From: Candidatus Parvarchaeota archaeon | Lineage (GTDB): Archaea > Nanobdellota > Nanobdellia > JAFCGN01 > DAOVEB01 | DNA: 24,000 nucleotides | Assembly: GCA_030669205.1 (NCBI GenBank) | Contig: DAOVEB010000002.1 | Coordinates: 1-24,000, forward strand | Direction of reading: 5' to 3' | Part shown: positions 1-24,000 of the stretch, in pieces | How the letters are laid out: each line of letters begins with the position of its first letter | How positions within the stretch are numbered: the stretch's first letter is position 1 | Translations under genes and position numbers: made by a program | Notes under the pieces: model-generated | What the model was told of the DNA's origin: nothing | Databases searched by the model: none | The model's input: the letters and a program-made list of their open reading frames with translations, nothing else

Positions 1-531
1 GACGCCATCACAGTCATTGTCAACCCCGTCGCACACCTCATCCTGCGGCATGATGCCGCTGCATTCGCTCCAGATACCATTGGTGCAGATTTGCACTCCC
101 TGGCTGCATATGCCCGTGTTTGTGCTGCAGGTCTTGTTTATGTTGTCTATGACACCATCACCATCGTCGTCCAAGCCGTTGCATATCTCTGCTGTGGAGT
201 AAGGTGTGCATGACTGCCATTTGTAGGTTGTTCCGCTCCCTCCTGGGGCGACAAAGATGTAAACCCCTGAGGTGCAGCAGACTGTGTCTGTTGGGTCATA
301 GGGGCCTTCCACAACCTCATTTGAAACCCAGTTGCACGTAGTCATACCACTGGATGCCACAATCGGGTCGCAGTACCCTGAACACTTCCAGAATGCGCTG
401 GTCTGAGGTGGAGCCACAAGCCCGACAAAGAACCCTGTGACCCCGCTGAAGACGTCAAATAGTGGATTCGCGTGCGCAGCAGAAAACAGTAGTAAACATG
501 TCAAAGTGAAAGCTAAGGCCTTTGCACCCAT
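1..531 (-). CDS. Secreted cysteine-rich protein, N-terminal 177 codons (the gene runs off the left edge). Sec-type signal peptide followed by MopE-type C-x-G-x-D-[DN]-D-x-D-G motifs.
   Basis: Hand translation of the minus strand from ATG at 531 gives MGAKALAFTLTCLLLFSAAHA/NPLFDVF...CNGLDDDGDGVIDN...CDGVDNDCDGV. The frame is open to position 1. It is absent from the ORF track, presumably because no stop lies in the window. A TATA-like box sits 25 nt upstream. Confidence 0.7.
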   Translation of the reverse strand, partial: MGAKALAFTLTCLLLFSAAHANPLFDVFSGVTGFFVGLVAPPQTSAFWKCSGYCDPIVASSGMTTCNWVSNEVVEGPYDPTDTVCCTSGVYIFVAPGGSGTTYKWQSCTPYSTAEICNGLDDDGDGVIDNINKTCSTNTGICSQGVQICTNGIWSECSGIMPQDEVCDGVDNDCDGV

Positions 532-556
532 ACAGTGAAGAATACAGTCTTCCAAC

Positions 557-564
557 TATAAAAA
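557..564 (-). promoter_or_regulatory. TATA box (TTTTTATA on minus strand) 25 nt upstream of ATG 531; implies a leaderless transcript.
   Basis: Read directly: minus strand ...gcatATTTTTATAgttggaagactgtattcttcactgtATG. Confidence 0.4.
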
Positions 565-569
565 TATGC

Positions 570-1250
570 CTACTCAGACGATTCCGGTTTTCCTTCTTCA
601 GTTGCTTCGGCCGGGGCTTCCTCAGCCGGGGCTTCCTCAACCTTCTCCTCAGCAGCCTCCTCGGCCTCTTCCTTGGCCTGCTCTGCGAGCTCCTCTGCTA
701 TCTCCTCTCTCGCCTCTTCCAGCTCTTCTGCGAGCTCTGCCTTCTTCTCAGCGCTGACCTCGATTTTCCCGGACTTTATTGTCTTGTCAAACTCGCCCGC
801 GTCAACCCTCTTCAGCAGCTCCTTCGGCTCATCACCCTCCACAAGAACCCCCATGGAAACGCAGGTGCCTATCACCTCTTTAACGGCTTTTTTCAGCTCG
901 TATGAGAGCATGCCACCCATCTTCATCTTCGCAACCTTTATCGCCTGCTCTATGGCCAGGTTCCCGACCTTCTCAATGTTCGGGTTCGAACTCCCTTTCT
1001 TCACGCCGAGCTCCTTGAGTACAAGCTGGGAAACGGGTGGCGAGCCCACCTCAACCCTGAACGTCTTCTTTGCCTGGTCAAAGACGACCTTCACCGGCAC
1101 AGACATGCCCGCGAACTCCGCTGTCTTCTTGTTTATCTCTGCAATGACCTCACCCATGTTCAGGCCAGTTGGTCCGAGCGCTGGTCCGAGTGGTGGGCCT
1201 GCGTTGGCCTTGCCCGCTTCGACTAATGTATCGACTGTCTGCTCCACCAT
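570..1250 (-). CDS. rpl11: Ribosomal protein uL11 (archaeal L11) with an unusual C-terminal E/A/K-rich extension of about 60 aa.
   Basis: N-terminal [26 protein letters not shown] matches the conserved L11 N-domain signature. The gene sits immediately downstream of spt5/nusG, as in the conserved archaeal cluster. It is 226 aa, versus about 160 aa typical. Confidence 0.95.
610..639 (-). repeat. Perfect 15-bp tandem duplication (gccggggcttcctca x2) inside the uL11 tail, encoding [10 protein letters not shown].
   Basis: Read directly from the sequence; units are 610-624 and 625-639. Confidence 0.9.
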
Positions 1251-1274
1251 GGTAATTGACCCAGTTTTAGAACG

Positions 1275-1282
1275 ATTAAAAA
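1275..1282 (-). promoter_or_regulatory. TATA-like box (TTTTTAAT) 24 nt upstream of the rpl11 ATG.
   Basis: Minus strand reads cgaaaccTTTTTAATcgttctaaaactgggtcaattaccATG. Confidence 0.3.
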
Positions 1283-1289
1283 GGTTTCG

Positions 1290-1730
1290 CTACTCCTTGT
1301 CCCTGCGTATCACTCGCACAGCGTCTATCTTCAGAGTGAGTGGGATTGCAACAGCTGCTTCAAGGAGCTCAACAACGACCTCCTCCTTGATTTTGTTGAC
1401 CCGTATAACCTTGGCCTTCTCCACCTTGAAAGGCCCGGATATGAGTTCAACTATGTCATTTTTCTCTATGTTTATCTGAGTTGGCTTGGATTCAAGAAAG
1501 TGGGTGGTCTCATCTATGGAGACAGTCCCGTCAACAACACCCTTGACGTGCGGAACGCCATAAACGGCCTGCTGAACATCGCTCCGGTTCTCCGCTTCCA
1601 CAAAGACATAGCCCCGGACCTCTGCAGGCGACAGAACAGAGTAGATGCTGTCCTGCTTCTTTGCTATGGCTATGATTTTGTCAACTACCTGCTTCTCCCG
1701 TCCCGCTGTTGTCCTGAGTGCAAATATCAT
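1290..1730 (-). CDS. spt5: Transcription elongation factor Spt5 (archaeal NusG).
   Basis: NGN-like N-terminus IFALRTTAGREKQVVDKI and KOW-like GPFKVEKAKVIRV. I start the gene at the internal ATG (MIFALRTT...), which overlaps the secE stop by 1 nt (TGATG). The 9 extra codons in the ORF track overlap secE. Confidence 0.9.
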   Translation of the reverse strand: MIFALRTTAGREKQVVDKIIAIAKKQDSIYSVLSPAEVRGYVFVEAENRSDVQQAVYGVPHVKGVVDGTVSIDETTHFLESKPTQINIEKNDIVELISGPFKVEKAKVIRVNKIKEEVVVELLEAAVAIPLTLKIDAVRVIRRDKE

Positions 1731-1903
1731 CAGATTCCACCAAACACGAGTTGCCACACTATCTGGACAAAGAAGCCTATGAAGCCCACAAGCAGCATTC
1801 CCAACCCTGCTATTTTAATGATGTGCTGAAACTCGTCCTTCGAAGGTTTCTTCGCAACCTTCAGTATCCTCTTATACTCTCTCAGAGTAGCCGAAATCTT
1901 CAT
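1730..1903 (-). CDS. secE: Preprotein translocase subunit SecE / Sec61-gamma.
   Basis: Small basic N-terminus (KKPSKDEF) followed by a single C-terminal TM helix (IIKIAGLGMLLVGFIGFFVQIVW). Conserved position between ftsZ and spt5. ATG at 1903 (MKISATL) is preferred over the GTG at 1912 because GGGAG lies about 10 nt upstream. Confidence 0.8.
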   Translation of the reverse strand: MKISATLREYKRILKVAKKPSKDEFQHIIKIAGLGMLLVGFIGFFVQIVWQLVFGGI

Positions 1904-1919
1904 AGCACACACTCCCTGT

Positions 1920-3056
1920 CTACTCCCTCAAGAACTTGATGCCAAGTTCCGACTCCATTTCCTTCTGCCGCTCCACAGACATCGTCTTGTCCCTGCCGAA
2001 TATCTGTGAGGATTGCACTCCTGTAACAACCAGCATTGCCCGTATGGTGTCGTGCATGTCAGAGGAGACCTGTGCGCCCCAGATTATCTTTGCCTCTGGG
2101 TCAAGCTTCGAGCTGACTGACTCAACTACTTCGCGAGCCTCTTCGAGTGTCATGCTTGGCCCTCCCACGACGTTTATCAGAGCTCCTTGTGCTCCTGATA
2201 TGTCAACGTCAAGCAGAGGGTTGTTTATTGCCTTTTCAACTGCCTCCACTGCCCTGTTCTCTGTGTCGCTCTCACCCACACCAATCATCGCTACGCCAGC
2301 CTGCTGCATAACAGCACGGATGTCTGCGAAGTCGAGGTTTATGAGTCCTGGCTTTGTAACCAGCTCTGCAATGCCCTTGACAGCGTTGGTGAGTATCTCG
2401 TCTGCCACTTTGAATGCTGTGTGAAGCGGAAGGTCGGGTGCTATCTCCAGAAGTTTGTCGTTCGGGATGACTATGAGTGTGTCCGCAACGTCTTCGAGCG
2501 CCTCGAGGCCTTCCATCGCATTCTCCATCCTTTGTCTGCCTTCAATGGAGAATGGTAAGGTCACGACACCGACTGTAAGAGCTCCTAGTTTCTTTGCTAT
2601 CTCGGCAACCACCGGTGCAGACCCTGTTCCTGTGCCGCCTCCTAAGCCACAGGTTATAAAGACCATGTCAGCGCCTGCGAGTGCCGCCTTTATGGTCTGC
2701 TCGGTCTCCTTGGCCGCTTCGCGTCCAACGGACGGGTCGGACCCTGCACCGAGTCCTCCGGTCAGCTCCCTACCAAGCAGTATCTTCTTGTCACCGACTG
2801 TGCAGAGCAGGTCCTGTGCGTCTGTGTTGAGTGCTATCAGTTCGGCACCGCGTATGCCGACCTCACTCATCCTTGTTATGGTATTGTTGCCAGCCCCGCC
2901 CACACCAACAACCTTGATTGCGGTCTTCTTGGAAGCCAGCAGCTCCTGCAACTGAGCGTCCACATCCTTTGTCCTGGATATCTCAGGTCGTGGTGCCTTG
3001 ACGCCTTCAAACTCTGGATTTTTTGCGGATTCAATCAATGATTCCATCTTCATCAA
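1920..3056 (-). CDS. ftsZ: Cell division GTPase FtsZ.
   Basis: Contains [11 protein letters not shown] and the tubulin signature [12 protein letters not shown]. Length and synteny (ftsZ-secE-nusG) fit. The exact start among the MMKM methionines is uncertain. Confidence 0.95.
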
Positions 3057-3077
3057 GCCTCTAAACCAAATACATCT

Positions 3078-3719
3078 TTATTTACTTTTTTGTTGATTTA
3101 CTTTTTGTTGAAAGTTAACCATTTTTAAACCTATATGTTCCTCTATTGCAACCTTGAGAGCCCCCTGCACATGTTCTGGCACAGGTTTCTCCGCTGTCAC
3201 GACCAGCTTTTCCTTGGAGAGGCGGGTCCTGAATTCTTTCAGGCCGTATAACTCCAAAATCGACTCGACTTTCTCCTTCCTTTTGGTCACTTTCCTGTTT
3301 ATCCTAACCCAGTAGTGGAGGGTCTTGCCAGCCAGCGGATGGTTGAAGTCAACAATCACTCTTCCGCCTGATACGCTCCGGACCCTGCCCGGGAGTCCGT
3401 CGAAGTCAACCCTCATCCCCGGATATGGGGACAGGTCATGCTTCTTGAACTCGCGAAAGGGTATCAGCTTAACCAGTTTGCCGCTCCTCGGTCCGAACGC
3501 CTTGTCAGAAGGTATCTCGACCTCAAACTCGTCCCCTACCTTGTGTTTTTTTATCTCCTCTTCGAGTCCCCTCATCACATGGCCCGCCCCGATTATGATT
3601 ACAACTGGTTTCTCAACGCCATACCTCTTTGCAGCTTCGCCTGTTGTAAAGTCGAACGGCTCAGAGGTTTCCTTAACAGAACCTATATAATCTATTTCAA
3701 CGAACTCTTTCTCCTTCAT
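3078..3719 (-). CDS. FKBP-type peptidyl-prolyl cis-trans isomerase, long archaeal type (FKBP domain with IF insert plus a C-terminal domain).
   Basis: Contains IIGAGHVMRGLEEEI, FGPR, and VDFNHPLAGKTLHYWV, which is typical of the SlyD / archaeal FKBP family. Confidence 0.85.
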   Translation of the reverse strand: MKEKEFVEIDYIGSVKETSEPFDFTTGEAAKRYGVEKPVVIIIGAGHVMRGLEEEIKKHKVGDEFEVEIPSDKAFGPRSGKLVKLIPFREFKKHDLSPYPGMRVDFDGLPGRVRSVSGGRVIVDFNHPLAGKTLHYWVRINRKVTKRKEKVESILELYGLKEFRTRLSKEKLVVTAEKPVPEHVQGALKVAIEEHIGLKMVNFQQKVNQQKSK

Positions 3720-3728
3720 AAAAACACC

Positions 3729-3740
3729 AAAAAAATAAAA
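3729..3740 (-). terminator. Oligo-T tract (TTTTATTTTTTT) downstream of albA.
   Basis: Read directly. Archaeal termination at oligo-T runs is established; function here is inferred. Confidence 0.35.
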
Positions 3741-3755
3741 GTCAGGAAAGGGTCG

Positions 3756-4046
3756 CTACTTCTTCTTCGGACTTTCCTTTTCCAACGTAATAGTCATTGT
3801 TGAGACGTTCAGCTTGTCTCCTCTTTCCCCTTGGAGTTCCTCTGTTCCAGTTGTTATGTTGTCAATTTTCAAGTCACTCATGAACTTGTTCCTGACTATC
3901 TCAGCCACGTCAACGGCTCTCGAAATAGCCCTTCCCCTCGCCTTTATATATACCTTCTTGGCTCCGTTGTGGAACTGCGTTATCACAGCGAGTACATAGT
4001 TCATTGGTGGTTTGCTGCCAACAAATACGGTGTTATCATCTGCCAT
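3756..4046 (-). CDS. albA: Alba DNA/RNA-binding chromatin protein.
   Basis: [21 protein letters not shown]...[24 protein letters not shown] is a near-canonical Alba signature. A GAGGTGA Shine-Dalgarno site lies 6 nt upstream. Confidence 0.92.
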
Positions 4047-4052
4047 AGTGTT

Positions 4053-4059
4053 TCACCTC
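4053..4059 (-). promoter_or_regulatory. Shine-Dalgarno site GAGGTGA, 6 nt upstream of the albA ATG.
   Basis: Read directly; complementary to the conserved archaeal 16S 3' end motif. Confidence 0.5.
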
Positions 4060-4100
4060 GTTTTTGATTTTATGAACGCAAAAGACCTCGGTTTAAAAAA

Positions 4101-4286
4101 CTATCCATTTTCAACTGTTATGGCCTCCTCTGGGCACTGGACCTCGCAGGCCTTGCATCCGATGCACTCTCCCGGCTTCTTCACAACAACTTCCTTGTTG
4201 TCCTTGCCGAAGACATCCATCGGGCAGATGTTTATGCAGGTGCCGCAGTTCGTGCACTTCTTCTTGTCTATAACTGGTCTTGGCAT
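4101..4286 (-). CDS. Small 2x[4Fe-4S] ferredoxin (61 aa).
   Basis: Two CxxCxxCxxxCP motifs (CTNCGTCINICP and CIGCKACEVQCP). The start is taken at the internal ATG (MPRPVIDKKK). The longer track ORF overlaps the upstream gene, and a TATA box sits 24 nt before this ATG. Confidence 0.85.
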   Translation of the reverse strand: MPRPVIDKKKCTNCGTCINICPMDVFGKDNKEVVVKKPGECIGCKACEVQCPEEAITVENG

Positions 4287-4310
4287 AACAGGAATGGCGA
4301 GGTCTAAATG

Positions 4311-4318
4311 ATTTATAA
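4311..4318 (-). promoter_or_regulatory. TATA box (TTATAAAT) 24 nt upstream of the ferredoxin ATG, directly after the stop of the 1082-aa gene.
   Basis: Minus strand reads TAGccTTATAAATcatttagacctcgccattcctgttATG. Confidence 0.45.
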
Positions 4319-4320
4319 GG

Positions 4321-7300
4321 CTATTGTATGAAGTGTGGGCTTGTACATCTCTCGTCACAACACCCCGGGCATGGCCACTCTGTGCAGCACAGGCTCTCAC
4401 AGTAGCCGGTCAGTGTGTTGAGGTAGTAGTCTGCTGCGGGCTCACATATGCAAGTAGTCGGACAGTCTGCATATTCCAGGTACATGTGGGTCTGAAGCAC
4501 GTTGTCGAACACGCTGTCCCCTTCATCCGGGTCGTCTATATAGGAGATGCAGCCGATGTGCTGGGGTCTCCTGCAGAACCCGTGGTTTTCGAGGCCCGAC
4601 CCGATATAACACTCAAAGTCTGTTGAAGCTCCTGTCACGGCGTCTGTGCATGTGTAGGTTGGTGCTCCTGCATCAGCTTCGTCGCTGTATATTTTCACAC
4701 CGGTTGCAAAGCCCTTCATCCAGACGTCGACAACCTTGAACTTGAGCTTGTGGAACCCTTTTGGAAGGTAGCCAAGGTCCATCTTCACAGTGCGTCCGGT
4801 TGCCTCATCACTGACCTTTGCACAGTTCTCAGCAAAGTGCTCGCAGTAACAACCACTCTCGCTGCAGTAGTCCACCTTATCCTGCGTTACCAGAACGTCA
4901 TCAAGATAGAGGTCTGAGAGAAAGTCGTTGGCCTGGAGCTCGAGTGTGAAGTCATCGCCAGTTGGAACATAAATCAGATAGAGATGGTCCCATGGCTGTA
5001 TCTGTTGGTCTGTGCCCAGGTTTTCAACCCAGTCGGTCTCGTCTCCGATGGCCGCGGCTGTATCAGAAATCGGGTCAGCGTCGAGCTCGCTCGGGCTCTC
5101 CTTCAGGACCTCCAGTACATGTAGTTCCGAGCCGAGCATGCACTTTGTTGTTATCGTAAGACTCTCACCTGACAGTTCGTCAGCTATGCCCTGTAGGTGG
5201 AACTCGCCCGCGTGCGAACCGAGACCTTCGGAAACTGAAAAGGTGAGTTCAACATCGTTGTACCAGAACACTGGCGAGAGCACTGCAAAGGTTGTGCCGT
5301 CCATAGCAGGGTCTCCAAAACCTGCCTGTGCTATCTGTGCTTTGTCCCAGTAGTGGACTGCAGACTGGTCGCATCCCATAAAGTCAAAGTGTCTGAACTC
5401 CCCATAGCCGAAATCGCACCTGCTGTTAGTTCCCCTGTCCCAGAATATCTCGTAGTAGTACGGGACGCCTTCCTCAAAAGGCGCGCTCCAGAGGAACTCG
5501 GCGTCCATCTTTGGCCCTGTCTCGCAACCCACTCTCCAGTCGCCAGAGGCTGATTTGTTCCACACCTCGTCCACCATCCATGGTTCATCACAGGAGGGGA
5601 GGGCCTGGGGCGTAAAGGTGGCATAACCTTTCACAGCAACCTTCTCGAATGGATAGAGCTCCAGATAGCTCATGGACTGGTTGGGTATGGAGATGAAAAG
5701 GTCGTCGCACTGGTCAGACCATCCATCGCTGTCCTTGTCATCTGTGTACACGAGCAAGTTGGTCGAGTCGCATCCCCCTGCGAAGGGGTTGCATCCAGCA
5801 GCTGGTACGGCGCACGCGTTGCTCGGGCACGTGCAGCTACTCGCGAGGTCGCAGTCGTTCGGAATGTTATCAAACTCAAAGTAGACGCAGTATTCGTCTC
5901 CAAGCTGGCATCCCTCGCGCCAGGTCGTCCCACCTGTGCCCCAGCAGCCATCATGGTCGTCGCATGTTGTCGGGTCGCATCCGGTATCCGCGTCGCACCC
6001 TGCTCCGCATTCGCCATCAACACATCTTGTCTTATTGAACCGCTCATAGGTGTCTCCTGTGTCGTAACATCCACAGTCCACTCCCACGTTGCACTGGAAG
6101 TCCTTATAGACCCTGTAAACATCTGTCAAACCGTTGTTTCCAGAGTCGTTGCAGTAGTGATTGTCAGGCGACGGTGAATCATCACACTCACCGTCTTCAC
6201 CAGCATTCTGGTCCTCTATGCTTGGGACTGTGCAGCCGCTACCACACTTATCTACAACACAAGCATAGTCTGTACAGGCACCACGCTCCATACACACCCC
6301 TGTACCATACGCAGCGTAGTACTGATTTGGAGTGTATATATTTGTGCCTGTGTTGATTGTCCAAGTAGTCCAGGGCCCGCCTGTGGTGCAGTTGGTGCAC
6401 CAGTCGCAGCCGTCAAAGCCAGCATCCGTCTTCTTGGTTGATAAAATCGAACAGTTGGCTGACGTATCAGCCGCGCTGCAAGGGCAGTCAGGGTCGTTCA
6501 AATCGGTGTCGCCGTCGCAGTCGTTGTCGATTCCGTCATCGCAGGTTGCCTCCACTGCCTCATAGTCAGGGTCACCAGAATATGTGAGTTTAATCTCGCT
6601 ATCACAGATGTCACAGGAACCATAGTAACCGTCACCATCATCATCTGACTCCAACCACTCCCTATCGCAGGCAGGTGGCGTGCAAGCAGGGTTGCATTCG
6701 CTCGCGGTGCAACCATTGTCACAGGTCGTGTCTGTGCCCGTGTCGCAGCGCAGCCTCTCTCCACCATTGTATGCCTCGCACTGGCAGTTCTCCCCTGCTG
6801 TGCATGTGCGTGCGGTTGTTCCGCAGTTTGTCCAGCCCTGGTCATAGTCGCCGCAGCAACTGGCTTCGCAGTAGTGGTCTCCAGCAGCCTCTATACATCC
6901 TTTACTGCAACTGTCAGCTGTATAGTCCTTGAAGCGGTTATTTGCATTGTCGCAGACATCGGTGCAGGTTTGGGTGCCGCATGAGGTAAGTGTCCCAGTT
7001 GGACATGGGTTGCTTTCGCATGTGCAAGAATCGGTACAATCGTTGACCACATTGTTCCTGTAGTATATATTGTAACTGCCGCTGCAATAGTCATGGCAAA
7101 CGGTGTCTGAACAGTGGCTGTTGAGCGAGCACTCTGCCCCGCAAGAACCTACCACACAATGACAGTTTGATGTCCAACCAGTATCCGTACAGGAAGGAGT
7201 ACAACGTTTGTGTCCACTGCAGGCTACGGCAGGTTTATCTGTGTCACAGGTCGAGAAATGACATAGTTCTCCAGACGGGCAGGAAGGAATTCCTGTGCAA

Positions 7301-7569
7301 CAGTACTGTCCGTTGTTGCAGATAGCAGGGCCGACCAGAGGACAGCCCCAATTTACGCAGAGGGATGTGCCAGAACAACTTAACTCACAAGTGTCACAGG
7401 AGGATGCAGCGGATGGACAATAATTACAGCTGCCACTTCCTCCACCTCCACCACCTCCGCCGCCCGTATTTGGGCCGGTCTCAGCCCCCATCCCTGTCTC
7501 GAACAAGAGAGGAAACAGTAATATGAAAGTAAGTAGGGCTGTTGCAACCAACACTATGTATCTTCTCAT
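4321..7569 (-). CDS. Secreted giant cysteine-rich protein (1082 aa): signal peptide, Gly9 linker, about 600 aa of dense Cys arrays including one MopE-type motif, then a Cys-poor beta-rich region and a Cys-rich C-terminus.
   Basis: N-terminus is [30 protein letters not shown] followed by [12 protein letters not shown] (7438-7464). By hand count there are 23 Cys in the first roughly 118 residues after the linker. Contains [22 protein letters not shown] (6478-6543). ATGA overlap with the upstream gene at 7566-7569. Confidence 0.85.
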
Positions 7570-8459
7570 CCGTACATCAACTCACATTGAGATACAAATT
7601 CCCCATTACGAAAGATTGTCTGGTTGAAGATAAAAAACGTGTCTGTGATGCACTGATATATCTCCAAGGTCATGTCACCGAGTCCTCCACTCCGGTTTAC
7701 GGTTTCCACAGTATAATAGCATCTGACACCATCAAACTCCGCCTCGCCGAGCACTTCCCTTGAAAAACTTTGGTCCCAGTCAACTGAGTAAGTTCCGTTG
7801 CTCACGTGCAACACACCCTCGTAGTCCCATTTCTTGCCAACGTTAAATGGCGTATCATAAGAGAGTAACGGTGGGTCATACATATAGTTGTATTGGTAGT
7901 CTTCAAAGGAATAGACATAAAGGTCACCGTCAACAACGGAGATGTTGAAGTTCTCATAGTTTGTATGTCCTGTTCCTGAGTTTTGGAAGACATAGTGGCC
8001 ATCAACGCGCTCCATATTCACGCTTTCGGTCTTGTTCAAACCCTTGCTGTCCATACACATGTACCACCATGTATGGGTGACGTCCTTCCACATATCGGCC
8101 TGTATGACCTCGTACAGGGGTATACTCCAAGTGTCGTTTGGCACCGAGCCAAACTCGACTTCCAGACCGTCTTTGAATCCATCCCCATCTGTGTCATTTG
8201 AAAGAGGGTCCGTGCCGTAGGTTATCTCTATCCCATCAACTATTCCATCGTTGTCCGTGTCCTGTGCAAGTGGGTCTGTTCCCAGAGAGAGTTCATCCAA
8301 ATCTGTGAGCCCGTCTCCGTCTGTGTCGGATAACAACATGGTTGTTCCGAGGATTATCTCCTGGTAGTTCGGGATTCCGTCACCATCCAAATCCAGCGCA
8401 GAGAAAACGGCTACCGCTACAAAAATTACCAGTACAGCGAAAAGTGCGACCTTTTTCAT
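7566..8459 (-). CDS. Secreted protein with thrombospondin type-3-like Ca-binding repeats (DxDxDGxxDxxE) and a C-terminal Cys-poor beta domain.
   Basis: Signal [28 protein letters not shown], then repeated GTDPLxxDTDxDG units (8160-8393). ATG 8459 is preferred because GGTGGA lies 7 nt upstream. The alternative ATG at 8474 directly abuts the upstream stop. Confidence 0.85.
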
Positions 8460-8474
8460 GTCATAGTCCACCAT

Positions 8475-11400
8475 CTATCCACCACCTGTTGTGAGCGTTG
8501 GCTCGAACTGGACATCAACCGGCGGGCAGTCCGCAGGGCAGGTGTAGCAGCGCTCGTTGTCTTGGCATATCCAGTCGCCGCAGGTTGTTGCAGCCAGCGA
8601 GCTCTGCCTCTCCTCCACGTATATCGGCACAGGCTGCCTTATGTAGGGGTTGACAATGATGTCAAATTGGACCTCCCAGGACATGGGCATCATGTACGGG
8701 TTGAAGTACCTTGTGTTCAGATGTTTGTAACTTCCACTGTCCACCATGCAGTTGATGACGTAGCCCTGCCTATCAAGGTTGAGCATGATGTCCTTCTCAT
8801 CCTTGTCCATGACGCAGGAGAAGTCGTTGTTGCTTATTCCACATGTGAAAGGTTCGACAAGCCGCGCCTCGCCACCCATTGAGTTCCTCAACGTTATATC
8901 CGGTGAGTCGATGTCAGCCTCCTCCTCAACGGTCGAGAATCTCAAGAGGTGAGAGCCGGTTCTCTGGATGCCAAGTGAGATTTCAAGTTCTCCGCGCTCC
9001 ATTCCAGTTCCGCAGGTGGTTCCAAAGACGTTCTCATAACCCTCCGAATAACCTTCGCAGTTGGAAGTGGTCCCTGAGTGGAGCCATGTCGATGCGTAGT
9101 ACTGCATCGAGCCGTTGTTGTTTATACCTGCAGATTCACACCTGTACCTATCTGGTGTGCAGAACGATATGGTTTCATAGTCCAGAATGTAGTCGTCGCT
9201 GGGTAACATGTCCAGGGAGTCAGGTAACTGGCTGTATATCTCCCTGTGGGATGTCCAGAGGTCAGAGAGGTACGCGTCTGAGACGACGGTGGGCCTGATG
9301 TCCAGGCTATAGCTGAACTTGGATGAGACATTGTAGAAGACACCGAACAAATTGGCCCAGACCGCTCCGTCGCCTGAAACCTGCCCGCTGTCGCCGTCAG
9401 TGCTGTAGCTTCCAGCAGACAAACCCGAGCTGTAGACTGTCAGGGGTGTTGCTGGATACGCAGACTGGAAGATAGTGTGTTCAACTGGTGGCTGGTTTGA
9501 GGGGTACGTATCCAAGAGGTGGAAGTTCTCGAACAGGGCAGGAATGTCCTTGTAGACGCATATCTCCCTCTCGACTGTCTGGTACCTTGAACCAGGCACT
9601 GATGGACACTCGCTTTGATCCAACAGATAGACTGAGCAGTCCACAAAGTACGGGGCAGACGAGTTATACCTGATGCTCATGCACTTCTTCAACGGCCCGT
9701 CCACCGTGAACTCCACCTCCTGGTTCTCAGACTCTGTGTCGTCCCACATGATGCCCTTTCCAACCCAGCCCGTGCCATTTGGGGAGGTGTCAGGCACCAC
9801 TGTCAGGTTGCTTATGCACGGCCCCCTATCCCAGCAGCTGAGGGAGTATGTCGCATTGACCAGAGTGTTCTCAATCACATATCTGCTGTTGTCCCCCAGC
9901 ATCGAACCCCATGACGTCTCATAGGAGATTTCAGGGAAGCCTGTGCCGTAGTAGACGTCCACAGACGTAGTTGAGGTGTCGGGTACTATCACTATCTTGC
10001 ACTGGGAGTCGCCTGATGAGAGAACCTGGTGCGGGATGGCTTCCAAGCCGTTGTAAACCACTATGCTCGCGCAGTCCGGTGCCAACACTGTTATCTCCCG
10101 CGGGATTCTCACGGATGAATGGACGTTGCAGGTGTCCCTTCCGACAAATGTTCCAGTTGAGACCGTATCAACAATAATGATTGGGTCGTTGGTTATGTAT
10201 GTTTTATCGGTTTCATTATCATAATAGACGTCCAAAACCGTGCCAAGTATCAGTGGATTCAGATTCCTATCTGTATTGACGTCTGGGTCCTCCGCATAAA
10301 ACTCAAGAAGGAACTGTTTGAAGTTGGGCGCGTCTGCGGTCTCTCCAAAGTTGTTCTCAAAGCTACCTCTCGCACCGAGGGTTACTTCACCACCTATAAC
10401 AGAATAAACTGTGTCATATTCGTTCAGGATTCCACAGCCAGGAGAATTTGCGCATTCATACTCTATAACCTTAAGATAACCATCGAACAGATTTCCCTCG
10501 TCCCTTATCTCAAGTATTGGTGAGACCGAAAGACTAGTTGTCTCGCAGTCTGCGGTGCAGTTTATCTTCCACAACACGTCAATGTCCATTGCAGACGCGA
10601 AGTTGTCGCTGTCGTCGAAAACAAAGACGCTCGCGCTGTTCAGGTCTTCAAGTTCGTCTAGGGTGAAGGTCACGATGCCATCACCATTGGTCTCATCATC
10701 TTTTGTGTGCGACTCAGTCAGCACGCACTCGCAACCCTGGAGGATATGACCAGAACCACATGCTGGGGCCTCTGTAATCAAACAGTTACACGTGCCTGTT
10801 ACGAACTGGCCGCTGGGACATACGGGCTCGGAACTGTCTGAGCACACGCCGCCTGTGCAGGTCGCAGGAGGCTCGCAACGCGCGCTGGACGTTGTCCCAC
10901 ACTCGCACGTTCCGGTGTTGAGAGTGTATCCAGAGTCGCAGGTTGGTGGTGTTCCGGGTGCGGTGGAAGTGTAATGGAGCTTCACTGTGGCTCCGGAAAC
11001 CGGGACAGTGCCGCCTATCTTCCTTACGACCGCTCTTGTGACGTCGTAATCCTTGCCGATATTTATGTGAGTTATACCGTCTGCGTCCGTTATGTTTGAC
11101 GTCACGTTCACAATCCCTTGGCACGCGCATCCAGAGAGCTGGTAGCCAAAGGAGCAGTTGGGGGTCACAGGAAAACCATCACTTAGACACTGCATACCAC
11201 TGCTGTTCACACATCTCCCAATCTCATCTTCTACATAACAGACACCAGCGAATCCATCGGTATCACATTCACCGCAGGTCGCGTCTTCCGGTTCGGTCAA
11301 GCTGAACAGCATCAAGGTATAGTCGCTGAGTCTCTGGCCAGCAGGGCCCAAGAGTACGGCTTCGTACGGGTCTTCAGAGGCAGCGACCAGACCCATGTCC

Positions 11401-14400
11401 AAGGTACCGTCAACTTCAAACTGGTACAACGTTCCGTCAAAGTTCATCGTCACGTTGAACAGTGGCGGCGAATAGGCCTGCCTCTCGAGAAGTTTGAGTG
11501 TGAGCGGCTCCTCTGTCGTGTCCATCTCAAATATGTAGTCGCTTGAAAGGGTTGTAGACTCACACACTGGTTCAGAGTTGACATCTGGCTGGGAGGTCAT
11601 GAAACTCAAGACATCGGCTCCGTGCGCAGAGATGACTGCTGAGAAGGAATCGTTGAACGTTGAGGATATGGCCGTCTCCCCGCGGACCAGGTTGAGGTTC
11701 GCGTCCAATGTTATTCCATACGCCCTTGGCAGGAAATAAAATCCTGTCCAGGAGTTTATCTTGTGGAGCGAAGGGTAGAAGTTCTGCACAGCGTCCGTTG
11801 GCTGGGACTGGCCCGTGCTGGTCCACACCACGTCAAATGAATCAGAGTCAAGCCTGGACGCAAAGCAATAGAGACAATCCGTACACGTGAGCGTCTCCAC
11901 CTGCTCGCATACTAGCATTGAGCCGTCGCAGCCAAGAGCTGTGTATCCATCATCACATCCCTTGGAGCCAGACGGTATTATATCACACTGGACTGGTGAG
12001 GTGCCGCAGACACCGTCAAAGTCTTCGCAGTCTATCCTGTACGAAGCATTTGGTGAGAGGGTGCCTGTGAAGTCTATCTCCGAGTCGCTGGCTATGCTAC
12101 TGACGTATGGCACACAGTCGCACCCACTTTTGTAGTAACCTGCGGCACAGGAGATGGTGTAGGTCCTCTCGCACTCGCAGCTTGACGGGTTGAACGTGTA
12201 GCTGCTTGGGCACTGGCCGTCGCCTGATGGGGGGACCGCACTGAACGGAGCTATTGCAAAGGGTGTATAGAAGAAACCACCGCTTGGCACGCAGTTGCCA
12301 TAGCCGTCGCAGGTCTCGTCAGAGCCGCAGAGTGAGTAGGAAGTGTAGCAGCTGTCGCAGGTGCAGTCGCCGCTGCATCGGTCGCAGAGCGAGTACTGCT
12401 CAATCTCAGTAACAACACGCCAGGTGTGAACTTCAGTGAACTCCATGTCATATACCAAGACATTGTCAAAGTTGCCGTTGAAGTCGAAGCGCGTGAGGTA
12501 GTCGTATGGTTTGGCTGGAGCTGGGGGTTGTGTGAGTGAGGTTCCGATGTCATAGAAGTAGAGTTCGATTGTCCTGTCCCATTCGCTCGCCGGCATTGAG
12601 AGGGTGAAGGTTACGTTCTCTCCAGGCGTCAATATACCATCCCAGACCGGTTCTGTGTCAGATTCGAAAACCTTCTCCATGTTTGCTGTCCTAGCAACGG
12701 CATTGGTTTTCCCAGACCAGAACCCAAGGAGTTTTCCACCACCAAACGGAGCCAGTTGGGTAGTGCCATCCAACCACTCTATTGTACCACCAGTATTAGT
12801 TACACAAGAGATGACTCCACGGTCAACTATGCTACAAATGGCATCATTAGATACGCTCGTCAGGTCGGTAAACTTGCTGGCACCAACATCCATATCAATG
12901 TCCAGTCCTCCATGGGTCACCATAACAAATGGGTCGTCTATATCTTCAGTTCCCGTGTTCTCAACAACCACCTCAATCATCACCCTGTCACTGTCATTGT
13001 TGAAGCCGACGTTTCCGCCCCTGTCCGAACAATCCGAGGATGTGGTATACCTCGTGTTTGAGTTGCAGTCATGGTACTGCTTGTAATTCCCGGCAGAGTT
13101 GAACACTCCGACTTCGGTTATGCGGGCCTCGATGTAGCCGGTGGTTGACCAGCCGTATGGGTCACAATCGGCACCAGTAAGTAACCCTCTATTCAAATTG
13201 CTACAGTAACCATTTCTACAGTCCGCATAATGTTGCCCATCATAGTCCAAAGAAGCGTCGCAGGTGCAGATTTCCTCGTCGGCGTAGTAGACCTTGTCCG
13301 TCATGAACGGGACATTATATGGATTGCCGCATGTCTCGCCGTATATACAGATGTTTTTCATGTATTCTTCCAACTCTGCGATACAAATATCCGATGCATG
13401 ATATGGTTGATAATAGACTTGGTGGAGGTAGCTAGGGCTATAATACTCATCGGCCCTAGGACAGGAATGTTCCATTATATCCAAAAACTCATCATAAGAA
13501 GCCATTGGTGAGATTGTAGAACCATCATTGGCTTCACAGTACGGCTCACAATTTGGGCACATGCAGTACATTCCAGCAGCAATGGAATCCCACCTGCATC
13601 TTGTGTAGTCATAAGGCGGAATGTCACAAATGCTATCCAAGCAACCCGGTTGCACCAATGGAACAGGGAAATATATGTAATCATCATCGCTGCAGGAGTA
13701 TTCAAGACTGTAGTATGCACCTGGCAAGTCCTGATATGTAAACCTGCTAGGAAGTCTTGAAATATCGTGTGACCCGTCTCCTGTTGTCATGGAAGGTCCA
13801 CTTGGATTCATAGTAAGCTCAATCGGGTCTATATCACCAATATCAGCAGATACCGGCATCTGAGTACCTATCTTCATCTCCTGTGCGTTCTGGTCATAAT
13901 AGTCCATAATCCAGCCACTATGTGAAAAATAAAATAGTGTACCATCATGTTTCACAGCAACTGCCCCACAATCAAGGTTGTTGGTGCAAAAATCATACTG
14001 TTCATCTGTGCCGTCCTCATCTAAATCCAATTCAGCGTATCCCAAACAAACATCACTGGAAGTCGGCTTTGTGCCACTTGGTCCAGTCATGTCGCAGACA
14101 ACATTCTGGAAAGTAGCTAAATCAGGTCCAGATGCAATTGAATTTTTCTTCACAGGGAACTGGTAATCAAAGCTGTAATCCGCGCTGCTCCTGCCGCAGG
14201 ACCACGCAGTGTACGCAGGACTGTACTCACAACTGTAGCAAGTGCCACCGTCTGCACAGCCGGAATACAGGAAATCTACAGAATGATCGCCATCCACTAC
14301 CAAGAGGTTGTTAGGACTATATGCAGTAGAACCACAGTAATATGGTGTCACTGGTGTCTCTGGTGTAGTTTCAGTTGCTCTGCAATGCTCATCACACTGA

Positions 14401-14822
14401 GTAGTTGGGGACCCTCCCTGAAATACACATTGCCCATCCATACATCCAGCACCGCTGCAGAGCTCCTGATCCAAACACCAGCAGTTTACATAGATGCCTG
14501 TATAGGTTTGAGAAGCAGGGCATCCTGGTATACCCAAACCAGCACAACTTGGAACAAAGCTGTATTCGCATCCTTGATTAAGGTCTGTCCACTGGTCGGC
14601 TGTGGTGTATGTCACCTGGTCTATACATCCGCTAATTGGCAGACCGGTGCCTTCTCTGAAGCAGTAACCTGTACCTGATGGGCACAGATTTGTACACGCA
14701 TCACACTGAACATAGCTAAGGACCGAGACATATTCTCCGCAGTCAACCTGGGAGTATACCCCCTTAATTAACAGTAGACCTAAGGACAAGAGACATACTA
14801 TGAACAAAACTCTCTTGTTCAT
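8475..14822 (-). CDS. Secreted giant cysteine-rich protein (2115 aa), mosaic of Cys-knot-like arrays and Cys-poor beta-rich segments.
   Basis: One uninterrupted 6.3-kb frame. Sec signal MNKRVLFIVCLLSLGLLLIKGVYS/QVDC. GGAGGAG Shine-Dalgarno site 8 nt upstream. Recurrent C-x-[SAD]-G-x(4,5)-G-(T)-C-x-C modules. C-terminal CGDWICQDNERCYTCPADCPP module. Confidence 0.9.
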   Translation of the reverse strand: MNKRVLFIVCLLSLGLLLIKGVYSQVDCGEYVSVLSYVQCDACTNLCPSGTGYCFREGTGLPISGCIDQVTYTTADQWTDLNQGCEYSFVPSCAGLGIPGCPASQTYTGIYVNCWCLDQELCSGAGCMDGQCVFQGGSPTTQCDEHCRATETTPETPVTPYYCGSTAYSPNNLLVVDGDHSVDFLYSGCADGGTCYSCEYSPAYTAWSCGRSSADYSFDYQFPVKKNSIASGPDLATFQNVVCDMTGPSGTKPTSSDVCLGYAELDLDEDGTDEQYDFCTNNLDCGAVAVKHDGTLFYFSHSGWIMDYYDQNAQEMKIGTQMPVSADIGDIDPIELTMNPSGPSMTTGDGSHDISRLPSRFTYQDLPGAYYSLEYSCSDDDYIYFPVPLVQPGCLDSICDIPPYDYTRCRWDSIAAGMYCMCPNCEPYCEANDGSTISPMASYDEFLDIMEHSCPRADEYYSPSYLHQVYYQPYHASDICIAELEEYMKNICIYGETCGNPYNVPFMTDKVYYADEEICTCDASLDYDGQHYADCRNGYCSNLNRGLLTGADCDPYGWSTTGYIEARITEVGVFNSAGNYKQYHDCNSNTRYTTSSDCSDRGGNVGFNNDSDRVMIEVVVENTGTEDIDDPFVMVTHGGLDIDMDVGASKFTDLTSVSNDAICSIVDRGVISCVTNTGGTIEWLDGTTQLAPFGGGKLLGFWSGKTNAVARTANMEKVFESDTEPVWDGILTPGENVTFTLSMPASEWDRTIELYFYDIGTSLTQPPAPAKPYDYLTRFDFNGNFDNVLVYDMEFTEVHTWRVVTEIEQYSLCDRCSGDCTCDSCYTSYSLCGSDETCDGYGNCVPSGGFFYTPFAIAPFSAVPPSGDGQCPSSYTFNPSSCECERTYTISCAAGYYKSGCDCVPYVSSIASDSEIDFTGTLSPNASYRIDCEDFDGVCGTSPVQCDIIPSGSKGCDDGYTALGCDGSMLVCEQVETLTCTDCLYCFASRLDSDSFDVVWTSTGQSQPTDAVQNFYPSLHKINSWTGFYFLPRAYGITLDANLNLVRGETAISSTFNDSFSAVISAHGADVLSFMTSQPDVNSEPVCESTTLSSDYIFEMDTTEEPLTLKLLERQAYSPPLFNVTMNFDGTLYQFEVDGTLDMGLVAASEDPYEAVLLGPAGQRLSDYTLMLFSLTEPEDATCGECDTDGFAGVCYVEDEIGRCVNSSGMQCLSDGFPVTPNCSFGYQLSGCACQGIVNVTSNITDADGITHINIGKDYDVTRAVVRKIGGTVPVSGATVKLHYTSTAPGTPPTCDSGYTLNTGTCECGTTSSARCEPPATCTGGVCSDSSEPVCPSGQFVTGTCNCLITEAPACGSGHILQGCECVLTESHTKDDETNGDGIVTFTLDELEDLNSASVFVFDDSDNFASAMDIDVLWKINCTADCETTSLSVSPILEIRDEGNLFDGYLKVIEYECANSPGCGILNEYDTVYSVIGGEVTLGARGSFENNFGETADAPNFKQFLLEFYAEDPDVNTDRNLNPLILGTVLDVYYDNETDKTYITNDPIIIVDTVSTGTFVGRDTCNVHSSVRIPREITVLAPDCASIVVYNGLEAIPHQVLSSGDSQCKIVIVPDTSTTSVDVYYGTGFPEISYETSWGSMLGDNSRYVIENTLVNATYSLSCWDRGPCISNLTVVPDTSPNGTGWVGKGIMWDDTESENQEVEFTVDGPLKKCMSIRYNSSAPYFVDCSVYLLDQSECPSVPGSRYQTVEREICVYKDIPALFENFHLLDTYPSNQPPVEHTIFQSAYPATPLTVYSSGLSAGSYSTDGDSGQVSGDGAVWANLFGVFYNVSSKFSYSLDIRPTVVSDAYLSDLWTSHREIYSQLPDSLDMLPSDDYILDYETISFCTPDRYRCESAGINNNGSMQYYASTWLHSGTTSNCEGYSEGYENVFGTTCGTGMERGELEISLGIQRTGSHLLRFSTVEEEADIDSPDITLRNSMGGEARLVEPFTCGISNNDFSCVMDKDEKDIMLNLDRQGYVINCMVDSGSYKHLNTRYFNPYMMPMSWEVQFDIIVNPYIRQPVPIYVEERQSSLAATTCGDWICQDNERCYTCPADCPPVDVQFEPTLTTGGG

Positions 14823-14828
14823 TCCATC

Positions 14829-14839
14829 ATCTCCTCCCC
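14829..14839 (-). promoter_or_regulatory. Shine-Dalgarno site (GGGGAGGAGAT) for the 2115-aa gene.
   Basis: Read directly in the 61-nt gap between the 937-aa and 2115-aa genes. Confidence 0.55.
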
Positions 14840-14883
14840 GCTTCCACGGACAGAATTACAGACCGTTAAAAGAACTTTTCTGT

Positions 14884-17697
14884 TCATGGTATCTCCTCCA
14901 TCTTGCCGTATGGTCCGTAGGCAGGCGCGCATTCCTCCTTAACGATGATATCCCTGGTTTTGAGGTTTTCAGATTCGTCATAGTAGTAGCACTCGTAGGT
15001 CTGCAGAGTGTCTGGCTGGTACTTCACACATATGCCAGGTGTGATGAGCCTGCAGCAGGGCGAAATTATCCTGCCGTTGATGTCCCTGATAGTCTCGTCA
15101 TGGGTTGGCAGGCAGCAGAAGTTGTTCGCGTTGCACACCATCTGTATGTCGTTGACGCCTATCCTCACAACATTGCAGTCGCATGCCTCGTCATCGGTTC
15201 CAGACAGGCATATCGAACCTATTTCATTCAGGTTTTTACATATCTCGCAACTGTACGGAGACGTGACCTCAAAGGTGCTGTTCTCTGCAAAGAGGAGCTG
15301 TATTGGGAGGCCAGCAGCCTGCGCCCTACCTGTCGGGTTAAAGGAGTAGTCGGCCGAATATGTGAGCTGTCGCGACTCGCCTGTGCAGTGGTCGGTCACG
15401 TTGACGTACAGGCTCTTCAGTTTTATCCTCCACGGATAGCCTGTGAGCGCCTCCAGTTTCGCTGGTGAGACCTCCTCGAACTCGCGGAAGAATTCTGCCC
15501 TCAGCGCAGCGTCGAACATGTTCTCGCACTCCTCATTCGGACAGAACGCGCAGTTGAAGACCTCGACGTCGGTCAGGTTGTACTTTGCGCACTCCATGTC
15601 GTCGTATGTGTAGTCCGTGCCTTCCAAGCCCATGTTCCAGATGAGCCTCGTGAGCCAGTCCTGCTTCGGGAGTATGAGGTCTTCGGTTGCGAAGCACTCG
15701 CAATCAGCCTCTCTCACGTCAACTTTGCTCTGGTCAACGGTCCTCAGATTGCAAGCCAGGTCCTTCTTGCAGTAGTAACCTGCTGGATACGTTGTGCTGT
15801 CAATGGTTCTCTCCTCAAAGTGCTCCATGCTGTAACCACTTGGGCAAGTGGCAGTTGGATGGCAGGTGCAGCCATCTGAAACCCCTGTGCAGGAGTTCAG
15901 CTCGCACTGGCAAGTGCCTGAAACTAGGGTCCCAGACGCGCAGTTTGCGTCAGTGGGTGTATAACATGTTATGACATTGCCATCGCACCTCGGAACCTTT
16001 CCACCTGTGCAGAAATCATAGTACAACACATCAATACCATCCAAACATGTCGGAAAACTTGAAATACAGATGTAGTTATAAGTTCCAGGACAGCCACCGA
16101 AGACGTAGGAGTAACTTTCTCTGTAACATTTGCCAGAGTCACATGTTATTCCTAGGCAGGTCGCATCTGTATAGCTGCAACTGTCATAACCTTCAGTCCC
16201 ACAGTAGTACTCCCCATCGCTGTACACGATGTTTTCCGGCTCGCAGTCACTGGGGTCACGCACGCACTTCCCTGAATCACACCGGTCCCCGGAAGAGCAG
16301 GCAGAACCGAGCGTCTCTCCTTCTTTGACGAATACCTGGAGCGTCTTCATGGTGACCGCGTCAAGTATGTAGTCAATCCTGTGTTCAAGCTCGTACTCCT
16401 GCCACCCAATATAGTCTGCGTACTTCCCGGCATACACGCCACTGACATAGTCCTTTGAATAGGAATACAGGTCTGGGAAACCTCCCTTGTAGCCGACCAT
16501 CGAGAGAAGTGAGAGGTAATTGGTGAGGTCGAACCTGCCTGCTGTGATGTTCATGCAGAGCCTCTCCCCCTCGCCCGGTATGAAGGTATACCCTATTTCG
16601 CCTTTGTCCACGTTGATTTCTCCAATTCTGGTGTCAACAAAGTCGAACTTGTCCCTTCTGATGTCATAGTATATCCAGTCCTTGCCGAGCTCCATGACCT
16701 TCCTCACAGCAGGCTCGAGGTAGACGGACCTTCCGGTCAAACTGCCGTACGGGTCGATGAAGACGTGGTACCTTGCTGTGCCAATCTGAATCTCGTCACC
16801 CGAACCCACAGAAGAATCCCTTATGGAAGGTGCCACATCATAGCAGTACTCGTTCGTCTGACCTATGTCAAAGGTATAAGTGGTGTCACCCTCTCCCTTG
16901 TATGAGTAGACCCCAAGATACTTGCCGCCGGCAGCCATGCATCCGGTGAAGTTGTAGCCTGAAACGTCAAACTCGTCAGTTAATGTGAGCTTTGTCCTGT
17001 TCATCGACCTGAGCTCGAGCTGGATGTTTTCTATTGTAACAGTTTCGCCGAGCGCGGATGAGACCATCTCGAGGTTCGGGTCATCGGTCGGGTCGAACTC
17101 AACTGTGCCGTTCAGATAGTAGTAGACGTCATAGGTATGCTTCAGGTACGGCCTCGAGAGCTCGGGGTCGGATATGTATTTGCTGCCGCCTGTCTCCTTG
17201 AAAACGAGATATGTCTCTGACTGCAGAGAGCCGGAAGGTGCGAGGGCGGATGCCCTTGAGAACGGGAAGTAATCGGCGAGGAGCGAGTCAACGGTCTCAA
17301 TCAAATCATTCTCATCAGGTATGCAGAGCTCACCACGGTTCTTCCAGTAACGGACAACGGTTTCGTCGTCAACTGTGGCGAAGAAGTCCGGAACTGGCAG
17401 GAACGGGAGAAAGTCGGCAACATCGATGTAGCGATAGCTTTCGGGAATCAAACACGTGTCCGGGTCCCCACCACCCACAAGACCGGTGAAAAGTATCGCC
17501 CTGTCAAGGGCATAGCGCCTCTCCTGGTCAAAGAGCAGCCTTGCTGATTCGCCGGATGAGATTGTTGTCACGAGCCTGCCCCTTATGTTGGTTGAGCCGC
17601 CGATTGTGGCTGTATAGGAGAATGTGTTCATCAGGGCCCAGAAGGTAGCAACCGCCATCCCGAGTATTATTATGAGGTTTGTCTGTGCACGCTTCAC
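14884..17697 (-). CDS. Giant protein (937 aa) with a pilin-like (class III signal-like) N-terminus and Cys-rich central and C-terminal regions.
   Basis: GTG start at 17697 immediately after the TAG of the upstream gene. The N-terminus (V/M)KRAQTNLIIILGMAVATFWAL resembles the 129-aa pilin N-terminus KAQGLPLNTIVLGALAVLV. A dense Cys block is encoded at 15694-16299. Confidence 0.8.
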   Translation of the reverse strand: MKRAQTNLIIILGMAVATFWALMNTFSYTATIGGSTNIRGRLVTTISSGESARLLFDQERRYALDRAILFTGLVGGGDPDTCLIPESYRYIDVADFLPFLPVPDFFATVDDETVVRYWKNRGELCIPDENDLIETVDSLLADYFPFSRASALAPSGSLQSETYLVFKETGGSKYISDPELSRPYLKHTYDVYYYLNGTVEFDPTDDPNLEMVSSALGETVTIENIQLELRSMNRTKLTLTDEFDVSGYNFTGCMAAGGKYLGVYSYKGEGDTTYTFDIGQTNEYCYDVAPSIRDSSVGSGDEIQIGTARYHVFIDPYGSLTGRSVYLEPAVRKVMELGKDWIYYDIRRDKFDFVDTRIGEINVDKGEIGYTFIPGEGERLCMNITAGRFDLTNYLSLLSMVGYKGGFPDLYSYSKDYVSGVYAGKYADYIGWQEYELEHRIDYILDAVTMKTLQVFVKEGETLGSACSSGDRCDSGKCVRDPSDCEPENIVYSDGEYYCGTEGYDSCSYTDATCLGITCDSGKCYRESYSYVFGGCPGTYNYICISSFPTCLDGIDVLYYDFCTGGKVPRCDGNVITCYTPTDANCASGTLVSGTCQCELNSCTGVSDGCTCHPTATCPSGYSMEHFEERTIDSTTYPAGYYCKKDLACNLRTVDQSKVDVREADCECFATEDLILPKQDWLTRLIWNMGLEGTDYTYDDMECAKYNLTDVEVFNCAFCPNEECENMFDAALRAEFFREFEEVSPAKLEALTGYPWRIKLKSLYVNVTDHCTGESRQLTYSADYSFNPTGRAQAAGLPIQLLFAENSTFEVTSPYSCEICKNLNEIGSICLSGTDDEACDCNVVRIGVNDIQMVCNANNFCCLPTHDETIRDINGRIISPCCRLITPGICVKYQPDTLQTYECYYYDESENLKTRDIIVKEECAPAYGPYGKMEEIP

Positions 17698-18117
17698 CTA
17701 ATCACCCACACTCATATATTTGAACGGTCTCCCTCCTCTGAAAAGCTCATAGGGGTTGAACACCGAGATGGAGCAGTCGCCGGTTATGCTGCCCTCGTAT
17801 ATCTTCTTGTCAGAGTAGTACTGGAGCAAAAACAGCCTGTTTGGGTTCACGTACTCTATGGGAAGTCCCCCATAGTACTCCGAAAGGTCTGCGTAGGAGC
17901 CGATTTCCTGGAATCCCAGCTCATACCTTATGTAGTCGTTCCTGTACAGCGACGTGAGCATTGCGCTGCACTCCTCCATCTTCTCCGTGTTCACAACCTG
18001 GAGGAGTATGGTCTGCTTCGAAGACTCGGCAAAGAGACTATACGTTATTATAAATGCGGAGCTGGAAACTGCCAGAAGTATGATTTCGATGAACGTTATT
18101 GCCCCTTTTCTGTTCAT
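17698..18117 (-). CDS. Pilin-like protein (139 aa) with a class III signal peptide.
   Basis: MNRKG/AITFIEIILLAVSSSAFIITYSLF has basic residues, Gly, then a hydrophobic helix with Glu at +6, which is type IV pilin-like. TAATG overlap with the upstream gene. Confidence 0.75.
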   Translation of the reverse strand: MNRKGAITFIEIILLAVSSSAFIITYSLFAESSKQTILLQVVNTEKMEECSAMLTSLYRNDYIRYELGFQEIGSYADLSEYYGGLPIEYVNPNRLFLLQYYSDKKIYEGSITGDCSISVFNPYELFRGGRPFKYMSVGD

Positions 18118-18941
18118 TAGAATCCACCTCCCGTGAAAGATACAGAGGTGCTACCGCCGACCCCGTACTTTATTGTGGTTGTGAGTATGCCCACGCTGTC
18201 CCTGACGAAAGCCCCATCTTCATCAACGTATCTGATGACAACTGGCACGCTGGACGTATAGACCGAAGACTTGTCCTCAAGGTAGTCTATGAAATAACTG
18301 TCAAGTGTGTAGAGACCTTCGGGTTCCGGTGCCTTGAAGATGAGAGAGACATCCGCGCCCTGGCCAACAATTGCGAGAGCTATATTCAAAGCTATATCAG
18401 TTATTACGACGGCTGTTGAAATAGCACCTGACCAGAACTTTGTAATCTCCTTCGTTGTCTCGACAAAGAGATGAGCCTCTGTCATGTTCAGCTGAGGACT
18501 TGTGCTCAGACGGTGGTTTTTGAGTCTCCGGTTGTCCTCAAGGTCCCTCAACTCAAAGTCGATGACGTAGAGGCTGTAGGTGGTGTCGCCAACCGCGCTC
18601 CACGGAACCTCGGTTATATCGTTGAAGAAGTAACTCTGGATGCAGCCGAAGTATCTGTCCATGTTGAACTTCCTCTCATCCACCACTCCTGGGTAGACCC
18701 GCCTGATTGTACGGATTTTGTCGTTCGTCTCGTCGTAACTCACAGCGCCTGTCTCATAGGCGAAACAGTCGGCAGATGAATAAGCGCGAGTAGCGAGAGA
18801 ATTGGCGAAGCTCCTGGCATCGGCCCAAGTCGAGATGATGGTGATGTCGCTGAACTTGTAGCTTATAGACAGCACCATGAGTGAAAAGAGCATCATGGCT
18901 AGGGAAGCGTTCACGTATGCCATGATTTCTATCTCTGCCAT
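18117..18941 (-). CDS. Membrane-anchored or secreted protein (274 aa) with an N-terminal hydrophobic helix (non-canonical pilin-like); ends in TGGGF.
   Basis: N-terminus MAEIEIMAYVNASLAMMLFSLMVLSISYKF. The ATG lies 3 nt after the upstream TAG, with a GTGAGGT Shine-Dalgarno-like site upstream. No family recognised. Confidence 0.7.
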   Translation of the reverse strand: MAEIEIMAYVNASLAMMLFSLMVLSISYKFSDITIISTWADARSFANSLATRAYSSADCFAYETGAVSYDETNDKIRTIRRVYPGVVDERKFNMDRYFGCIQSYFFNDITEVPWSAVGDTTYSLYVIDFELRDLEDNRRLKNHRLSTSPQLNMTEAHLFVETTKEITKFWSGAISTAVVITDIALNIALAIVGQGADVSLIFKAPEPEGLYTLDSYFIDYLEDKSSVYTSSVPVVIRYVDEDGAFVRDSVGILTTTIKYGVGGSTSVSFTGGGF

Positions 18942-18944
18942 CCT

Positions 18945-21410
18945 CTAAACCTCACAATAACATACCCCTGGTAAAGGCAAGGTGTTAAAAATAGTATTGC
19001 ACCTAGCCCCTGAGAGTGGTTGCAGATTGCTCATATCTCCCGTGAACTCCAGTTCGAACGGGAAACACCTTCCATTACCATACCCTTCGTTGTTACATAT
19101 CTCAGTGCAACCACTGCATTCGATAAATTCGACAAGACACAAAGGAGGTGGGCAGTCAGTTGGACACTGCCAGCTGTCCTCTCCCTCATCACACACCCCA
19201 TCCCCACACTTATAACTCTCCGTGAGTATGTCGTTCCAGTTCATGAGCACAACTGGCTCGCAGCCATTGTTCATGATCTTGACTTCTGCACCGACCCTAT
19301 CGGCTTTGAGGGAGCATTTATAGTACATCGACTGTAAAAATCCTGGTTTCAGTTCGAGGGACCTCGACTCCAGGGGCATTTCAGGTATTATGGTGTTCAA
19401 CGTGTTGCTCAGCACATCCAGGGGTGATTCCATCCCGGCAAGGCTGAAGATGAAGTCAAGTCCGTCACCGAAGAAAGGTATGTCCACTGTCACAGATGGA
19501 AGGAGGTGTGATGTATGCTTGAACCAGTAGGTGTTGCCGCTCTCCCTGAGCTCCCATAAACTCGGATTAATGTCATAGCCGGTGGCTATAAGCATCTGCT
19601 CCAGCAAATTGGGTTCGACTATCTGACCGTCCTTCAGGGTGTAATCTATGGTGAGATTTTCAAATTGGACATCGACACTGCAACCGATGTCGGCAAAGTC
19701 ATAGCAGAAGAGTTTGAAGTTGCCTTGCTCCTCACCCTCCTCGTTCCTTGCGAAGTGGTTCTCGCACAGCATGCCGTTTTCATAGGAAAAGAACCTCGCA
19801 GGTGTGACGTAAACGTCAAAGGTCTGGTCGCTGCCCTTGCACGCCTTCTTCACATAATCCGCTATCTCCCCAACTCCAATTGGATAATAGCTGTCTCCAT
19901 CGCCGCACAGGGTGTCAAAGGTCTCCTTGTTCTTTGAGAGGACAATTTTCCCATCCGACATCTCCAGCGAAGGCGTCTCGTAATTGCCTCCAAAATAGGA
20001 GAGCTGGTTGCGCAGGAAGCACATGTCCTCCCCATTGACACCATAGCTCTTTACAGCCTTTATCTCGTCCTCGTCAGTGGTGAAGTCGATGGTCACAGCA
20101 CCATATTTGCCGGCGTAGAAGTCGTAGAAGCTGTCCGCGCTGTCCAGGTCAACTTGGAACAATATTTGGTTGCCTGTAAGAAAGTCAACCAGTTCCCACA
20201 GCGGGTCATCTGTCCTGCACGACCTGTAAGCTGCGTAGCCGGTTGCAGTCGTCTGTGCCCAGAGAGGCAGGTCCCTGTAGTACCTCAACTTCGAGGCCCA
20301 GTCAGGCATGGACCTAAAGGGTGTGGCTGCCATCCACTTCACTGGTTTGAACCTGCGAACCCCGTCAGAACCAACATAGGTGTACTCTATATAGCTGTTG
20401 TACTTCCTCAGGTCCTCGGCCTTCACGTGGTTCAGCCAGTCGTCCATATCGAGGTCACCGGTGTGGGTCAGGAAGTAATGGTTCATCCCGTTCTCCATAA
20501 CATCCAGTCTGTCTTCGGCTCTTTTTAGATGGCTATATGATGTAGCATATACCCCCCTGCCGGCACCGGGAACACCGTCTATCATGTCCTTAGTGTGTCT
20601 TGCCATAGCTCCGTTAGGGTCTGCTATTATGTCATCCATTATCGATTTGGCATAGTCATCCGCATCATCGTAGTGATTCTTTAGGAACTTCGAATTATCG
20701 AAGGTAGTATCCCCTCTTCTTATTGCGTCCGCGATAGCACCCTGTGCCTCGTGTCTTGGCCTGCCCACTGCATTCATCGAGACAATATCATCGACCTCCA
20801 TACCTCTCACCATGCCGAGCCTGCTCTTCACATTGGTAACCCAGTCGCTCTTCCTGGCCTTTATATCATCTATCCAGTCCCTCAGCTTACTAAGTCTGCT
20901 CTTCGCCTTTTTTTCTATCAACTCCTCTGTCGCCTCTTGCATCCCTTCGGTAACCATATCTCTTGCCTTATCACCTGCCGTATCCTTAACCTCATTTAAC
21001 AGCGCTTTCTTCGCCTTGCCCGCCACCGCCTTCAAGGTTCCGAAGCTCATGTAGATGCACGCGGTCCTCGGGGTGTAGAGCATGCGCTCGTCCTTTGTAA
21101 AGGTCACAGCAGCGCTGACGTCGTCTATCTCCAGCCCCCCCTCGCACACGAACTTTCCGAGCCTCTGGCTCCAAGAGCATGCATGGGGCCCGCGGTACTC
21201 GACATACGCGTCCTCCGGCAGCGAGTAGAGCAGTGATGTCAAGGCTTCAAGCTCGTTTGTGAAGTGTATTATAGGCATGTTCCTCGCTGTGTAGAAGACG
21301 CCTGTCGTGTTCGCATAGTTTATGGACAGGACGAGAAACGCTCCTGAGAGGAGAAGCGTTCCAATCGTTATGGTGATATATGCCTTCCTGGACAGAACCG
21401 GTCTGGACAT
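18945..21410 (-). CDS. Giant mosaic protein (821 aa): pilin-like N-terminus, 279-aa Cys-free highly charged segment, beta-rich middle, C-terminal CGDGVCDEGEDSWQCPTDCPPP module plus a small Cys-knot-like tail.
   Basis: N-terminus MSRPVLSRKA/YITITIGTLLLSGAFLVL, compared with the mini-pilin MRA/VSLTIGTVVALIIALLV. TATA box 23 nt upstream. The CGDG module is encoded at 19143-19208. Confidence 0.8.
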   Translation of the reverse strand: MSRPVLSRKAYITITIGTLLLSGAFLVLSINYANTTGVFYTARNMPIIHFTNELEALTSLLYSLPEDAYVEYRGPHACSWSQRLGKFVCEGGLEIDDVSAAVTFTKDERMLYTPRTACIYMSFGTLKAVAGKAKKALLNEVKDTAGDKARDMVTEGMQEATEELIEKKAKSRLSKLRDWIDDIKARKSDWVTNVKSRLGMVRGMEVDDIVSMNAVGRPRHEAQGAIADAIRRGDTTFDNSKFLKNHYDDADDYAKSIMDDIIADPNGAMARHTKDMIDGVPGAGRGVYATSYSHLKRAEDRLDVMENGMNHYFLTHTGDLDMDDWLNHVKAEDLRKYNSYIEYTYVGSDGVRRFKPVKWMAATPFRSMPDWASKLRYYRDLPLWAQTTATGYAAYRSCRTDDPLWELVDFLTGNQILFQVDLDSADSFYDFYAGKYGAVTIDFTTDEDEIKAVKSYGVNGEDMCFLRNQLSYFGGNYETPSLEMSDGKIVLSKNKETFDTLCGDGDSYYPIGVGEIADYVKKACKGSDQTFDVYVTPARFFSYENGMLCENHFARNEEGEEQGNFKLFCYDFADIGCSVDVQFENLTIDYTLKDGQIVEPNLLEQMLIATGYDINPSLWELRESGNTYWFKHTSHLLPSVTVDIPFFGDGLDFIFSLAGMESPLDVLSNTLNTIIPEMPLESRSLELKPGFLQSMYYKCSLKADRVGAEVKIMNNGCEPVVLMNWNDILTESYKCGDGVCDEGEDSWQCPTDCPPPLCLVEFIECSGCTEICNNEGYGNGRCFPFELEFTGDMSNLQPLSGARCNTIFNTLPLPGVCYCEV

Positions 21411-21433
21411 CGGTCTAATTTAATATTTACATC

Positions 21434-21441
21434 AATATAAA
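21434..21441 (-). promoter_or_regulatory. TATA box (TTTATATT) 23 nt upstream of the 821-aa gene ATG, in a 60-nt AT-rich spacer.
   Basis: Minus strand reads aaacTTTATATTgatgtaaatattaaattagaccgATG. Confidence 0.45.
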
Positions 21442-21454
21442 GTTTAATACAAAT

Positions 21455-21484
21455 ATTATATCTTGTAAAATTATATCTTGTAAA
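21455..21484 (-). repeat. Perfect 15-bp tandem direct repeat (attatatcttgtaaa x2) spanning the stop codon of the 219-aa gene.
   Basis: Read directly; units are 21455-21469 and 21470-21484. Confidence 0.9.
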
Positions 21485-22130
21485 TCGCCAGAAACGGTTC
21501 CAGAGGACCGCCTGTGTCCACCTTTTCAAAGCTCATGCCGCTTATCTCTATATCGGCTCCTTTTGCATAGATGCCGTCCAGCACCTCGTAACCAGGGTCC
21601 ACGTCAACCGCAACAAAGAAGCACTCCACAGGCACACCTATGCAGCACATCGAACCATCCCCAATCTCATAGAGGTCAGTGTTGGCAAGGTCGTTGCAGG
21701 CATTTGACCTGTCAGTCTGGATGTCAGAAAGTGTTGTCATTGCATCTGATACGATATCGTAACCCGGGAAAGACGCTGGGGGCGCAGTCTTTCCCATGCA
21801 GAGGCAGAACCCCCCATCACAGTTCTCGTAGGAGCAGCTGCTCTCAGGTCTGAACTTGTTGTTTTCGTTTAAGGTCTCAAGTGTTGTATCACATGACTCA
21901 CTGCCATAGAGCTGTATTATGAAGTATGTCTGGTAGAGCATGGGTCCAGCCGAACTCCCAGGCTCACTGCTGCAGGCTGTAGACATAGCTCCCCTGCTCG
22001 ACACAAACTTGTCGTATTCGGTGTTGGTGCTGGTAAAGGAGTTGATACAAGTGAAGACAAACATTATGACTATTACGCTGAAGATTATCTGGTACATCGG
22101 GCCAAAAAACGGGATTAGCCCTTTCCTCAT
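21471..22130 (-). CDS. Pilin-like Cys-containing protein (219 aa) with a class III-like signal.
   Basis: N-terminus MRKG/LIPFFGPMYQIIFSVIVIMFVF. ATGA overlap with the upstream gene. Shares the motif C-x-G-x-[FV]-C-L-C-[MI]-G with the 257-aa neighbour. Confidence 0.75.
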   Translation of the reverse strand: MRKGLIPFFGPMYQIIFSVIVIMFVFTCINSFTSTNTEYDKFVSSRGAMSTACSSEPGSSAGPMLYQTYFIIQLYGSESCDTTLETLNENNKFRPESSCSYENCDGGFCLCMGKTAPPASFPGYDIVSDAMTTLSDIQTDRSNACNDLANTDLYEIGDGSMCCIGVPVECFFVAVDVDPGYEVLDGIYAKGADIEISGMSFEKVDTGGPLEPFLAIYKI

Positions 22131-22900
22131 CTTATCACCTCAAAATCCGTCTTTATCACACCCTCTGTGGGATAACCGGTTGCGCCCGATGTTCCAATCT
22201 GGCTGTTCGGCCTGACCCAGAGGAAGAGGTTGTTCTCGCATCCACCAGAGCAGGAACCGTCGTTAACTGTTATGTACGTTCCTTCGCCGATCCTGCCGCA
22301 GTTTATGAGGGTTATGTTCGGACGTCTTTCCCAGGCTCCTGCAAAGAAGGCCGAGCAGAGGGTTGAAAGTGTTGCGGACGGGTCTGCGCTGAGCTTGTAG
22401 ATGACCTTCCTCCTAGCAGACACATTCTCCAGTGATGATTCCAAAATAGGTACCCATGAAGGTGCGGTGCCGGACCAGTTGAGGACGCATGTACGAGAGT
22501 CGCACCTCGGACTGCCATATGGGCTGGGCGAGCATATCTCCAGGTCTTCACAACCGACGTTGTTGAACGTGCCTATGCACAGACAGACGTTTCCAGGGCA
22601 TTCCGAACCCATCTGGCTACCCGGAAGCACGGCGCCGTTGCGGTAGAGCTCCTCTATGAAGGGGGTGCAACCCTGGTCAAAGCGCAGTTGTATGGCGAAC
22701 TGGTCGGGCGCGAGTCTGAACGGCTCAATTGAGGTGGTTCCCCTGTCAATTGCGAGTGCGAACTCTTCTGCAATCTCGTCTGCCCTCGCCTCAACCGAGG
22801 TGCCCAGGATATTGGAGAGGTTGGCAAGTATCGGTGGTATCACAATCATCAGACCAGCTAGCATCAAAAGACCAAATATGGCATAGACAAGATTCACCAC
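22127..22900 (-). CDS. Membrane-anchored Cys-containing protein (257 aa), paralog of the 219-aa protein.
   Basis: GTG start (22900 or 22897), with AGGTGGTGA Shine-Dalgarno-like sequence overlapping or upstream, so the exact start is uncertain. N-terminus VNLVYAIFGLLMLAGLMIVIPPILANLSN. Internal ECPGNVCLCIGTF compares with ENCDGGFCLCMGKT in the 219-aa protein. Confidence 0.7.
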   Translation of the reverse strand: MVNLVYAIFGLLMLAGLMIVIPPILANLSNILGTSVEARADEIAEEFALAIDRGTTSIEPFRLAPDQFAIQLRFDQGCTPFIEELYRNGAVLPGSQMGSECPGNVCLCIGTFNNVGCEDLEICSPSPYGSPRCDSRTCVLNWSGTAPSWVPILESSLENVSARRKVIYKLSADPSATLSTLCSAFFAGAWERRPNITLINCGRIGEGTYITVNDGSCSGGCENNLFLWVRPNSQIGTSGATGYPTEGVIKTDFEVIR

Positions 22901-22914
22901 CTTCTATCATCAGA

Positions 22915-23070
22915 TTAGAAGGGCCACAGATTAAAAAGGTTGCCGGAGGAGTTTGTGGTATCGTTCGCCATCTGGAAAAGCGGAGGGATGAAGAAGAAGA
23001 GCACTATCATGACGAGGAGTGCGATTATGAGTGCGACAACTGTGCCGATTGTGAGGCTGACGGCTCTCAT
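22915..23070 (-). CDS. Mini-pilin-like protein (51 aa); not in the ORF track (below size cutoff).
   Basis: Hand translation gives MRAVSLTIGTVVALIIALLVMIVLFFFIPPLFQMANDTTNSSGNLFNLWPF*. ATGA overlap with the upstream 47-aa ORF. Basic-Ala N-terminus plus a hydrophobic helix of about 25 aa. Short tail with two N-x-S/T sequons. Confidence 0.65.
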   Translation of the reverse strand: MRAVSLTIGTVVALIIALLVMIVLFFFIPPLFQMANDTTNSSGNLFNLWPF

Positions 23071-23210
23071 GACGGCACCGTGCTGTTTATGAAGCCGAGT
23101 TGCCTGAGGAAAAAATCGCCTATGAAGAATATCGCGAGGACCAGGATGATGAGCGCGAACACAATTACCACAAGCGTCTCAAGCGACAGGCCGATGGCCC
23201 CCCTTTTCAT
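23067..23210 (-). CDS. Mini-pilin-like protein (47 aa), Flp/Epd-like class III signal; not in the ORF track.
   Basis: Hand translation gives MKRGAIGLSLETLVVIVFALIILVLAIFFIGDFFLRQLGFINSTVPS*. Has a KRG/A cleavage-type motif, Glu in the early helix, and an N-S-T sequon in the tail. TATA-like box 21 nt upstream. Confidence 0.65.
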   Translation of the reverse strand: MKRGAIGLSLETLVVIVFALIILVLAIFFIGDFFLRQLGFINSTVPS

Positions 23211-23231
23211 GCGGAATCAAAGGCACGCGGG

Positions 23232-23239
23232 TTTAATAT
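23232..23239 (-). promoter_or_regulatory. TATA-like box (ATATTAAA) 21 nt upstream of the 47-aa mini-pilin ATG; candidate promoter of the long downstream operon.
   Basis: Minus strand reads gggATATTAAAcccgcgtgcctttgattccgcATG. Confidence 0.35.
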
Positions 23240-23254
23240 CCCTTACGGTAGGAC

Positions 23255-23284
23255 AATAAAAAAAGAGAGAAAACTAATAAAAAA
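23255..23284 (-). terminator. Two oligo-T tracts (TTTTTTATT ... TTTTTTTATT) about 35-65 nt downstream of the 129-aa pilin stop.
   Basis: Read directly. Oligo-T termination in archaea is established knowledge. Confidence 0.5.
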
Positions 23285-23318
23285 CGCGTTTGGGAGTTTT
23301 TGTTGCCGTTTAGGTTGT

Positions 23319-23708
23319 TTAAATGGCTGTGCAGCAATATACATGGTTGGTTGCGTCGTCCGCGCATGACCCGCCTTTGATTGTTATTATTTCTCCACCT
23401 GAAAGTGAAAAGGCGCAACCGGTTGTTATGTAGTCGCCGCAGTCGGTTGTCGCAGTGTTGCTTGGGTCAGGGTCAGAGCAGAAATTGCTACCCCTCGCTG
23501 CTGCAACCGCTGTTGTCTCTGAAGAGTATATGTTGCTGAGTCCTGTGCAGTATGTCTGACAGTTGACGTACGCGTCAGGAGCAAGTCCGAAGATGCTTCT
23601 GAACATGTTTCCTATTCCTGGGACGAAAACTGCTGCCAAGATTACTAGTACTAAAACTGCTAATGCTCCCAAAACAATTGTGTTTAATGGTAAACCTTGT
23701 GCTTTCAT
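23319..23708 (-). CDS. Candidate major pilin (129 aa): class III signal peptide, hydrophobic N-helix, small 8-Cys globular domain.
   Basis: N-terminus MKAQG/LPLNTIVLGALAVLVLVILAAVFVPG. It has its own consensus TATA box and its own terminator. The C-terminal domain has 8 Cys, so up to 4 disulfides are possible. Confidence 0.8.
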   Translation of the reverse strand: MKAQGLPLNTIVLGALAVLVLVILAAVFVPGIGNMFRSIFGLAPDAYVNCQTYCTGLSNIYSSETTAVAAARGSNFCSDPDPSNTATTDCGDYITTGCAFSLSGGEIITIKGGSCADDATNHVYCCTAI

Positions 23709-23733
23709 AATAATATCAGATGGTTGGGGTTGT

Positions 23734-23741
23734 ATATAAAT
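23734..23741 (-). promoter_or_regulatory. Consensus TATA box (TTTATATA) 25 nt upstream of the pilin ATG; leaderless mRNA.
   Basis: Minus strand reads ccttaaaTTTATATAcaaccccaaccatctgatattattATG. Confidence 0.6.
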
Positions 23742-23768
23742 TTAAGGTAAAAAACGGGCCAAAAGCCT

Positions 23769-23900
23769 TTAAAATATGGTCCCGGGGAACGAACTGTTAA
23801 TCATTCCGATAATGGCCGGCGCGCCGAAGAAGATGAGGTAAATCACTATGATGATGATTCCAAGGATTAGGGGGATTATGTACTTGAGCGCGAGGTTCAC
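23769..23900 (-). CDS. Possible small hydrophobic protein (43 aa, GTG start) resembling the N-terminal module of the 257-aa protein.
   Basis: Hand translation gives (V/M)NLALKYIIPLILGIIIIVIYLIFFGAPAIIGMINSSFPGTIF*. It begins VNL like the 257-aa protein and has an N-S-S sequon after the helix. There is no ATG start, so the call is tentative. Confidence 0.3.
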   Translation of the reverse strand: MNLALKYIIPLILGIIIIVIYLIFFGAPAIIGMINSSFPGTIF

Positions 23901-23907
23901 AGCGCCC

Positions 23908-24000
23908 CTAGAACTGAAAGGTAAAAATCTTGGCAATCTGACCAATTATCGACTCACCTCTCTGGTTGAGGAAATCTATCACGAAGAGGAATGCGACGAG
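23908..24000 (-). CDS. 3' end of another small or hydrophobic ORF entering from the right edge.
   Basis: Hand translation gives ...LVAFLFVIDFLNQRGESIIGQIAKIFTFQF*. The architecture (hydrophobic helix followed by a short tail) resembles the mini-pilins. Only 30 codons are visible. Confidence 0.3.
   Translation of the reverse strand, partial: LVAFLFVIDFLNQRGESIIGQIAKIFTFQF

Follow-up and report, generated by a model that had tools for sequence, protein, structure and literature searches.

A pilin-like gene module followed by giant cysteine-rich exported proteins: a candidate cell-attachment locus in a DPANN archaeon

The 24,000-nucleotide stretch of DNA analysed here (the window) contains a ~19.4-kb locus (positions 4321-23708) that is an unannotated candidate for a cell-attachment apparatus, because in related genomes its giant gene A is almost always preceded by a conserved series of pilin-like genes. 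From its head the locus encodes a putative major pilin, then a pair of tiny pilin-like peptides, then six larger pilin-like proteins, and genes A, B and C form its distal end. We put at about one half the probability that A, B and C are exported, disulfide- and calcium-stabilised surface proteins of a type-IV-filament-like locus, with A in a PilY1-like adhesin role. The host is a tiny, symbiotic archaeon of the Woesearchaeota/Nanoarchaeota (DPANN), and the FtsZ encoded in the window is 64-78% identical to those of metagenome-assembled genomes labelled Woesearchaeota, Nanoarchaeota or 'Parvarchaeota'.

The pilin-like module and its linkage to gene A

All features described here are on the minus strand. 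The putative major pilin gene U129 (23319-23708; MKAQGLPLNTIVLGALAVLVLV...) lies between promoter-like and terminator-like signals of its own, namely a TATA-like box on the upstream side and a T-rich stretch on the downstream side, and has orthologues in related loci L083, L085, L087 and L003. The two tiny pilin-like ORFs (22915-23210) encode 51 (MRAVSLTIGTVV...) and 47 (MKRGAIGLSLETLVV...) amino acids and have equivalents in L083, L085 and L087. The larger module proteins are the paralogous U257 (22127-22900) and U219 (21471-22130), U821 (18945-21410), which has a Cys-rich C-terminus, U274 (18117-18941; orthologues of U274 and U821 are found with E values of 1e-49 to 1e-70), the small U139 (17698-18117; MNRKG-AITFIEIILLAV, with the motif G-(A)-[IV]-T-x-x-E), which has orthologues in all loci, and U937 (14884-17697; N-terminus MKRAQ-TNLIIILGMAV), which is always directly upstream of A. 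Domain mapping suggests that U937 carries a lineage-specific Cys-rich insert at residues ~460-675, and a CxxGYxxxGxCxC motif is common to this insert and A. Cysteine-rich exported proteins are habitual in this lineage, other examples being U937, the U821 C-terminus, U129 and a further ORF at the start of the window.

The six larger proteins each have a short basic leader, a G or A, and then a ~20-residue hydrophobic helix, and the leader motifs recur in their orthologues (KAQG/KKGQG-LPL..., K(G/A/S)Q... and KG-(A)[IV]T..E). The description of these neighbours as pilin-like in an earlier note stands on their N-terminal motifs, and no significant pilin match was found in Pfam, NCBIfam or PDB; single members of the U139 family gave weak matches to ComGD, ComGF and Flp1_like.

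It is conceivable, although we think it unlikely, that the U proteins are not pilins but ordinary membrane proteins with an N-terminal anchor, and that the locus specifies a surface complex independent of any filament, for example a fixed structure for contact or feeding or a scaffold of the envelope, of which A, B and C are the extracellular parts. The recurrence of the K-A/G-Q and KG-[A][IV]T..E leaders among orthologues argues against this; the latter resembles the bacterial G|FTLIE motif. So does the head of the locus, where a small pilin-like gene with its own promoter-like signal is accompanied by the tiny pilin-like peptides. However, besides the missing family matches, U257, U274 and U219 of the window have no clean [KR][GA] cleavage motif, and neither the window nor the retrieved flanks of its relatives contain a gene for a filament assembly ATPase, platform protein or prepilin peptidase. 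Type IV pilus components have been reported to be missing from DPANN genomes (10.1101/2020.05.14.094862), which counts against a filament, while a recent census places type-IV-filament systems in some DPANN archaea (bioRxiv 10.64898/2026.04.22.720090).

The linkage proposed in the earlier note between the pilin-like genes and the giant genes holds in relatives. In each of the seven loci whose upstream DNA can be read (the window, L083, L084, L085, L086, L087/L088 and L089), orthologues of U139 and U937 directly precede an A-family gene; most of these loci have the full order U257-U219-U821-U274-U139-U937-A, and the U937 and A genes abut or overlap in the orthologous loci. In every case with available downstream sequence, the block lies upstream of (Fdx)-Alba-FKBP-FtsZ, where Fdx is ferredoxin. 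Two close relatives, L002 and L003, carry the pilin-like module but lack A. The three distal genes are less of a unit than had been thought: A belongs to the core, but C accompanies it only in the window, L001 and L083, and the slot occupied by B is variable.

The exported proteins A, B and C

Genes A (2115 codons, 8475-14822), B (302 codons, 7566-8474) and C (1082 codons, 4321-7569) are consecutive, intact ORFs packed stop to start, as originally described. The A/B junction reads ...GGA TAG ATG GTG..., so that the A stop codon is directly followed by the B start, and B and C overlap at ...GG ATGA GA... The same geometry recurs in L083, where position 15631 is the last of the A homologue and 15632 the first of the B homologue, which in turn shares 4 nt with the C homologue. 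Protein A contains 116 Cys (5.5%) and C 103 (9.5%), compared with 0% in FKBP, 0.5% in FtsZ and 0.4% in L11, housekeeping proteins of the same window. The dense arrays described in the earlier note peak at 10 Cys per 50 residues (1 in 5) for C and at 8 (about 1 in 6) for A, and in both proteins Cys-poor blocks are interspersed between the Cys-rich stretches. Neither protein has a sequence match in Pfam, NCBIfam, PADLOC or PDB, well-characterised families such as S-layer proteins included, and the searches of Pfam and NCBIfam by segment also gave no family for A.

A classical Sec signal peptide had been assigned to each of the three proteins, an assignment that we limit to A and C, since B looks anchor-like and its cleavage site is not clear; all three N-termini were judged by eye from the sequence. 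That of A (residues 1-24, MNKRVLFIVCLLSLGLLLIKGVYS|Q, 14751-14822) has the n-h-c pattern MNKR-VLFIVCLLSLGLLLI-KGVYS|Q, and orthologues P0007, P0009, P0010 and P0013 begin in an equivalent way; P0001, the public gene call, begins at residue 128 and leaves this peptide out. When 1.84 billion representative proteins were scanned in full with HMMER, nine relatives of A emerged, most of them 1.6-2.5 k amino acids long. Homology to the L083-L089 orthologues is colinear, and all nine relatives cover at least part of a conserved C-terminal module (residues ~1596-2100, 8523-10037), which has invariant C, G, Y, W and P columns and no match in a PDB sequence search. A C-terminal knot motif, CGDWICQDNERCYTCPADC (8526-8582), is kept in the A orthologues and is also present at the U821 C-terminus. 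An AlphaFold2 model of the A module from a 10-sequence alignment predicts a tandem beta-sandwich region at residues ~1559-1789 (9456-10148) with pLDDT 60-85, but the model is poor overall (pLDDT 48), and that of C is poorer (26.6). Foldseek matched the A model only to generic beta-sandwich accessory domains of GH38, GH2 and PL26 enzymes (TM 0.23, rmsd >10 A).

The beta-sandwich content of A and its 17 N-x-S/T sequons would also suit an S-layer or main envelope protein of the lineage, acting with C and only incidentally next to pilin-like genes. We consider this improbable, as A has no C-terminal anchor, occupies seventh place or later in a run of closely packed genes, lacks an obvious promoter of its own, abuts or overlaps U937 as noted above, is wholly absent from L002 and L003, and varies widely among orthologues in Cys content (2.5-6.6%) and length (1576-2551 aa).

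Protein B comprises an N-terminal 20-residue hydrophobic stretch, which looks like a membrane anchor rather than a cleaved Sec signal, four TSP3_bac repeats (residues ~27-108, 8151-8396, DxDxDGxxDxxE) and a ~190-aa C-terminal domain. The calcium-binding repeats ascribed to it are borne out by Pfam PF18884 (E 1.3e-22, 79.8 bits against a cut-off of 25). It also aligns partially, through these repeats, to the NCBIfam models of the Myxococcus surface proteins CglD and MtsD, but the scores of 33-37 bits are far below the cut-offs of 400 and 800; the repeats alone are in common, and B is small and membrane-anchored. Its sole homologue is the L083 B protein (E 1e-25), and the slot is hypervariable, with unrelated ~300-aa proteins in L001, L091 and L092.

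Protein C has a Cys-rich N-terminal half and a conserved beta-rich C-terminal half, and its N-terminus, like those of its orthologues in L001 (39% identity) and L083 (33%), fits a Sec signal peptide. Across the aligned columns, conservation reaches 84% for Cys and 55% for Asp, versus 39% for all residues. Calcium-binding-like motifs had been attributed to both giants; they are present in C, and all those quoted belong to it. A pattern search places ESDDDGDGY at residues 308-316 and a second such motif at 343-356 (together 6502-6648), and the core Asp, Gly and Cys residues of both are unchanged in the L001 orthologue. A TSP3-like loop (residues 609-622, 5704-5745) has D611, D613, G616, W617, D619, C621 and D622 invariant in the three-orthologue alignment. 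Residues 225-264 (6778-6897) have the Cys spacing of the hevein/CBM18 chitin-binding knottin, and the C-family profile covers 39/43 hevein residues, but we treat this as a lead only because E is 0.35 and Pfam Chitin_bind_1 has no match in C.

This hevein-like pattern, the polysaccharide-active enzymes from which the Foldseek matches to A are drawn, and lectin-like Laminin_G_3 inserts in two A orthologues are what might be expected if A, C or both were secreted enzymes or toxins with carbohydrate-binding modules that act on host envelope glycans. This is rather improbable: the fold matches are poor and confined to non-catalytic sandwiches, that to hevein lacks significance, and, in agreement with the earlier note, no catalytic domain, motif or family was found for A, B or C in Pfam or NCBIfam with whole proteins or 300-aa segments. 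That the long ORFs are remnants or mis-called frames, as the 127- and 138-codon later starts of public calls P0001 and P0003 might hint, is effectively refuted by conservation: the 6.3- and 3.2-kb frames are uninterrupted, up to nine other lineages have colinear orthologues whose homology extends upstream of the public starts, Cys is strongly conserved, and pN (0.21-0.50, comparable with the 0.30-0.33 of FKBP) is far below the saturated pS of ~0.8.

Comparison with known surface systems

PilY1 acts as an adhesin on bacterial minor pilins. The bacterial type IVa minor-pilin operon FimU-PilVWXE-PilY1 resembles our locus in that several pilin-like genes are followed, within one operon, by one for a very large protein whose signal is of the Sec and not the prepilin type, and in that the system includes calcium-binding elements. 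However, such elements are here in B and C rather than A, the pilin-like proteins are much larger (up to 937 aa), and the host is archaeal. We rejected A as a PilY1 homologue, since it has no PilY1/PilC domain in Pfam and the confidently modelled region is a generic beta-sandwich with no beta-propeller.

The 11-gene Epd cluster of Methanococcus is reportedly an archaeal type-IV-filament locus with large adhesin-like proteins. Other such loci are systems 2, 4A/B (with a PilY-like adhesin) and 4G (arCOG05616) in the census, which reports the Epd-like system 1 in some DPANN and in its available part does not describe the extreme Cys content or a ~2000-aa family like A (bioRxiv 10.64898/2026.04.22.720090). 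These loci likewise combine several pilin-like genes with large, beta-rich adhesin-like proteins, but the assembly genes missing from our window and the retrieved flanks set ours apart, and its proteins match none of the family models searched. Among the leaders of our pilin-like proteins, the K-G/A-Q type is similar to that of proteins cleaved by EppA, a peptidase of Methanococcus. The orphan lectin-like and pectin-lyase-like surface proteins of Nanobdella aerobiophila, for which a role in host attachment was proposed, share with ours a signal peptide or N-terminal helix, beta-sandwich or lectin-like folds and a lack of homology to known families; there is no sequence relation, and neither cysteine nor a gene cluster is mentioned in the paper describing them (0 occurrences each).

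A possible attachment apparatus

If the locus does specify a type-IV-filament-like structure, the six larger pilin-like proteins would form its membrane-anchored priming or tip complex. Protein A, encoded in the same run of closely packed genes and exported by Sec, would use its conserved C-terminal module to dock on this complex and would act as an adhesin, with its variable beta-sandwich and disulfide-knot domains facing outward. Membrane-anchored B, whose four TSP3 loops would bind calcium and which occupies a hypervariable cassette slot, and secreted, Cys- and Asp-rich C with its TSP3-like loops would be lineage-specific accessory or specificity components, and the extracellular parts would be made rigid by disulfides and Ca2+. 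A, B and C may have the adhesin, matrix or contact functions suggested earlier, and the likely use of such an apparatus would be attachment to a host cell or surface.

ORFs A, B and C

The three back-to-back minus-strand ORFs A (8475-14822, 2115 aa), B (7566-8474, 302 aa) and C (4321-7569, 1082 aa) are all intact and lie exactly where an earlier note on this DNA had placed them; the TAG of A is directly followed by the ATG of B, and the stop of B overlaps the start of C in an ATGA. A contains 116 cysteines (5.5%) and C 103 (9.5%), compared with 0-0.5% in the FKBP, FtsZ and L11 proteins of the same window, and peak densities reach 8 per 50 residues in A and 10 per 50 in C. The Cys arrays alternate with Cys-poor blocks in both proteins, as that note had said. 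Searches of the region for DNA tandem repeats, tRNAs and Rfam families found none, so the Cys arrays are not recent DNA duplications. A scan for sigma-70 promoters and terminators gave background levels, and its model is irrelevant for an archaeon.

By inspection, A, C and their orthologues have N-termini with the n-h-c pattern of Sec signals and small residues at -3/-1. The Sec signal also claimed for B did not hold up, as B has a long hydrophobic stretch with no obvious cleavage site, more in keeping with an N-terminal anchor. In the public (NCBI-derived) annotation, A (P0001, 1988 aa) and C (P0003, 944 aa) begin only at residues 128 and 139, which lie 127 and 138 codons downstream of the ORF starts, so that both calls miss the signal peptide; because homology among orthologues extends upstream of the public starts, the long forms are the better gene models.

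No curated family in Pfam, NCBIfam or PADLOC matched A or C, whether searched whole or as overlapping 300-aa segments. The sole match is in B, which has four TSP3_bac stretches (PF18884, E = 1.3e-22, 79.8 bits versus a Pfam curated cut-off of 25). The Asp-rich calcium-binding-like motifs that had been ascribed to both giants are present, but all of them are in C, and A has no DxDxDG motif. By eye, a 14-residue motif of C resembles the MopE-type "putative metal-binding motif" (Pfam Cu-binding_MopE), and no Pfam match to that family was obtained even at E <= 10 on 300-aa segments. In a C-family profile, C residues 225-264 align over nearly the full length of hevein and fit its eight-cysteine pattern, and at E = 0.35 this weak similarity is a lead only; Pfam Chitin_bind_1 was not reported for C segments. 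PDB sequence-profile searches with A, C, U139 and the pilin families were empty or non-significant. AlphaFold2 prediction of C from a two-sequence alignment was unusable (pLDDT 26.6), and that of the A module from a 10-sequence alignment (pLDDT 48 overall) is usable for only ~230 residues, A ~1559-1789, which are predicted at pLDDT 60-85 to form tandem beta-sandwiches.

Pilin-like genes upstream of A

Upstream of A lies a six-gene pilin-like module, tightly packed and on the same strand, in the order U937, U139, U274, U821, U219 and U257 moving away from A (each number being the length in amino acids). Farther upstream are two tiny hydrophobic ORFs of 51 aa (22915-23070) and 47 aa (23067-23210) and then the 129-aa putative major pilin U129; a third tiny hydrophobic ORF (~43 aa) occupies 23769-23897, also on the minus strand. 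Two of these three tiny ORFs have a pilin-like leader and two of the three have a similar INS-x-x-P tail, and equivalent ORFs of 50-66 aa head the locus in the related contigs L083, L085 and L087. The U129 gene is flanked by a TTTATATA box ~30 nt 5' of the ATG and by a long T-rich tract behind the stop codon (window 23250-23760), and these elements suggest that it is transcribed strongly and as a unit separate from the long gene string that follows.

By inspection, most of the upstream proteins start with a short, basic leader whose last residue is G or A, and a hydrophobic helix of ~20 residues comes next (for example MKA-QGLPLNTIVLGAL, MKRA-QTNLIIILG, MNRKG-AITFIEIILLAV and MKRG-AIGLSLETLVV), the hallmark of class III (prepilin-type) signals in archaea. 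U129, U139, U937, U821 and the tiny ORFs share this pattern with their orthologues; it is less clear for U257, U274 and U219 of the window.

U937 includes a ~215-aa Cys-rich insert at residues ~460-675 (15670-16320) that is missing from its L083, L084 and L085 orthologues. The insert and A have in common a hairpin-like motif, CxxGYxxxGxCxC, and the terminal knot of A, CGDWIC...CPADC, is found again at the U821 C-terminus. Cys modules of one type seem to have spread among the proteins of one operon. We note that L083 (1-849) and L087 (1-776) have an additional 470-500-aa Cys-rich protein upstream of the pilin genes, with a conserved tail ...YIDSF..SRKA...P.ECA..TF.DSC..C; the window ends before the position of that gene, and its last ORF fragment is dissimilar to it.

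The locus in related archaea

The window FtsZ is 64-78% identical to those of Woesearchaeota, Nanoarchaeota and "Parvarchaeota" MAGs, so the organism is a DPANN archaeon. A word-indexed search of 5.8 billion proteins returned only A itself for A, and C plus one relative (in L001) for C; repeated with a 10-sequence A alignment it again returned only self, the Cys-rich words having probably saturated the candidate list. A genome-collection scan with the C alignment gave no relatives, and a metagenome scan with the A C-terminus gave one short contig, from the same organism as locus L005. Nine relatives came from a full HMMER scan of 1.84 billion representative proteins in which A residues 916-2115 served as query: seven of 1576-2551 aa and two cut-off fragments of 439 and 1020 aa. 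All nine match the conserved C-terminal module (A ~1596-2100) at least partly, and one, P0007, is colinear with A.

The whole gene order of the window is reproduced in L083, from the pilins and tiny ORFs through the module (265, 213, 744, 267, 142 and 711 aa, plus one extra 151-aa gene not in the window) to homologues of A (1876 aa), B (288 aa, with TSP3) and C (1000 aa), and then Fdx-Alba-FKBP-FtsZ-SecE-Spt5-L11. L001 is also syntenic, with the C-terminal end of an A homologue (48% identity), then a B-slot gene of ~296 aa, a C orthologue of 1169 aa (39%) and, downstream of C, ferredoxin-Alba-FKBP-FtsZ-SecE-Spt5-L11. The full module and A are present in L085 and L087/L088. In L086 and in L084, where the contig starts within the U274 homologue, the module can be followed from U274 or U821 to A, and Alba comes directly after A; L089 has U139-U937-A. 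Orthology holds family by family (phmmer E 1e-10 to 1e-82), the U937 and A genes overlap or are <=30 nt apart in the orthologous loci, and synteny links A with U139 and U937 in all seven loci with readable upstream DNA.

Among the ORFs of 80 FtsZ loci of GTDB species representatives, HMMs of each family matched only in L002 and L003 (all six U families, no A) and in L005 (A), and the locus is thus confined to a narrow clade. L002 (7032-7907) and L003, from "Parvarchaeota" Meg22 MAGs, have in A's place an anchored Cys-rich (8-9%) protein of 275-291 aa, and the six-gene module may accept different cargo proteins.

Downstream of C in the window and on the same strand are a 61-aa 2x[4Fe-4S]-type ferredoxin gene (4101-4286, between C and Alba), an ORF in the Alba position (3756-4046, placed by synteny with relatives only), FKBP26, FtsZ and L11 (by Pfam), and an ORF in the Spt5 position (1290-1757, by synteny and tblastn matches in related loci). 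The ferredoxin gene is kept at this position in L001, L005, L083 and L090, and L087 has a truncated 38-aa form. A further exported Cys-rich protein, beginning MGAKALAFTLTCLLLFSAAHA and including CNGLDDDGDGVID, is encoded at 1-531 on the minus strand, starting at 531 and running off the window start. It is 48% identical to a 1124-aa L001 protein and is probably equivalent to the same-position 1120-aa gene of L083. Its counterparts lie just after L11 in L001 and L083 (between L11 and L1 in L001) and are absent from that position in L084 and L087.

Of the loci with A, only the window, L001 and L083 also have C. In the B slot, the window and L083 proteins are homologous (E 1e-25); L001, L091 and L092 have unrelated N-anchored proteins in the slot, ~300-350 aa long in L001 and L091 and readable for the first 144 residues in L092. 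The A homologues of L091 and L092 are 67% and 53% identical to window A, and by this comparison the B slot is hypervariable. A figure of 28% identity between the window and L091 B-slot proteins is meaningless, being the product of a forced global alignment. Within A, residues ~360-810, ~956-1178 and ~1400-2108 are conserved blocks, and the Cys arrays at ~810-955 and ~1180-1400 are lineage-specific; Cys content among A orthologues ranges from 2.5% to 6.6%. Several A orthologues (P0008, P0009, P0011 and P0013, from loci L090, L084, L086 and L089) have long C-terminal extensions absent from window A, with repeated C-x-x-GW-x-(N/D)-C-(D/N)-x-(D/N)-W-x-(N/D)-GCE modules, and in P0010 and P0012 the conserved C-terminal module is interrupted by a Laminin_G_3 domain.

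Between C and its L001 orthologue 84% of cysteines are conserved, compared with 55% of aspartates and 39% of all residues. Saturation at synonymous sites in every pair (pS ~0.8) rules out a dN/dS estimate, and pN versus pS is given instead. pN lies far below pS: it is 0.21 for the A C-terminus versus L091 and 0.43-0.50 for C and A versus L001 and L083; it is 0.30-0.33 for FKBP and 0.08-0.09 for FtsZ. By these measures the A and C genes are constrained yet fast-evolving, as expected of exposed surface proteins.

Function of the locus

These sequences are best interpreted as encoding three exported surface proteins, A, B and C, which disulfides and calcium would stabilise and which form part of a conserved pilin-like locus. 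On the model of the minor pilins and PilY1 of bacteria, A would use its conserved C-terminal module to dock on a complex formed by the pilin-like proteins and would there act as the adhesin; B and C would contribute accessory or specificity functions particular to their lineage. The PilY1-type tip adhesins are, like A, encoded in or next to a minor-pilin operon and have a Sec-type signal (that of A being recognised by inspection). They differ in having a C-terminal beta-propeller with a calcium-binding site, whereas A is predicted to be a beta-sandwich in its confidently modelled region and lacks DxDxDG; membership of A in the PilY1 family itself is ruled out, since neither the whole protein nor its segments gave a PilY1/PilC beta-propeller match by Pfam. 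Large adhesin-like proteins have been noted in archaeal type-IV-filament loci in a recent census (bioRxiv 10.64898/2026.04.22.720090). We give roughly one chance in four to the fuller reading, in which a Woesearchaeal DPANN clade uses the locus to build a host-contact organelle specific to its lineage: six unusually large pilin-like proteins would form a priming complex of the type-IV-filament type and display the ~2000-aa disulfide-knotted A, whose family had not been annotated before, and specificity for host or ligand would come from the rapidly swapped ~300-aa cassette of the B slot and from the Cys-rich C.

The main rival reading makes the U proteins simple membrane anchors for a surface complex that is independent of any filament. 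In its favour, no prepilin peptidase, assembly ATPase or platform protein is encoded within the window or the fetched flanks of related loci, and no pilin family model or solved pilin matched the U proteins significantly (Pfam and NCBIfam at curated level; PDB profiles empty), the weak matches being to single members of the U families (ComGD 0.0055, Flp1_like 0.021); type IV pilus components have, moreover, been reported missing from DPANN genomes (10.1101/2020.05.14.094862). An S-layer role for A and C is less likely, since they match no such family in Pfam or NCBIfam and have no C-terminal TM helix or PGF-CTERM anchor (A ends ...CPADCPPVDVQFEPTLTTGGG, and both lack a hydrophobic tail), and the gene position argues against very high expression from an own promoter. 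Secreted enzymes are likewise a less likely reading: Foldseek comparison of the A module with the PDB matched nothing but beta-sandwich accessory domains, taken from PL26, GH38 and GH2 enzymes (TM ~0.2), and such matches to a predicted model are generic and not evidence of catalysis. Pseudogenes are also less likely, the ORFs being intact, and that reading was rejected along with those of a haem or Fe-S carrier (no CxxCH haem motifs were found) and a defence system.

Large orphan surface proteins are common in DPANN archaea and adhesin-like genes are known in archaeal filament loci, so the kind of system is already known. Literature searches found no description of the A family or of the locus. 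What appears new, within the libraries and literature searched, is the A family with its conserved module, the nearly constant pairing of A with the pilin-like families U139 and U937, the fixed position adjoining FtsZ, the extreme cysteine content and the hypervariable B slot. If its role were only generic adhesion, the locus would be one more case of large orphan symbiont surface proteins, which is useful and not surprising.

Attachment to other cells is the presumed way of life of DPANN archaea, and we know of no attachment machinery for the widespread, uncultivated Woesearchaeota. The locus defines protein families that are unnamed in current databases, corrects two public gene calls that lack export signals, and offers targets for metaproteomics, cryo-ET labelling and multimer modelling. 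With its fixed pilin-like set, giant orphan family and hypervariable slot near FtsZ, kept across relatives, it is a concrete candidate for such an attachment machinery.

Follow-up and report, generated by a model that had tools for sequence, protein, structure and literature searches.

The region between positions 14,884 and 24,000 of the analyzed window (the whole stretch of 24,000 nt), functionally extending to about position 4321, probably constitutes the distal portion of an operon by which a DPANN archaeon encodes a type IV filament (archaeal T4P-like). Every gene of the window is located on the minus strand, and the genes are tightly packed, with gaps or overlaps of 0–4 nt within g4–g5, g6–g7, g8–g11, and g12–g14 (Table 1). 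Position 24,000 appears to be the end of the source contig as well.

Table 1. Features of the locus in upstream-to-downstream order of transcription; a slash marks the putative processing site.
Feature	Position	Strand	Basis and remarks
g1, 3' part of 49-aa mini-pilin gene, MKRG/VLTREAILLLIAVL...	23908..24000	-	translation of window end; truncated by window end
g2, 58-aa mini-pilin, TTG start, ...SSRG/AVNLALKYIIPLILG...	23769..23945	-	class III rule
TATA-box-like TTTATATA	23733..23740	-	starts 32 nt upstream of g3 ATG; candidate g3 promoter; consensus match only
g3, 129-aa candidate major pilin, MKA/QGLPLNTIVLGALAVL..., 8-Cys globular part	23319..23708	-	class III rule
T-rich runs 3' of g3 stop	23253..23287	-	possible archaeal terminator or attenuator; sequence inspection only
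g4, 47-aa mini-pilin, MKRG/AIGLSLETLVV...	23067..23210	-	class III rule; conserved Glu at +7
g5, 51-aa mini-pilin, MRA/VSLTIGTVV...	22915..23070	-	class III rule; 4-nt overlap with g4
g6, 257-aa pilin-like, MVNLVYAIFGLLML..., 12 Cys	22127..22900	-	N-terminal hydrophobic helix; no basic leader here
g7, 219-aa pilin-like, MRKG/LIPFFGPMYQIIF..., 11 Cys	21471..22130	-	class III rule; orthologues found
AT-rich spacer, about 18% GC	21411..21470	-	TTTATA 31 nt upstream of g8 ATG; candidate internal promoter; consensus match only
g8, 821-aa giant pilin-headed protein, ..SRKA/YITITIGTLLLSG..	18945..21410	-	class III rule
g9, 274-aa pilin-like, M-AEIEIMAYVNAS...	18117..18941	-	leaderless here
g10, 139-aa minor-pilin-like, MNRKG/AITFIEIILL...	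17698..18117	-	class III rule; conserved Glu at +5/+6
g11, 937-aa giant pilin-headed protein, MKRA/QTNLIIILGMAVA..., 49 Cys	14884..17697	-	class III rule
g12, 2115-aa Cys-rich secreted protein, 116 Cys	8475..14822	-	Sec-signal N-terminus; candidate adhesin
g13, 302-aa secreted protein, bacterial TSP3 Ca-binding repeats	7566..8474	-	Pfam PF18884, E=1.3e-22; Sec-type N-terminus
g14, 1082-aa protein, 103 Cys (9.5% Cys)	4321..7569	-	Sec-signal N-terminus

Class III-type signals of the pilin-like proteins

A class III (prepilin) signal architecture had been proposed for the locus in the first-pass annotation. The N-termini were evaluated by means of a home-made rule, according to which [KR][GA] has to occur within the first 30 residues and a 16-residue stretch with a mean Kyte–Doolittle hydrophobicity of at least 1.9 has to follow within the next eight residues. 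Exactly 8 out of the 182 window ORFs of at least 40 aa were picked (g2, g3, g4, g5, g7, g8, g10, and g11), all on the minus strand and between positions 14,884 and 23,945, compared to 0–2 matches per shuffle when the window was shuffled 20 times. The other 174 ORFs were all rejected, those of the three Sec-type proteins g12–g14 among them. A ninth class III-type gene (g1; 49 aa, MKRG/VLTREAILLL) is truncated by the window end, its full ORF being present on Logan contig L002 (612–761). The picked proteins feature a single, N-terminal hydrophobic segment, with one further marginal stretch in the 219-aa protein. Furthermore, the [KR][GA] motif preceding the hydrophobic segment recurs, gene for gene, among orthologues sharing 27–82% identity (L004, L005, L008, L010, L011, and L016). 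The observation made in the first-pass annotation thus holds, with the corrections given below.

The seven N-termini quoted in the first-pass annotation were found at the genes named and are co-directional; they are not strictly consecutive, since g6 and g9, both devoid of a basic leader in the window, interrupt the series. These two intervening genes are pilin-like as well, and their orthologues elsewhere carry leaders, namely GKKG/IEAGTKIII (L010) and MKKG/IAITGNLIF (L011) for g6, and KKG/Q, RG/Q, or KKA/S or Q in some members of the g9 family. A Cys motif is common to g7 and g6. Since a cleavable leader is lacking from g6 and g9 here, and from g7, g8, and g9 of some relatives, the pilin-like proteins cannot all be classical peptidase substrates. 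The best-conserved genes of the locus are g9 (80% identity to L004 and 45% to L005; 15 homologues found) and g10 (82% and 40%, respectively). The AF2 model of g9 (pLDDT 67.5) consists of a 54-residue N-terminal helix (residues 2–55) followed by a beta-sheet.

Among the small subunits, orthologues were found for g1 (L011 and L014), g2 (leader KKA/ or KKG/ in the proteins of L011 and L010; 63% identity to the L014 match), g4 (L004, L010, L011, and L016), and g5 (69% identity to L004). The g3 family comprises 61 cluster representatives at E≤1e-3 with five conserved Cys residues, and the AF2 model of g3 (pLDDT 78) shows a helix (residues 8–28) followed by a small alpha/beta Cys-rich domain. Processing of g3 had been placed at QG/LP; the site is more likely KA/QGLP, since QGLP is nearly invariant in the 52 relatives compared, preceded by A, G, or S and by a leader of variable length. 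Gln at +1 is nearly invariant in the g3 family, and it is invariant in the g11 family. These sites match the published EppA-type sites RAQI and KGQV, and RA/VS and KA/.. match PibD-type sites (PMC4371748).

The sizes of the two very large members reported previously (821 and 937 aa) are correct. The g8 protein is composed of a pilin-type head, a charged variable middle part, and a C-terminal Cys module; its orthologues (630–744 aa) carry RKA/, QRG/, HRA/, or MRA/ leaders, the L016 orthologue being leaderless. Orthologues of g11 comprise 711–975 aa, with Gln at +1 in every one (L004, L005, L008, L010, L011, and L016). The suggestion that the N-termini of the giants pair with those of specific small pilins did not hold, as the shared motifs were not above chance by composition shuffle (p about 0.03, uncorrected, for the 51/821-aa pair, 0.09 for 129/937, and 0.94 for 47/139). 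The motifs in question do not align in register, and the L010 orthologue of the 51-aa g5 has not retained TIGT.

None of the 12 pilin-locus proteins, among them g3, g8, and g11, matched a described family in Pfam or NCBIfam or an entry in the PDB. Recognition by an archaeal pilin model of the TIGR02537 type, suggested earlier as a check, was not obtained, the pilin-like proteins matching neither TIGR02537 nor PF04021 nor PF07790; likewise, solved pilins were not matched by sequence or Foldseek. Together with the leaderless members and the lack of a prepilin peptidase (Peptidase_A24) in any available flank, this would fit surface proteins of an ordinary kind, either signal-anchored (type II membrane) or Sec-secreted, with N-termini that only look like class III signals and with no link to a type IV filament. 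This explanation is given hardly any credence, considering that [KR][GA] is kept directly before the hydrophobic stretch in orthologues with 27–82% identity, that the count lies far above chance, that the true Sec-type N-termini do not fit the rule, and that the series is linked in operons to assembly genes in three relatives, as described below.

Synteny with assembly genes in related loci

Three related loci (L011, L014, and L016) contain this gene series in the same order, directly downstream of genes for a T2SSE ATPase and a platform-like polytopic protein. The order is T2SSE ATPase, the polytopic protein of about 680 aa, proteins of 157, 312, and 497 aa (the last termed g0), g1, g2, and g3 onward; the series continues through g11 in L011 and L016 and ends after g7 in L014. 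The operon relatives are labelled Aenigmarchaeota or Nanobdellota in their sources. Their ATPase (751–798 aa) matches Pfam PF00437 at 59 bits, compared to a cut-off of 24.9, and its best PDB relatives are Archaeoglobus fulgidus GspE (afGspE, 1e-24), CpaF (3e-19), and FlaI (6e-15). The platform-like protein (671–690 aa) gave a weak T2SSF match below the Pfam cut-off (E=0.002) and no match in a profile search of the PDB. Logan contig L007 contains part of a gene immediately upstream of the window; this gene is an orthologue of the 497-aa gene g0 of L011 (35% identity, E=4e-44), indicating that the window covers the distal portion of an operon of this type. The assembly genes sought in the first-pass annotation were thus found, a result that applies to the relatives only; their position directly before the same series, along with motif conservation, supports the type IV filament interpretation advanced there.

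The conserved core comprises four pilin-like genes (630–821, 264–302, 128–213, and 711–975 aa) and a Sec-type Cys-rich protein of about 2,100 aa. Genes g8–g12 co-occur in L005, L008/L009, L010, L011, and L016 (in L016, g12 by position only). This module is absent from L014 and detached from g1–g7 in L009, and it is separable from the assembly genes. The g12 orthologues in L005, L008, and L010 share 25–32% identity over several segments, the one in L010 carrying Laminin_G_3; in L008, g12 is directly followed by Alba. Both other secreted proteins are accessory: neither g13 nor g14 was found in the related loci examined, g13 having no homologue among the g12-position proteins. The described run into three giant Sec-secreted proteins is indeed free of a strand switch and the N-termini are of the Sec type, but only two of the three are giant.

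A secretion pseudopilus, i.e., a type II secretion-like piston exporting or releasing g12–g14 instead of an adhesive organelle, would account for g12 always being encoded directly after g11, for the lack of a C-terminal anchor segment in g12–g14, and for four minor pseudopilin-like genes plus one major, resembling GspG–K in number. However, once a protein has passed through Sec in a single-membrane archaeon, no further translocation is required, neither a secretin nor any other T2SS-specific part is present, and g13 and g14 are not conserved, which makes this possibility very improbable.

Proposed filament and display of large subunits

According to the preferred filament interpretation, an operon starting, in the relatives, with a PilB/FlaI/CpaF-type assembly ATPase and a polytopic platform would provide the class III-signal proteins encoded thereafter. 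The precursors would insert into the membrane via the N-terminal hydrophobic helix, a PibD/EppA-type peptidase would cut off the basic leader of 2–13 residues after G or A, and the ATPase and platform would extrude a helix-bundled filament. Its body would be formed by small subunits. Of these, g3, which has a KA/QGLP site and a TATA-like promoter of its own, is the strongest candidate for a major pilin, with the 47–58-aa mini-pilins possibly acting as alternatives or co-subunits.

Alternatively, the ATPase and platform could assemble a bindosome-like or pseudopilus structure, a short envelope-embedded stalk that would anchor and present g0, g8, and g11 at the cell surface, no long pilus being formed. 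Large class III-signal proteins of the Sulfolobus bindosome are assembled by, and depend on, their own dedicated PilB/PilC homologues (PMC4371748). With the g0 orthologue (497 aa in L011) included, large pilin-headed proteins likewise number three in the present locus, and many subunits are tiny (47–58 aa). Nevertheless, no substrate-binding-protein or other ligand-binding domain was detectable, and the wide conservation of the g3 family together with its promoter-like element suggests an abundant filament subunit; such a display device is therefore considered rather unlikely.

Within the filament favored here, the co-conserved g8–g9–g10–g11 may constitute a low-copy priming or tip complex, its two 800–900-aa members contributing Cys-stabilised ectodomains. 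By analogy with bacterial minor pilins and PilY1, and on steric reasoning, this complex might present the Sec-secreted g12 as an adhesin at the tip, the likely use being attachment to surfaces or host cells.

Comparison with known systems

Minor-pilin priming complexes of bacteria include FimU-PilVWXE/PilY1 of Pseudomonas aeruginosa and GspH-I-J-K of the T2SS. On this topic, PMC4858521 cites Nguyen et al. (2015). Similar to these complexes, four co-inherited pilin-like genes of unequal size adjoin a very large non-pilin secreted protein, which, as an analogy only, points to a tip or priming complex of low copy number with an adhesin on display. However, there is no sequence or domain homology and no PilY1/DUF2341 domain; two of the members are 3–5 times larger than bacterial minor pilins, and the system belongs to an archaeon devoid of a secretin. 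The modular or large bacterial pilins, such as PilB/PilC of S. sanguinis, TcpB of V. cholerae, and CofB of ETEC, are comparable in having a pilin head fused to a large functional ectodomain, which in these bacterial proteins is located at the filament tip. They are about 400–550 aa long with recognisable modules, whereas the archaeal giants studied here comprise 630–975 aa, are Cys-rich, and feature no recognised fold.

The Sulfolobus bindosome (Bas system) also has class III signals on proteins several times pilin size; its subunits bind sugars, whereas g8 and g11 are without a recognisable domain. The Epd (EppA-dependent) pilus of Methanococcus maripaludis, which relies on several essential minor pilins in addition to a short major pilin and has adhesin-like genes in its operon, is comparable in outline and shares the [KR][GA]/Q processing-site type with g3, g11, and some g9 proteins. 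It belongs to system 1, featuring two platform genes and a dedicated EppA, whereas the relatives possess a single platform gene and the available flanks yielded no peptidase; moreover, PF04021/DUF361 is not matched, and Glu at +5 is absent from g3 and g11.

The general architecture has already been described, since several minor pilins, motif-less pilin-like proteins, and large adhesin-like proteins are known from type IV filament loci of archaea (Makarova et al. 2016, PMC4858521; Makarova et al. 2019, PMC6393860; bioRxiv 10.64898/2026.04.22.720090). The locus resembles system 2/clade 2 loci and the DPANN 'dark-matter' pilin islands of these studies, the relatives' ATPase being without placement in the published clades. 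Both feature only one platform gene and an ATPase that is extended considerably at its N-terminus, in addition to many class III-signal pilins accompanied by motif-less pilin-like proteins, large adhesin-like proteins, many conserved cysteines, and extremely fast-evolving pilins escaping family models. In contrast to those loci, 0 out of 12 pilin-locus proteins match a described family, the large g8 and g11 themselves bear a pilin-type head, and the fixed five-gene module g8–g12 can travel apart from the assembly genes.

Class III leaders and layout of the gene block

All genuine genes of the window are encoded on the minus strand, where eleven pilin-like genes (g1 to g11, numbered from high to low coordinates) are followed by three genes for Sec-type secreted proteins (g12 to g14) and by the archaeal housekeeping genes for Alba, FKBP, FtsZ, Spt5 and L11. 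The FKBP clusters at 90% identity with proteins that, where named, are assigned to "Candidatus Aenigmarchaeota archaeon", and those window proteins that are on record derive from an NCBI contig of 35,266 bp. Logan contigs extended the sequence beyond the window by only ~770 nt; an exact 44-mer search of GTDB genomes and two JGI metagenome scans yielded no further extension. The organism is represented in sequencing runs SRR26080959-62.

In total, 182 window ORFs of at least 40 aa were scanned with a home-made rule for class-III-type (prepilin-type) leaders, namely [KR][GA] within the first 30 residues and, at most eight residues on, a 16-residue stretch with a mean hydropathy of ≥1.9; 20 shuffles of the window served as control. 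Eight ORFs fit the rule, all on the minus strand in the block 14884-23945, compared to between zero and two matches in each shuffled window. Because the matches cluster and the shuffles yield so few, the core observation of the first-pass annotation, a co-directional block of class-III-headed genes, is real and far above chance, and the seven N-termini it quoted were all found at their genes. None of the other 174 ORFs matched, the Sec-type N-termini of g12-g14 likewise not being picked. Gene g1 represents a ninth class-III-type member (MKRG/VLTREAILLL; the slash marks the predicted cleavage site). Each class-III-type protein features one N-terminal hydrophobic segment, g7 having one further marginal stretch.

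Several details of the original description had to be revised. The series is co-directional but not strictly consecutive, since g6 and g9, both without a basic leader in the window, interrupt it, and of the three downstream proteins described as giant, g12 and g14 are, but g13 is not. Cleavage of g3, previously placed at QG/LP, is better read as KA/QGLP: in 52 relatives, QGLP and thus Gln at the first mature position (+1) is nearly invariant after leaders of differing length ending in A, G or S. In subunits other than g3 and g11, the +1 residue is A, V, L or Y; Glu at +5 to +7 occurs only in g1, g4 and g10, the helix of g3 and g11 being free of Glu. Furthermore, the supposed pairing of N-termini did not exceed chance, and the shared motifs are out of register. 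In composition shuffles, g5/g8 reached an uncorrected p of ~0.03, g3/g11 a p of 0.09 and g4/g10 a p of 0.94, and TIGT was not retained in the g5 orthologue of the related locus L010.

Gaps or overlaps of 0-4 nt were found inside g4-g5, g6-g7, g8-g11 and g12-g14. Together with this spacing, the promoter-like elements compiled in the Table are consistent with strong expression of g3 and with g8-g14 being transcribed independently as a unit. The base composition of the locus was no different from that of the housekeeping part of the window, providing no signal of horizontal transfer. Two further ORFs were observed in the window. The first lies between g14 and Alba, concealed within a longer listed ORF, and encodes two CxxCxxCxxxCP motifs of the 2x[4Fe-4S] ferredoxin type. 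The second begins downstream of L11, in the place expected for L1, and encodes a Cys-rich protein with a Sec signal and CDGxDNDCDG-type motifs.

Table. Genes and sequence elements of the window, and gene series of related loci (lengths in gene order)
Feature	Length (aa)	Position	Strand	Remark
g1	49	cut by window end at 24000	minus	full ORF in Logan contig L002
g2	58	23769-23945	minus	
g3	129	23319-23708	minus	
g4	47	23067-23210	minus	
g5	51	22915-23070	minus	
g6	257	22127-22900	minus	
g7	219	21471-22130	minus	
g8	821	18945-21410	minus	
g9	274	18117-18941	minus	
g10	139	17698-18117	minus	
g11	937	14884-17697	minus	
g12	2115	8475-14822	minus	
g13	302	7566-8474	minus	
g14	1082	4321-7569	minus	
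Ferredoxin-type ORF	61	4101-4286	minus	
MGAKALAFTLTCLLLFSAAHA... protein		1-~530	minus	runs off low end of window
Candidate promoter element TTTATATA		starts 32 nt upstream of g3 ATG		consensus match only
T-runs		after g3 stop		sequence inspection
18%-GC spacer with TTTATA		31 nt upstream of g8		consensus match only
GGAGG-type site		ahead of g12		consensus match only
L004 series	46, 51, 255, 230, 469+354, 274, 138, 975			
L005 series	637, 267, 145, 723, >2108			
L008 series				g8, g9, g10, g11, g12, then Alba, FKBP
L010 series	59, 118, 133, 62, 60, 256, 236, 744, 302, 146, 722, 2087			
L011 ATPase	764			heads series; PF00437, 59 bits (cut-off 24.9)
L011 polytopic protein	686			next after ATPase; ~9 hydrophobic segments, weak T2SSF match
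L011, next genes	157, 45, 312, 497			
L011, continued	66 (g1), 59 (g2), 115 (g3), 129, 56 (g4), 265 (g6), 213 (g7)			
L011, after two soluble inserts	744 (g8), 267 (g9), 142 (g10), 711 (g11), 1876 (g12)			

Relatives of the pilin-like proteins and their leaders

Pfam and NCBIfam provided no match for the pilin-locus proteins. The pilin-family models earlier named as a check (TIGR02537-like) also failed to recognize them: PF04021 (Class_IIIsignal), PF07790 (Pilin_N) and TIGR02537 did not match ten pilin-locus proteins even at E ≤ 1, nor did they match the g3 relatives. PDB sequence searches with g8, g11 and g12 and with profiles of g3 and of the platform protein gave nothing meaningful, an RNase A match of the g3 profile being rejected as an artefact of signal peptide and Cys composition.

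An exhaustive phmmer search recovered 61 cluster representatives related to g3 (E ≤ 1e-3), which are small proteins with the N-terminus M[KR][AGS]/QGLP[LIM]N and five conserved cysteines; named members are "hypothetical" and originate from Aenigmarchaeota or Nanoarchaeota MAGs. In the AF2 model of g3 (pLDDT 78), helix 8-28 leads into short helices and a sheet of three strands; in that of g9 (pLDDT 67.5), helix 2-55 is followed by five strands plus one additional helix. These predicted helix-first folds are compatible with, but not decisive for, a pilin fold. Separately, residues 66-121 of g3, its Cys-rich globular portion, match ten tandem stretches of a 1068-aa protein from the representative library (P0037), by which measure the predicted g3 head domain also exists in repeated form within a large protein.

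A search of 5.8 billion proteins detected only two homologues of g11, sharing 64% and 32% identity with it, and a profile search with g9 yielded 15. The contigs encoding these homologues (L004, L005, L008 and L010) share the same gene order, and in L008 the chromosomal neighbourhood, with Alba and FKBP following the module, is also that of the window. Identity to the window was highest for g9 (80% and 45%) and g10 (82% and 40%), and lower for g11, g8, g6 and g7. In L004, the g8 orthologue is split around a duplicated NGEDMCFLRNQLSFFGGD stretch (3372-3460), probably representing an assembly artefact or a frameshift.

Gene by gene, the [KR][GA]/hydrophobic motif was retained in the orthologues, and Gln at +1 (RA/QT in g11) was present in all six g11 orthologues. 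Leaders were compared for g9 and g6 of the window, L008 (1974-2768), L010 (5136-6044 and 1371-2141) and L016 (11241-15648), the latter originating from Candidatus Haiyanarchaeum thermophilum (Nanobdellota, Jingweiarchaeales). Relatives of g9 carry leaders such as ..KDKKG/QATPLAY (L010), MRG/QMEITAL (L008) and, in others, MKKA/S or MKKA/Q, and those of g6 GKKG/IEAGTKIII (L010) and MKKG/IAIT (L011), whereas g9 of the window (M-AEIEIMAYV) begins at about the start of the mature chain of its relatives. In L016, g6, g7, g8 and g9 are all leaderless. Orthologues of one pilin-like protein may thus start with a leader (KKG/Q, RG/Q or KKG/I) or directly (M-AEIEI, M-PEIEA or M-VNLVY), and the class III leader seems dispensable in g6-g9. 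Given the leader-bearing g6 and g9 orthologues and the leaderless L016 genes, the whole block g1-g11 constitutes a single family of pilin-like proteins, some members of which have an optional leader.

Assembly genes and the g8-g12 module in syntenic loci

A g3-family member (P0030) is located on L011, a 50.8-kb scaffold, and a GTDB genome scan identified the series from ATPase and platform to g3 in two more genomes, namely L014 ("Nanoarchaeota archaeon B33_G15") and L016, in the latter of which it runs on through g11. In all three loci, the series is headed by an ATPase of 751-798 aa, which has no counterpart within the window. The L011 ATPase features a long N-terminal extension, NCBIfam matches to TadA (3e-34) and FlaI (4e-30), and PDB relatives in afGspE (1e-24), CpaF (3e-19) and FlaI (6e-15). 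It is adjoined, in all three, by a polytopic protein of 671-690 aa with ~9 hydrophobic segments, whose T2SSF match is weak (E = 0.0023; 18.3 bits, under the cut-off of 25.2) and whose three-sequence profile had no PDB match. Immediately upstream of the window, contig L007 contains part of a Cys-rich gene orthologous to the 497-aa gene of L011 (35% identity, E = 4e-44), the L011 product having a class-III-type head (MKRKA/LVMGSV). The L007 fragment itself had no homologue in the 5.8-billion-protein set, suggesting that the NCBI contig stops at position 24000.

The search for assembly genes proposed in the first-pass annotation was partly successful: a T2SSE ATPase and a platform-like protein with a weak T2SSF match were present in relatives, but a Pfam scan of the L011 and L014 flanks found no prepilin peptidase (Peptidase_A24; PibD/FlaK/EppA). 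In these two loci, the small polytopic proteins encoded ahead of the ATPase gene likewise did not match Peptidase_A24, and no GxGD-type motif was seen by eye in those of L011. This is weak evidence, because archaea often encode the class III signal peptidase elsewhere (PMC4371748).

Directly upstream of the L011 ATPase, two opposite-strand coiled-coil-like proteins (~220 and ~130 aa) and a ~190-aa five-TM protein are encoded, possibly representing additional components. In L016 (1015-2063, -) and L014 (1425-2432, -), ORFs resemble L011 923-1986 (-) in their size, strand and location. Between g7 and g8, L011 (12603-13601) contains two paralogous soluble proteins of 147 and 151 aa, both ending in PPEMP and without family matches; such an insert is a single gene in locus L012 and absent from the window.

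The g8-g12 module can occur apart from the assembly-and-pilin module, to which it is usually joined, since in L014 (10001-20243) the series stops after g7 and is followed by genes for radical SAM, S-layer and glycosyltransferase proteins, and in L009 (1-10877) g8 and g9 are preceded by unrelated PIN/RHH genes, the locus ending just after g9. The g12 protein, which has no anchor segment of its own, is conserved in L005, L008 and L010 (25-32% identity over several segments) and carries a Laminin_G_3 lectin-type domain in L010; counterparts of g13 and g14 were not conserved in these three loci. Furthermore, residues 735-755 of g8 (19146-19208) and 2081-2101 of g12 (8517-8579) have the Cys motif YKCGDGVCDEGEDSWQCPTDCPPP in common (52% identity over 21 aa), and g6 and g7 a C.C.G motif, which suggests module exchange among proteins of the locus.

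Proposed filament and comparison with known systems

Taken together, the locus very probably encodes a type IV filament. Precursors would insert in the membrane via the N-terminal helix, a PibD/EppA-type peptidase would trim the leader, and ATPase and platform would then assemble the filament. Its body would consist of small subunits; among these, g3 is the leading major-pilin candidate, with the mini-pilins of 43-48 mature residues as the alternative. More tentatively, and with slightly less than even confidence, the co-inherited g8-g11 may form a priming or tip complex presenting g12; such a complex would be of low copy number, because ectodomains of 600-900 residues cannot pack at every shaft position, and it would hold the Sec-secreted g12 as an adhesin, given that g12 has no own anchor, much as bacterial minor pilins do with PilY1. 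A putative function in attaching to a host is plausible in a DPANN archaeon.

For DPANN archaea, which live attached to their hosts, few of the contact-making molecules are known. The QGLP-type pilin family (at least 61 cluster representatives) and g8-g12 provide conserved, as yet unannotated candidate genes for an attachment organelle and its recognition head. Since Pfam and NCBIfam pilin models miss every subunit, surveys that report no type IV pili for genomes of this kind may be underestimates, and the leader-bearing and leaderless orthologues raise the question of how subunits enter type IV filaments.

Among known systems, the archaellum, the bindosome and T2SS-like secretion were considered and rejected or down-weighted: neither archaellin (FlaB) nor Fla accessory domains were found in the window or L011, and g8 and g11 are without a substrate-binding-protein domain. 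Published EppA sites resemble the window sites KA/Q and RA/Q, and PibD sites resemble RA/VS, KG/A and KA/Y (PMC4371748). Gln at +1 links g3 and g11 to EppA-dependent (Epd-type) pilins; however, the Epd-type Glu at +5 is missing in both, and EppA was not found in the L011 and L014 flanks. With the bacterial minor-pilin/PilY1 tip complex, g8-g12 share only gene number, co-inheritance and size pattern, and no PilY1/PilC-type or DUF2341 domain was detected in g8-g14. It appears rather unlikely, but conceivable, that g8-g11 would be an independently evolved archaeal counterpart of that priming/tip complex, with two subunits grown to disulfide-rich ectodomains of 700-975 aa, forming with g12 the host-recognition head of a DPANN symbiont pilus, and with g9 and g6 entering the filament base uncleaved, their genes encoding the 'mature' N-terminus directly.

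According to Makarova et al. 2016 (PMC4858521), archaeal T4P loci contain five or more minor pilins, large proteins that are PilY-like or unassigned ("adhesin or minor pilin"), and many conserved cysteines. DPANN "dark matter" islands beside ATPase and TadC were read as diverse pilins (Makarova et al. 2019, PMC6393860), and PilA-family pilins were noted in Haiyanarchaeum (Rao et al. 2023, PMC10134863). The operon fits well the description of "system 2" loci, which feature N-terminally extended ATPases, one platform gene, large adhesin-like proteins, and class III pilins alongside motif-less pilin-like proteins (2026 preprint, 10.64898/2026.04.22.720090). The kind of system is therefore already known; new are these particular protein families, which no model covers, the presence of a pilin head on proteins of 630-975 aa, the fixed, separable g8-g12 module, and the leader-optional orthologues.

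Follow-up and report, generated by a model that had tools for sequence, protein, structure and literature searches.

Among the described systems closest to the locus, the archaeal type IV filament system 1 (Epd type), whose loci contain many pilins together with large adhesin-like proteins, has been reported in DPANN archaea. Archaeal pilin sets are usually encoded apart from the assembly machinery. The EppA sites of the Methanococcus Epd pilins were defined experimentally as RA/QI, KG/QV, KG/QL and KG/QI (a slash marks the cleavage position; PMC4371748). In bacteria, modular type IV pilins reach 860 aa and have been modelled at the tip of the filament (Raynaud et al. 2021). Class III signals in archaea also serve surface proteins that are not part of filaments, such as those of the bindosome. 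To our knowledge, the molecules behind host attachment and host recognition in DPANN archaea are mostly unknown, and the majority of the surface proteins of these archaea lack annotation.

The window (the whole 24,000-nt stretch of DNA analysed) contained a cluster of pilin-like and giant Cys-rich proteins that probably forms an adhesion apparatus (Table 1). Its 937-aa member was interpreted, with chances judged about even, as a very large modular type IV pilin-like subunit, minor-pilin-like in kind, of an adhesion or tip complex in a DPANN archaeon of the Woesearchaeales type.

Table 1. Features of the 937-aa protein and of its gene cluster in the window, in the order of the coding strand (slashes as in the text; residues numbered from the start codon).
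Feature	Coordinates	Strand	Remarks
58-aa tiny pilin-like ORF, ..SSRG/AVNLALKY...	23769..23945	-	Approximate start
129-aa candidate major pilin, MKA/QGLPLNTIV...	23319..23708	-	TTTATATA element 5' of it
Two tiny pilin-like ORFs	22915..23210	-	47 aa, MKRG/AIGLSLETLVV... (23067-23210); 51 aa, MRA/VSLTIG... (22915-23070); too short for the ORF list (80-aa threshold); L001 and L086 have called homologues
257-aa protein with N-terminal hydrophobic helix	22127..22900	-	Leaderless here
219-aa pilin-like protein	21471..22130	-	N-terminus MRKG/LIPFF...
AT-rich 60-nt gap	21411..21470	-	TTTATAT about 30 nt before the ATG of the 821-aa gene; from sequence only
821-aa pilin-headed protein, ..SRKA/YITITIG..	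18945..21410	-	First gene of the five-gene core
274-aa conserved core protein	18117..18941	-	Leaderless here; second hydrophobic helix at residues 171-202
139-aa pilin-like protein, MNRKG/AITFIE...	17698..18117	-	Stop codon directly adjoins the GTG of the 937-aa gene; partner gene conserved
937-aa pilin-headed protein, whole gene	14884..17697	-	GTG start; mature protein about 104 kDa
Leader V/M-K-R-A (V or M first), residues 1-4	17686..17697	-	Family-conserved motif; matches EppA-type sites (PMC4371748)
Hydrophobic N-terminal segment QTNLIIILGMAVATFWALMNTFS, residues 5-27 (hydrophobicity from residue 4)	17617..17685	-	Sole hydrophobic segment of the protein
Predicted continuous alpha-helix, residues 2-74	17476..17694	-	Pilin alpha-1-like; contains conserved FDQERRYALDRAILFTG; AlphaFold, pLDDT 59-81 there
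Conserved N-terminal extracellular region, residues 75-461	16315..17475	-	Beta-rich; present in all family members
Lineage-specific Cys-rich insertion, residues 462-675	15673..16314	-	214 aa, 26 Cys; low model confidence
Module CASGTLVSGTCQC, residues 586-598	15904..15942	-	Relaxed form shared with the 2115-aa protein
Conserved C-terminal region, residues 676-937	14887..15672	-	Invariant Cys pairs CC861/862 and CC881/882
2115-aa Sec-type giant Cys-rich protein	8475..14822	-	Conserved last core member
Two more Sec-type secreted proteins	4321..8474	-	End of cluster; 302 aa (TSP3 Ca-binding repeats) and 1082 aa (9.5% Cys)

The cluster resembled system 1 in two respects, the processing-site type ([KR][GA]/Q followed by an aliphatic residue, as in the Epd pilins of Methanococcus maripaludis) and the grouping of many pilin-like proteins with large adhesin-like proteins in a multigene cluster. 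It differed in several others. No sequence or Pfam relation of the Epd pilins to the 937-aa protein was detectable, the Epd pilins measure from less than 100 to a few hundred aa, several neighbours of the 937-aa gene had residues other than Gln at +1, and the M. maripaludis epd locus contains an ATPase, a platform protein and EppA. The 24-kb window encoded neither an assembly ATPase (PilB/FlaI type) nor a platform protein (TadC/FlaJ) nor an A24-family prepilin peptidase (FlaK/PibD/EppA), and none was present within 10 kb upstream of the homologue of the 937-aa gene in two related loci (L091, L092) or of the 274-aa homologue in a third (L090). Rfam returned no RNA family in the window.

The GTG start of the 937-aa gene had been placed directly 3' of the TAG that ends the 139-aa gene. 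The junction (...GGT GAT TAG GTG AAG CGT GCA CAG...) confirmed this and showed that the two genes share a frame, with GGTGAT as a Shine-Dalgarno-like motif upstream of the start. Homologues began at the equivalent residue (MKKAQTN, MRKGQVN, VNKAQIN), which supports the GTG start. The claimed likeness between the N-terminus of the 937-aa protein (VKRAQTNLIIILGMAVATFWALM) and that of the 129-aa protein (MKAQGLPLNTIVLGALAVLVLV) was also found, with K-A-Q and a hydrophobic run in common.

The first residues, VKRA/QT, had the features of a class III signal, with a brief basic leader that ends in [KR][GA] and Gln at +1. The hydrophobic segment that followed lay within the long predicted helix, in keeping with a pilin alpha-1, of which about 20 hydrophobic residues form the N-terminal half. 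Beyond this segment the protein was acidic. Across the family the N-terminus was conserved as [KR][GAS]/Q-x-N and about 20 hydrophobic residues (VKRA/QTNLIIILG... in the 937-aa member), and [KR][GAS]/Q[TVAI]N with the hydrophobic helix was kept in 13 of the 13 full-length members examined, down to 21% identity; the motif was the same in type as the EppA-processed Epd sites (PMC4371748). The pilin-type N-terminus asserted by the sequence-only reading was therefore supported, by the motif kept in the 13 homologues, the match to EppA sites and the long predicted helix, which argue for a class III (prepilin-type) signal and not a chance resemblance. Prepilin-peptidase cleavage is predicted between Ala4 and Gln5.

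If the N-terminus were a conventional Sec signal peptide, or a signal anchor that stays uncleaved, the 937-aa protein would be a Cys-rich adhesin, either secreted or anchored in the membrane in type II orientation, and would have no relation to type IV filaments; this was considered unlikely. All signal types share a basic n-region and a hydrophobic stretch, and Pfam and NCBIfam scans of the 937-aa protein, its first 72 residues and all its neighbours matched no pilin or other family, even at E <= 1-10. However, [KR][GAS]-Q-x-N was conserved family-wide, whereas Sec n-regions are normally not conserved in sequence; the hydrophobic run passed unbroken into the predicted helix, and no good A-x-A-type site followed the run, the nearest (YTA/T) having Tyr at -3. 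Clearly different signals, with canonical c-regions (VYS/Q, GMGA/E, FSA/L), were seen in the three Sec-type proteins that the cluster encodes. The class III motif was strongly enriched in the neighbouring genes: by a crude rule, 9 of the 11 genes of the cluster had it, compared with 8 of 470 background ORFs. Neighbours with the same kind of N-terminus were the 139-, 219-, 821- and 129-aa proteins and four tiny ORFs, while the 274- and 257-aa proteins had no leader in this lineage. Homologues of the 274-aa protein had leaders (MRG/Q or KKG/Q) in L089 and L084, and a gene of L084 with the position and size of the 257-aa gene had a KKG/ leader, although BLAST did not show orthology.

By sequence search, the 937-aa protein belongs to a small orphan family, with 22 representatives among 1.84 billion proteins, lengths of 630-1570 aa and a conserved scaffold of about 720 aa. 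A second homologue search (word index, 16-sequence alignment) returned only three proteins, all already found, and scans of genome contigs and metagenome contigs gave no confirmed relative. The family profile matched only noise among PDB sequences (E >= 0.038), with no pilin or pseudopilin.

The AlphaFold model of the 937-aa protein consisted of a 73-residue N-terminal helix followed by beta-rich domains, with confidence moderate overall (pLDDT 66.5) and poor in the Cys block. Foldseek against PDB and BFVD returned nothing at E <= 0.001 (best E 0.018 in PDB and 1.3e-3 in BFVD), TM was <= 0.14 for all matches listed, and no solved or viral structure matched the model, so that no pilin alpha-beta fold emerged from these searches. 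Class II viral fusion glycoproteins and leukocidin/hemolysin pore-formers recurred among the top matches in the two libraries (RVFV Gc 4hj1, alphavirus E1 8ihp and 9eau, and a phasivirus glycoprotein with E 1.3e-3 and Foldseek probability 0.41). On this basis the beta-rich conserved core could be a module that interacts with membranes or fuses them, in the manner of class II fusion proteins or pore-formers, and with which the symbiont breaches or fuses with the host membrane, the pilin-type helix being its anchor. This was judged very improbable, as the matches were not significant (TM-scores 0.03-0.12, rmsd 22-30 A) and stood at similar ranks to WD40 proteins and other generic beta-rich ones, and model confidence was moderate.

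Bacterial modular type IV pilins (PilB and PilC of Streptococcus sanguinis; CofB and TcpB of type IVb pili) likewise join a pilin-type N-terminus to bulky extra modules. In both groups module content varies among relatives, and a tip location and an adhesion role are proposed for both. Set against the modular-pilin criterion (Raynaud et al. 2021), the 937-aa protein had a pilin-type N-terminus, and the extra modules of its family were the Cys insertion and, in one relative (P0020), a dockerin; the likeness rests on the N-terminus and the inserts and not on a delimited small pilin module. The 937-aa protein is archaeal and longer than the largest modular pilin of that survey (860 aa), and modules in its family were inserted at several sites of the scaffold, whereas those of modular pilins are grafted C-terminally onto a small pilin module.

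The dense Cys array reported at nt 15694-16299 was present and corresponded exactly to the codons from Cys467 to Cys668, 202 residues with 26 of the 49 cysteines of the 937-aa protein. The insertion was confined to the 937-aa protein and its 64%-identical relative, and was missing in P0003 and in all more distant relatives; as judged from these sequences, the Cys block is a lineage-specific insertion and not part of the family core. Other relatives had other inserts at other sites, among them Dockerin_1 above threshold in P0020; DUF2341 (PF10102) appeared below threshold only, in two distant long members (P0016, 21.5 bits; P0021, 17.2 bits; cutoff 23.4 bits). By their domain matches these inserts are extracellular modules, which supports the modularity of the family. 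Laminin_G_3 appeared in giants of other lineages.

The recurrence of one Cys module in the 937- and 2115-aa proteins held in part. The exact pattern C-x-S-G-x3-S-G-T-C-x-C was absent from the 2115-aa protein, in which one copy was near-exact (CPSGQFVTGTCNC, S to T) and three were relaxed (CDSGYTLNTGTCEC, CGSGHILQGCEC, CAAGYYKSGCDC); residue shuffles gave about 0.002 matches, although the relaxed pattern had been picked with the data in view. In local alignment the insertion (residues 462-675) scored 111 against the 2115-aa protein and 64 +/- 9.5 against shuffled sequence (z 4.9), with 0 of 200 composition-preserving shuffles reaching 111, and residues 1176-1370 of the 2115-aa protein resembled it. 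The 1082-aa protein, which is richer still in Cys, showed no similarity to the insertion above shuffles (z -0.2). The insertion thus appears weakly but specifically similar to the 2115-aa protein. The evolutionary link drawn between the two proteins stood only for this variable module: global homology was rejected, since only the lineage-specific insertion aligned and orthologues in other lineages did not share the module. Because the Cys block occurred only in the 937-aa protein and its 64%-identical relative, the link would be a swapped or duplicated variable module and not common ancestry of the proteins.

The 937-aa gene was the fourth of a five-gene core, in which genes abutted or overlapped (gaps of 3, -1 and 0 nt); the AT-rich gap before the 821-aa gene is a possible promoter of this core operon, to judge from its sequence. 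The core was syntenic in at least seven related loci with the order kept (L001, L002/3, L084, L085, L089/90, L091, L092, L093) and orthology of core genes between loci backed by BLAST. It consisted of pilin-like proteins of about 630-850, 260-300 and 128-213 aa, the family of the 937-aa protein, and a Sec-type giant of 2100-3300 aa, which has a conserved region at about residues 360-806. Source samples that contain the locus include SRR26080959-62. The cluster adjoined Alba-FKBP-FtsZ in three lineages, and in L007 a fragment like the C-terminus of the 2115-aa protein was located about 2 kb upstream of FtsZ. Identity was 73% for FtsZ but 28-36% for the proteins of the cluster, which are thus fast-evolving, as would be anticipated of a system at the cell surface or in contact with a host. 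That the cluster derives from a mobile element or a virus is unlikely because its GC content matched that of the flanks and its position beside Alba-FKBP-FtsZ was conserved.

Four pilin-like genes followed by a large Sec-secreted non-pilin recall the minor-pilin sets GspH-I-J-K and FimU-PilV-W-X with PilY1, and the analogy with tip pilins (GspK, PilY1-associated minor pilins) fits this gene context. GspK lacks the acidic residue at +5, and the 937-aa protein, the largest pilin-like member, lacked it too: no Asp or Glu occurred in the first 45 residues of its mature N-terminus (QTNLII), and the small 139-aa partner has ITFIE. No similarity of the 937-aa protein to GspK or PilX was found by PDB profile search or Foldseek. 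The core differed from minor-pilin tip complexes in having no sequence or fold similarity to them, in that two of its four pilin-like proteins exceeded 800 aa, and in the leaderless 274-aa protein with its second hydrophobic helix. The model of the 274-aa protein was of too low a quality to interpret (pLDDT 55.7), and its fold search gave noise. Neither the PilY1 beta-propeller nor DUF2341 was found in the 937-aa protein or in any other protein of the window.

The 937-aa protein and its three pilin-like partners may instead be processed as class III proteins but act independently of a filament, anchored in the membrane by their N-terminal helices or forming a short pseudopilus-like stub, as an adhesion platform, bindosome-like or embedded in the envelope, on which the giant secreted proteins are retained. 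This was regarded as rather unlikely, though a serious contender. It agrees with the absence of ATPase and platform genes near the cluster in the loci examined, with the cores of L089/90 and L091, where no small pilin genes were called among the upstream neighbours, and with the wide occurrence of archaeal SPIII proteins other than classical pilins; the second hydrophobic helix of the 274-aa partner suggests membrane residence, and two of the subunits, at 821 and 937 aa, are large for filament components. On the other hand, small and tiny pilin genes, which were often upstream of the core, directly preceded it in the window, L084 and L092, with highly conserved N-termini typical of filament subunits (that of the 129-aa protein was highly conserved in L084 and L092), and the separation of pilin sets from machinery is usual in archaea. 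The 937-aa protein also differed from the bindosome and SPIII substrate-binding proteins of Sulfolobales in having no substrate-binding-protein domain or ABC transporter context and in its pilin-like and giant Cys-rich partners.

Under the preferred reading as a modular minor-pilin-like subunit, a prepilin peptidase encoded elsewhere would cut the 937-aa protein between Ala4 and Gln5, and its mature N-terminal helix would bundle with the helices of its 821-, 274- and 139-aa partners to give a complex of the minor-pilin type. This complex would prime or cap a thin filament of small pilins (the 129-aa protein or those of 47-58 aa) and display the variable inserts of the 937-aa protein, together with the 2115-aa giant encoded beside it, so that a host cell or a surface can be bound. 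The Cys-rich block of 214 aa would be a swappable, disulfide-stabilised display module within the conserved scaffold, outside the assembly core. Against this reading weigh the missing pilin-family and fold matches, the moderate quality of the model, the absence of assembly genes from the regions covered, the two leaderless proteins (274 and 257 aa) and the use of class III signals by archaeal surface proteins outside filaments.

A wider proposal, tentative and held at less than even chances, is that in Woesearchaeales-type DPANN archaea the conserved and rapidly evolving module of four pilin-like proteins and one giant is an archaeal counterpart of the bacterial minor-pilin/PilY1 tip complex, built from unrelated families (two proteins above 800 aa). 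It would be the organelle with which these episymbionts recognise their hosts and keep hold of them, its specificity retuned as Cys-rich, dockerin or beta-propeller modules are swapped in at fixed sites of insertion and from one neighbouring gene to another. What had been a row of hypothetical genes becomes a defined candidate apparatus with conserved anatomy and chromosomal position, for which cleavage at Ala4/Gln5, a four-helix pilin-type complex, display of the giant adhesin and insertion of modules at hot spots are predicted, and the modular-pilin idea from bacteria is extended to archaeal subunits of about 100 kDa. Should the N-terminus prove to be no more than a membrane anchor, the cluster would remain a locus for surface adhesion that is specific to its lineage.

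The start proposed in the sequence-only reading held: the GTG directly follows, in frame, the TAG that ends the 139-aa gene and has a GGTGAT motif before it, an earlier start is impossible, and the homologues begin at the equivalent residue. The 937-aa protein has one hydrophobic segment (residues 4-27) and its mature form is acidic and of about 104 kDa (D+E 142 vs. K+R 73). Exhaustive HMMER searching of 1.84 billion representatives returned 22 relatives (17 at E <= 1e-10), and a word-index search of 5.8 billion proteins returned three.

The N-terminus of the family consisted of a short basic leader, [KR][GAS], Gln, any residue, Asn and about 20 hydrophobic residues (e.g., MRKGQVNIVIAIGM, MKKGQINALIAFGM, MNNKGQANIIAVIGM and VSKGQANLIIALGM), and this motif was present in 13/13 examined full-length members, with identities reaching as low as 21%. 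It matches the site type of EppA, the Epd pilin peptidase of M. maripaludis, which requires Gln at +1; Epd pilins are processed at RA↓QI and KG↓QV/QL/QI (PMC4371748). By a crude class III rule, 9 of 11 pilin-side cluster genes were positive (four tiny ORFs included), against 0 of 6 housekeeping genes and 8 of 470 background ORFs (drawn from DPANN FtsZ loci, minimum length 150 aa). No curated pilin HMM gave a match. That the N-terminus of the 937-aa protein is merely a signal anchor or a plain Sec signal is less likely; the three downstream Sec-type proteins have canonical c-regions and cleavage sites, in contrast to the 937-aa N-terminus. The pilin-type N-terminus noticed earlier was borne out by the motif, the EppA-type site and the enriched neighbours, and a class III signal is predicted with good confidence.

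The AlphaFold2 model (16-sequence alignment; pLDDT 66.5) had a single helix at residues 2-74 followed by beta-rich domains, and was weak in the Cys block (pLDDT 23-46 over residues 500-610); the body is predicted to be beta-rich and extracellular. No match was found in Pfam or NCBIfam, among PDB relatives by profile search, or, at significance, with Foldseek against PDB and BFVD. Recurrent among the non-significant top Foldseek matches were class II viral fusion glycoproteins (RVFV Gc, alphavirus E1, phasivirus glycoprotein) and staphylococcal pore-forming leukocidins, all with TM-scores of 0.03-0.12; this modeled resemblance is a lead only.

The Cys block read earlier at nt 15694-16299 corresponded exactly to Cys467-Cys668, with 26 of the 49 cysteines. 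In the alignment, residues 462-675 were missing from P0003 (32% identical) and all more distant relatives, making the block a 214-aa insertion common only to the 937-aa protein and P0002 (64% identical). Other homologues had other inserts: 155 aa with 12 Cys after about residue 307 (P0007), 155 aa with 16 Cys after about residue 103 (P0009), a 78-aa dockerin after about residue 126 (P0020; 28.2 bits, cutoff 22.9, with P0012 just under that cutoff) and about 370 aa after about residue 785 (P0021). Because different inserts occupy different sites, the family is, on alignment, built on a conserved scaffold, some 720 columns long, that has hot spots for insertion. Members of 1178-1570 aa had a C-terminal extension with sub-threshold DUF2341, a domain noted for predicted PilY-like adhesins in methanogen pilus loci. 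This long subfamily (proteins P0016-P0022; loci L091, GCA_027370795.1, and L085) was Cys-poor and Asn/Ser/Thr-rich, and its partner giants, 1537+ to 3283 aa long, bore YNCE-type beta-propellers.

The module CASGTLVSGTCQC (residues 586-598) had been said to recur in the 2115-aa neighbor; a near-exact copy (CPSGQFVTGTCNC) occurred there once and looser copies three times, so that sharing stood but exact repetition did not. The Cys insert was specifically but weakly similar to residues 1176-1370 of the 2115-aa protein (local score 111; shuffles 64 ± 9.5; z = 4.9; composition-corrected BLAST E = 0.002 in the tiny window database), and not to the more Cys-rich 1082-aa protein (z = -0.2). In other lineages, orthologues of the two proteins lacked the short module. 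Together these sequence results point to a variable module exchanged or duplicated within this lineage, which retains the evolutionary link suggested between the two giants for the module but not as common descent of the proteins. Separately, the 821-aa (residues 735-755) and 2115-aa (residues 2081-2101) proteins had a common C-terminal module (CGDGVCDEGEDSWQCPTDCPP / CGDWICQDNERCYTCPADCPP; 52% identity over 21 aa; E = 5e-4, window database).

All real genes of the window were on the minus strand, with L11, NusG/Spt5, FtsZ, an FKBP-type isomerase, Alba and ferredoxin at the low-coordinate end and the same GC content in the cluster and its flanks. By its FtsZ, 76-78% identical to those of 'Parvarchaeota/Woesearchaeota' MAGs, the organism is a DPANN archaeon of Woesearchaeales type. 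The listed ferredoxin ORF overlapped the 1082-aa gene by 80 nt, and its true start is therefore probably an internal Met (MPRPVIDKKKC...).

Gene order was kept in eight other loci (L002/L003 and L089/L090 each counted once), with BLAST-supported orthology at each core position. Core genes overlapped or abutted (gaps of 3, -1 and 0 nt), and a 60-nt AT-rich gap with a TATA-like element lay upstream of the 821-aa gene. Upstream of the core, the window, L084 and L092 carried pilin genes of two sizes, small (118-164 aa) and tiny (46-62 aa), as well as two proteins about 220-280 aa long; in L089/90 and L091, none of the genes called among the upstream neighbors was a small pilin gene. Three loci had Alba-FKBP directly downstream of the cluster: L089, L092 and the window, the last two with FtsZ next. 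In L007, some 2 kb upstream of FtsZ, there was a fragment resembling the C-terminus of the 2115-aa protein. Position just upstream of (ferredoxin-)Alba-FKBP-FtsZ was kept despite FtsZ identity of only about 73% between lineages. Cluster proteins diverged much faster than FtsZ (28-36% vs. 73% identity between the window and L092), reaching 25-45% across lineages with kept position (L089, L092, L007). The clusters of L089 and L092 lacked the 302- and 1082-aa Sec-type genes, which abut or overlap their neighbors in the window.

The 274-aa protein was the best conserved of the cluster and had a second hydrophobic helix (residues 171-202), atypical of pilins; its N-terminus (MAEIEIMAYV...) has Glu at positions 3 and 5. 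The pilin N-terminus of the 139-aa partner looks bacterial (cf. G↓FTLIE) and includes a conserved Glu; two Cys of this protein, C50 and C115, are invariant. An acidic residue near +5 was present in this partner (ITFIE) and lacking in the 937-aa protein, an asymmetry like that between body and tip subunits of bacterial systems. Tiny-ORF N-termini were MKRG↓AIGLSLETLVV, MRA↓VSLTIG, ..SSRG↓AVNLALKY and MKRG↓VLTREAILL, with homologues called as genes in L001, L084, L086-88 and L092. Since the major pilin of M. maripaludis is also very short, the tiny ORFs could by analogy encode the actual filament subunits.

Coordinates and lengths of features of the window
Feature	Position (strand)	Length in window (aa)	Length in family (aa)	Remarks
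L11 protein	within 570-1250 (-)			Glu/Ala-rich C-terminal tail, ~60 aa
Ferredoxin ORF as listed	4101-4400 (-)
1082-aa protein	4321-7569 (-)	1082		Cys 9.5%; 11-Gly run after signal peptide
302-aa protein	7566-8474 (-)	302		four bacterial thrombospondin type 3 Ca-binding repeats (Pfam TSP3_bac, E 1.3e-22)
Core gene 5, Sec-type giant	8475-14822 (-)	2115	2087-3283	Laminin_G_3 or YNCE beta-propeller domains in some lineages
Core gene 4, family of 937-aa protein	14884-17697 (-)	937
Core gene 3, pilin-like	17698-18117 (-)	139	128-213	KG↓AITFIE
Core gene 2	18117-18941 (-)	274	260-300	without leader; leaders MRG↓Q in L089, KKG↓Q in L084
Core gene 1, pilin-headed	18945-21410 (-)	821	630-850
Tiny ORFs, class III-like N-termini	22915-23210 (-), 23769-23945 (-), 23908-24000 (-, cut)	47, 51, 58, 49

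Genes for an assembly ATPase, platform or peptidase were found neither in the window nor within 10 kb upstream of the 937-aa homologue (L091, L092) or the 274-aa homologue (L090). The main rival to a role in a filament is a processed but filament-independent, bindosome-like membrane-anchored complex. In the filament-tip reading, a prepilin peptidase encoded elsewhere would cleave between Ala4 and Gln5, the mature helix would associate with those of the 821-, 274- and 139-aa proteins, and the complex would prime or cap a small-pilin filament, displaying for adhesion both the giant secreted protein and the variable inserts. In its gene logic the core parallels bacterial modular pilins and the bacterial set of four minor pilins with PilY1, and archaeal system-1 and system-2 loci likewise combine many pilins with large adhesin-like proteins. 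Adhesion and a place at a filament tip are proposed functions. Modular pilins and large proteins with class III signals are both kinds already known; new are an unannotated family of about 100-kDa proteins confined to archaea of DPANN type, the conserved core (four pilin-like proteins and a giant) in which it is embedded, its insertion-hot-spot architecture and the conserved chromosomal position of the cluster.

Follow-up and report, generated by a model that had tools for sequence, protein, structure and literature searches.

A conserved five-gene archaeal cassette headed by the gene for a large, hitherto undescribed surface protein of pilin-like type

The open reading frame at 18945..21410 on the minus strand of the 24,000-nucleotide stretch analysed here (referred to as the window) is a genuine gene, designated gene A. 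Its 821-aa product is a large pilin-like protein of the cell surface that had not been described before. Gene A is the first of five genes, A-B-C-D-E, that form a conserved cassette. On balance, it appears probable that its product is a type-IV-pilin-like surface protein, expressed from a BRE/TATA promoter of its own as a leaderless mRNA and acting in a tip or adhesion complex. The FtsZ protein of the organism carrying the cassette is 64-75% identical to FtsZ from Woesearchaeota/Nanoarchaeia MAGs; the organism is therefore assigned to the DPANN archaea (Woesearchaeota/Nanoarchaeia-like).

An 821-aa ORF at this location had been described in an earlier note. It was recovered on the minus strand with an ATG start codon, and every sequence quoted from it was found again: MSRPVLSRKAYITITIGTLLLSGAFLVLSI at the N-terminus, CGDGVCDEGEDSWQCPTDCPPP as a motif and CSGCTEICNNEGYGNGRC...CYCEV as the tail. 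The gene A family is rare and has no match in Pfam or NCBIfam. Only two close homologs, with 54-56% identity, were found among 5.8 billion proteins, while a profile search of 1.84 billion proteins yielded 32 representatives (E <= 1e-30 for 12 of these). When the 33-sequence profile was used in a word-indexed search, nothing beyond the same three proteins came back; a metagenome scan with a narrow alignment identified three loci, and a scan of GTDB genomes with the family pattern revealed no relative. Pfam and NCBIfam gave nothing relevant for the gene A protein, for any of its neighbours or for the 33 family members.

The order A-B-C-D-E is found in the window and at loci L001, L083, L091, L084/L085, L090, L004, L006 and L087. 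Gene A comes first at every locus; in L084, L087 and L090 it is preceded by unrelated housekeeping genes. Proteins of the A family range from 600 to 954 aa, with approximately 270 aa for B, about 140-190 aa for C and 700-1160 aa for D, followed by a giant, secreted, Cys-rich protein as E. Gene B (18117..18941, minus strand) lies directly after A in all loci and encodes a 274-aa protein with an N-terminal hydrophobic helix; its orthologs in L083 and L087 start with KKG/Q and RG/Q, respectively (slashes denote the putative signal cleavage position). Gene C (17698..18117, minus strand) specifies a pilin-like protein of 139 aa, MNRKG/AITFIE..., in which [KR][GA] leads into a hydrophobic helix at 7/7 loci examined. 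The product of gene D (14884..17697, minus strand) is 937 aa long, contains 49 Cys and has a pilin-like N-terminus, MKRA/QTNLIIILG..., the [KR][GA]/Q signature being present in all seven of seven loci. Gene E (8475..14822, minus strand) encodes the 2115-aa giant. This protein starts with a signal peptide of the Sec type, contains 116 Cys and, near its C-terminus, carries a CGDWIC...CPADC motif. Counterparts of approximately 2100 aa are present in L083 and L091. The L083 giant contains a Laminin_G_3 domain and a CGDG motif at its end; the giant of the window gave no Pfam match, and neither a LamG nor a DUF2341 domain was detected in it.

In proteins A, C and D, and in B of L083 and L087, the N-terminal pattern is [KR][GA], then Q, A, Y or I, then about 20 hydrophobic residues. 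The +1 position is occupied by Gln in D at all loci, in C at several loci and in a 129-aa protein, and by Tyr in the gene A protein of the window. The pilins of Epd-type (system/clade 1) pili, as EppA-type substrates, reportedly carry Gln at +1 (Szabo et al. 2007). Immediately upstream of gene A there are small pilin-like genes, of 47, 51, 58 and 129 aa. Clustering with proteins bearing class-III-type signals is indeed apparent, since neighbours of 47, 51, 58, 129, 139, 219 and 937 aa all show [KR][GA] and a hydrophobic helix; neighbours of this type are likewise found in L083, L084, L090, L091 and L004. When the pilin-like families of the locus were compared by hhalign, only the 219- and 257-aa families proved related, and the gene A family matched none of the others.

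The earlier note had also attributed a promoter to gene A, and comparison of the loci supports this proposal. The 60-bp spacer preceding the gene (21411..21470, minus strand) has a G+C content of 17%, against approximately 51% for the window, and carries a BRE/TATA element, AAACTTTATAT, at 21445-21435, with 23 nt separating the TATA box from the ATG. The AAACTTTATAT motif is also present in the divergent orthologous loci L002 and L083, 23-27 nt before the ATG, and variants of it occur in L001 and L084. On the minus strand of the window the sequence TTTATATW occurs only twice, each time about 31 nt 5' of a start codon. No Shine-Dalgarno sequence precedes gene A, and GGAGG/GGTGA-like sites are found at genes B, C, D and E. 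The BRE/TATA element predicts a leaderless gene A transcript that starts near 21410-21412. (A sigma-70 promoter/terminator scan carries no information for an archaeon.) The spacer is not, as had been stated, the only AT-rich one in the locus: a second, TATA-bearing spacer with 33% G+C lies at 23709-23768, where TTTATATA precedes the 129-aa pilin-like gene, 24 nt ahead of its ATG.

The first 125 residues of the gene A protein make up a pilin-like head. Residues 1-30 (21321..21410, minus strand) form a class-III-signal-like N-terminus, MSRPVLSRKA/YITITIGTLLLSGAFLVLSI, with no acidic residue and 53% hydrophobic residues. This conforms to the family consensus, in which a short basic stretch is followed by [KR][GAT] and then by approximately 22 hydrophobic residues. 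At +1 the family has Q, Y, S or I, with Gln in most of the distant members. Residues 31-125 (21036..21320, minus strand) comprise the end of a long helix and a beta sheet, and include Cys78, Cys89 and Cys118. These are three of eight cysteines (78, 89, 118, 398, 464, 502, 549 and 569) that are invariant in 21/21 full-length members. Together with the small pilin-like genes upstream, the eight invariant cysteines speak for an extracellular location. AF2 produced a usable model with the 33-sequence alignment (with three sequences only, the pLDDT was 31 and the model useless). It predicts a 56-residue helix (residues 7-62) followed by strands between residues 67 and 121, at pLDDT 83-93; as in pilins, a single unbroken helix connects the membrane segment with the globular head. 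Identity to close orthologs is 81-86% over the head. A resemblance between the N-terminus and a 51-aa mini-pilin had been based on the tetrapeptide TIGT and its hydrophobic context. The tetrapeptide does occur in both proteins (MRAVSLTIGTVVAL... in the 51-aa ORF) but is by itself without statistical weight; what the two have in common is [KR]-A leading into a hydrophobic helix. The pilin-like nature of the head is thus supported by the N-terminal pattern of the family, by the AF2 helix and beta sheet and by the class-III-signal-like neighbours, and in a pilus-tip or adhesion complex the protein would probably serve as a large subunit resembling a minor pilin.

Some of the data would also fit an uncleaved type II signal-anchor membrane protein, associated with the surface or the S-layer and devoid of any filament role, in which case the cassette would specify a membrane-seated envelope or adhesion complex. 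No gene for a pilus ATPase, a TadC/platform protein or a prepilin peptidase was found by Pfam annotation in the 24-kb window or in the related loci L001, L083, L084, L089, L090 and L091. Curated pilin and class III signal families, including Pfam Class_IIIsignal, gave no match with the target, the 33 family members or the small neighbouring ORFs; no pilin came out of PDB sequence searches, in which the full and the N-terminal profiles of gene A hit only helical-repeat noise. Against the pilin reading itself stands that Foldseek retrieved no pilin with the whole gene A model as query (best E = 0.04, TM < 0.1; nothing at E <= 0.001 in PDB or BFVD). Some residues around the presumptive cleavage site are atypical of known class III sites (Tyr at +1, and in certain family members a Thr at -1), and the basic residue is missing at the N-terminus in P0009, P0013 and L004. 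Furthermore, 821 aa is, to our knowledge, far above the size of any characterised archaeal pilin. However, a plain signal anchor accounts poorly for the continuity of the 56-residue helix with the globular head, for the textbook [KR]G/Q N-termini of C and D at every locus and for the small pilin-like genes directly upstream. Moreover, archaeal pilin genes frequently form operons distinct from those for ATPase and TadC (PMC4858521), so that unlinked ATPase and platform genes do not exclude a function in a filament. Taken together, these points make the signal-anchor interpretation the less likely of the two.

Beyond the head, residues 126-395 (20226..21035, minus strand) correspond to the charged helical region announced in the earlier note: D, E, K and R account for 32% of the residues, Cys is absent, and AF2 predicts helices with low to medium confidence. 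This is the least conserved part of the protein, with only 35-38% identity and indels in close orthologs, as opposed to the 81-86% of the head, and its length is highly variable within the family. The region is flanked by the invariant Cys118 and Cys398 and looks more like an insertion between two cysteines than like a rigid stalk; the "stalk plus tip" design proposed for the protein remains putative. Residues 396-732 (19215..20225, minus strand) constitute a conserved beta-rich domain, which contains the invariant Cys398, 464, 502, 549 and 569 and is modelled at pLDDT mostly 85-97. Identity to orthologs is 66-85% here, and conservation extends to distant members at E = 1e-83. Foldseek with the whole model found no PDB or BFVD match for this fold.

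The C-terminus had been thought to carry a module shared with the 2115-aa giant. Residues 733-755 (19146..19214, minus strand) contain CGDGVCDEGEDSWQCPTDCPP, a 21-aa motif of the CGDGxC...CPxDC class, which is identical in 11 of 21 positions to residues ~2081-2101 of the giant (pairwise E = 2e-4). The same class is represented 12 times in the window and 85 fetched loci, mostly Woesearchaeota/Nanoarchaeia FtsZ neighbourhoods; the motif is therefore generic in these archaea. As the likeness does not extend beyond it, the idea of a domain common to the two proteins was rejected. The remaining residues, 756-821 (18948..19145, minus strand), form a clade-specific Cys-rich tail with eight Cys arranged as CxxCxxxC...GxC...CxC. 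This tail was found only in the window and in L001 (48% identity) and is lacking in one close ortholog, P0002, and in every distant relative, which argues against a "Cys knot" serving as a conserved tip.

The tail is very improbable as a CS-alpha-beta (defensin/gamma-thionin-like) effector, that is, a membrane-active or toxin-like knot at the pilus end, delivered to the host. A CxxxC...GxC...CxC framework does span residues 768-819, the Cys pattern is kept in the L001 ortholog, and a Gamma-thionin hit at residues 766-783 is the sole Pfam hint for the whole protein. That hit, however, scored 13.3 bits against a cutoff of 25.1 for PF00304 (E = 0.11), short of a family-level profile match. The loop from GxC to CxC measures 34 residues, and defensin loops are much shorter. 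In addition, the regular expression also matches a 1082-aa protein with 9.5% Cys, presumably by chance, a search with the 93-aa tail yielded no homolog, the AF2 pLDDT for the tail is approximately 30, and, as noted, its distribution is confined to two loci.

Full-length, colinear orthologs of gene A were identified in independent samples at L002 (760 aa), L083 (744 aa), L091 (637 aa), L087 (648 aa), L084 (846 aa) and L090 (954 aa). The order of the domains, whose conservation in relatives the earlier note had proposed to examine, is identical in all of them, as expected for a real modular protein. In L001 the ortholog is split into ORFs of 469 and 354 aa, and the cause is a frameshift introduced by a perfect tandem duplication of 56 bp; when one copy is removed, the ORFs join in frame and become colinear with the window protein over its full length. 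That the 821-aa ORF arose through misassembly or artefactual fusion of a pilin gene to unrelated downstream domains, the refuting case named in the earlier note, can thus be dismissed as exceedingly improbable, since the only hint of it, the two ORFs of L001, is explained by the duplication, colinear orthologs share one domain order, and the order A-E is kept in at least nine independent contigs.

The cassette invites comparison with known pilus systems. In clade/system 1, to which DPANN belong, archaeal type IV pilus loci have been described that encode five or more minor pilins together with large PilY-like adhesins (PMC4858521; bioRxiv 10.64898/2026.04.22.720090). Methanococcus maripaludis has pili of this clade, the Epd pili, whose minor pilins are EpdA-C and whose adhesins are large and DUF2341/PilY-like (Makarova et al. 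2016, PMC4858521; Sivabalasarma & Albers 2026 preprint). The cassette resembles them in clustering class-III-signal-like genes with secreted adhesin-like proteins of very large size, in combining fast-evolving components with conserved cysteines and in its occurrence in DPANN, where system 1 has been reported; the Gln at +1 of many of its pilin-like proteins, though not of protein A in the window, and the LamG-type domain of the L083 giant may be further points of likeness. It differs in that none of its proteins could be matched, by sequence or by profile, to an Epd or arCOG pilin family, the locus lacks genes for an ATPase, a split platform protein and EppA, protein A, at 600-950 aa with a helical insert, far exceeds the known Epd minor pilins, and the window giant has no detectable LamG/DUF2341 domain. 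In the bacterial tip complexes, FimU-PilV-PilW-PilX with PilY1 act in T4aP and GspH-I-J-K in T2SS (Nguyen et al. 2015, cited in PMC4858521). The cassette follows the layout of bacterial minor-pilin operons, in which pilin-like proteins of unequal size, here four, precede a very large non-pilin with a Sec signal; by analogy, its expected role would be initiation, tip formation and adhesin display. GspK has a large helical insertion within its pilin scaffold, and one subunit of the cassette may be built in an analogous way. Pfam, NCBIfam, PDB sequence searches and Foldseek with the whole model detected no homology to PilV/W/X, FimU, GspH-K or the PilY1 beta-propeller; the likeness, across different domains of life and different envelopes, is one of operon logic only. 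Finally, type IV pili drive host binding in the episymbiotic Saccharibacteria (CPR) (PMC11623550). These too are an ultrasmall, host-dependent lineage in which pilins with variable exposed parts are the proposed host-recognition device, but their system is bacterial, with canonical PilB/PilC/PilD, and is an ecological analogue only.

Probably, the BRE/TATA promoter ahead of gene A drives the whole cassette and yields a leaderless mRNA, and the short basic N-terminus of A (..RKA/Y..) would act as a class III signal peptide. Protein A would be inserted in the membrane and probably cleaved by a prepilin peptidase encoded elsewhere. Its long hydrophobic N-terminal helix might allow it to enter a type-IV-filament-like assembly with B, C and D, the four pilin-like proteins forming a low-copy initiation or tip complex. 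Such a complex would expose the beta-rich domain of A, its fast-evolving insert and the adhesin-like giant E outside the cell, a display that could serve attachment to a host cell or to a surface. The four invariant cysteine pairs, together with the lineage-specific Cys-rich tail, may stabilise the extracellular parts. A bolder and tentative extension, which we put forward with some reserve, is that A-B-C-D-E constitutes an undescribed, self-contained device for DPANN host attachment: a pilin-like tip or priming complex carrying a giant Cys-rich adhesin, which by convergence or very deep homology would be the counterpart in archaea of the bacterial minor-pilin/PilY1 complex. The hypervariable helical insert between Cys118 and Cys398 of A might then be a fast-evolving determinant of host specificity.

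DPANN archaea are ultrasmall and mostly dependent on a host. A cassette of large pilin-like proteins and a giant adhesin-like protein, conserved, promoter-defined and without annotation in curated families, provides a concrete, testable candidate for the means by which they recognise and hold their hosts; the first of its five proteins has a hypervariable, presumably exposed, insert. Gene A also extends the range of sizes and architectures among archaeal pilin-like proteins. Should protein A turn out to be merely a membrane anchor, the cassette would still represent a conserved, hitherto unannotated surface complex of this lineage.

An ATG-initiated ORF of 821 codons lies at positions 18945-21410 of the window, on the minus strand, which holds all of the window's genes. 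The sequence strings quoted in the earlier note are all present in its product, protein A. The genes for L11, Spt5/NusG, FtsZ and an FKBP isomerase at the low-coordinate end, together with alba (3756-4046), identify the stretch as archaeal chromosome; the 64-75% identity of its FtsZ to FtsZ proteins from MAGs that bear the label Woesearchaeota, Nanoarchaeia, Nanoarchaeota or Nanobdellati indicates that the host is a DPANN archaeon. The 600-bp 'gap' from the surface-protein locus to the FKBP gene contains the Alba-like gene (96 aa, minus strand), whose position is identical in the related loci L004 and L006, and a small ORF (about 4101-4290, minus strand) resembling 2x[4Fe-4S] ferredoxins, with CxxCxxCxxxCP present twice.

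Protein A has no Pfam or NCBIfam match, and only two close homologs were found among 5.8 billion proteins. P0002 is 760 aa long and 54% identical to A; for P0003 the values are 469 aa and 56%. A profile search of all 1.84 billion cluster representatives returned 32 proteins with E-values of 0.001 or less, and for 12 of these E was 1e-30 or less. These family members, mostly 600-950 aa long, align to A's N-terminal ~125 residues, to about residue 380-720, or to both. Curated family matches among 33 members numbered zero (0/33), and a scan of GTDB genomes with the family pattern found no relative. In the genomes nearest by FtsZ, the equivalent site on the chromosome, upstream of alba-FKBP-ftsZ, is occupied by highly divergent counterparts; one example is a 600-aa ORF in L004 (hmmsearch E = 0.001), whose head is visibly similar (..PDNVYVLYYGTPDCKWEQGIYYCQGEE..). 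The family is fast-evolving and probably wider than sequence searches can reveal.

AF2 was uninformative when given 3 sequences (pLDDT 31); with a 33-sequence alignment the mean pLDDT rose to 66 and parts were well defined. The head (residues 1-125; pLDDT 83-93) is modelled as a single helix (7-62) followed by strands (67-121), a predicted secondary-structure pattern that is that of a type IV pilin. It is followed by a helical insert (126-395) of low to medium confidence, a beta-rich domain (about 414-730; pLDDT mostly 85-97) and a C-terminal part (733-820) with no model (pLDDT about 30). Identity to close orthologs is 81-86% in the head, 35-38% with indels in the insert, 66-85% in the beta-rich domain (396-732), 64-74% in the CGDG motif (733-755) and 48% in the Cys-rich tail (756-821), where the latter is not absent altogether. 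Both the length and the composition of the insert differ widely from one family member to another; the insert of A has 32% charged residues and no Cys. Eight cysteines (78, 89, 118, 398, 464, 502, 549, 569) are invariant in full-length members, a pattern that fits an extracellular location and four disulfides. The helical region is flanked by Cys118 and Cys398, which may staple an insertion. A distant subfamily (L084, L085, L090; P0017-P0033; about 790-950 aa) retains the eight cysteines and the operon and has a Ser/Thr/Ala/Asn/Gln-rich, poorly charged region in place of the charged insert; its L084 locus adjoins a V-type ATPase operon. The proposal of a modular protein stands, with a conserved core limited to head, variable insert and beta domain. 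P0002 terminates directly past the CGDG motif, and none of the distant members extends as far as it; motif and tail are additions particular to the window's clade.

Every locus has the gene order A-B-C-D-E. B measures 264-302 aa (362 aa in L006), C 138-208 aa and D 706-1162 aa; E, which ranges from 784 to about 2115 aa, is a giant rich in Cys, with a signal of the Sec type. The N-termini of C and D show [KR][GA]|Q/A and then a hydrophobic helix in 7/7 loci tabulated; B has a [KR][GA]-type start and hydrophobic helix in L083 and L087, and most A members conform (RKA|Y, RG|I, RA|Q, RT|Q), a few lacking the basic residue. Gly-rich T/G-G-G C-termini, a possible sorting or processing signal, occur in B (18117-18941, ..SFTGGGF), E (8475-14822, ..TLTTGGG), P0032 (..FLGGG) and L004:681-2483 (..NWAGGT). 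Upstream of A, the window and L083 contain more pilin-like genes, small ones of 47-133 aa, as well as two related genes of ~220-257 aa. The window's pair, of 219 aa (21471-22130) and 257 aa (22127-22900), both on the minus strand, are paralogs (hhalign probability 85%, E = 7e-6) and the sole related pair among the locus's pilin-like families. A 129-aa pilin-like protein (23319-23708, minus strand; MKA|QGLPLNTIVLGAL..., 8 Cys), conserved in L083 (118 aa), is a candidate for the major pilin. Between the giant and the gene for a 1082-aa secreted protein (4321-7569, minus strand) lies a 302-aa gene (7566-8474, minus strand) encoding four TSP3_bac repeats (bacterial thrombospondin type 3 calcium-binding repeats; E = 1e-22). 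The 1082-aa protein is 9.5% cysteine (103 Cys), has a nine-Gly run past its signal peptide and no family match. Both genes are absent at the corresponding position of L004 and L006.

On the best-supported reading, A, a large minor-pilin-like protein, would enter a type-IV-filament-like assembly with B, C and D by means of its N-terminal helix. The assembly would display the giant at the cell surface, along with the beta domain and the fast-evolving insert. The main rival, that A is an uncleaved signal-anchor surface protein, is less probable. Neither PDB sequence searches nor Foldseek (whole model against PDB and BFVD) gave any similarity of A, in sequence or fold, to a pilin or PilY1, and no locus was seen to contain a gene for a pilus ATPase, platform protein or prepilin peptidase. 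With four pilin-like proteins and one giant Sec-dependent protein, the cassette resembles in operon logic bacterial minor pilins plus PilY1, or GspH-K. Archaeal clade/system 1 loci, which are reported in DPANN too, comprise several minor pilins and PilY-like adhesins, and the cassette is consistent with the published models (PMC4858521; bioRxiv 10.64898/2026.04.22.720090). All of these are likenesses of logic, homology not being demonstrated.

The tail of A has the pattern CxxxC...GxC...CxC. A defensin-like fold is unlikely, the sole Pfam hint being Gamma-thionin at 13.3 bits, below the 25.1 cutoff. A C-terminal module shared with the 2115-aa giant, as had been proposed, was reduced to a 21-residue BLASTP match (CGDGVCDEGEDSWQCPTDCPP with CGDWICQDNERCYTCPADCPP, 11/21 identical, pairwise E = 2e-4) in the CGDG motif. 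A weak second match (E = 0.05) paired the tail with the beginning of the mature giant: giant residues ~26-54 (DCGEYVSVLSYVQCDACTNLCPSGTGYCF) and the start (DCPPPLCLVEFIECSGCTEICNNEGYGNGRCF) of the tail (18948-19145) both contain CxxCxxxC...GxCF, a likeness not conserved in the L001 giant. The motif class, sought by regular expression, has 12 instances in the window and the 85 fetched loci (mostly Woesearchaeota/Nanoarchaeia FtsZ neighbourhoods). Five were in A, its L001 ortholog and three giants; the other seven (L005, L006, L011, L019, L026, L030) were in proteins without detected similarity to A. The giants of L083, L006 and L005 also carry the motif, which forms the final residues in L083. 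The motif is therefore generic, a small Cys motif found in secreted proteins of this lineage, and does not indicate domain exchange between A and the giant.

That the 821-aa ORF might be an assembly fusion, the artefact by which the earlier note could have been refuted, is ruled out by full-length colinear orthologs from independent samples (L002, L083, L087, L091, L084/L085, L090). The L001 ortholog is split (469 + 354 aa) because a perfect 56-bp tandem duplication within it (L001:3380-3491; 2.0 copies, 100% match) shifts the frame; the duplication is an artefact of assembly or else an inactivating mutation of very recent date.

The 60-bp spacer preceding A (21411-21470) is 17% G+C and contains AAACTTTATAT at 21445-21435, a BRE/TATA element with 23 nt from the TATA box to the ATG. 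In archaea the centre of the TATA box lies about 26-27 nt upstream of the start of transcription, which places the predicted start at about 21410-21412 and suggests a leaderless mRNA. The same motif, AAACTTTATA, precedes the L002 and L083 orthologs at nearly equal spacing (23 and 27 nt), and variants occur in L001 (AGATTTATATT) and L084 (AAACTATTAATATT). No Shine-Dalgarno sequence was found for A; GGAGG/GGTGA-like sites lie directly upstream of B, C, D, E and the 302-aa gene. TTTATATW has only two copies on the window's minus strand, one in this spacer and the other at 23740. The spacer was described as the only AT-rich one inside the locus; it is the most AT-rich, but a second promoter-like spacer (23709-23768, minus strand) carries TTTATATA 24 nt ahead of the start codon of the 129-aa gene. 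The genes upstream of A are unrelated in L084 (V-ATPase and HhH-GPD), L087 (a cytoplasmic-looking 241-aa protein) and L090 (CCA-adding enzyme and a LAGLIDADG protein), so that the conserved operon begins with A. Two perfect copies of a 15-bp direct repeat (TTTACAAGATATAAT) occupy 21455-21484 (minus strand), the first containing the last codons and stop of the 219-aa gene and the second lying just upstream of A's BRE/TATA. This repeat, not seen in L002, could be a regulator-binding site or a slippage scar.

Overall, the initial observation was largely correct and its interpretation partly supported. In broad class, A is an unannotated, rare, fast-evolving archaeal pilin-like surface protein heading a conserved DPANN cassette, and its size and insert are unusual among such proteins. 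Tentatively, the cassette may form a tip complex by which DPANN archaea attach to their hosts, its hypervariable insert conferring specificity.

Follow-up and report, generated by a model that had tools for sequence, protein, structure and literature searches.

Gene content of the locus

The window, by which we mean the whole 24-kb stretch of DNA analysed, carries every one of its genes on the minus strand. Genes for L11, Spt5/NusG, FtsZ, FKBP and Alba are found at its far end, identifying it as part of an archaeal chromosome, and among solved structures the nearest to the L11 and FtsZ proteins are Methanocaldococcus and Pyrococcus entries. Two short genes, labelled A2 and B2, are located at 23067..23210 (-) and 22915..23070 (-) and encode proteins of 47 aa (MKRGAIGLSLETLVVIVFALIILVLAIFFIGDFFLRQLGFINSTVPS) and 51 aa (MRAVSLTIGTVVALIIALLVMIVLFFFIPPLFQMANDTTNSSGNLFNLWPF), respectively. 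The preliminary description of this DNA had proposed two ORFs of these lengths joined by an ATGA, and both were reproduced exactly, with the ATGA at 23070..23067 (-), where the B2 start overlaps the A2 stop. It had also called the genes invisible; they are indeed missing from the 60-aa ORF list on which it drew, but public gene callers had already called A2 and B2 on every contig carrying them. The exact sequences are predicted proteins in public collections (NCBI, Logan), and a one-substitution variant of each is present in a public protein collection. The public contigs returned for the exact window lineage are Logan assemblies of 1.4-3.5 kb, ending in the upstream Cys-rich gene; the lineage is carried by sequencing runs SRR26080959-62.

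Upstream of A2 is the gene for a 129-aa, Cys-rich putative major pilin (23319..23708 (-)), which begins MKA/QGLPLNTIV... and has eight Cys residues and no sequon. It is termed a putative pilin solely from its N-terminus and its type IV filament (TFF) context. The family of this protein comprises 61 clusters at 50% identity in a collection of 1.84 billion representatives, and is characterised by an [KR][AGS]-QGLP[LIM]N-IV N-terminus and six conserved Cys residues. It has no Pfam family, with one of 51 members weakly matching Arch_flagellin, and a Foldseek search of the PDB with the AF2 model of the 129-aa protein (pLDDT 79.8) gave no match. Further upstream is a pair of genes, A1 and B1, that are paralogues of the A2/B2 pair. 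B1 (23769..23945 (-)) encodes 58 aa, with a leader ending ...SSRG, followed by AVNLALKYIIPLILG..., and a tail (...MINSSFPGTIF) with one sequon; its orthologues are found at L007, L008, L012 and L013 (blastp E 1e-9). Only the 3′ part of the 49-aa A1 gene (MKRGVLTREAILL...IAKIFTFQF) lies at 23908..24000 (-), where it is cut by the window end, and the full gene is seen on L003/L004.

Downstream of B2, and in the same operon or cluster, are six genes (14884..22900 (-)) encoding proteins of 257, 219, 821, 274, 139 and 937 aa, all of which are N-terminally membrane-anchored and Cys-rich and have no Pfam or NCBIfam match. Indeed, none of the roughly 12 structural and accessory proteins of the cluster has a Pfam or NCBIfam family. 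Positional orthologues of the downstream genes are present at L006, L011, L013, L017 and L020. A homologue search with the 257-aa protein returned only itself and one 64% relative, and a search of genome contigs with the 274-aa alignment gave no confirmed loci, the exact lineage apparently being absent from the GTDB species representatives. A search of metagenome contigs with the B2 alignment likewise gave no confirmed loci, perhaps because a query of 51 aa is too short to pass tblastn confirmation. The 24-kb window itself was found to contain no gene for an ATPase, a platform protein, a prepilin peptidase or AglB.

A2 and B2 are conserved genes under purifying selection

The codons of A2 and B2 were compared with those of three homologous loci, L005 and the JGI contigs L006 and L007. 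L005 holds B2 and the last 18 codons of A2, and its 257-aa neighbour is 64% identical to that of the window. Orthologues of A2 are P0019 (87% identical) and the genes at L006 and L007, with the tail part in L005; those of B2 are at L005, L006 (P0014) and L007 (P0015), and 23 of the 51 B2 columns are invariant. The preliminary description had left both ORFs to be judged by their synonymous and nonsynonymous changes in related contigs, and had named frameshifts, stops, absence of amino-acid conservation or a solely 5′ UTR role as outcomes that would count against it. None of these occurred in the homologous loci. Both frames are open throughout, without frameshifts or stops, and Nei-Gojobori (NG86) estimates gave pN of 0.19, pS of 0.70-0.73 and omega of 0.08-0.11 for A2, and pN of 0.19-0.26, pS of 0.64-0.83 and omega of 0.12-0.18, where dS is finite, for B2. 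Differences peak at the third codon position (e.g., 9/9/26 and 14/4/34 for the three positions), and the GC3 of A2/B2 (0.69-0.73) is like that of the neighbouring genes. The 257-aa gene changes faster than either (pN 0.24-0.31).

It is highly improbable that the interval is non-coding and precedes the 257-aa gene as its 5′ UTR or leader, with both frames open by chance. In favour of such a reading, the ORFs are short, hydrophobic and without a match in any database family. However, the frames are kept despite saturated synonymous change (omega of ~0.1-0.18), their starts, coupling junction, sequons and C-terminal motifs are all conserved, the antisense frame is not conserved, and a match to an RNA family is absent. 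The codon-level conservation of the A2 and B2 frames thus refutes the 5′-UTR-only reading, and A2 and B2 are genuine, conserved genes under purifying selection. Two other candidates for the interval were considered and rejected. A 176-aa antisense ORF (22729..23259 (+)) has homologues that carry stops in it, and for an ncRNA or riboswitch an Rfam search of the A2/B2 interval gave no match at E<=1; no tRNA was found there either.

Coupling junction and predicted transcription signals

The junction of the two genes (23067..23079 (-)) consists of an SD-like GGTG at 23079..23076, a 5-nt spacer and the ATGA. L005, L006 and L007 all retain the ACGGTG and, after it, a stop/start overlap in the form of ATGA, TGATG or TAATG, which indicates that A2 and B2 are translationally coupled. 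Across lineages the A2/B2 junctions take the form of ATGA, TGATG, TAATG, 7-13-nt overlaps or a 1-nt gap, and a programmed frameshift fusing A2 and B2 was rejected because the overlap geometry differs between lineages.

Alignment of the intergenic region between the pilin stop and the A2 start of the window, L006 and L007 revealed a BRE/TATA-like element at 23232..23250 (-) (CCGTAAGGGATATTAAA), with the consensus CCGyAAGGrATATTAAACC, that is nearly invariant among the three while neighbouring synonymous sites are saturated. Such conservation suggests that the block acts as a promoter and, ending ~22 nt before the A2 ATG, it implies a leaderless A2 mRNA. Between this element and the 129-aa gene, 3′ of the latter, are T-runs (23255..23286 (-)) with a conserved TTTTCTTAGTTTTCTCTCTTTTTTT block. 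They are likely to be an archaeal terminator, which would separate the pilin transcript from the A2 operon.

Leader, helix and sequon-bearing tail of the mini-proteins

Both proteins have the same layout of a basic, 2-4-residue leader ending in G/A, a 19-residue hydrophobic core and a 16-23-residue tail. In A2 the leader is MKRG, the motif AIGLSLET comes next, the TM core spans residues 13-31, and the tail, DFFLRQLGFINSTVPS, has a single sequon; in B2 the leader MRA precedes a TM core spanning residues 10-28, and the tail, PPLFQMANDTTNSSGNLFNLWPF, has two. The Kyte-Doolittle means of the 19-residue cores are 3.3-3.5, in keeping with a hydrophobic helix of ~20 residues. The precursors of 47 and 51 aa, each with a single TM helix, would be reduced to about 43-48 aa after putative cleavage. 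Among window-clade orthologues the invariant features of A2 are MK[KR]G[AV]IGLSLET, DFF and FIN-x-TVP, and those of B2 are M[RK][AG]xS[LM]T[IM]G, PPL and N[SD]TTN[GS]SGxLxNLWPF.

The tail sequons reported in the preliminary description, NST in A2 and NDT and NSS in B2, are present and are conserved in the homologous loci. The A2 sequon N42-x-T is invariant in the window clade as NST, NGT or NNT, as are the B2 sequons N36-[SD]-T and N40-[GS]-S. Counted by lineage, sequon-bearing tails number 8/8 for A2, 8/8 for B2, 6/7 for B1 and 0/7 for A1, whose orthologues at L007, L008/L020, L009, L010, L012 and L013 all have tails free of them. The background in the large proteins of the locus is 0.0073 sequons per residue, giving a chance probability of ~0.11-0.18 for at least one sequon per tail, and the tail frequency is about ten times this locus background. 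The A2 and B2 tails are probably N-glycosylated. An IPP..N-x-S/T segment that had been taken to link the mini-proteins to the 257-aa protein is seen in the window, but orthologues of the 257-aa protein lack the sequon and keep the IPP only in part, and the link was rejected as not conserved.

The N-termini were compared with a FlaFind-type class III rule, [KR][GA][ALIFQMVED][ILMVTAS] plus a hydrophobic stretch. A class III signal prediction had been suggested in the preliminary description, and the rule is passed by A2 (RGAI@3), by B2 (RAVS@2) and by all of their window-clade orthologues, in which only K<->R and G<->A changes are seen at positions -2/-1. This does not extend to every relative, as the strict rule is failed by the distant B2 orthologues of L008, L009 and L011 and by the L013 A2 orthologue. 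Five ORFs of the window pass the strict rule with a hydrophobic stretch, namely A2, B2, B1 and the genes for the 219-aa and 139-aa proteins; it is narrowly missed by the proteins of 129, 821 and 937 aa.

By sequence alone, a cleaved pilin and an uncleaved bitopic membrane protein are inseparable, and the leaders are where the two readings diverge. The B2 leader is minimal, at just 2-3 residues, and the family alignment sets its R/K at the position of the -1 glycine of A2; position -2 is not basic in distant B2 orthologues (MVGA..., MVEGA...), and in L013 the A2 orthologue begins MFET, without any leader. These features make it a serious rival, with an appreciable if clearly minority chance of being correct, that A2 and B2 remain uncleaved as bitopic membrane proteins and act outside the filament as small accessories of the assembly platform, for example by stabilising or gating the ATPase/platform complex or by docking the large downstream proteins. 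The same reading would suit the lack of a match to any known pilin family, the extra small TM ORFs of 44 and 60 aa in the cluster, which show no class III motif, and the translational coupling, which suggests a fixed 1:1 complex. Against it, K/R-G/A is strictly kept in A2, B1 and the window-clade B2, and sequon-bearing extracellular tails are typical of archaeal pilins. The B1 leader, which overlaps the conserved A1 end in another frame, is a variable, fast-evolving stretch of 12-17 residues ending in an invariant [KR][GA]A, a pattern that is classically seen in class III leaders that are cleaved. A further argument against the bitopic reading, the homology of the N-terminus to that of a putative pilin, is given below.

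The mini-protein N-terminus is homologous to that of the adjacent putative pilin

Searches of Pfam, NCBIfam and PDB sequences with A2, B2 and their relatives gave no match, and Flp_Fap, Class_IIIsignal, Pilin_N and TadE had no match among 17 mini-proteins even at E<=10. A hit of A2 to the VirB2-type pilin TrwL (E 0.016), confined to the TM segment, was rejected as compositional. In the literature searched, neither the mini-genes nor the DPANN cluster was found described.

Profile-profile alignment with hhalign of the 17 mini-proteins against 51 pilins of the 129-aa family gave a match with a probability of 96.4%, an E-value of 1.2e-9 and a score of 50.4. The match covers the N-terminal ~30 residues of the mini-proteins and is in register (AIGLSLETLVV aligned with AQGLPLNTIVL). 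The score is far above those of the composition controls, which were 22.6 for reversed profiles, <=19.8 for column shuffles and <=25.7 for N-block shuffles. This argues for homology of the A2 and B2 N-termini with the N-terminus of the 129-aa family, itself called a pilin family by N-terminus and context, and therefore for the mini-proteins being an N-terminal pilin module without a head. The proposal in the preliminary description that each gene encodes little more than a pilin N-terminal module and a short tail accordingly gained the backing of this in-register match, and also that of the gene order set out below.

A conserved module in DPANN archaea

A degenerate DNA pattern for the N-terminus of the 129-aa protein, M[KR][GA]QG.P.N[ST].., was used to scan genome and metagenome contigs, and matched ten metagenome contigs and seven genome contigs, all of the latter from DPANN archaea. 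The genome contigs are from Nanoarchaeota (L008), Ca. Haiyanarchaeum (L009), Nanoarchaeia (L010), Woesearchaeota (L011 and L012), Parvarchaeota (L013) and Aenigmatarchaeota (L014). A common gene order starts with a Cys-rich protein of 470-670 aa, A1 (~50 aa) and B1 (~50-66 aa), continues with one to three pilins, A2 (~48-59 aa) and B2 (~46-52 aa), and ends with orthologues of the 257-, 219-, 821-, 274-, 139- and 937-aa proteins of the window. The order A1-B1-pilin(s)-A2-B2-257-219-... recurs in L006-L013 and L017-L023, with L010 being without the A2/B2 pair, and is not found in the aenigmatarchaeotal L014. Seven independent contigs or genomes share the syntenic module, and those of them that are named are all DPANN; it is from these relatives that the window is assigned to the DPANN. 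Orthology across the syntenic loci has blastp E-values of 1e-8 to 1e-52. When 631 ORFs were searched with a profile built from the window-clade A2, the positional A2 genes of L008/L020 (E 4.7e-10) and L013 (E 1.8e-6) were recovered, and a B2 profile picked up the L013 B2 (E 5e-6) and then the B1 family.

Machinery genes adjoin the module in several relatives. In L022 and L020 the module directly follows a T2SSE ATPase (PF00437, E 3.8e-20, 72 bits), and a 690-aa T2SSF-like protein (PF00482, E 6.7e-5, 23.3 bits, just under the Pfam cut-off) is also encoded directly upstream. L017 has a platform protein with 45% identity in the same position, and the L012 contig begins with the C-terminus of a platform protein. 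The link of the A2 and B2 of the window to an ATPase and platform is thus by synteny with other lineages. Together, the synteny and the T2SSE ATPase and T2SSF-like genes of the relatives identify the cluster as a type IV filament locus.

Proposed role of A2 and B2

The combination of a class III-like N-terminus, an alpha1-type helix and a sequon-bearing tail suggests that the mini-proteins are helix-only pilin-like subunits, of the kind of Tad/Flp pilins and the Epd major pilin. Our preferred reading, to which we assign a probability of roughly 60%, is that A2 and B2 are genuine coupled genes that head an accessory operon of a TFF cluster and encode such helix-only pilin-like proteins, most likely minor or priming subunits. 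Cleavage, glycosylation, incorporation into a filament and the minor-subunit role are all proposed here from sequence features. The conserved promoter in front of A2 would give a leaderless A2 mRNA, and B2 would be translated by coupling through the overlapping stop/start, placing A2 and B2 in a fixed ratio. Both proteins would insert into the membrane N-in/C-out, and the prepilin peptidase of the cell would remove the short leader, a step that is likely for both A2 and B1 but uncertain for B2. With their tails N-glycosylated, the helices of A2 and B2 may then pack into the hydrophobic core of a filament built from the 129-aa Cys-rich pilin, in which their most likely part would be that of minor or priming subunits, alongside the large pilin-like proteins of the downstream genes.

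The roles of the two kinds of subunit could instead be exchanged, with the mini-proteins being the major subunits of a helix-only filament of Tad/Flp type, perhaps an A/B heteropolymer, and the 129-aa protein a minor or tip subunit. Tad pili consist solely of helices of 40-60 residues (PMC10710030), and the four mini-genes of each cluster are more tightly conserved than the 257-aa gene (pN 0.19 vs 0.24-0.31). In distant lineages, furthermore, A2 has E and B2 has R at position +7 of N-termini that are otherwise near-identical (AIQLGTETIII vs AIKLGTRTIII), which would suit a heteromeric helix pair. However, the 129-aa gene is monocistronic and has a promoter-like element and a T-run terminator to itself, it has a distinct codon usage (GC3 of 0.45 vs 0.6-0.7), and it is present in multiple tandem copies in other lineages (e.g., L010 and L014), as would be expected of a major subunit. 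The major, Flp-like role is less likely for the mini-proteins because of these three properties and, in addition, their tails, at 16-23 aa and with Pro/Gly, do not reach the length of the polar half of a Tad pilin; we consider this role improbable.

The complementary charge at +7, with Glu in A2 and Arg/Lys in B2/B1 in several lineages, also bears on a further proposal, to which we would give only a small chance, that the four mini-proteins are obligate heteromers. Helix dimers of the coupled A/B pairs would then form either a helix-only glycosylated filament core or detachable alpha1 'stems' for heads encoded by other genes, the proposed heads being the leader-less, TM-anchored 257- and 274-aa proteins. 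If true, this would amount to an archaeal split-pilin system like the PilA-N/PilA-C of Geobacter, with which DPANN cells would attach to their hosts.

DPANN archaea are ultra-small and mostly host-dependent, and their attachment to hosts is poorly understood. The locus defines a conserved, wholly unannotated type IV filament cluster in which four mini pilin-like genes are arranged around a Cys-rich pilin, and on the preferred reading, with A2 and B2 as helix-only pilin-like subunits, it would extend helix-only pilins, so far represented by Tad/Flp and Epd, to a new sequence family. The mini-proteins can be put to the test as candidate core, priming or adhesion subunits of the filament, and are targets for annotation models. 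The findings are chiefly valuable in making an unannotated DPANN surface-filament cluster accessible to experiment; for general biology they are an incremental addition and introduce no new principle.

Comparison with known small pilins

Tad pilins are 40-60 residues long and have no globular domain, and Tad pili are built solely from such helices (PMC10710030). The Tad/Flp lineage is thought to be derived from archaeal systems (PMC10710030; PMC6668835). A2 and B2 are like the Tad/Flp (type IVc) pilins, such as PilA of Caulobacter crescentus, in being helix-only proteins of 40-60 residues with a class III-type leader, in belonging to a cluster that, here in relatives, also encodes a T2SSE ATPase and a T2SSF-like platform protein, and in the occurrence of several small genes in tandem, as is often seen in Tad/Flp systems. 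They differ in having no match to the Pfam family Flp_Fap (PF04964) and no G/XXXXEY motif, there being a Glu at +6/+7 followed by Thr and no Tyr. They differ also in the conserved N-glycosylation sequons of their tails, and in forming two coupled pairs of mini-genes that flank a larger Cys-rich pilin instead of encoding the sole filament subunit. The resemblance to Flp pilins drawn in the preliminary description stands for the size and helix-only build, and not for the family match or motif.

Among the Epd pilins of Methanococcus maripaludis (arCOG06620), the major pilin EpdE/MMP1685 has 74 aa, of which 62 are in the mature form, and is N-glycosylated; the small pilin-like proteins MMP0528, MMP0903 and MMP1283 have 67-76 aa, and the small pilins of M. 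maripaludis are N-glycosylated (PMC3875500). The Epd major pilin has no globular domain (preprint 10.64898/2026.04.22.720090), and TFF 'system 1' has been reported in methanogens, Thermococcales and some DPANN (PMC3875500; preprint 10.64898/2026.04.22.720090). A2 and B2 share with the Epd pilins an archaeal origin, a very small size, N-glycosylation or the sequons for it and, with the Epd major pilin, the lack of a globular domain, and in both cases the pilin genes are not necessarily beside the ATPase and platform genes. The Epd pilins, however, belong to DUF361/Class_IIIsignal and have Q at +1 and E at +5, whereas A2/B2 have A/V/I at +1, give no profile match to Class_IIIsignal/DUF361 (PF04021; EppA substrates) and, at about 43-48 aa in their putative mature forms, are 10-20 residues shorter. 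Relative to the QXSXEXXXL motif, GLSLETLVV of A2 keeps the S-x-E spacing with G in place of Q, and is preceded by I and not G/A; B2 has no Glu relative to this motif. The preliminary description had regarded mature lengths of 40-45 aa as extreme. Given Tad pilins of 40-60 residues (PMC10710030) and an Epd major pilin that has no globular domain, a mature length of ~43-48 aa is at the short end of the known range and is not extreme.

The PilA-N protein of Geobacter sulfurreducens offers a further likeness, being a short helix-only pilin encoded beside genes for separate extracellular proteins (PMC10710030). There is no evidence that A2 and B2 pair with a separate head domain, and the comparison with PilA-N is by analogy only. 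In kind, A2 and B2 resemble the helix-only pilins of the Tad/Flp and Epd systems, but they form a new family, falling outside the sequence-defined families Flp_Fap and DUF361.

A2 and B2 N-termini in distant lineages

In distant lineages, the N-termini of the two mini-pilin-like proteins A2 and B2 are near-identical except for a charge swap at position +7, counted from the putative class III cleavage site (AIQLGTETIII in A2 versus AIKLGTRTIII in B2), as seen in three of the related public contigs (L011, 1239-1546; L009, 3874-4235; L023, 319-626). This swap points to a possible pairing of complementary helices. B2 of the window clade has Gly at +7 in place of the charged residue. The A2 orthologue of a Parvarchaeota contig (L013, 3128-3274) is without any basic-G/A leader, as it starts M-F-E-T with a stop codon immediately upstream. 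The leader may be naturally missing here, or its absence may stem from a frameshift or from faulty assembly.

A 176-aa ORF (22729-23259, forward strand) runs antisense across both A2 and B2. It is open only in the window and is interrupted by one to four stops in each of the three close homologues (L005-L007), and was therefore rejected as spurious.

A second mini-gene pair and further small membrane ORFs

Upstream of the 129-aa pilin lies a second mini-gene pair, A1 (49 aa in full; its 3' part at 23908-24000, reverse strand, up to the window end) and B1 (58 aa; 23769-23945, reverse strand), in which B1 starts approximately 38 nt inside A1 in a different frame; the pair is also present on contig L003 (612-900). 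Sequons are nearly always present in the tails of B1, A2 and B2, and occur in the A1 tail in 0 of 7 lineages. Related clusters contain additional conserved mini TM ORFs (L008, 101-235; L012, 887-997; L020, 2811-2945; L011, 68-250; L019, 219-401), with one type of 36-44 aa (…W[LI]xFLVALVI…) located between the T2SSF-like platform gene and the Cys-rich proteins, and another of 50-60 aa (MGLGDALIVILFIGLILAIIFIPPVRDF…) separating B1 from the pilin gene. Both types lack a class III-like leader.

The putative 129-aa pilin and the distal cluster genes

The putative major pilin (129 aa; 23319-23708, reverse strand) has eight Cys and no sequons, and its GC3 is 0.45, compared with 0.6-0.73 for its neighbours. 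Its head is predicted to form three short helices and a hairpin (pLDDT 79.8), for which Foldseek returned no PDB match and no Pfam family was found. The 821-aa gene (18945-21410) corresponds to two ORFs of 469 and 354/372 aa in JGI contig L006 (2027-4512); the gene may truly be divided there, or the two ORFs may result from a frameshift or from misassembly. Three secreted proteins that are very large or rich in Cys are encoded at the cluster's distal end (4321-14822, reverse strand) and may be lineage-specific adhesins: one of 2115 aa with 116 Cys, one of 302 aa with bacterial TSP3 calcium-binding repeats (PF18884), and one of 1082 aa with 103 Cys and a G9 run. No counterparts of these three were found in the related loci examined.

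Other genes in the window

Between the 1082-aa gene and Alba is a small 2x[4Fe-4S] ferredoxin-like ORF (4101-4286, reverse strand; MPRPVIDKKKCTNCGTCINICP…CIGCKACEVQCP); the GTG start listed for it, which gives 99 aa, probably lies too far upstream and carries the ORF into the 1082-aa gene. Ribosomal protein L11 (570-1250, reverse strand) carries a highly acidic, Glu- and Ala-rich C-terminal extension of approximately 66 residues, reaching past the approximately 160 residues alignable to archaeal L11 structures.
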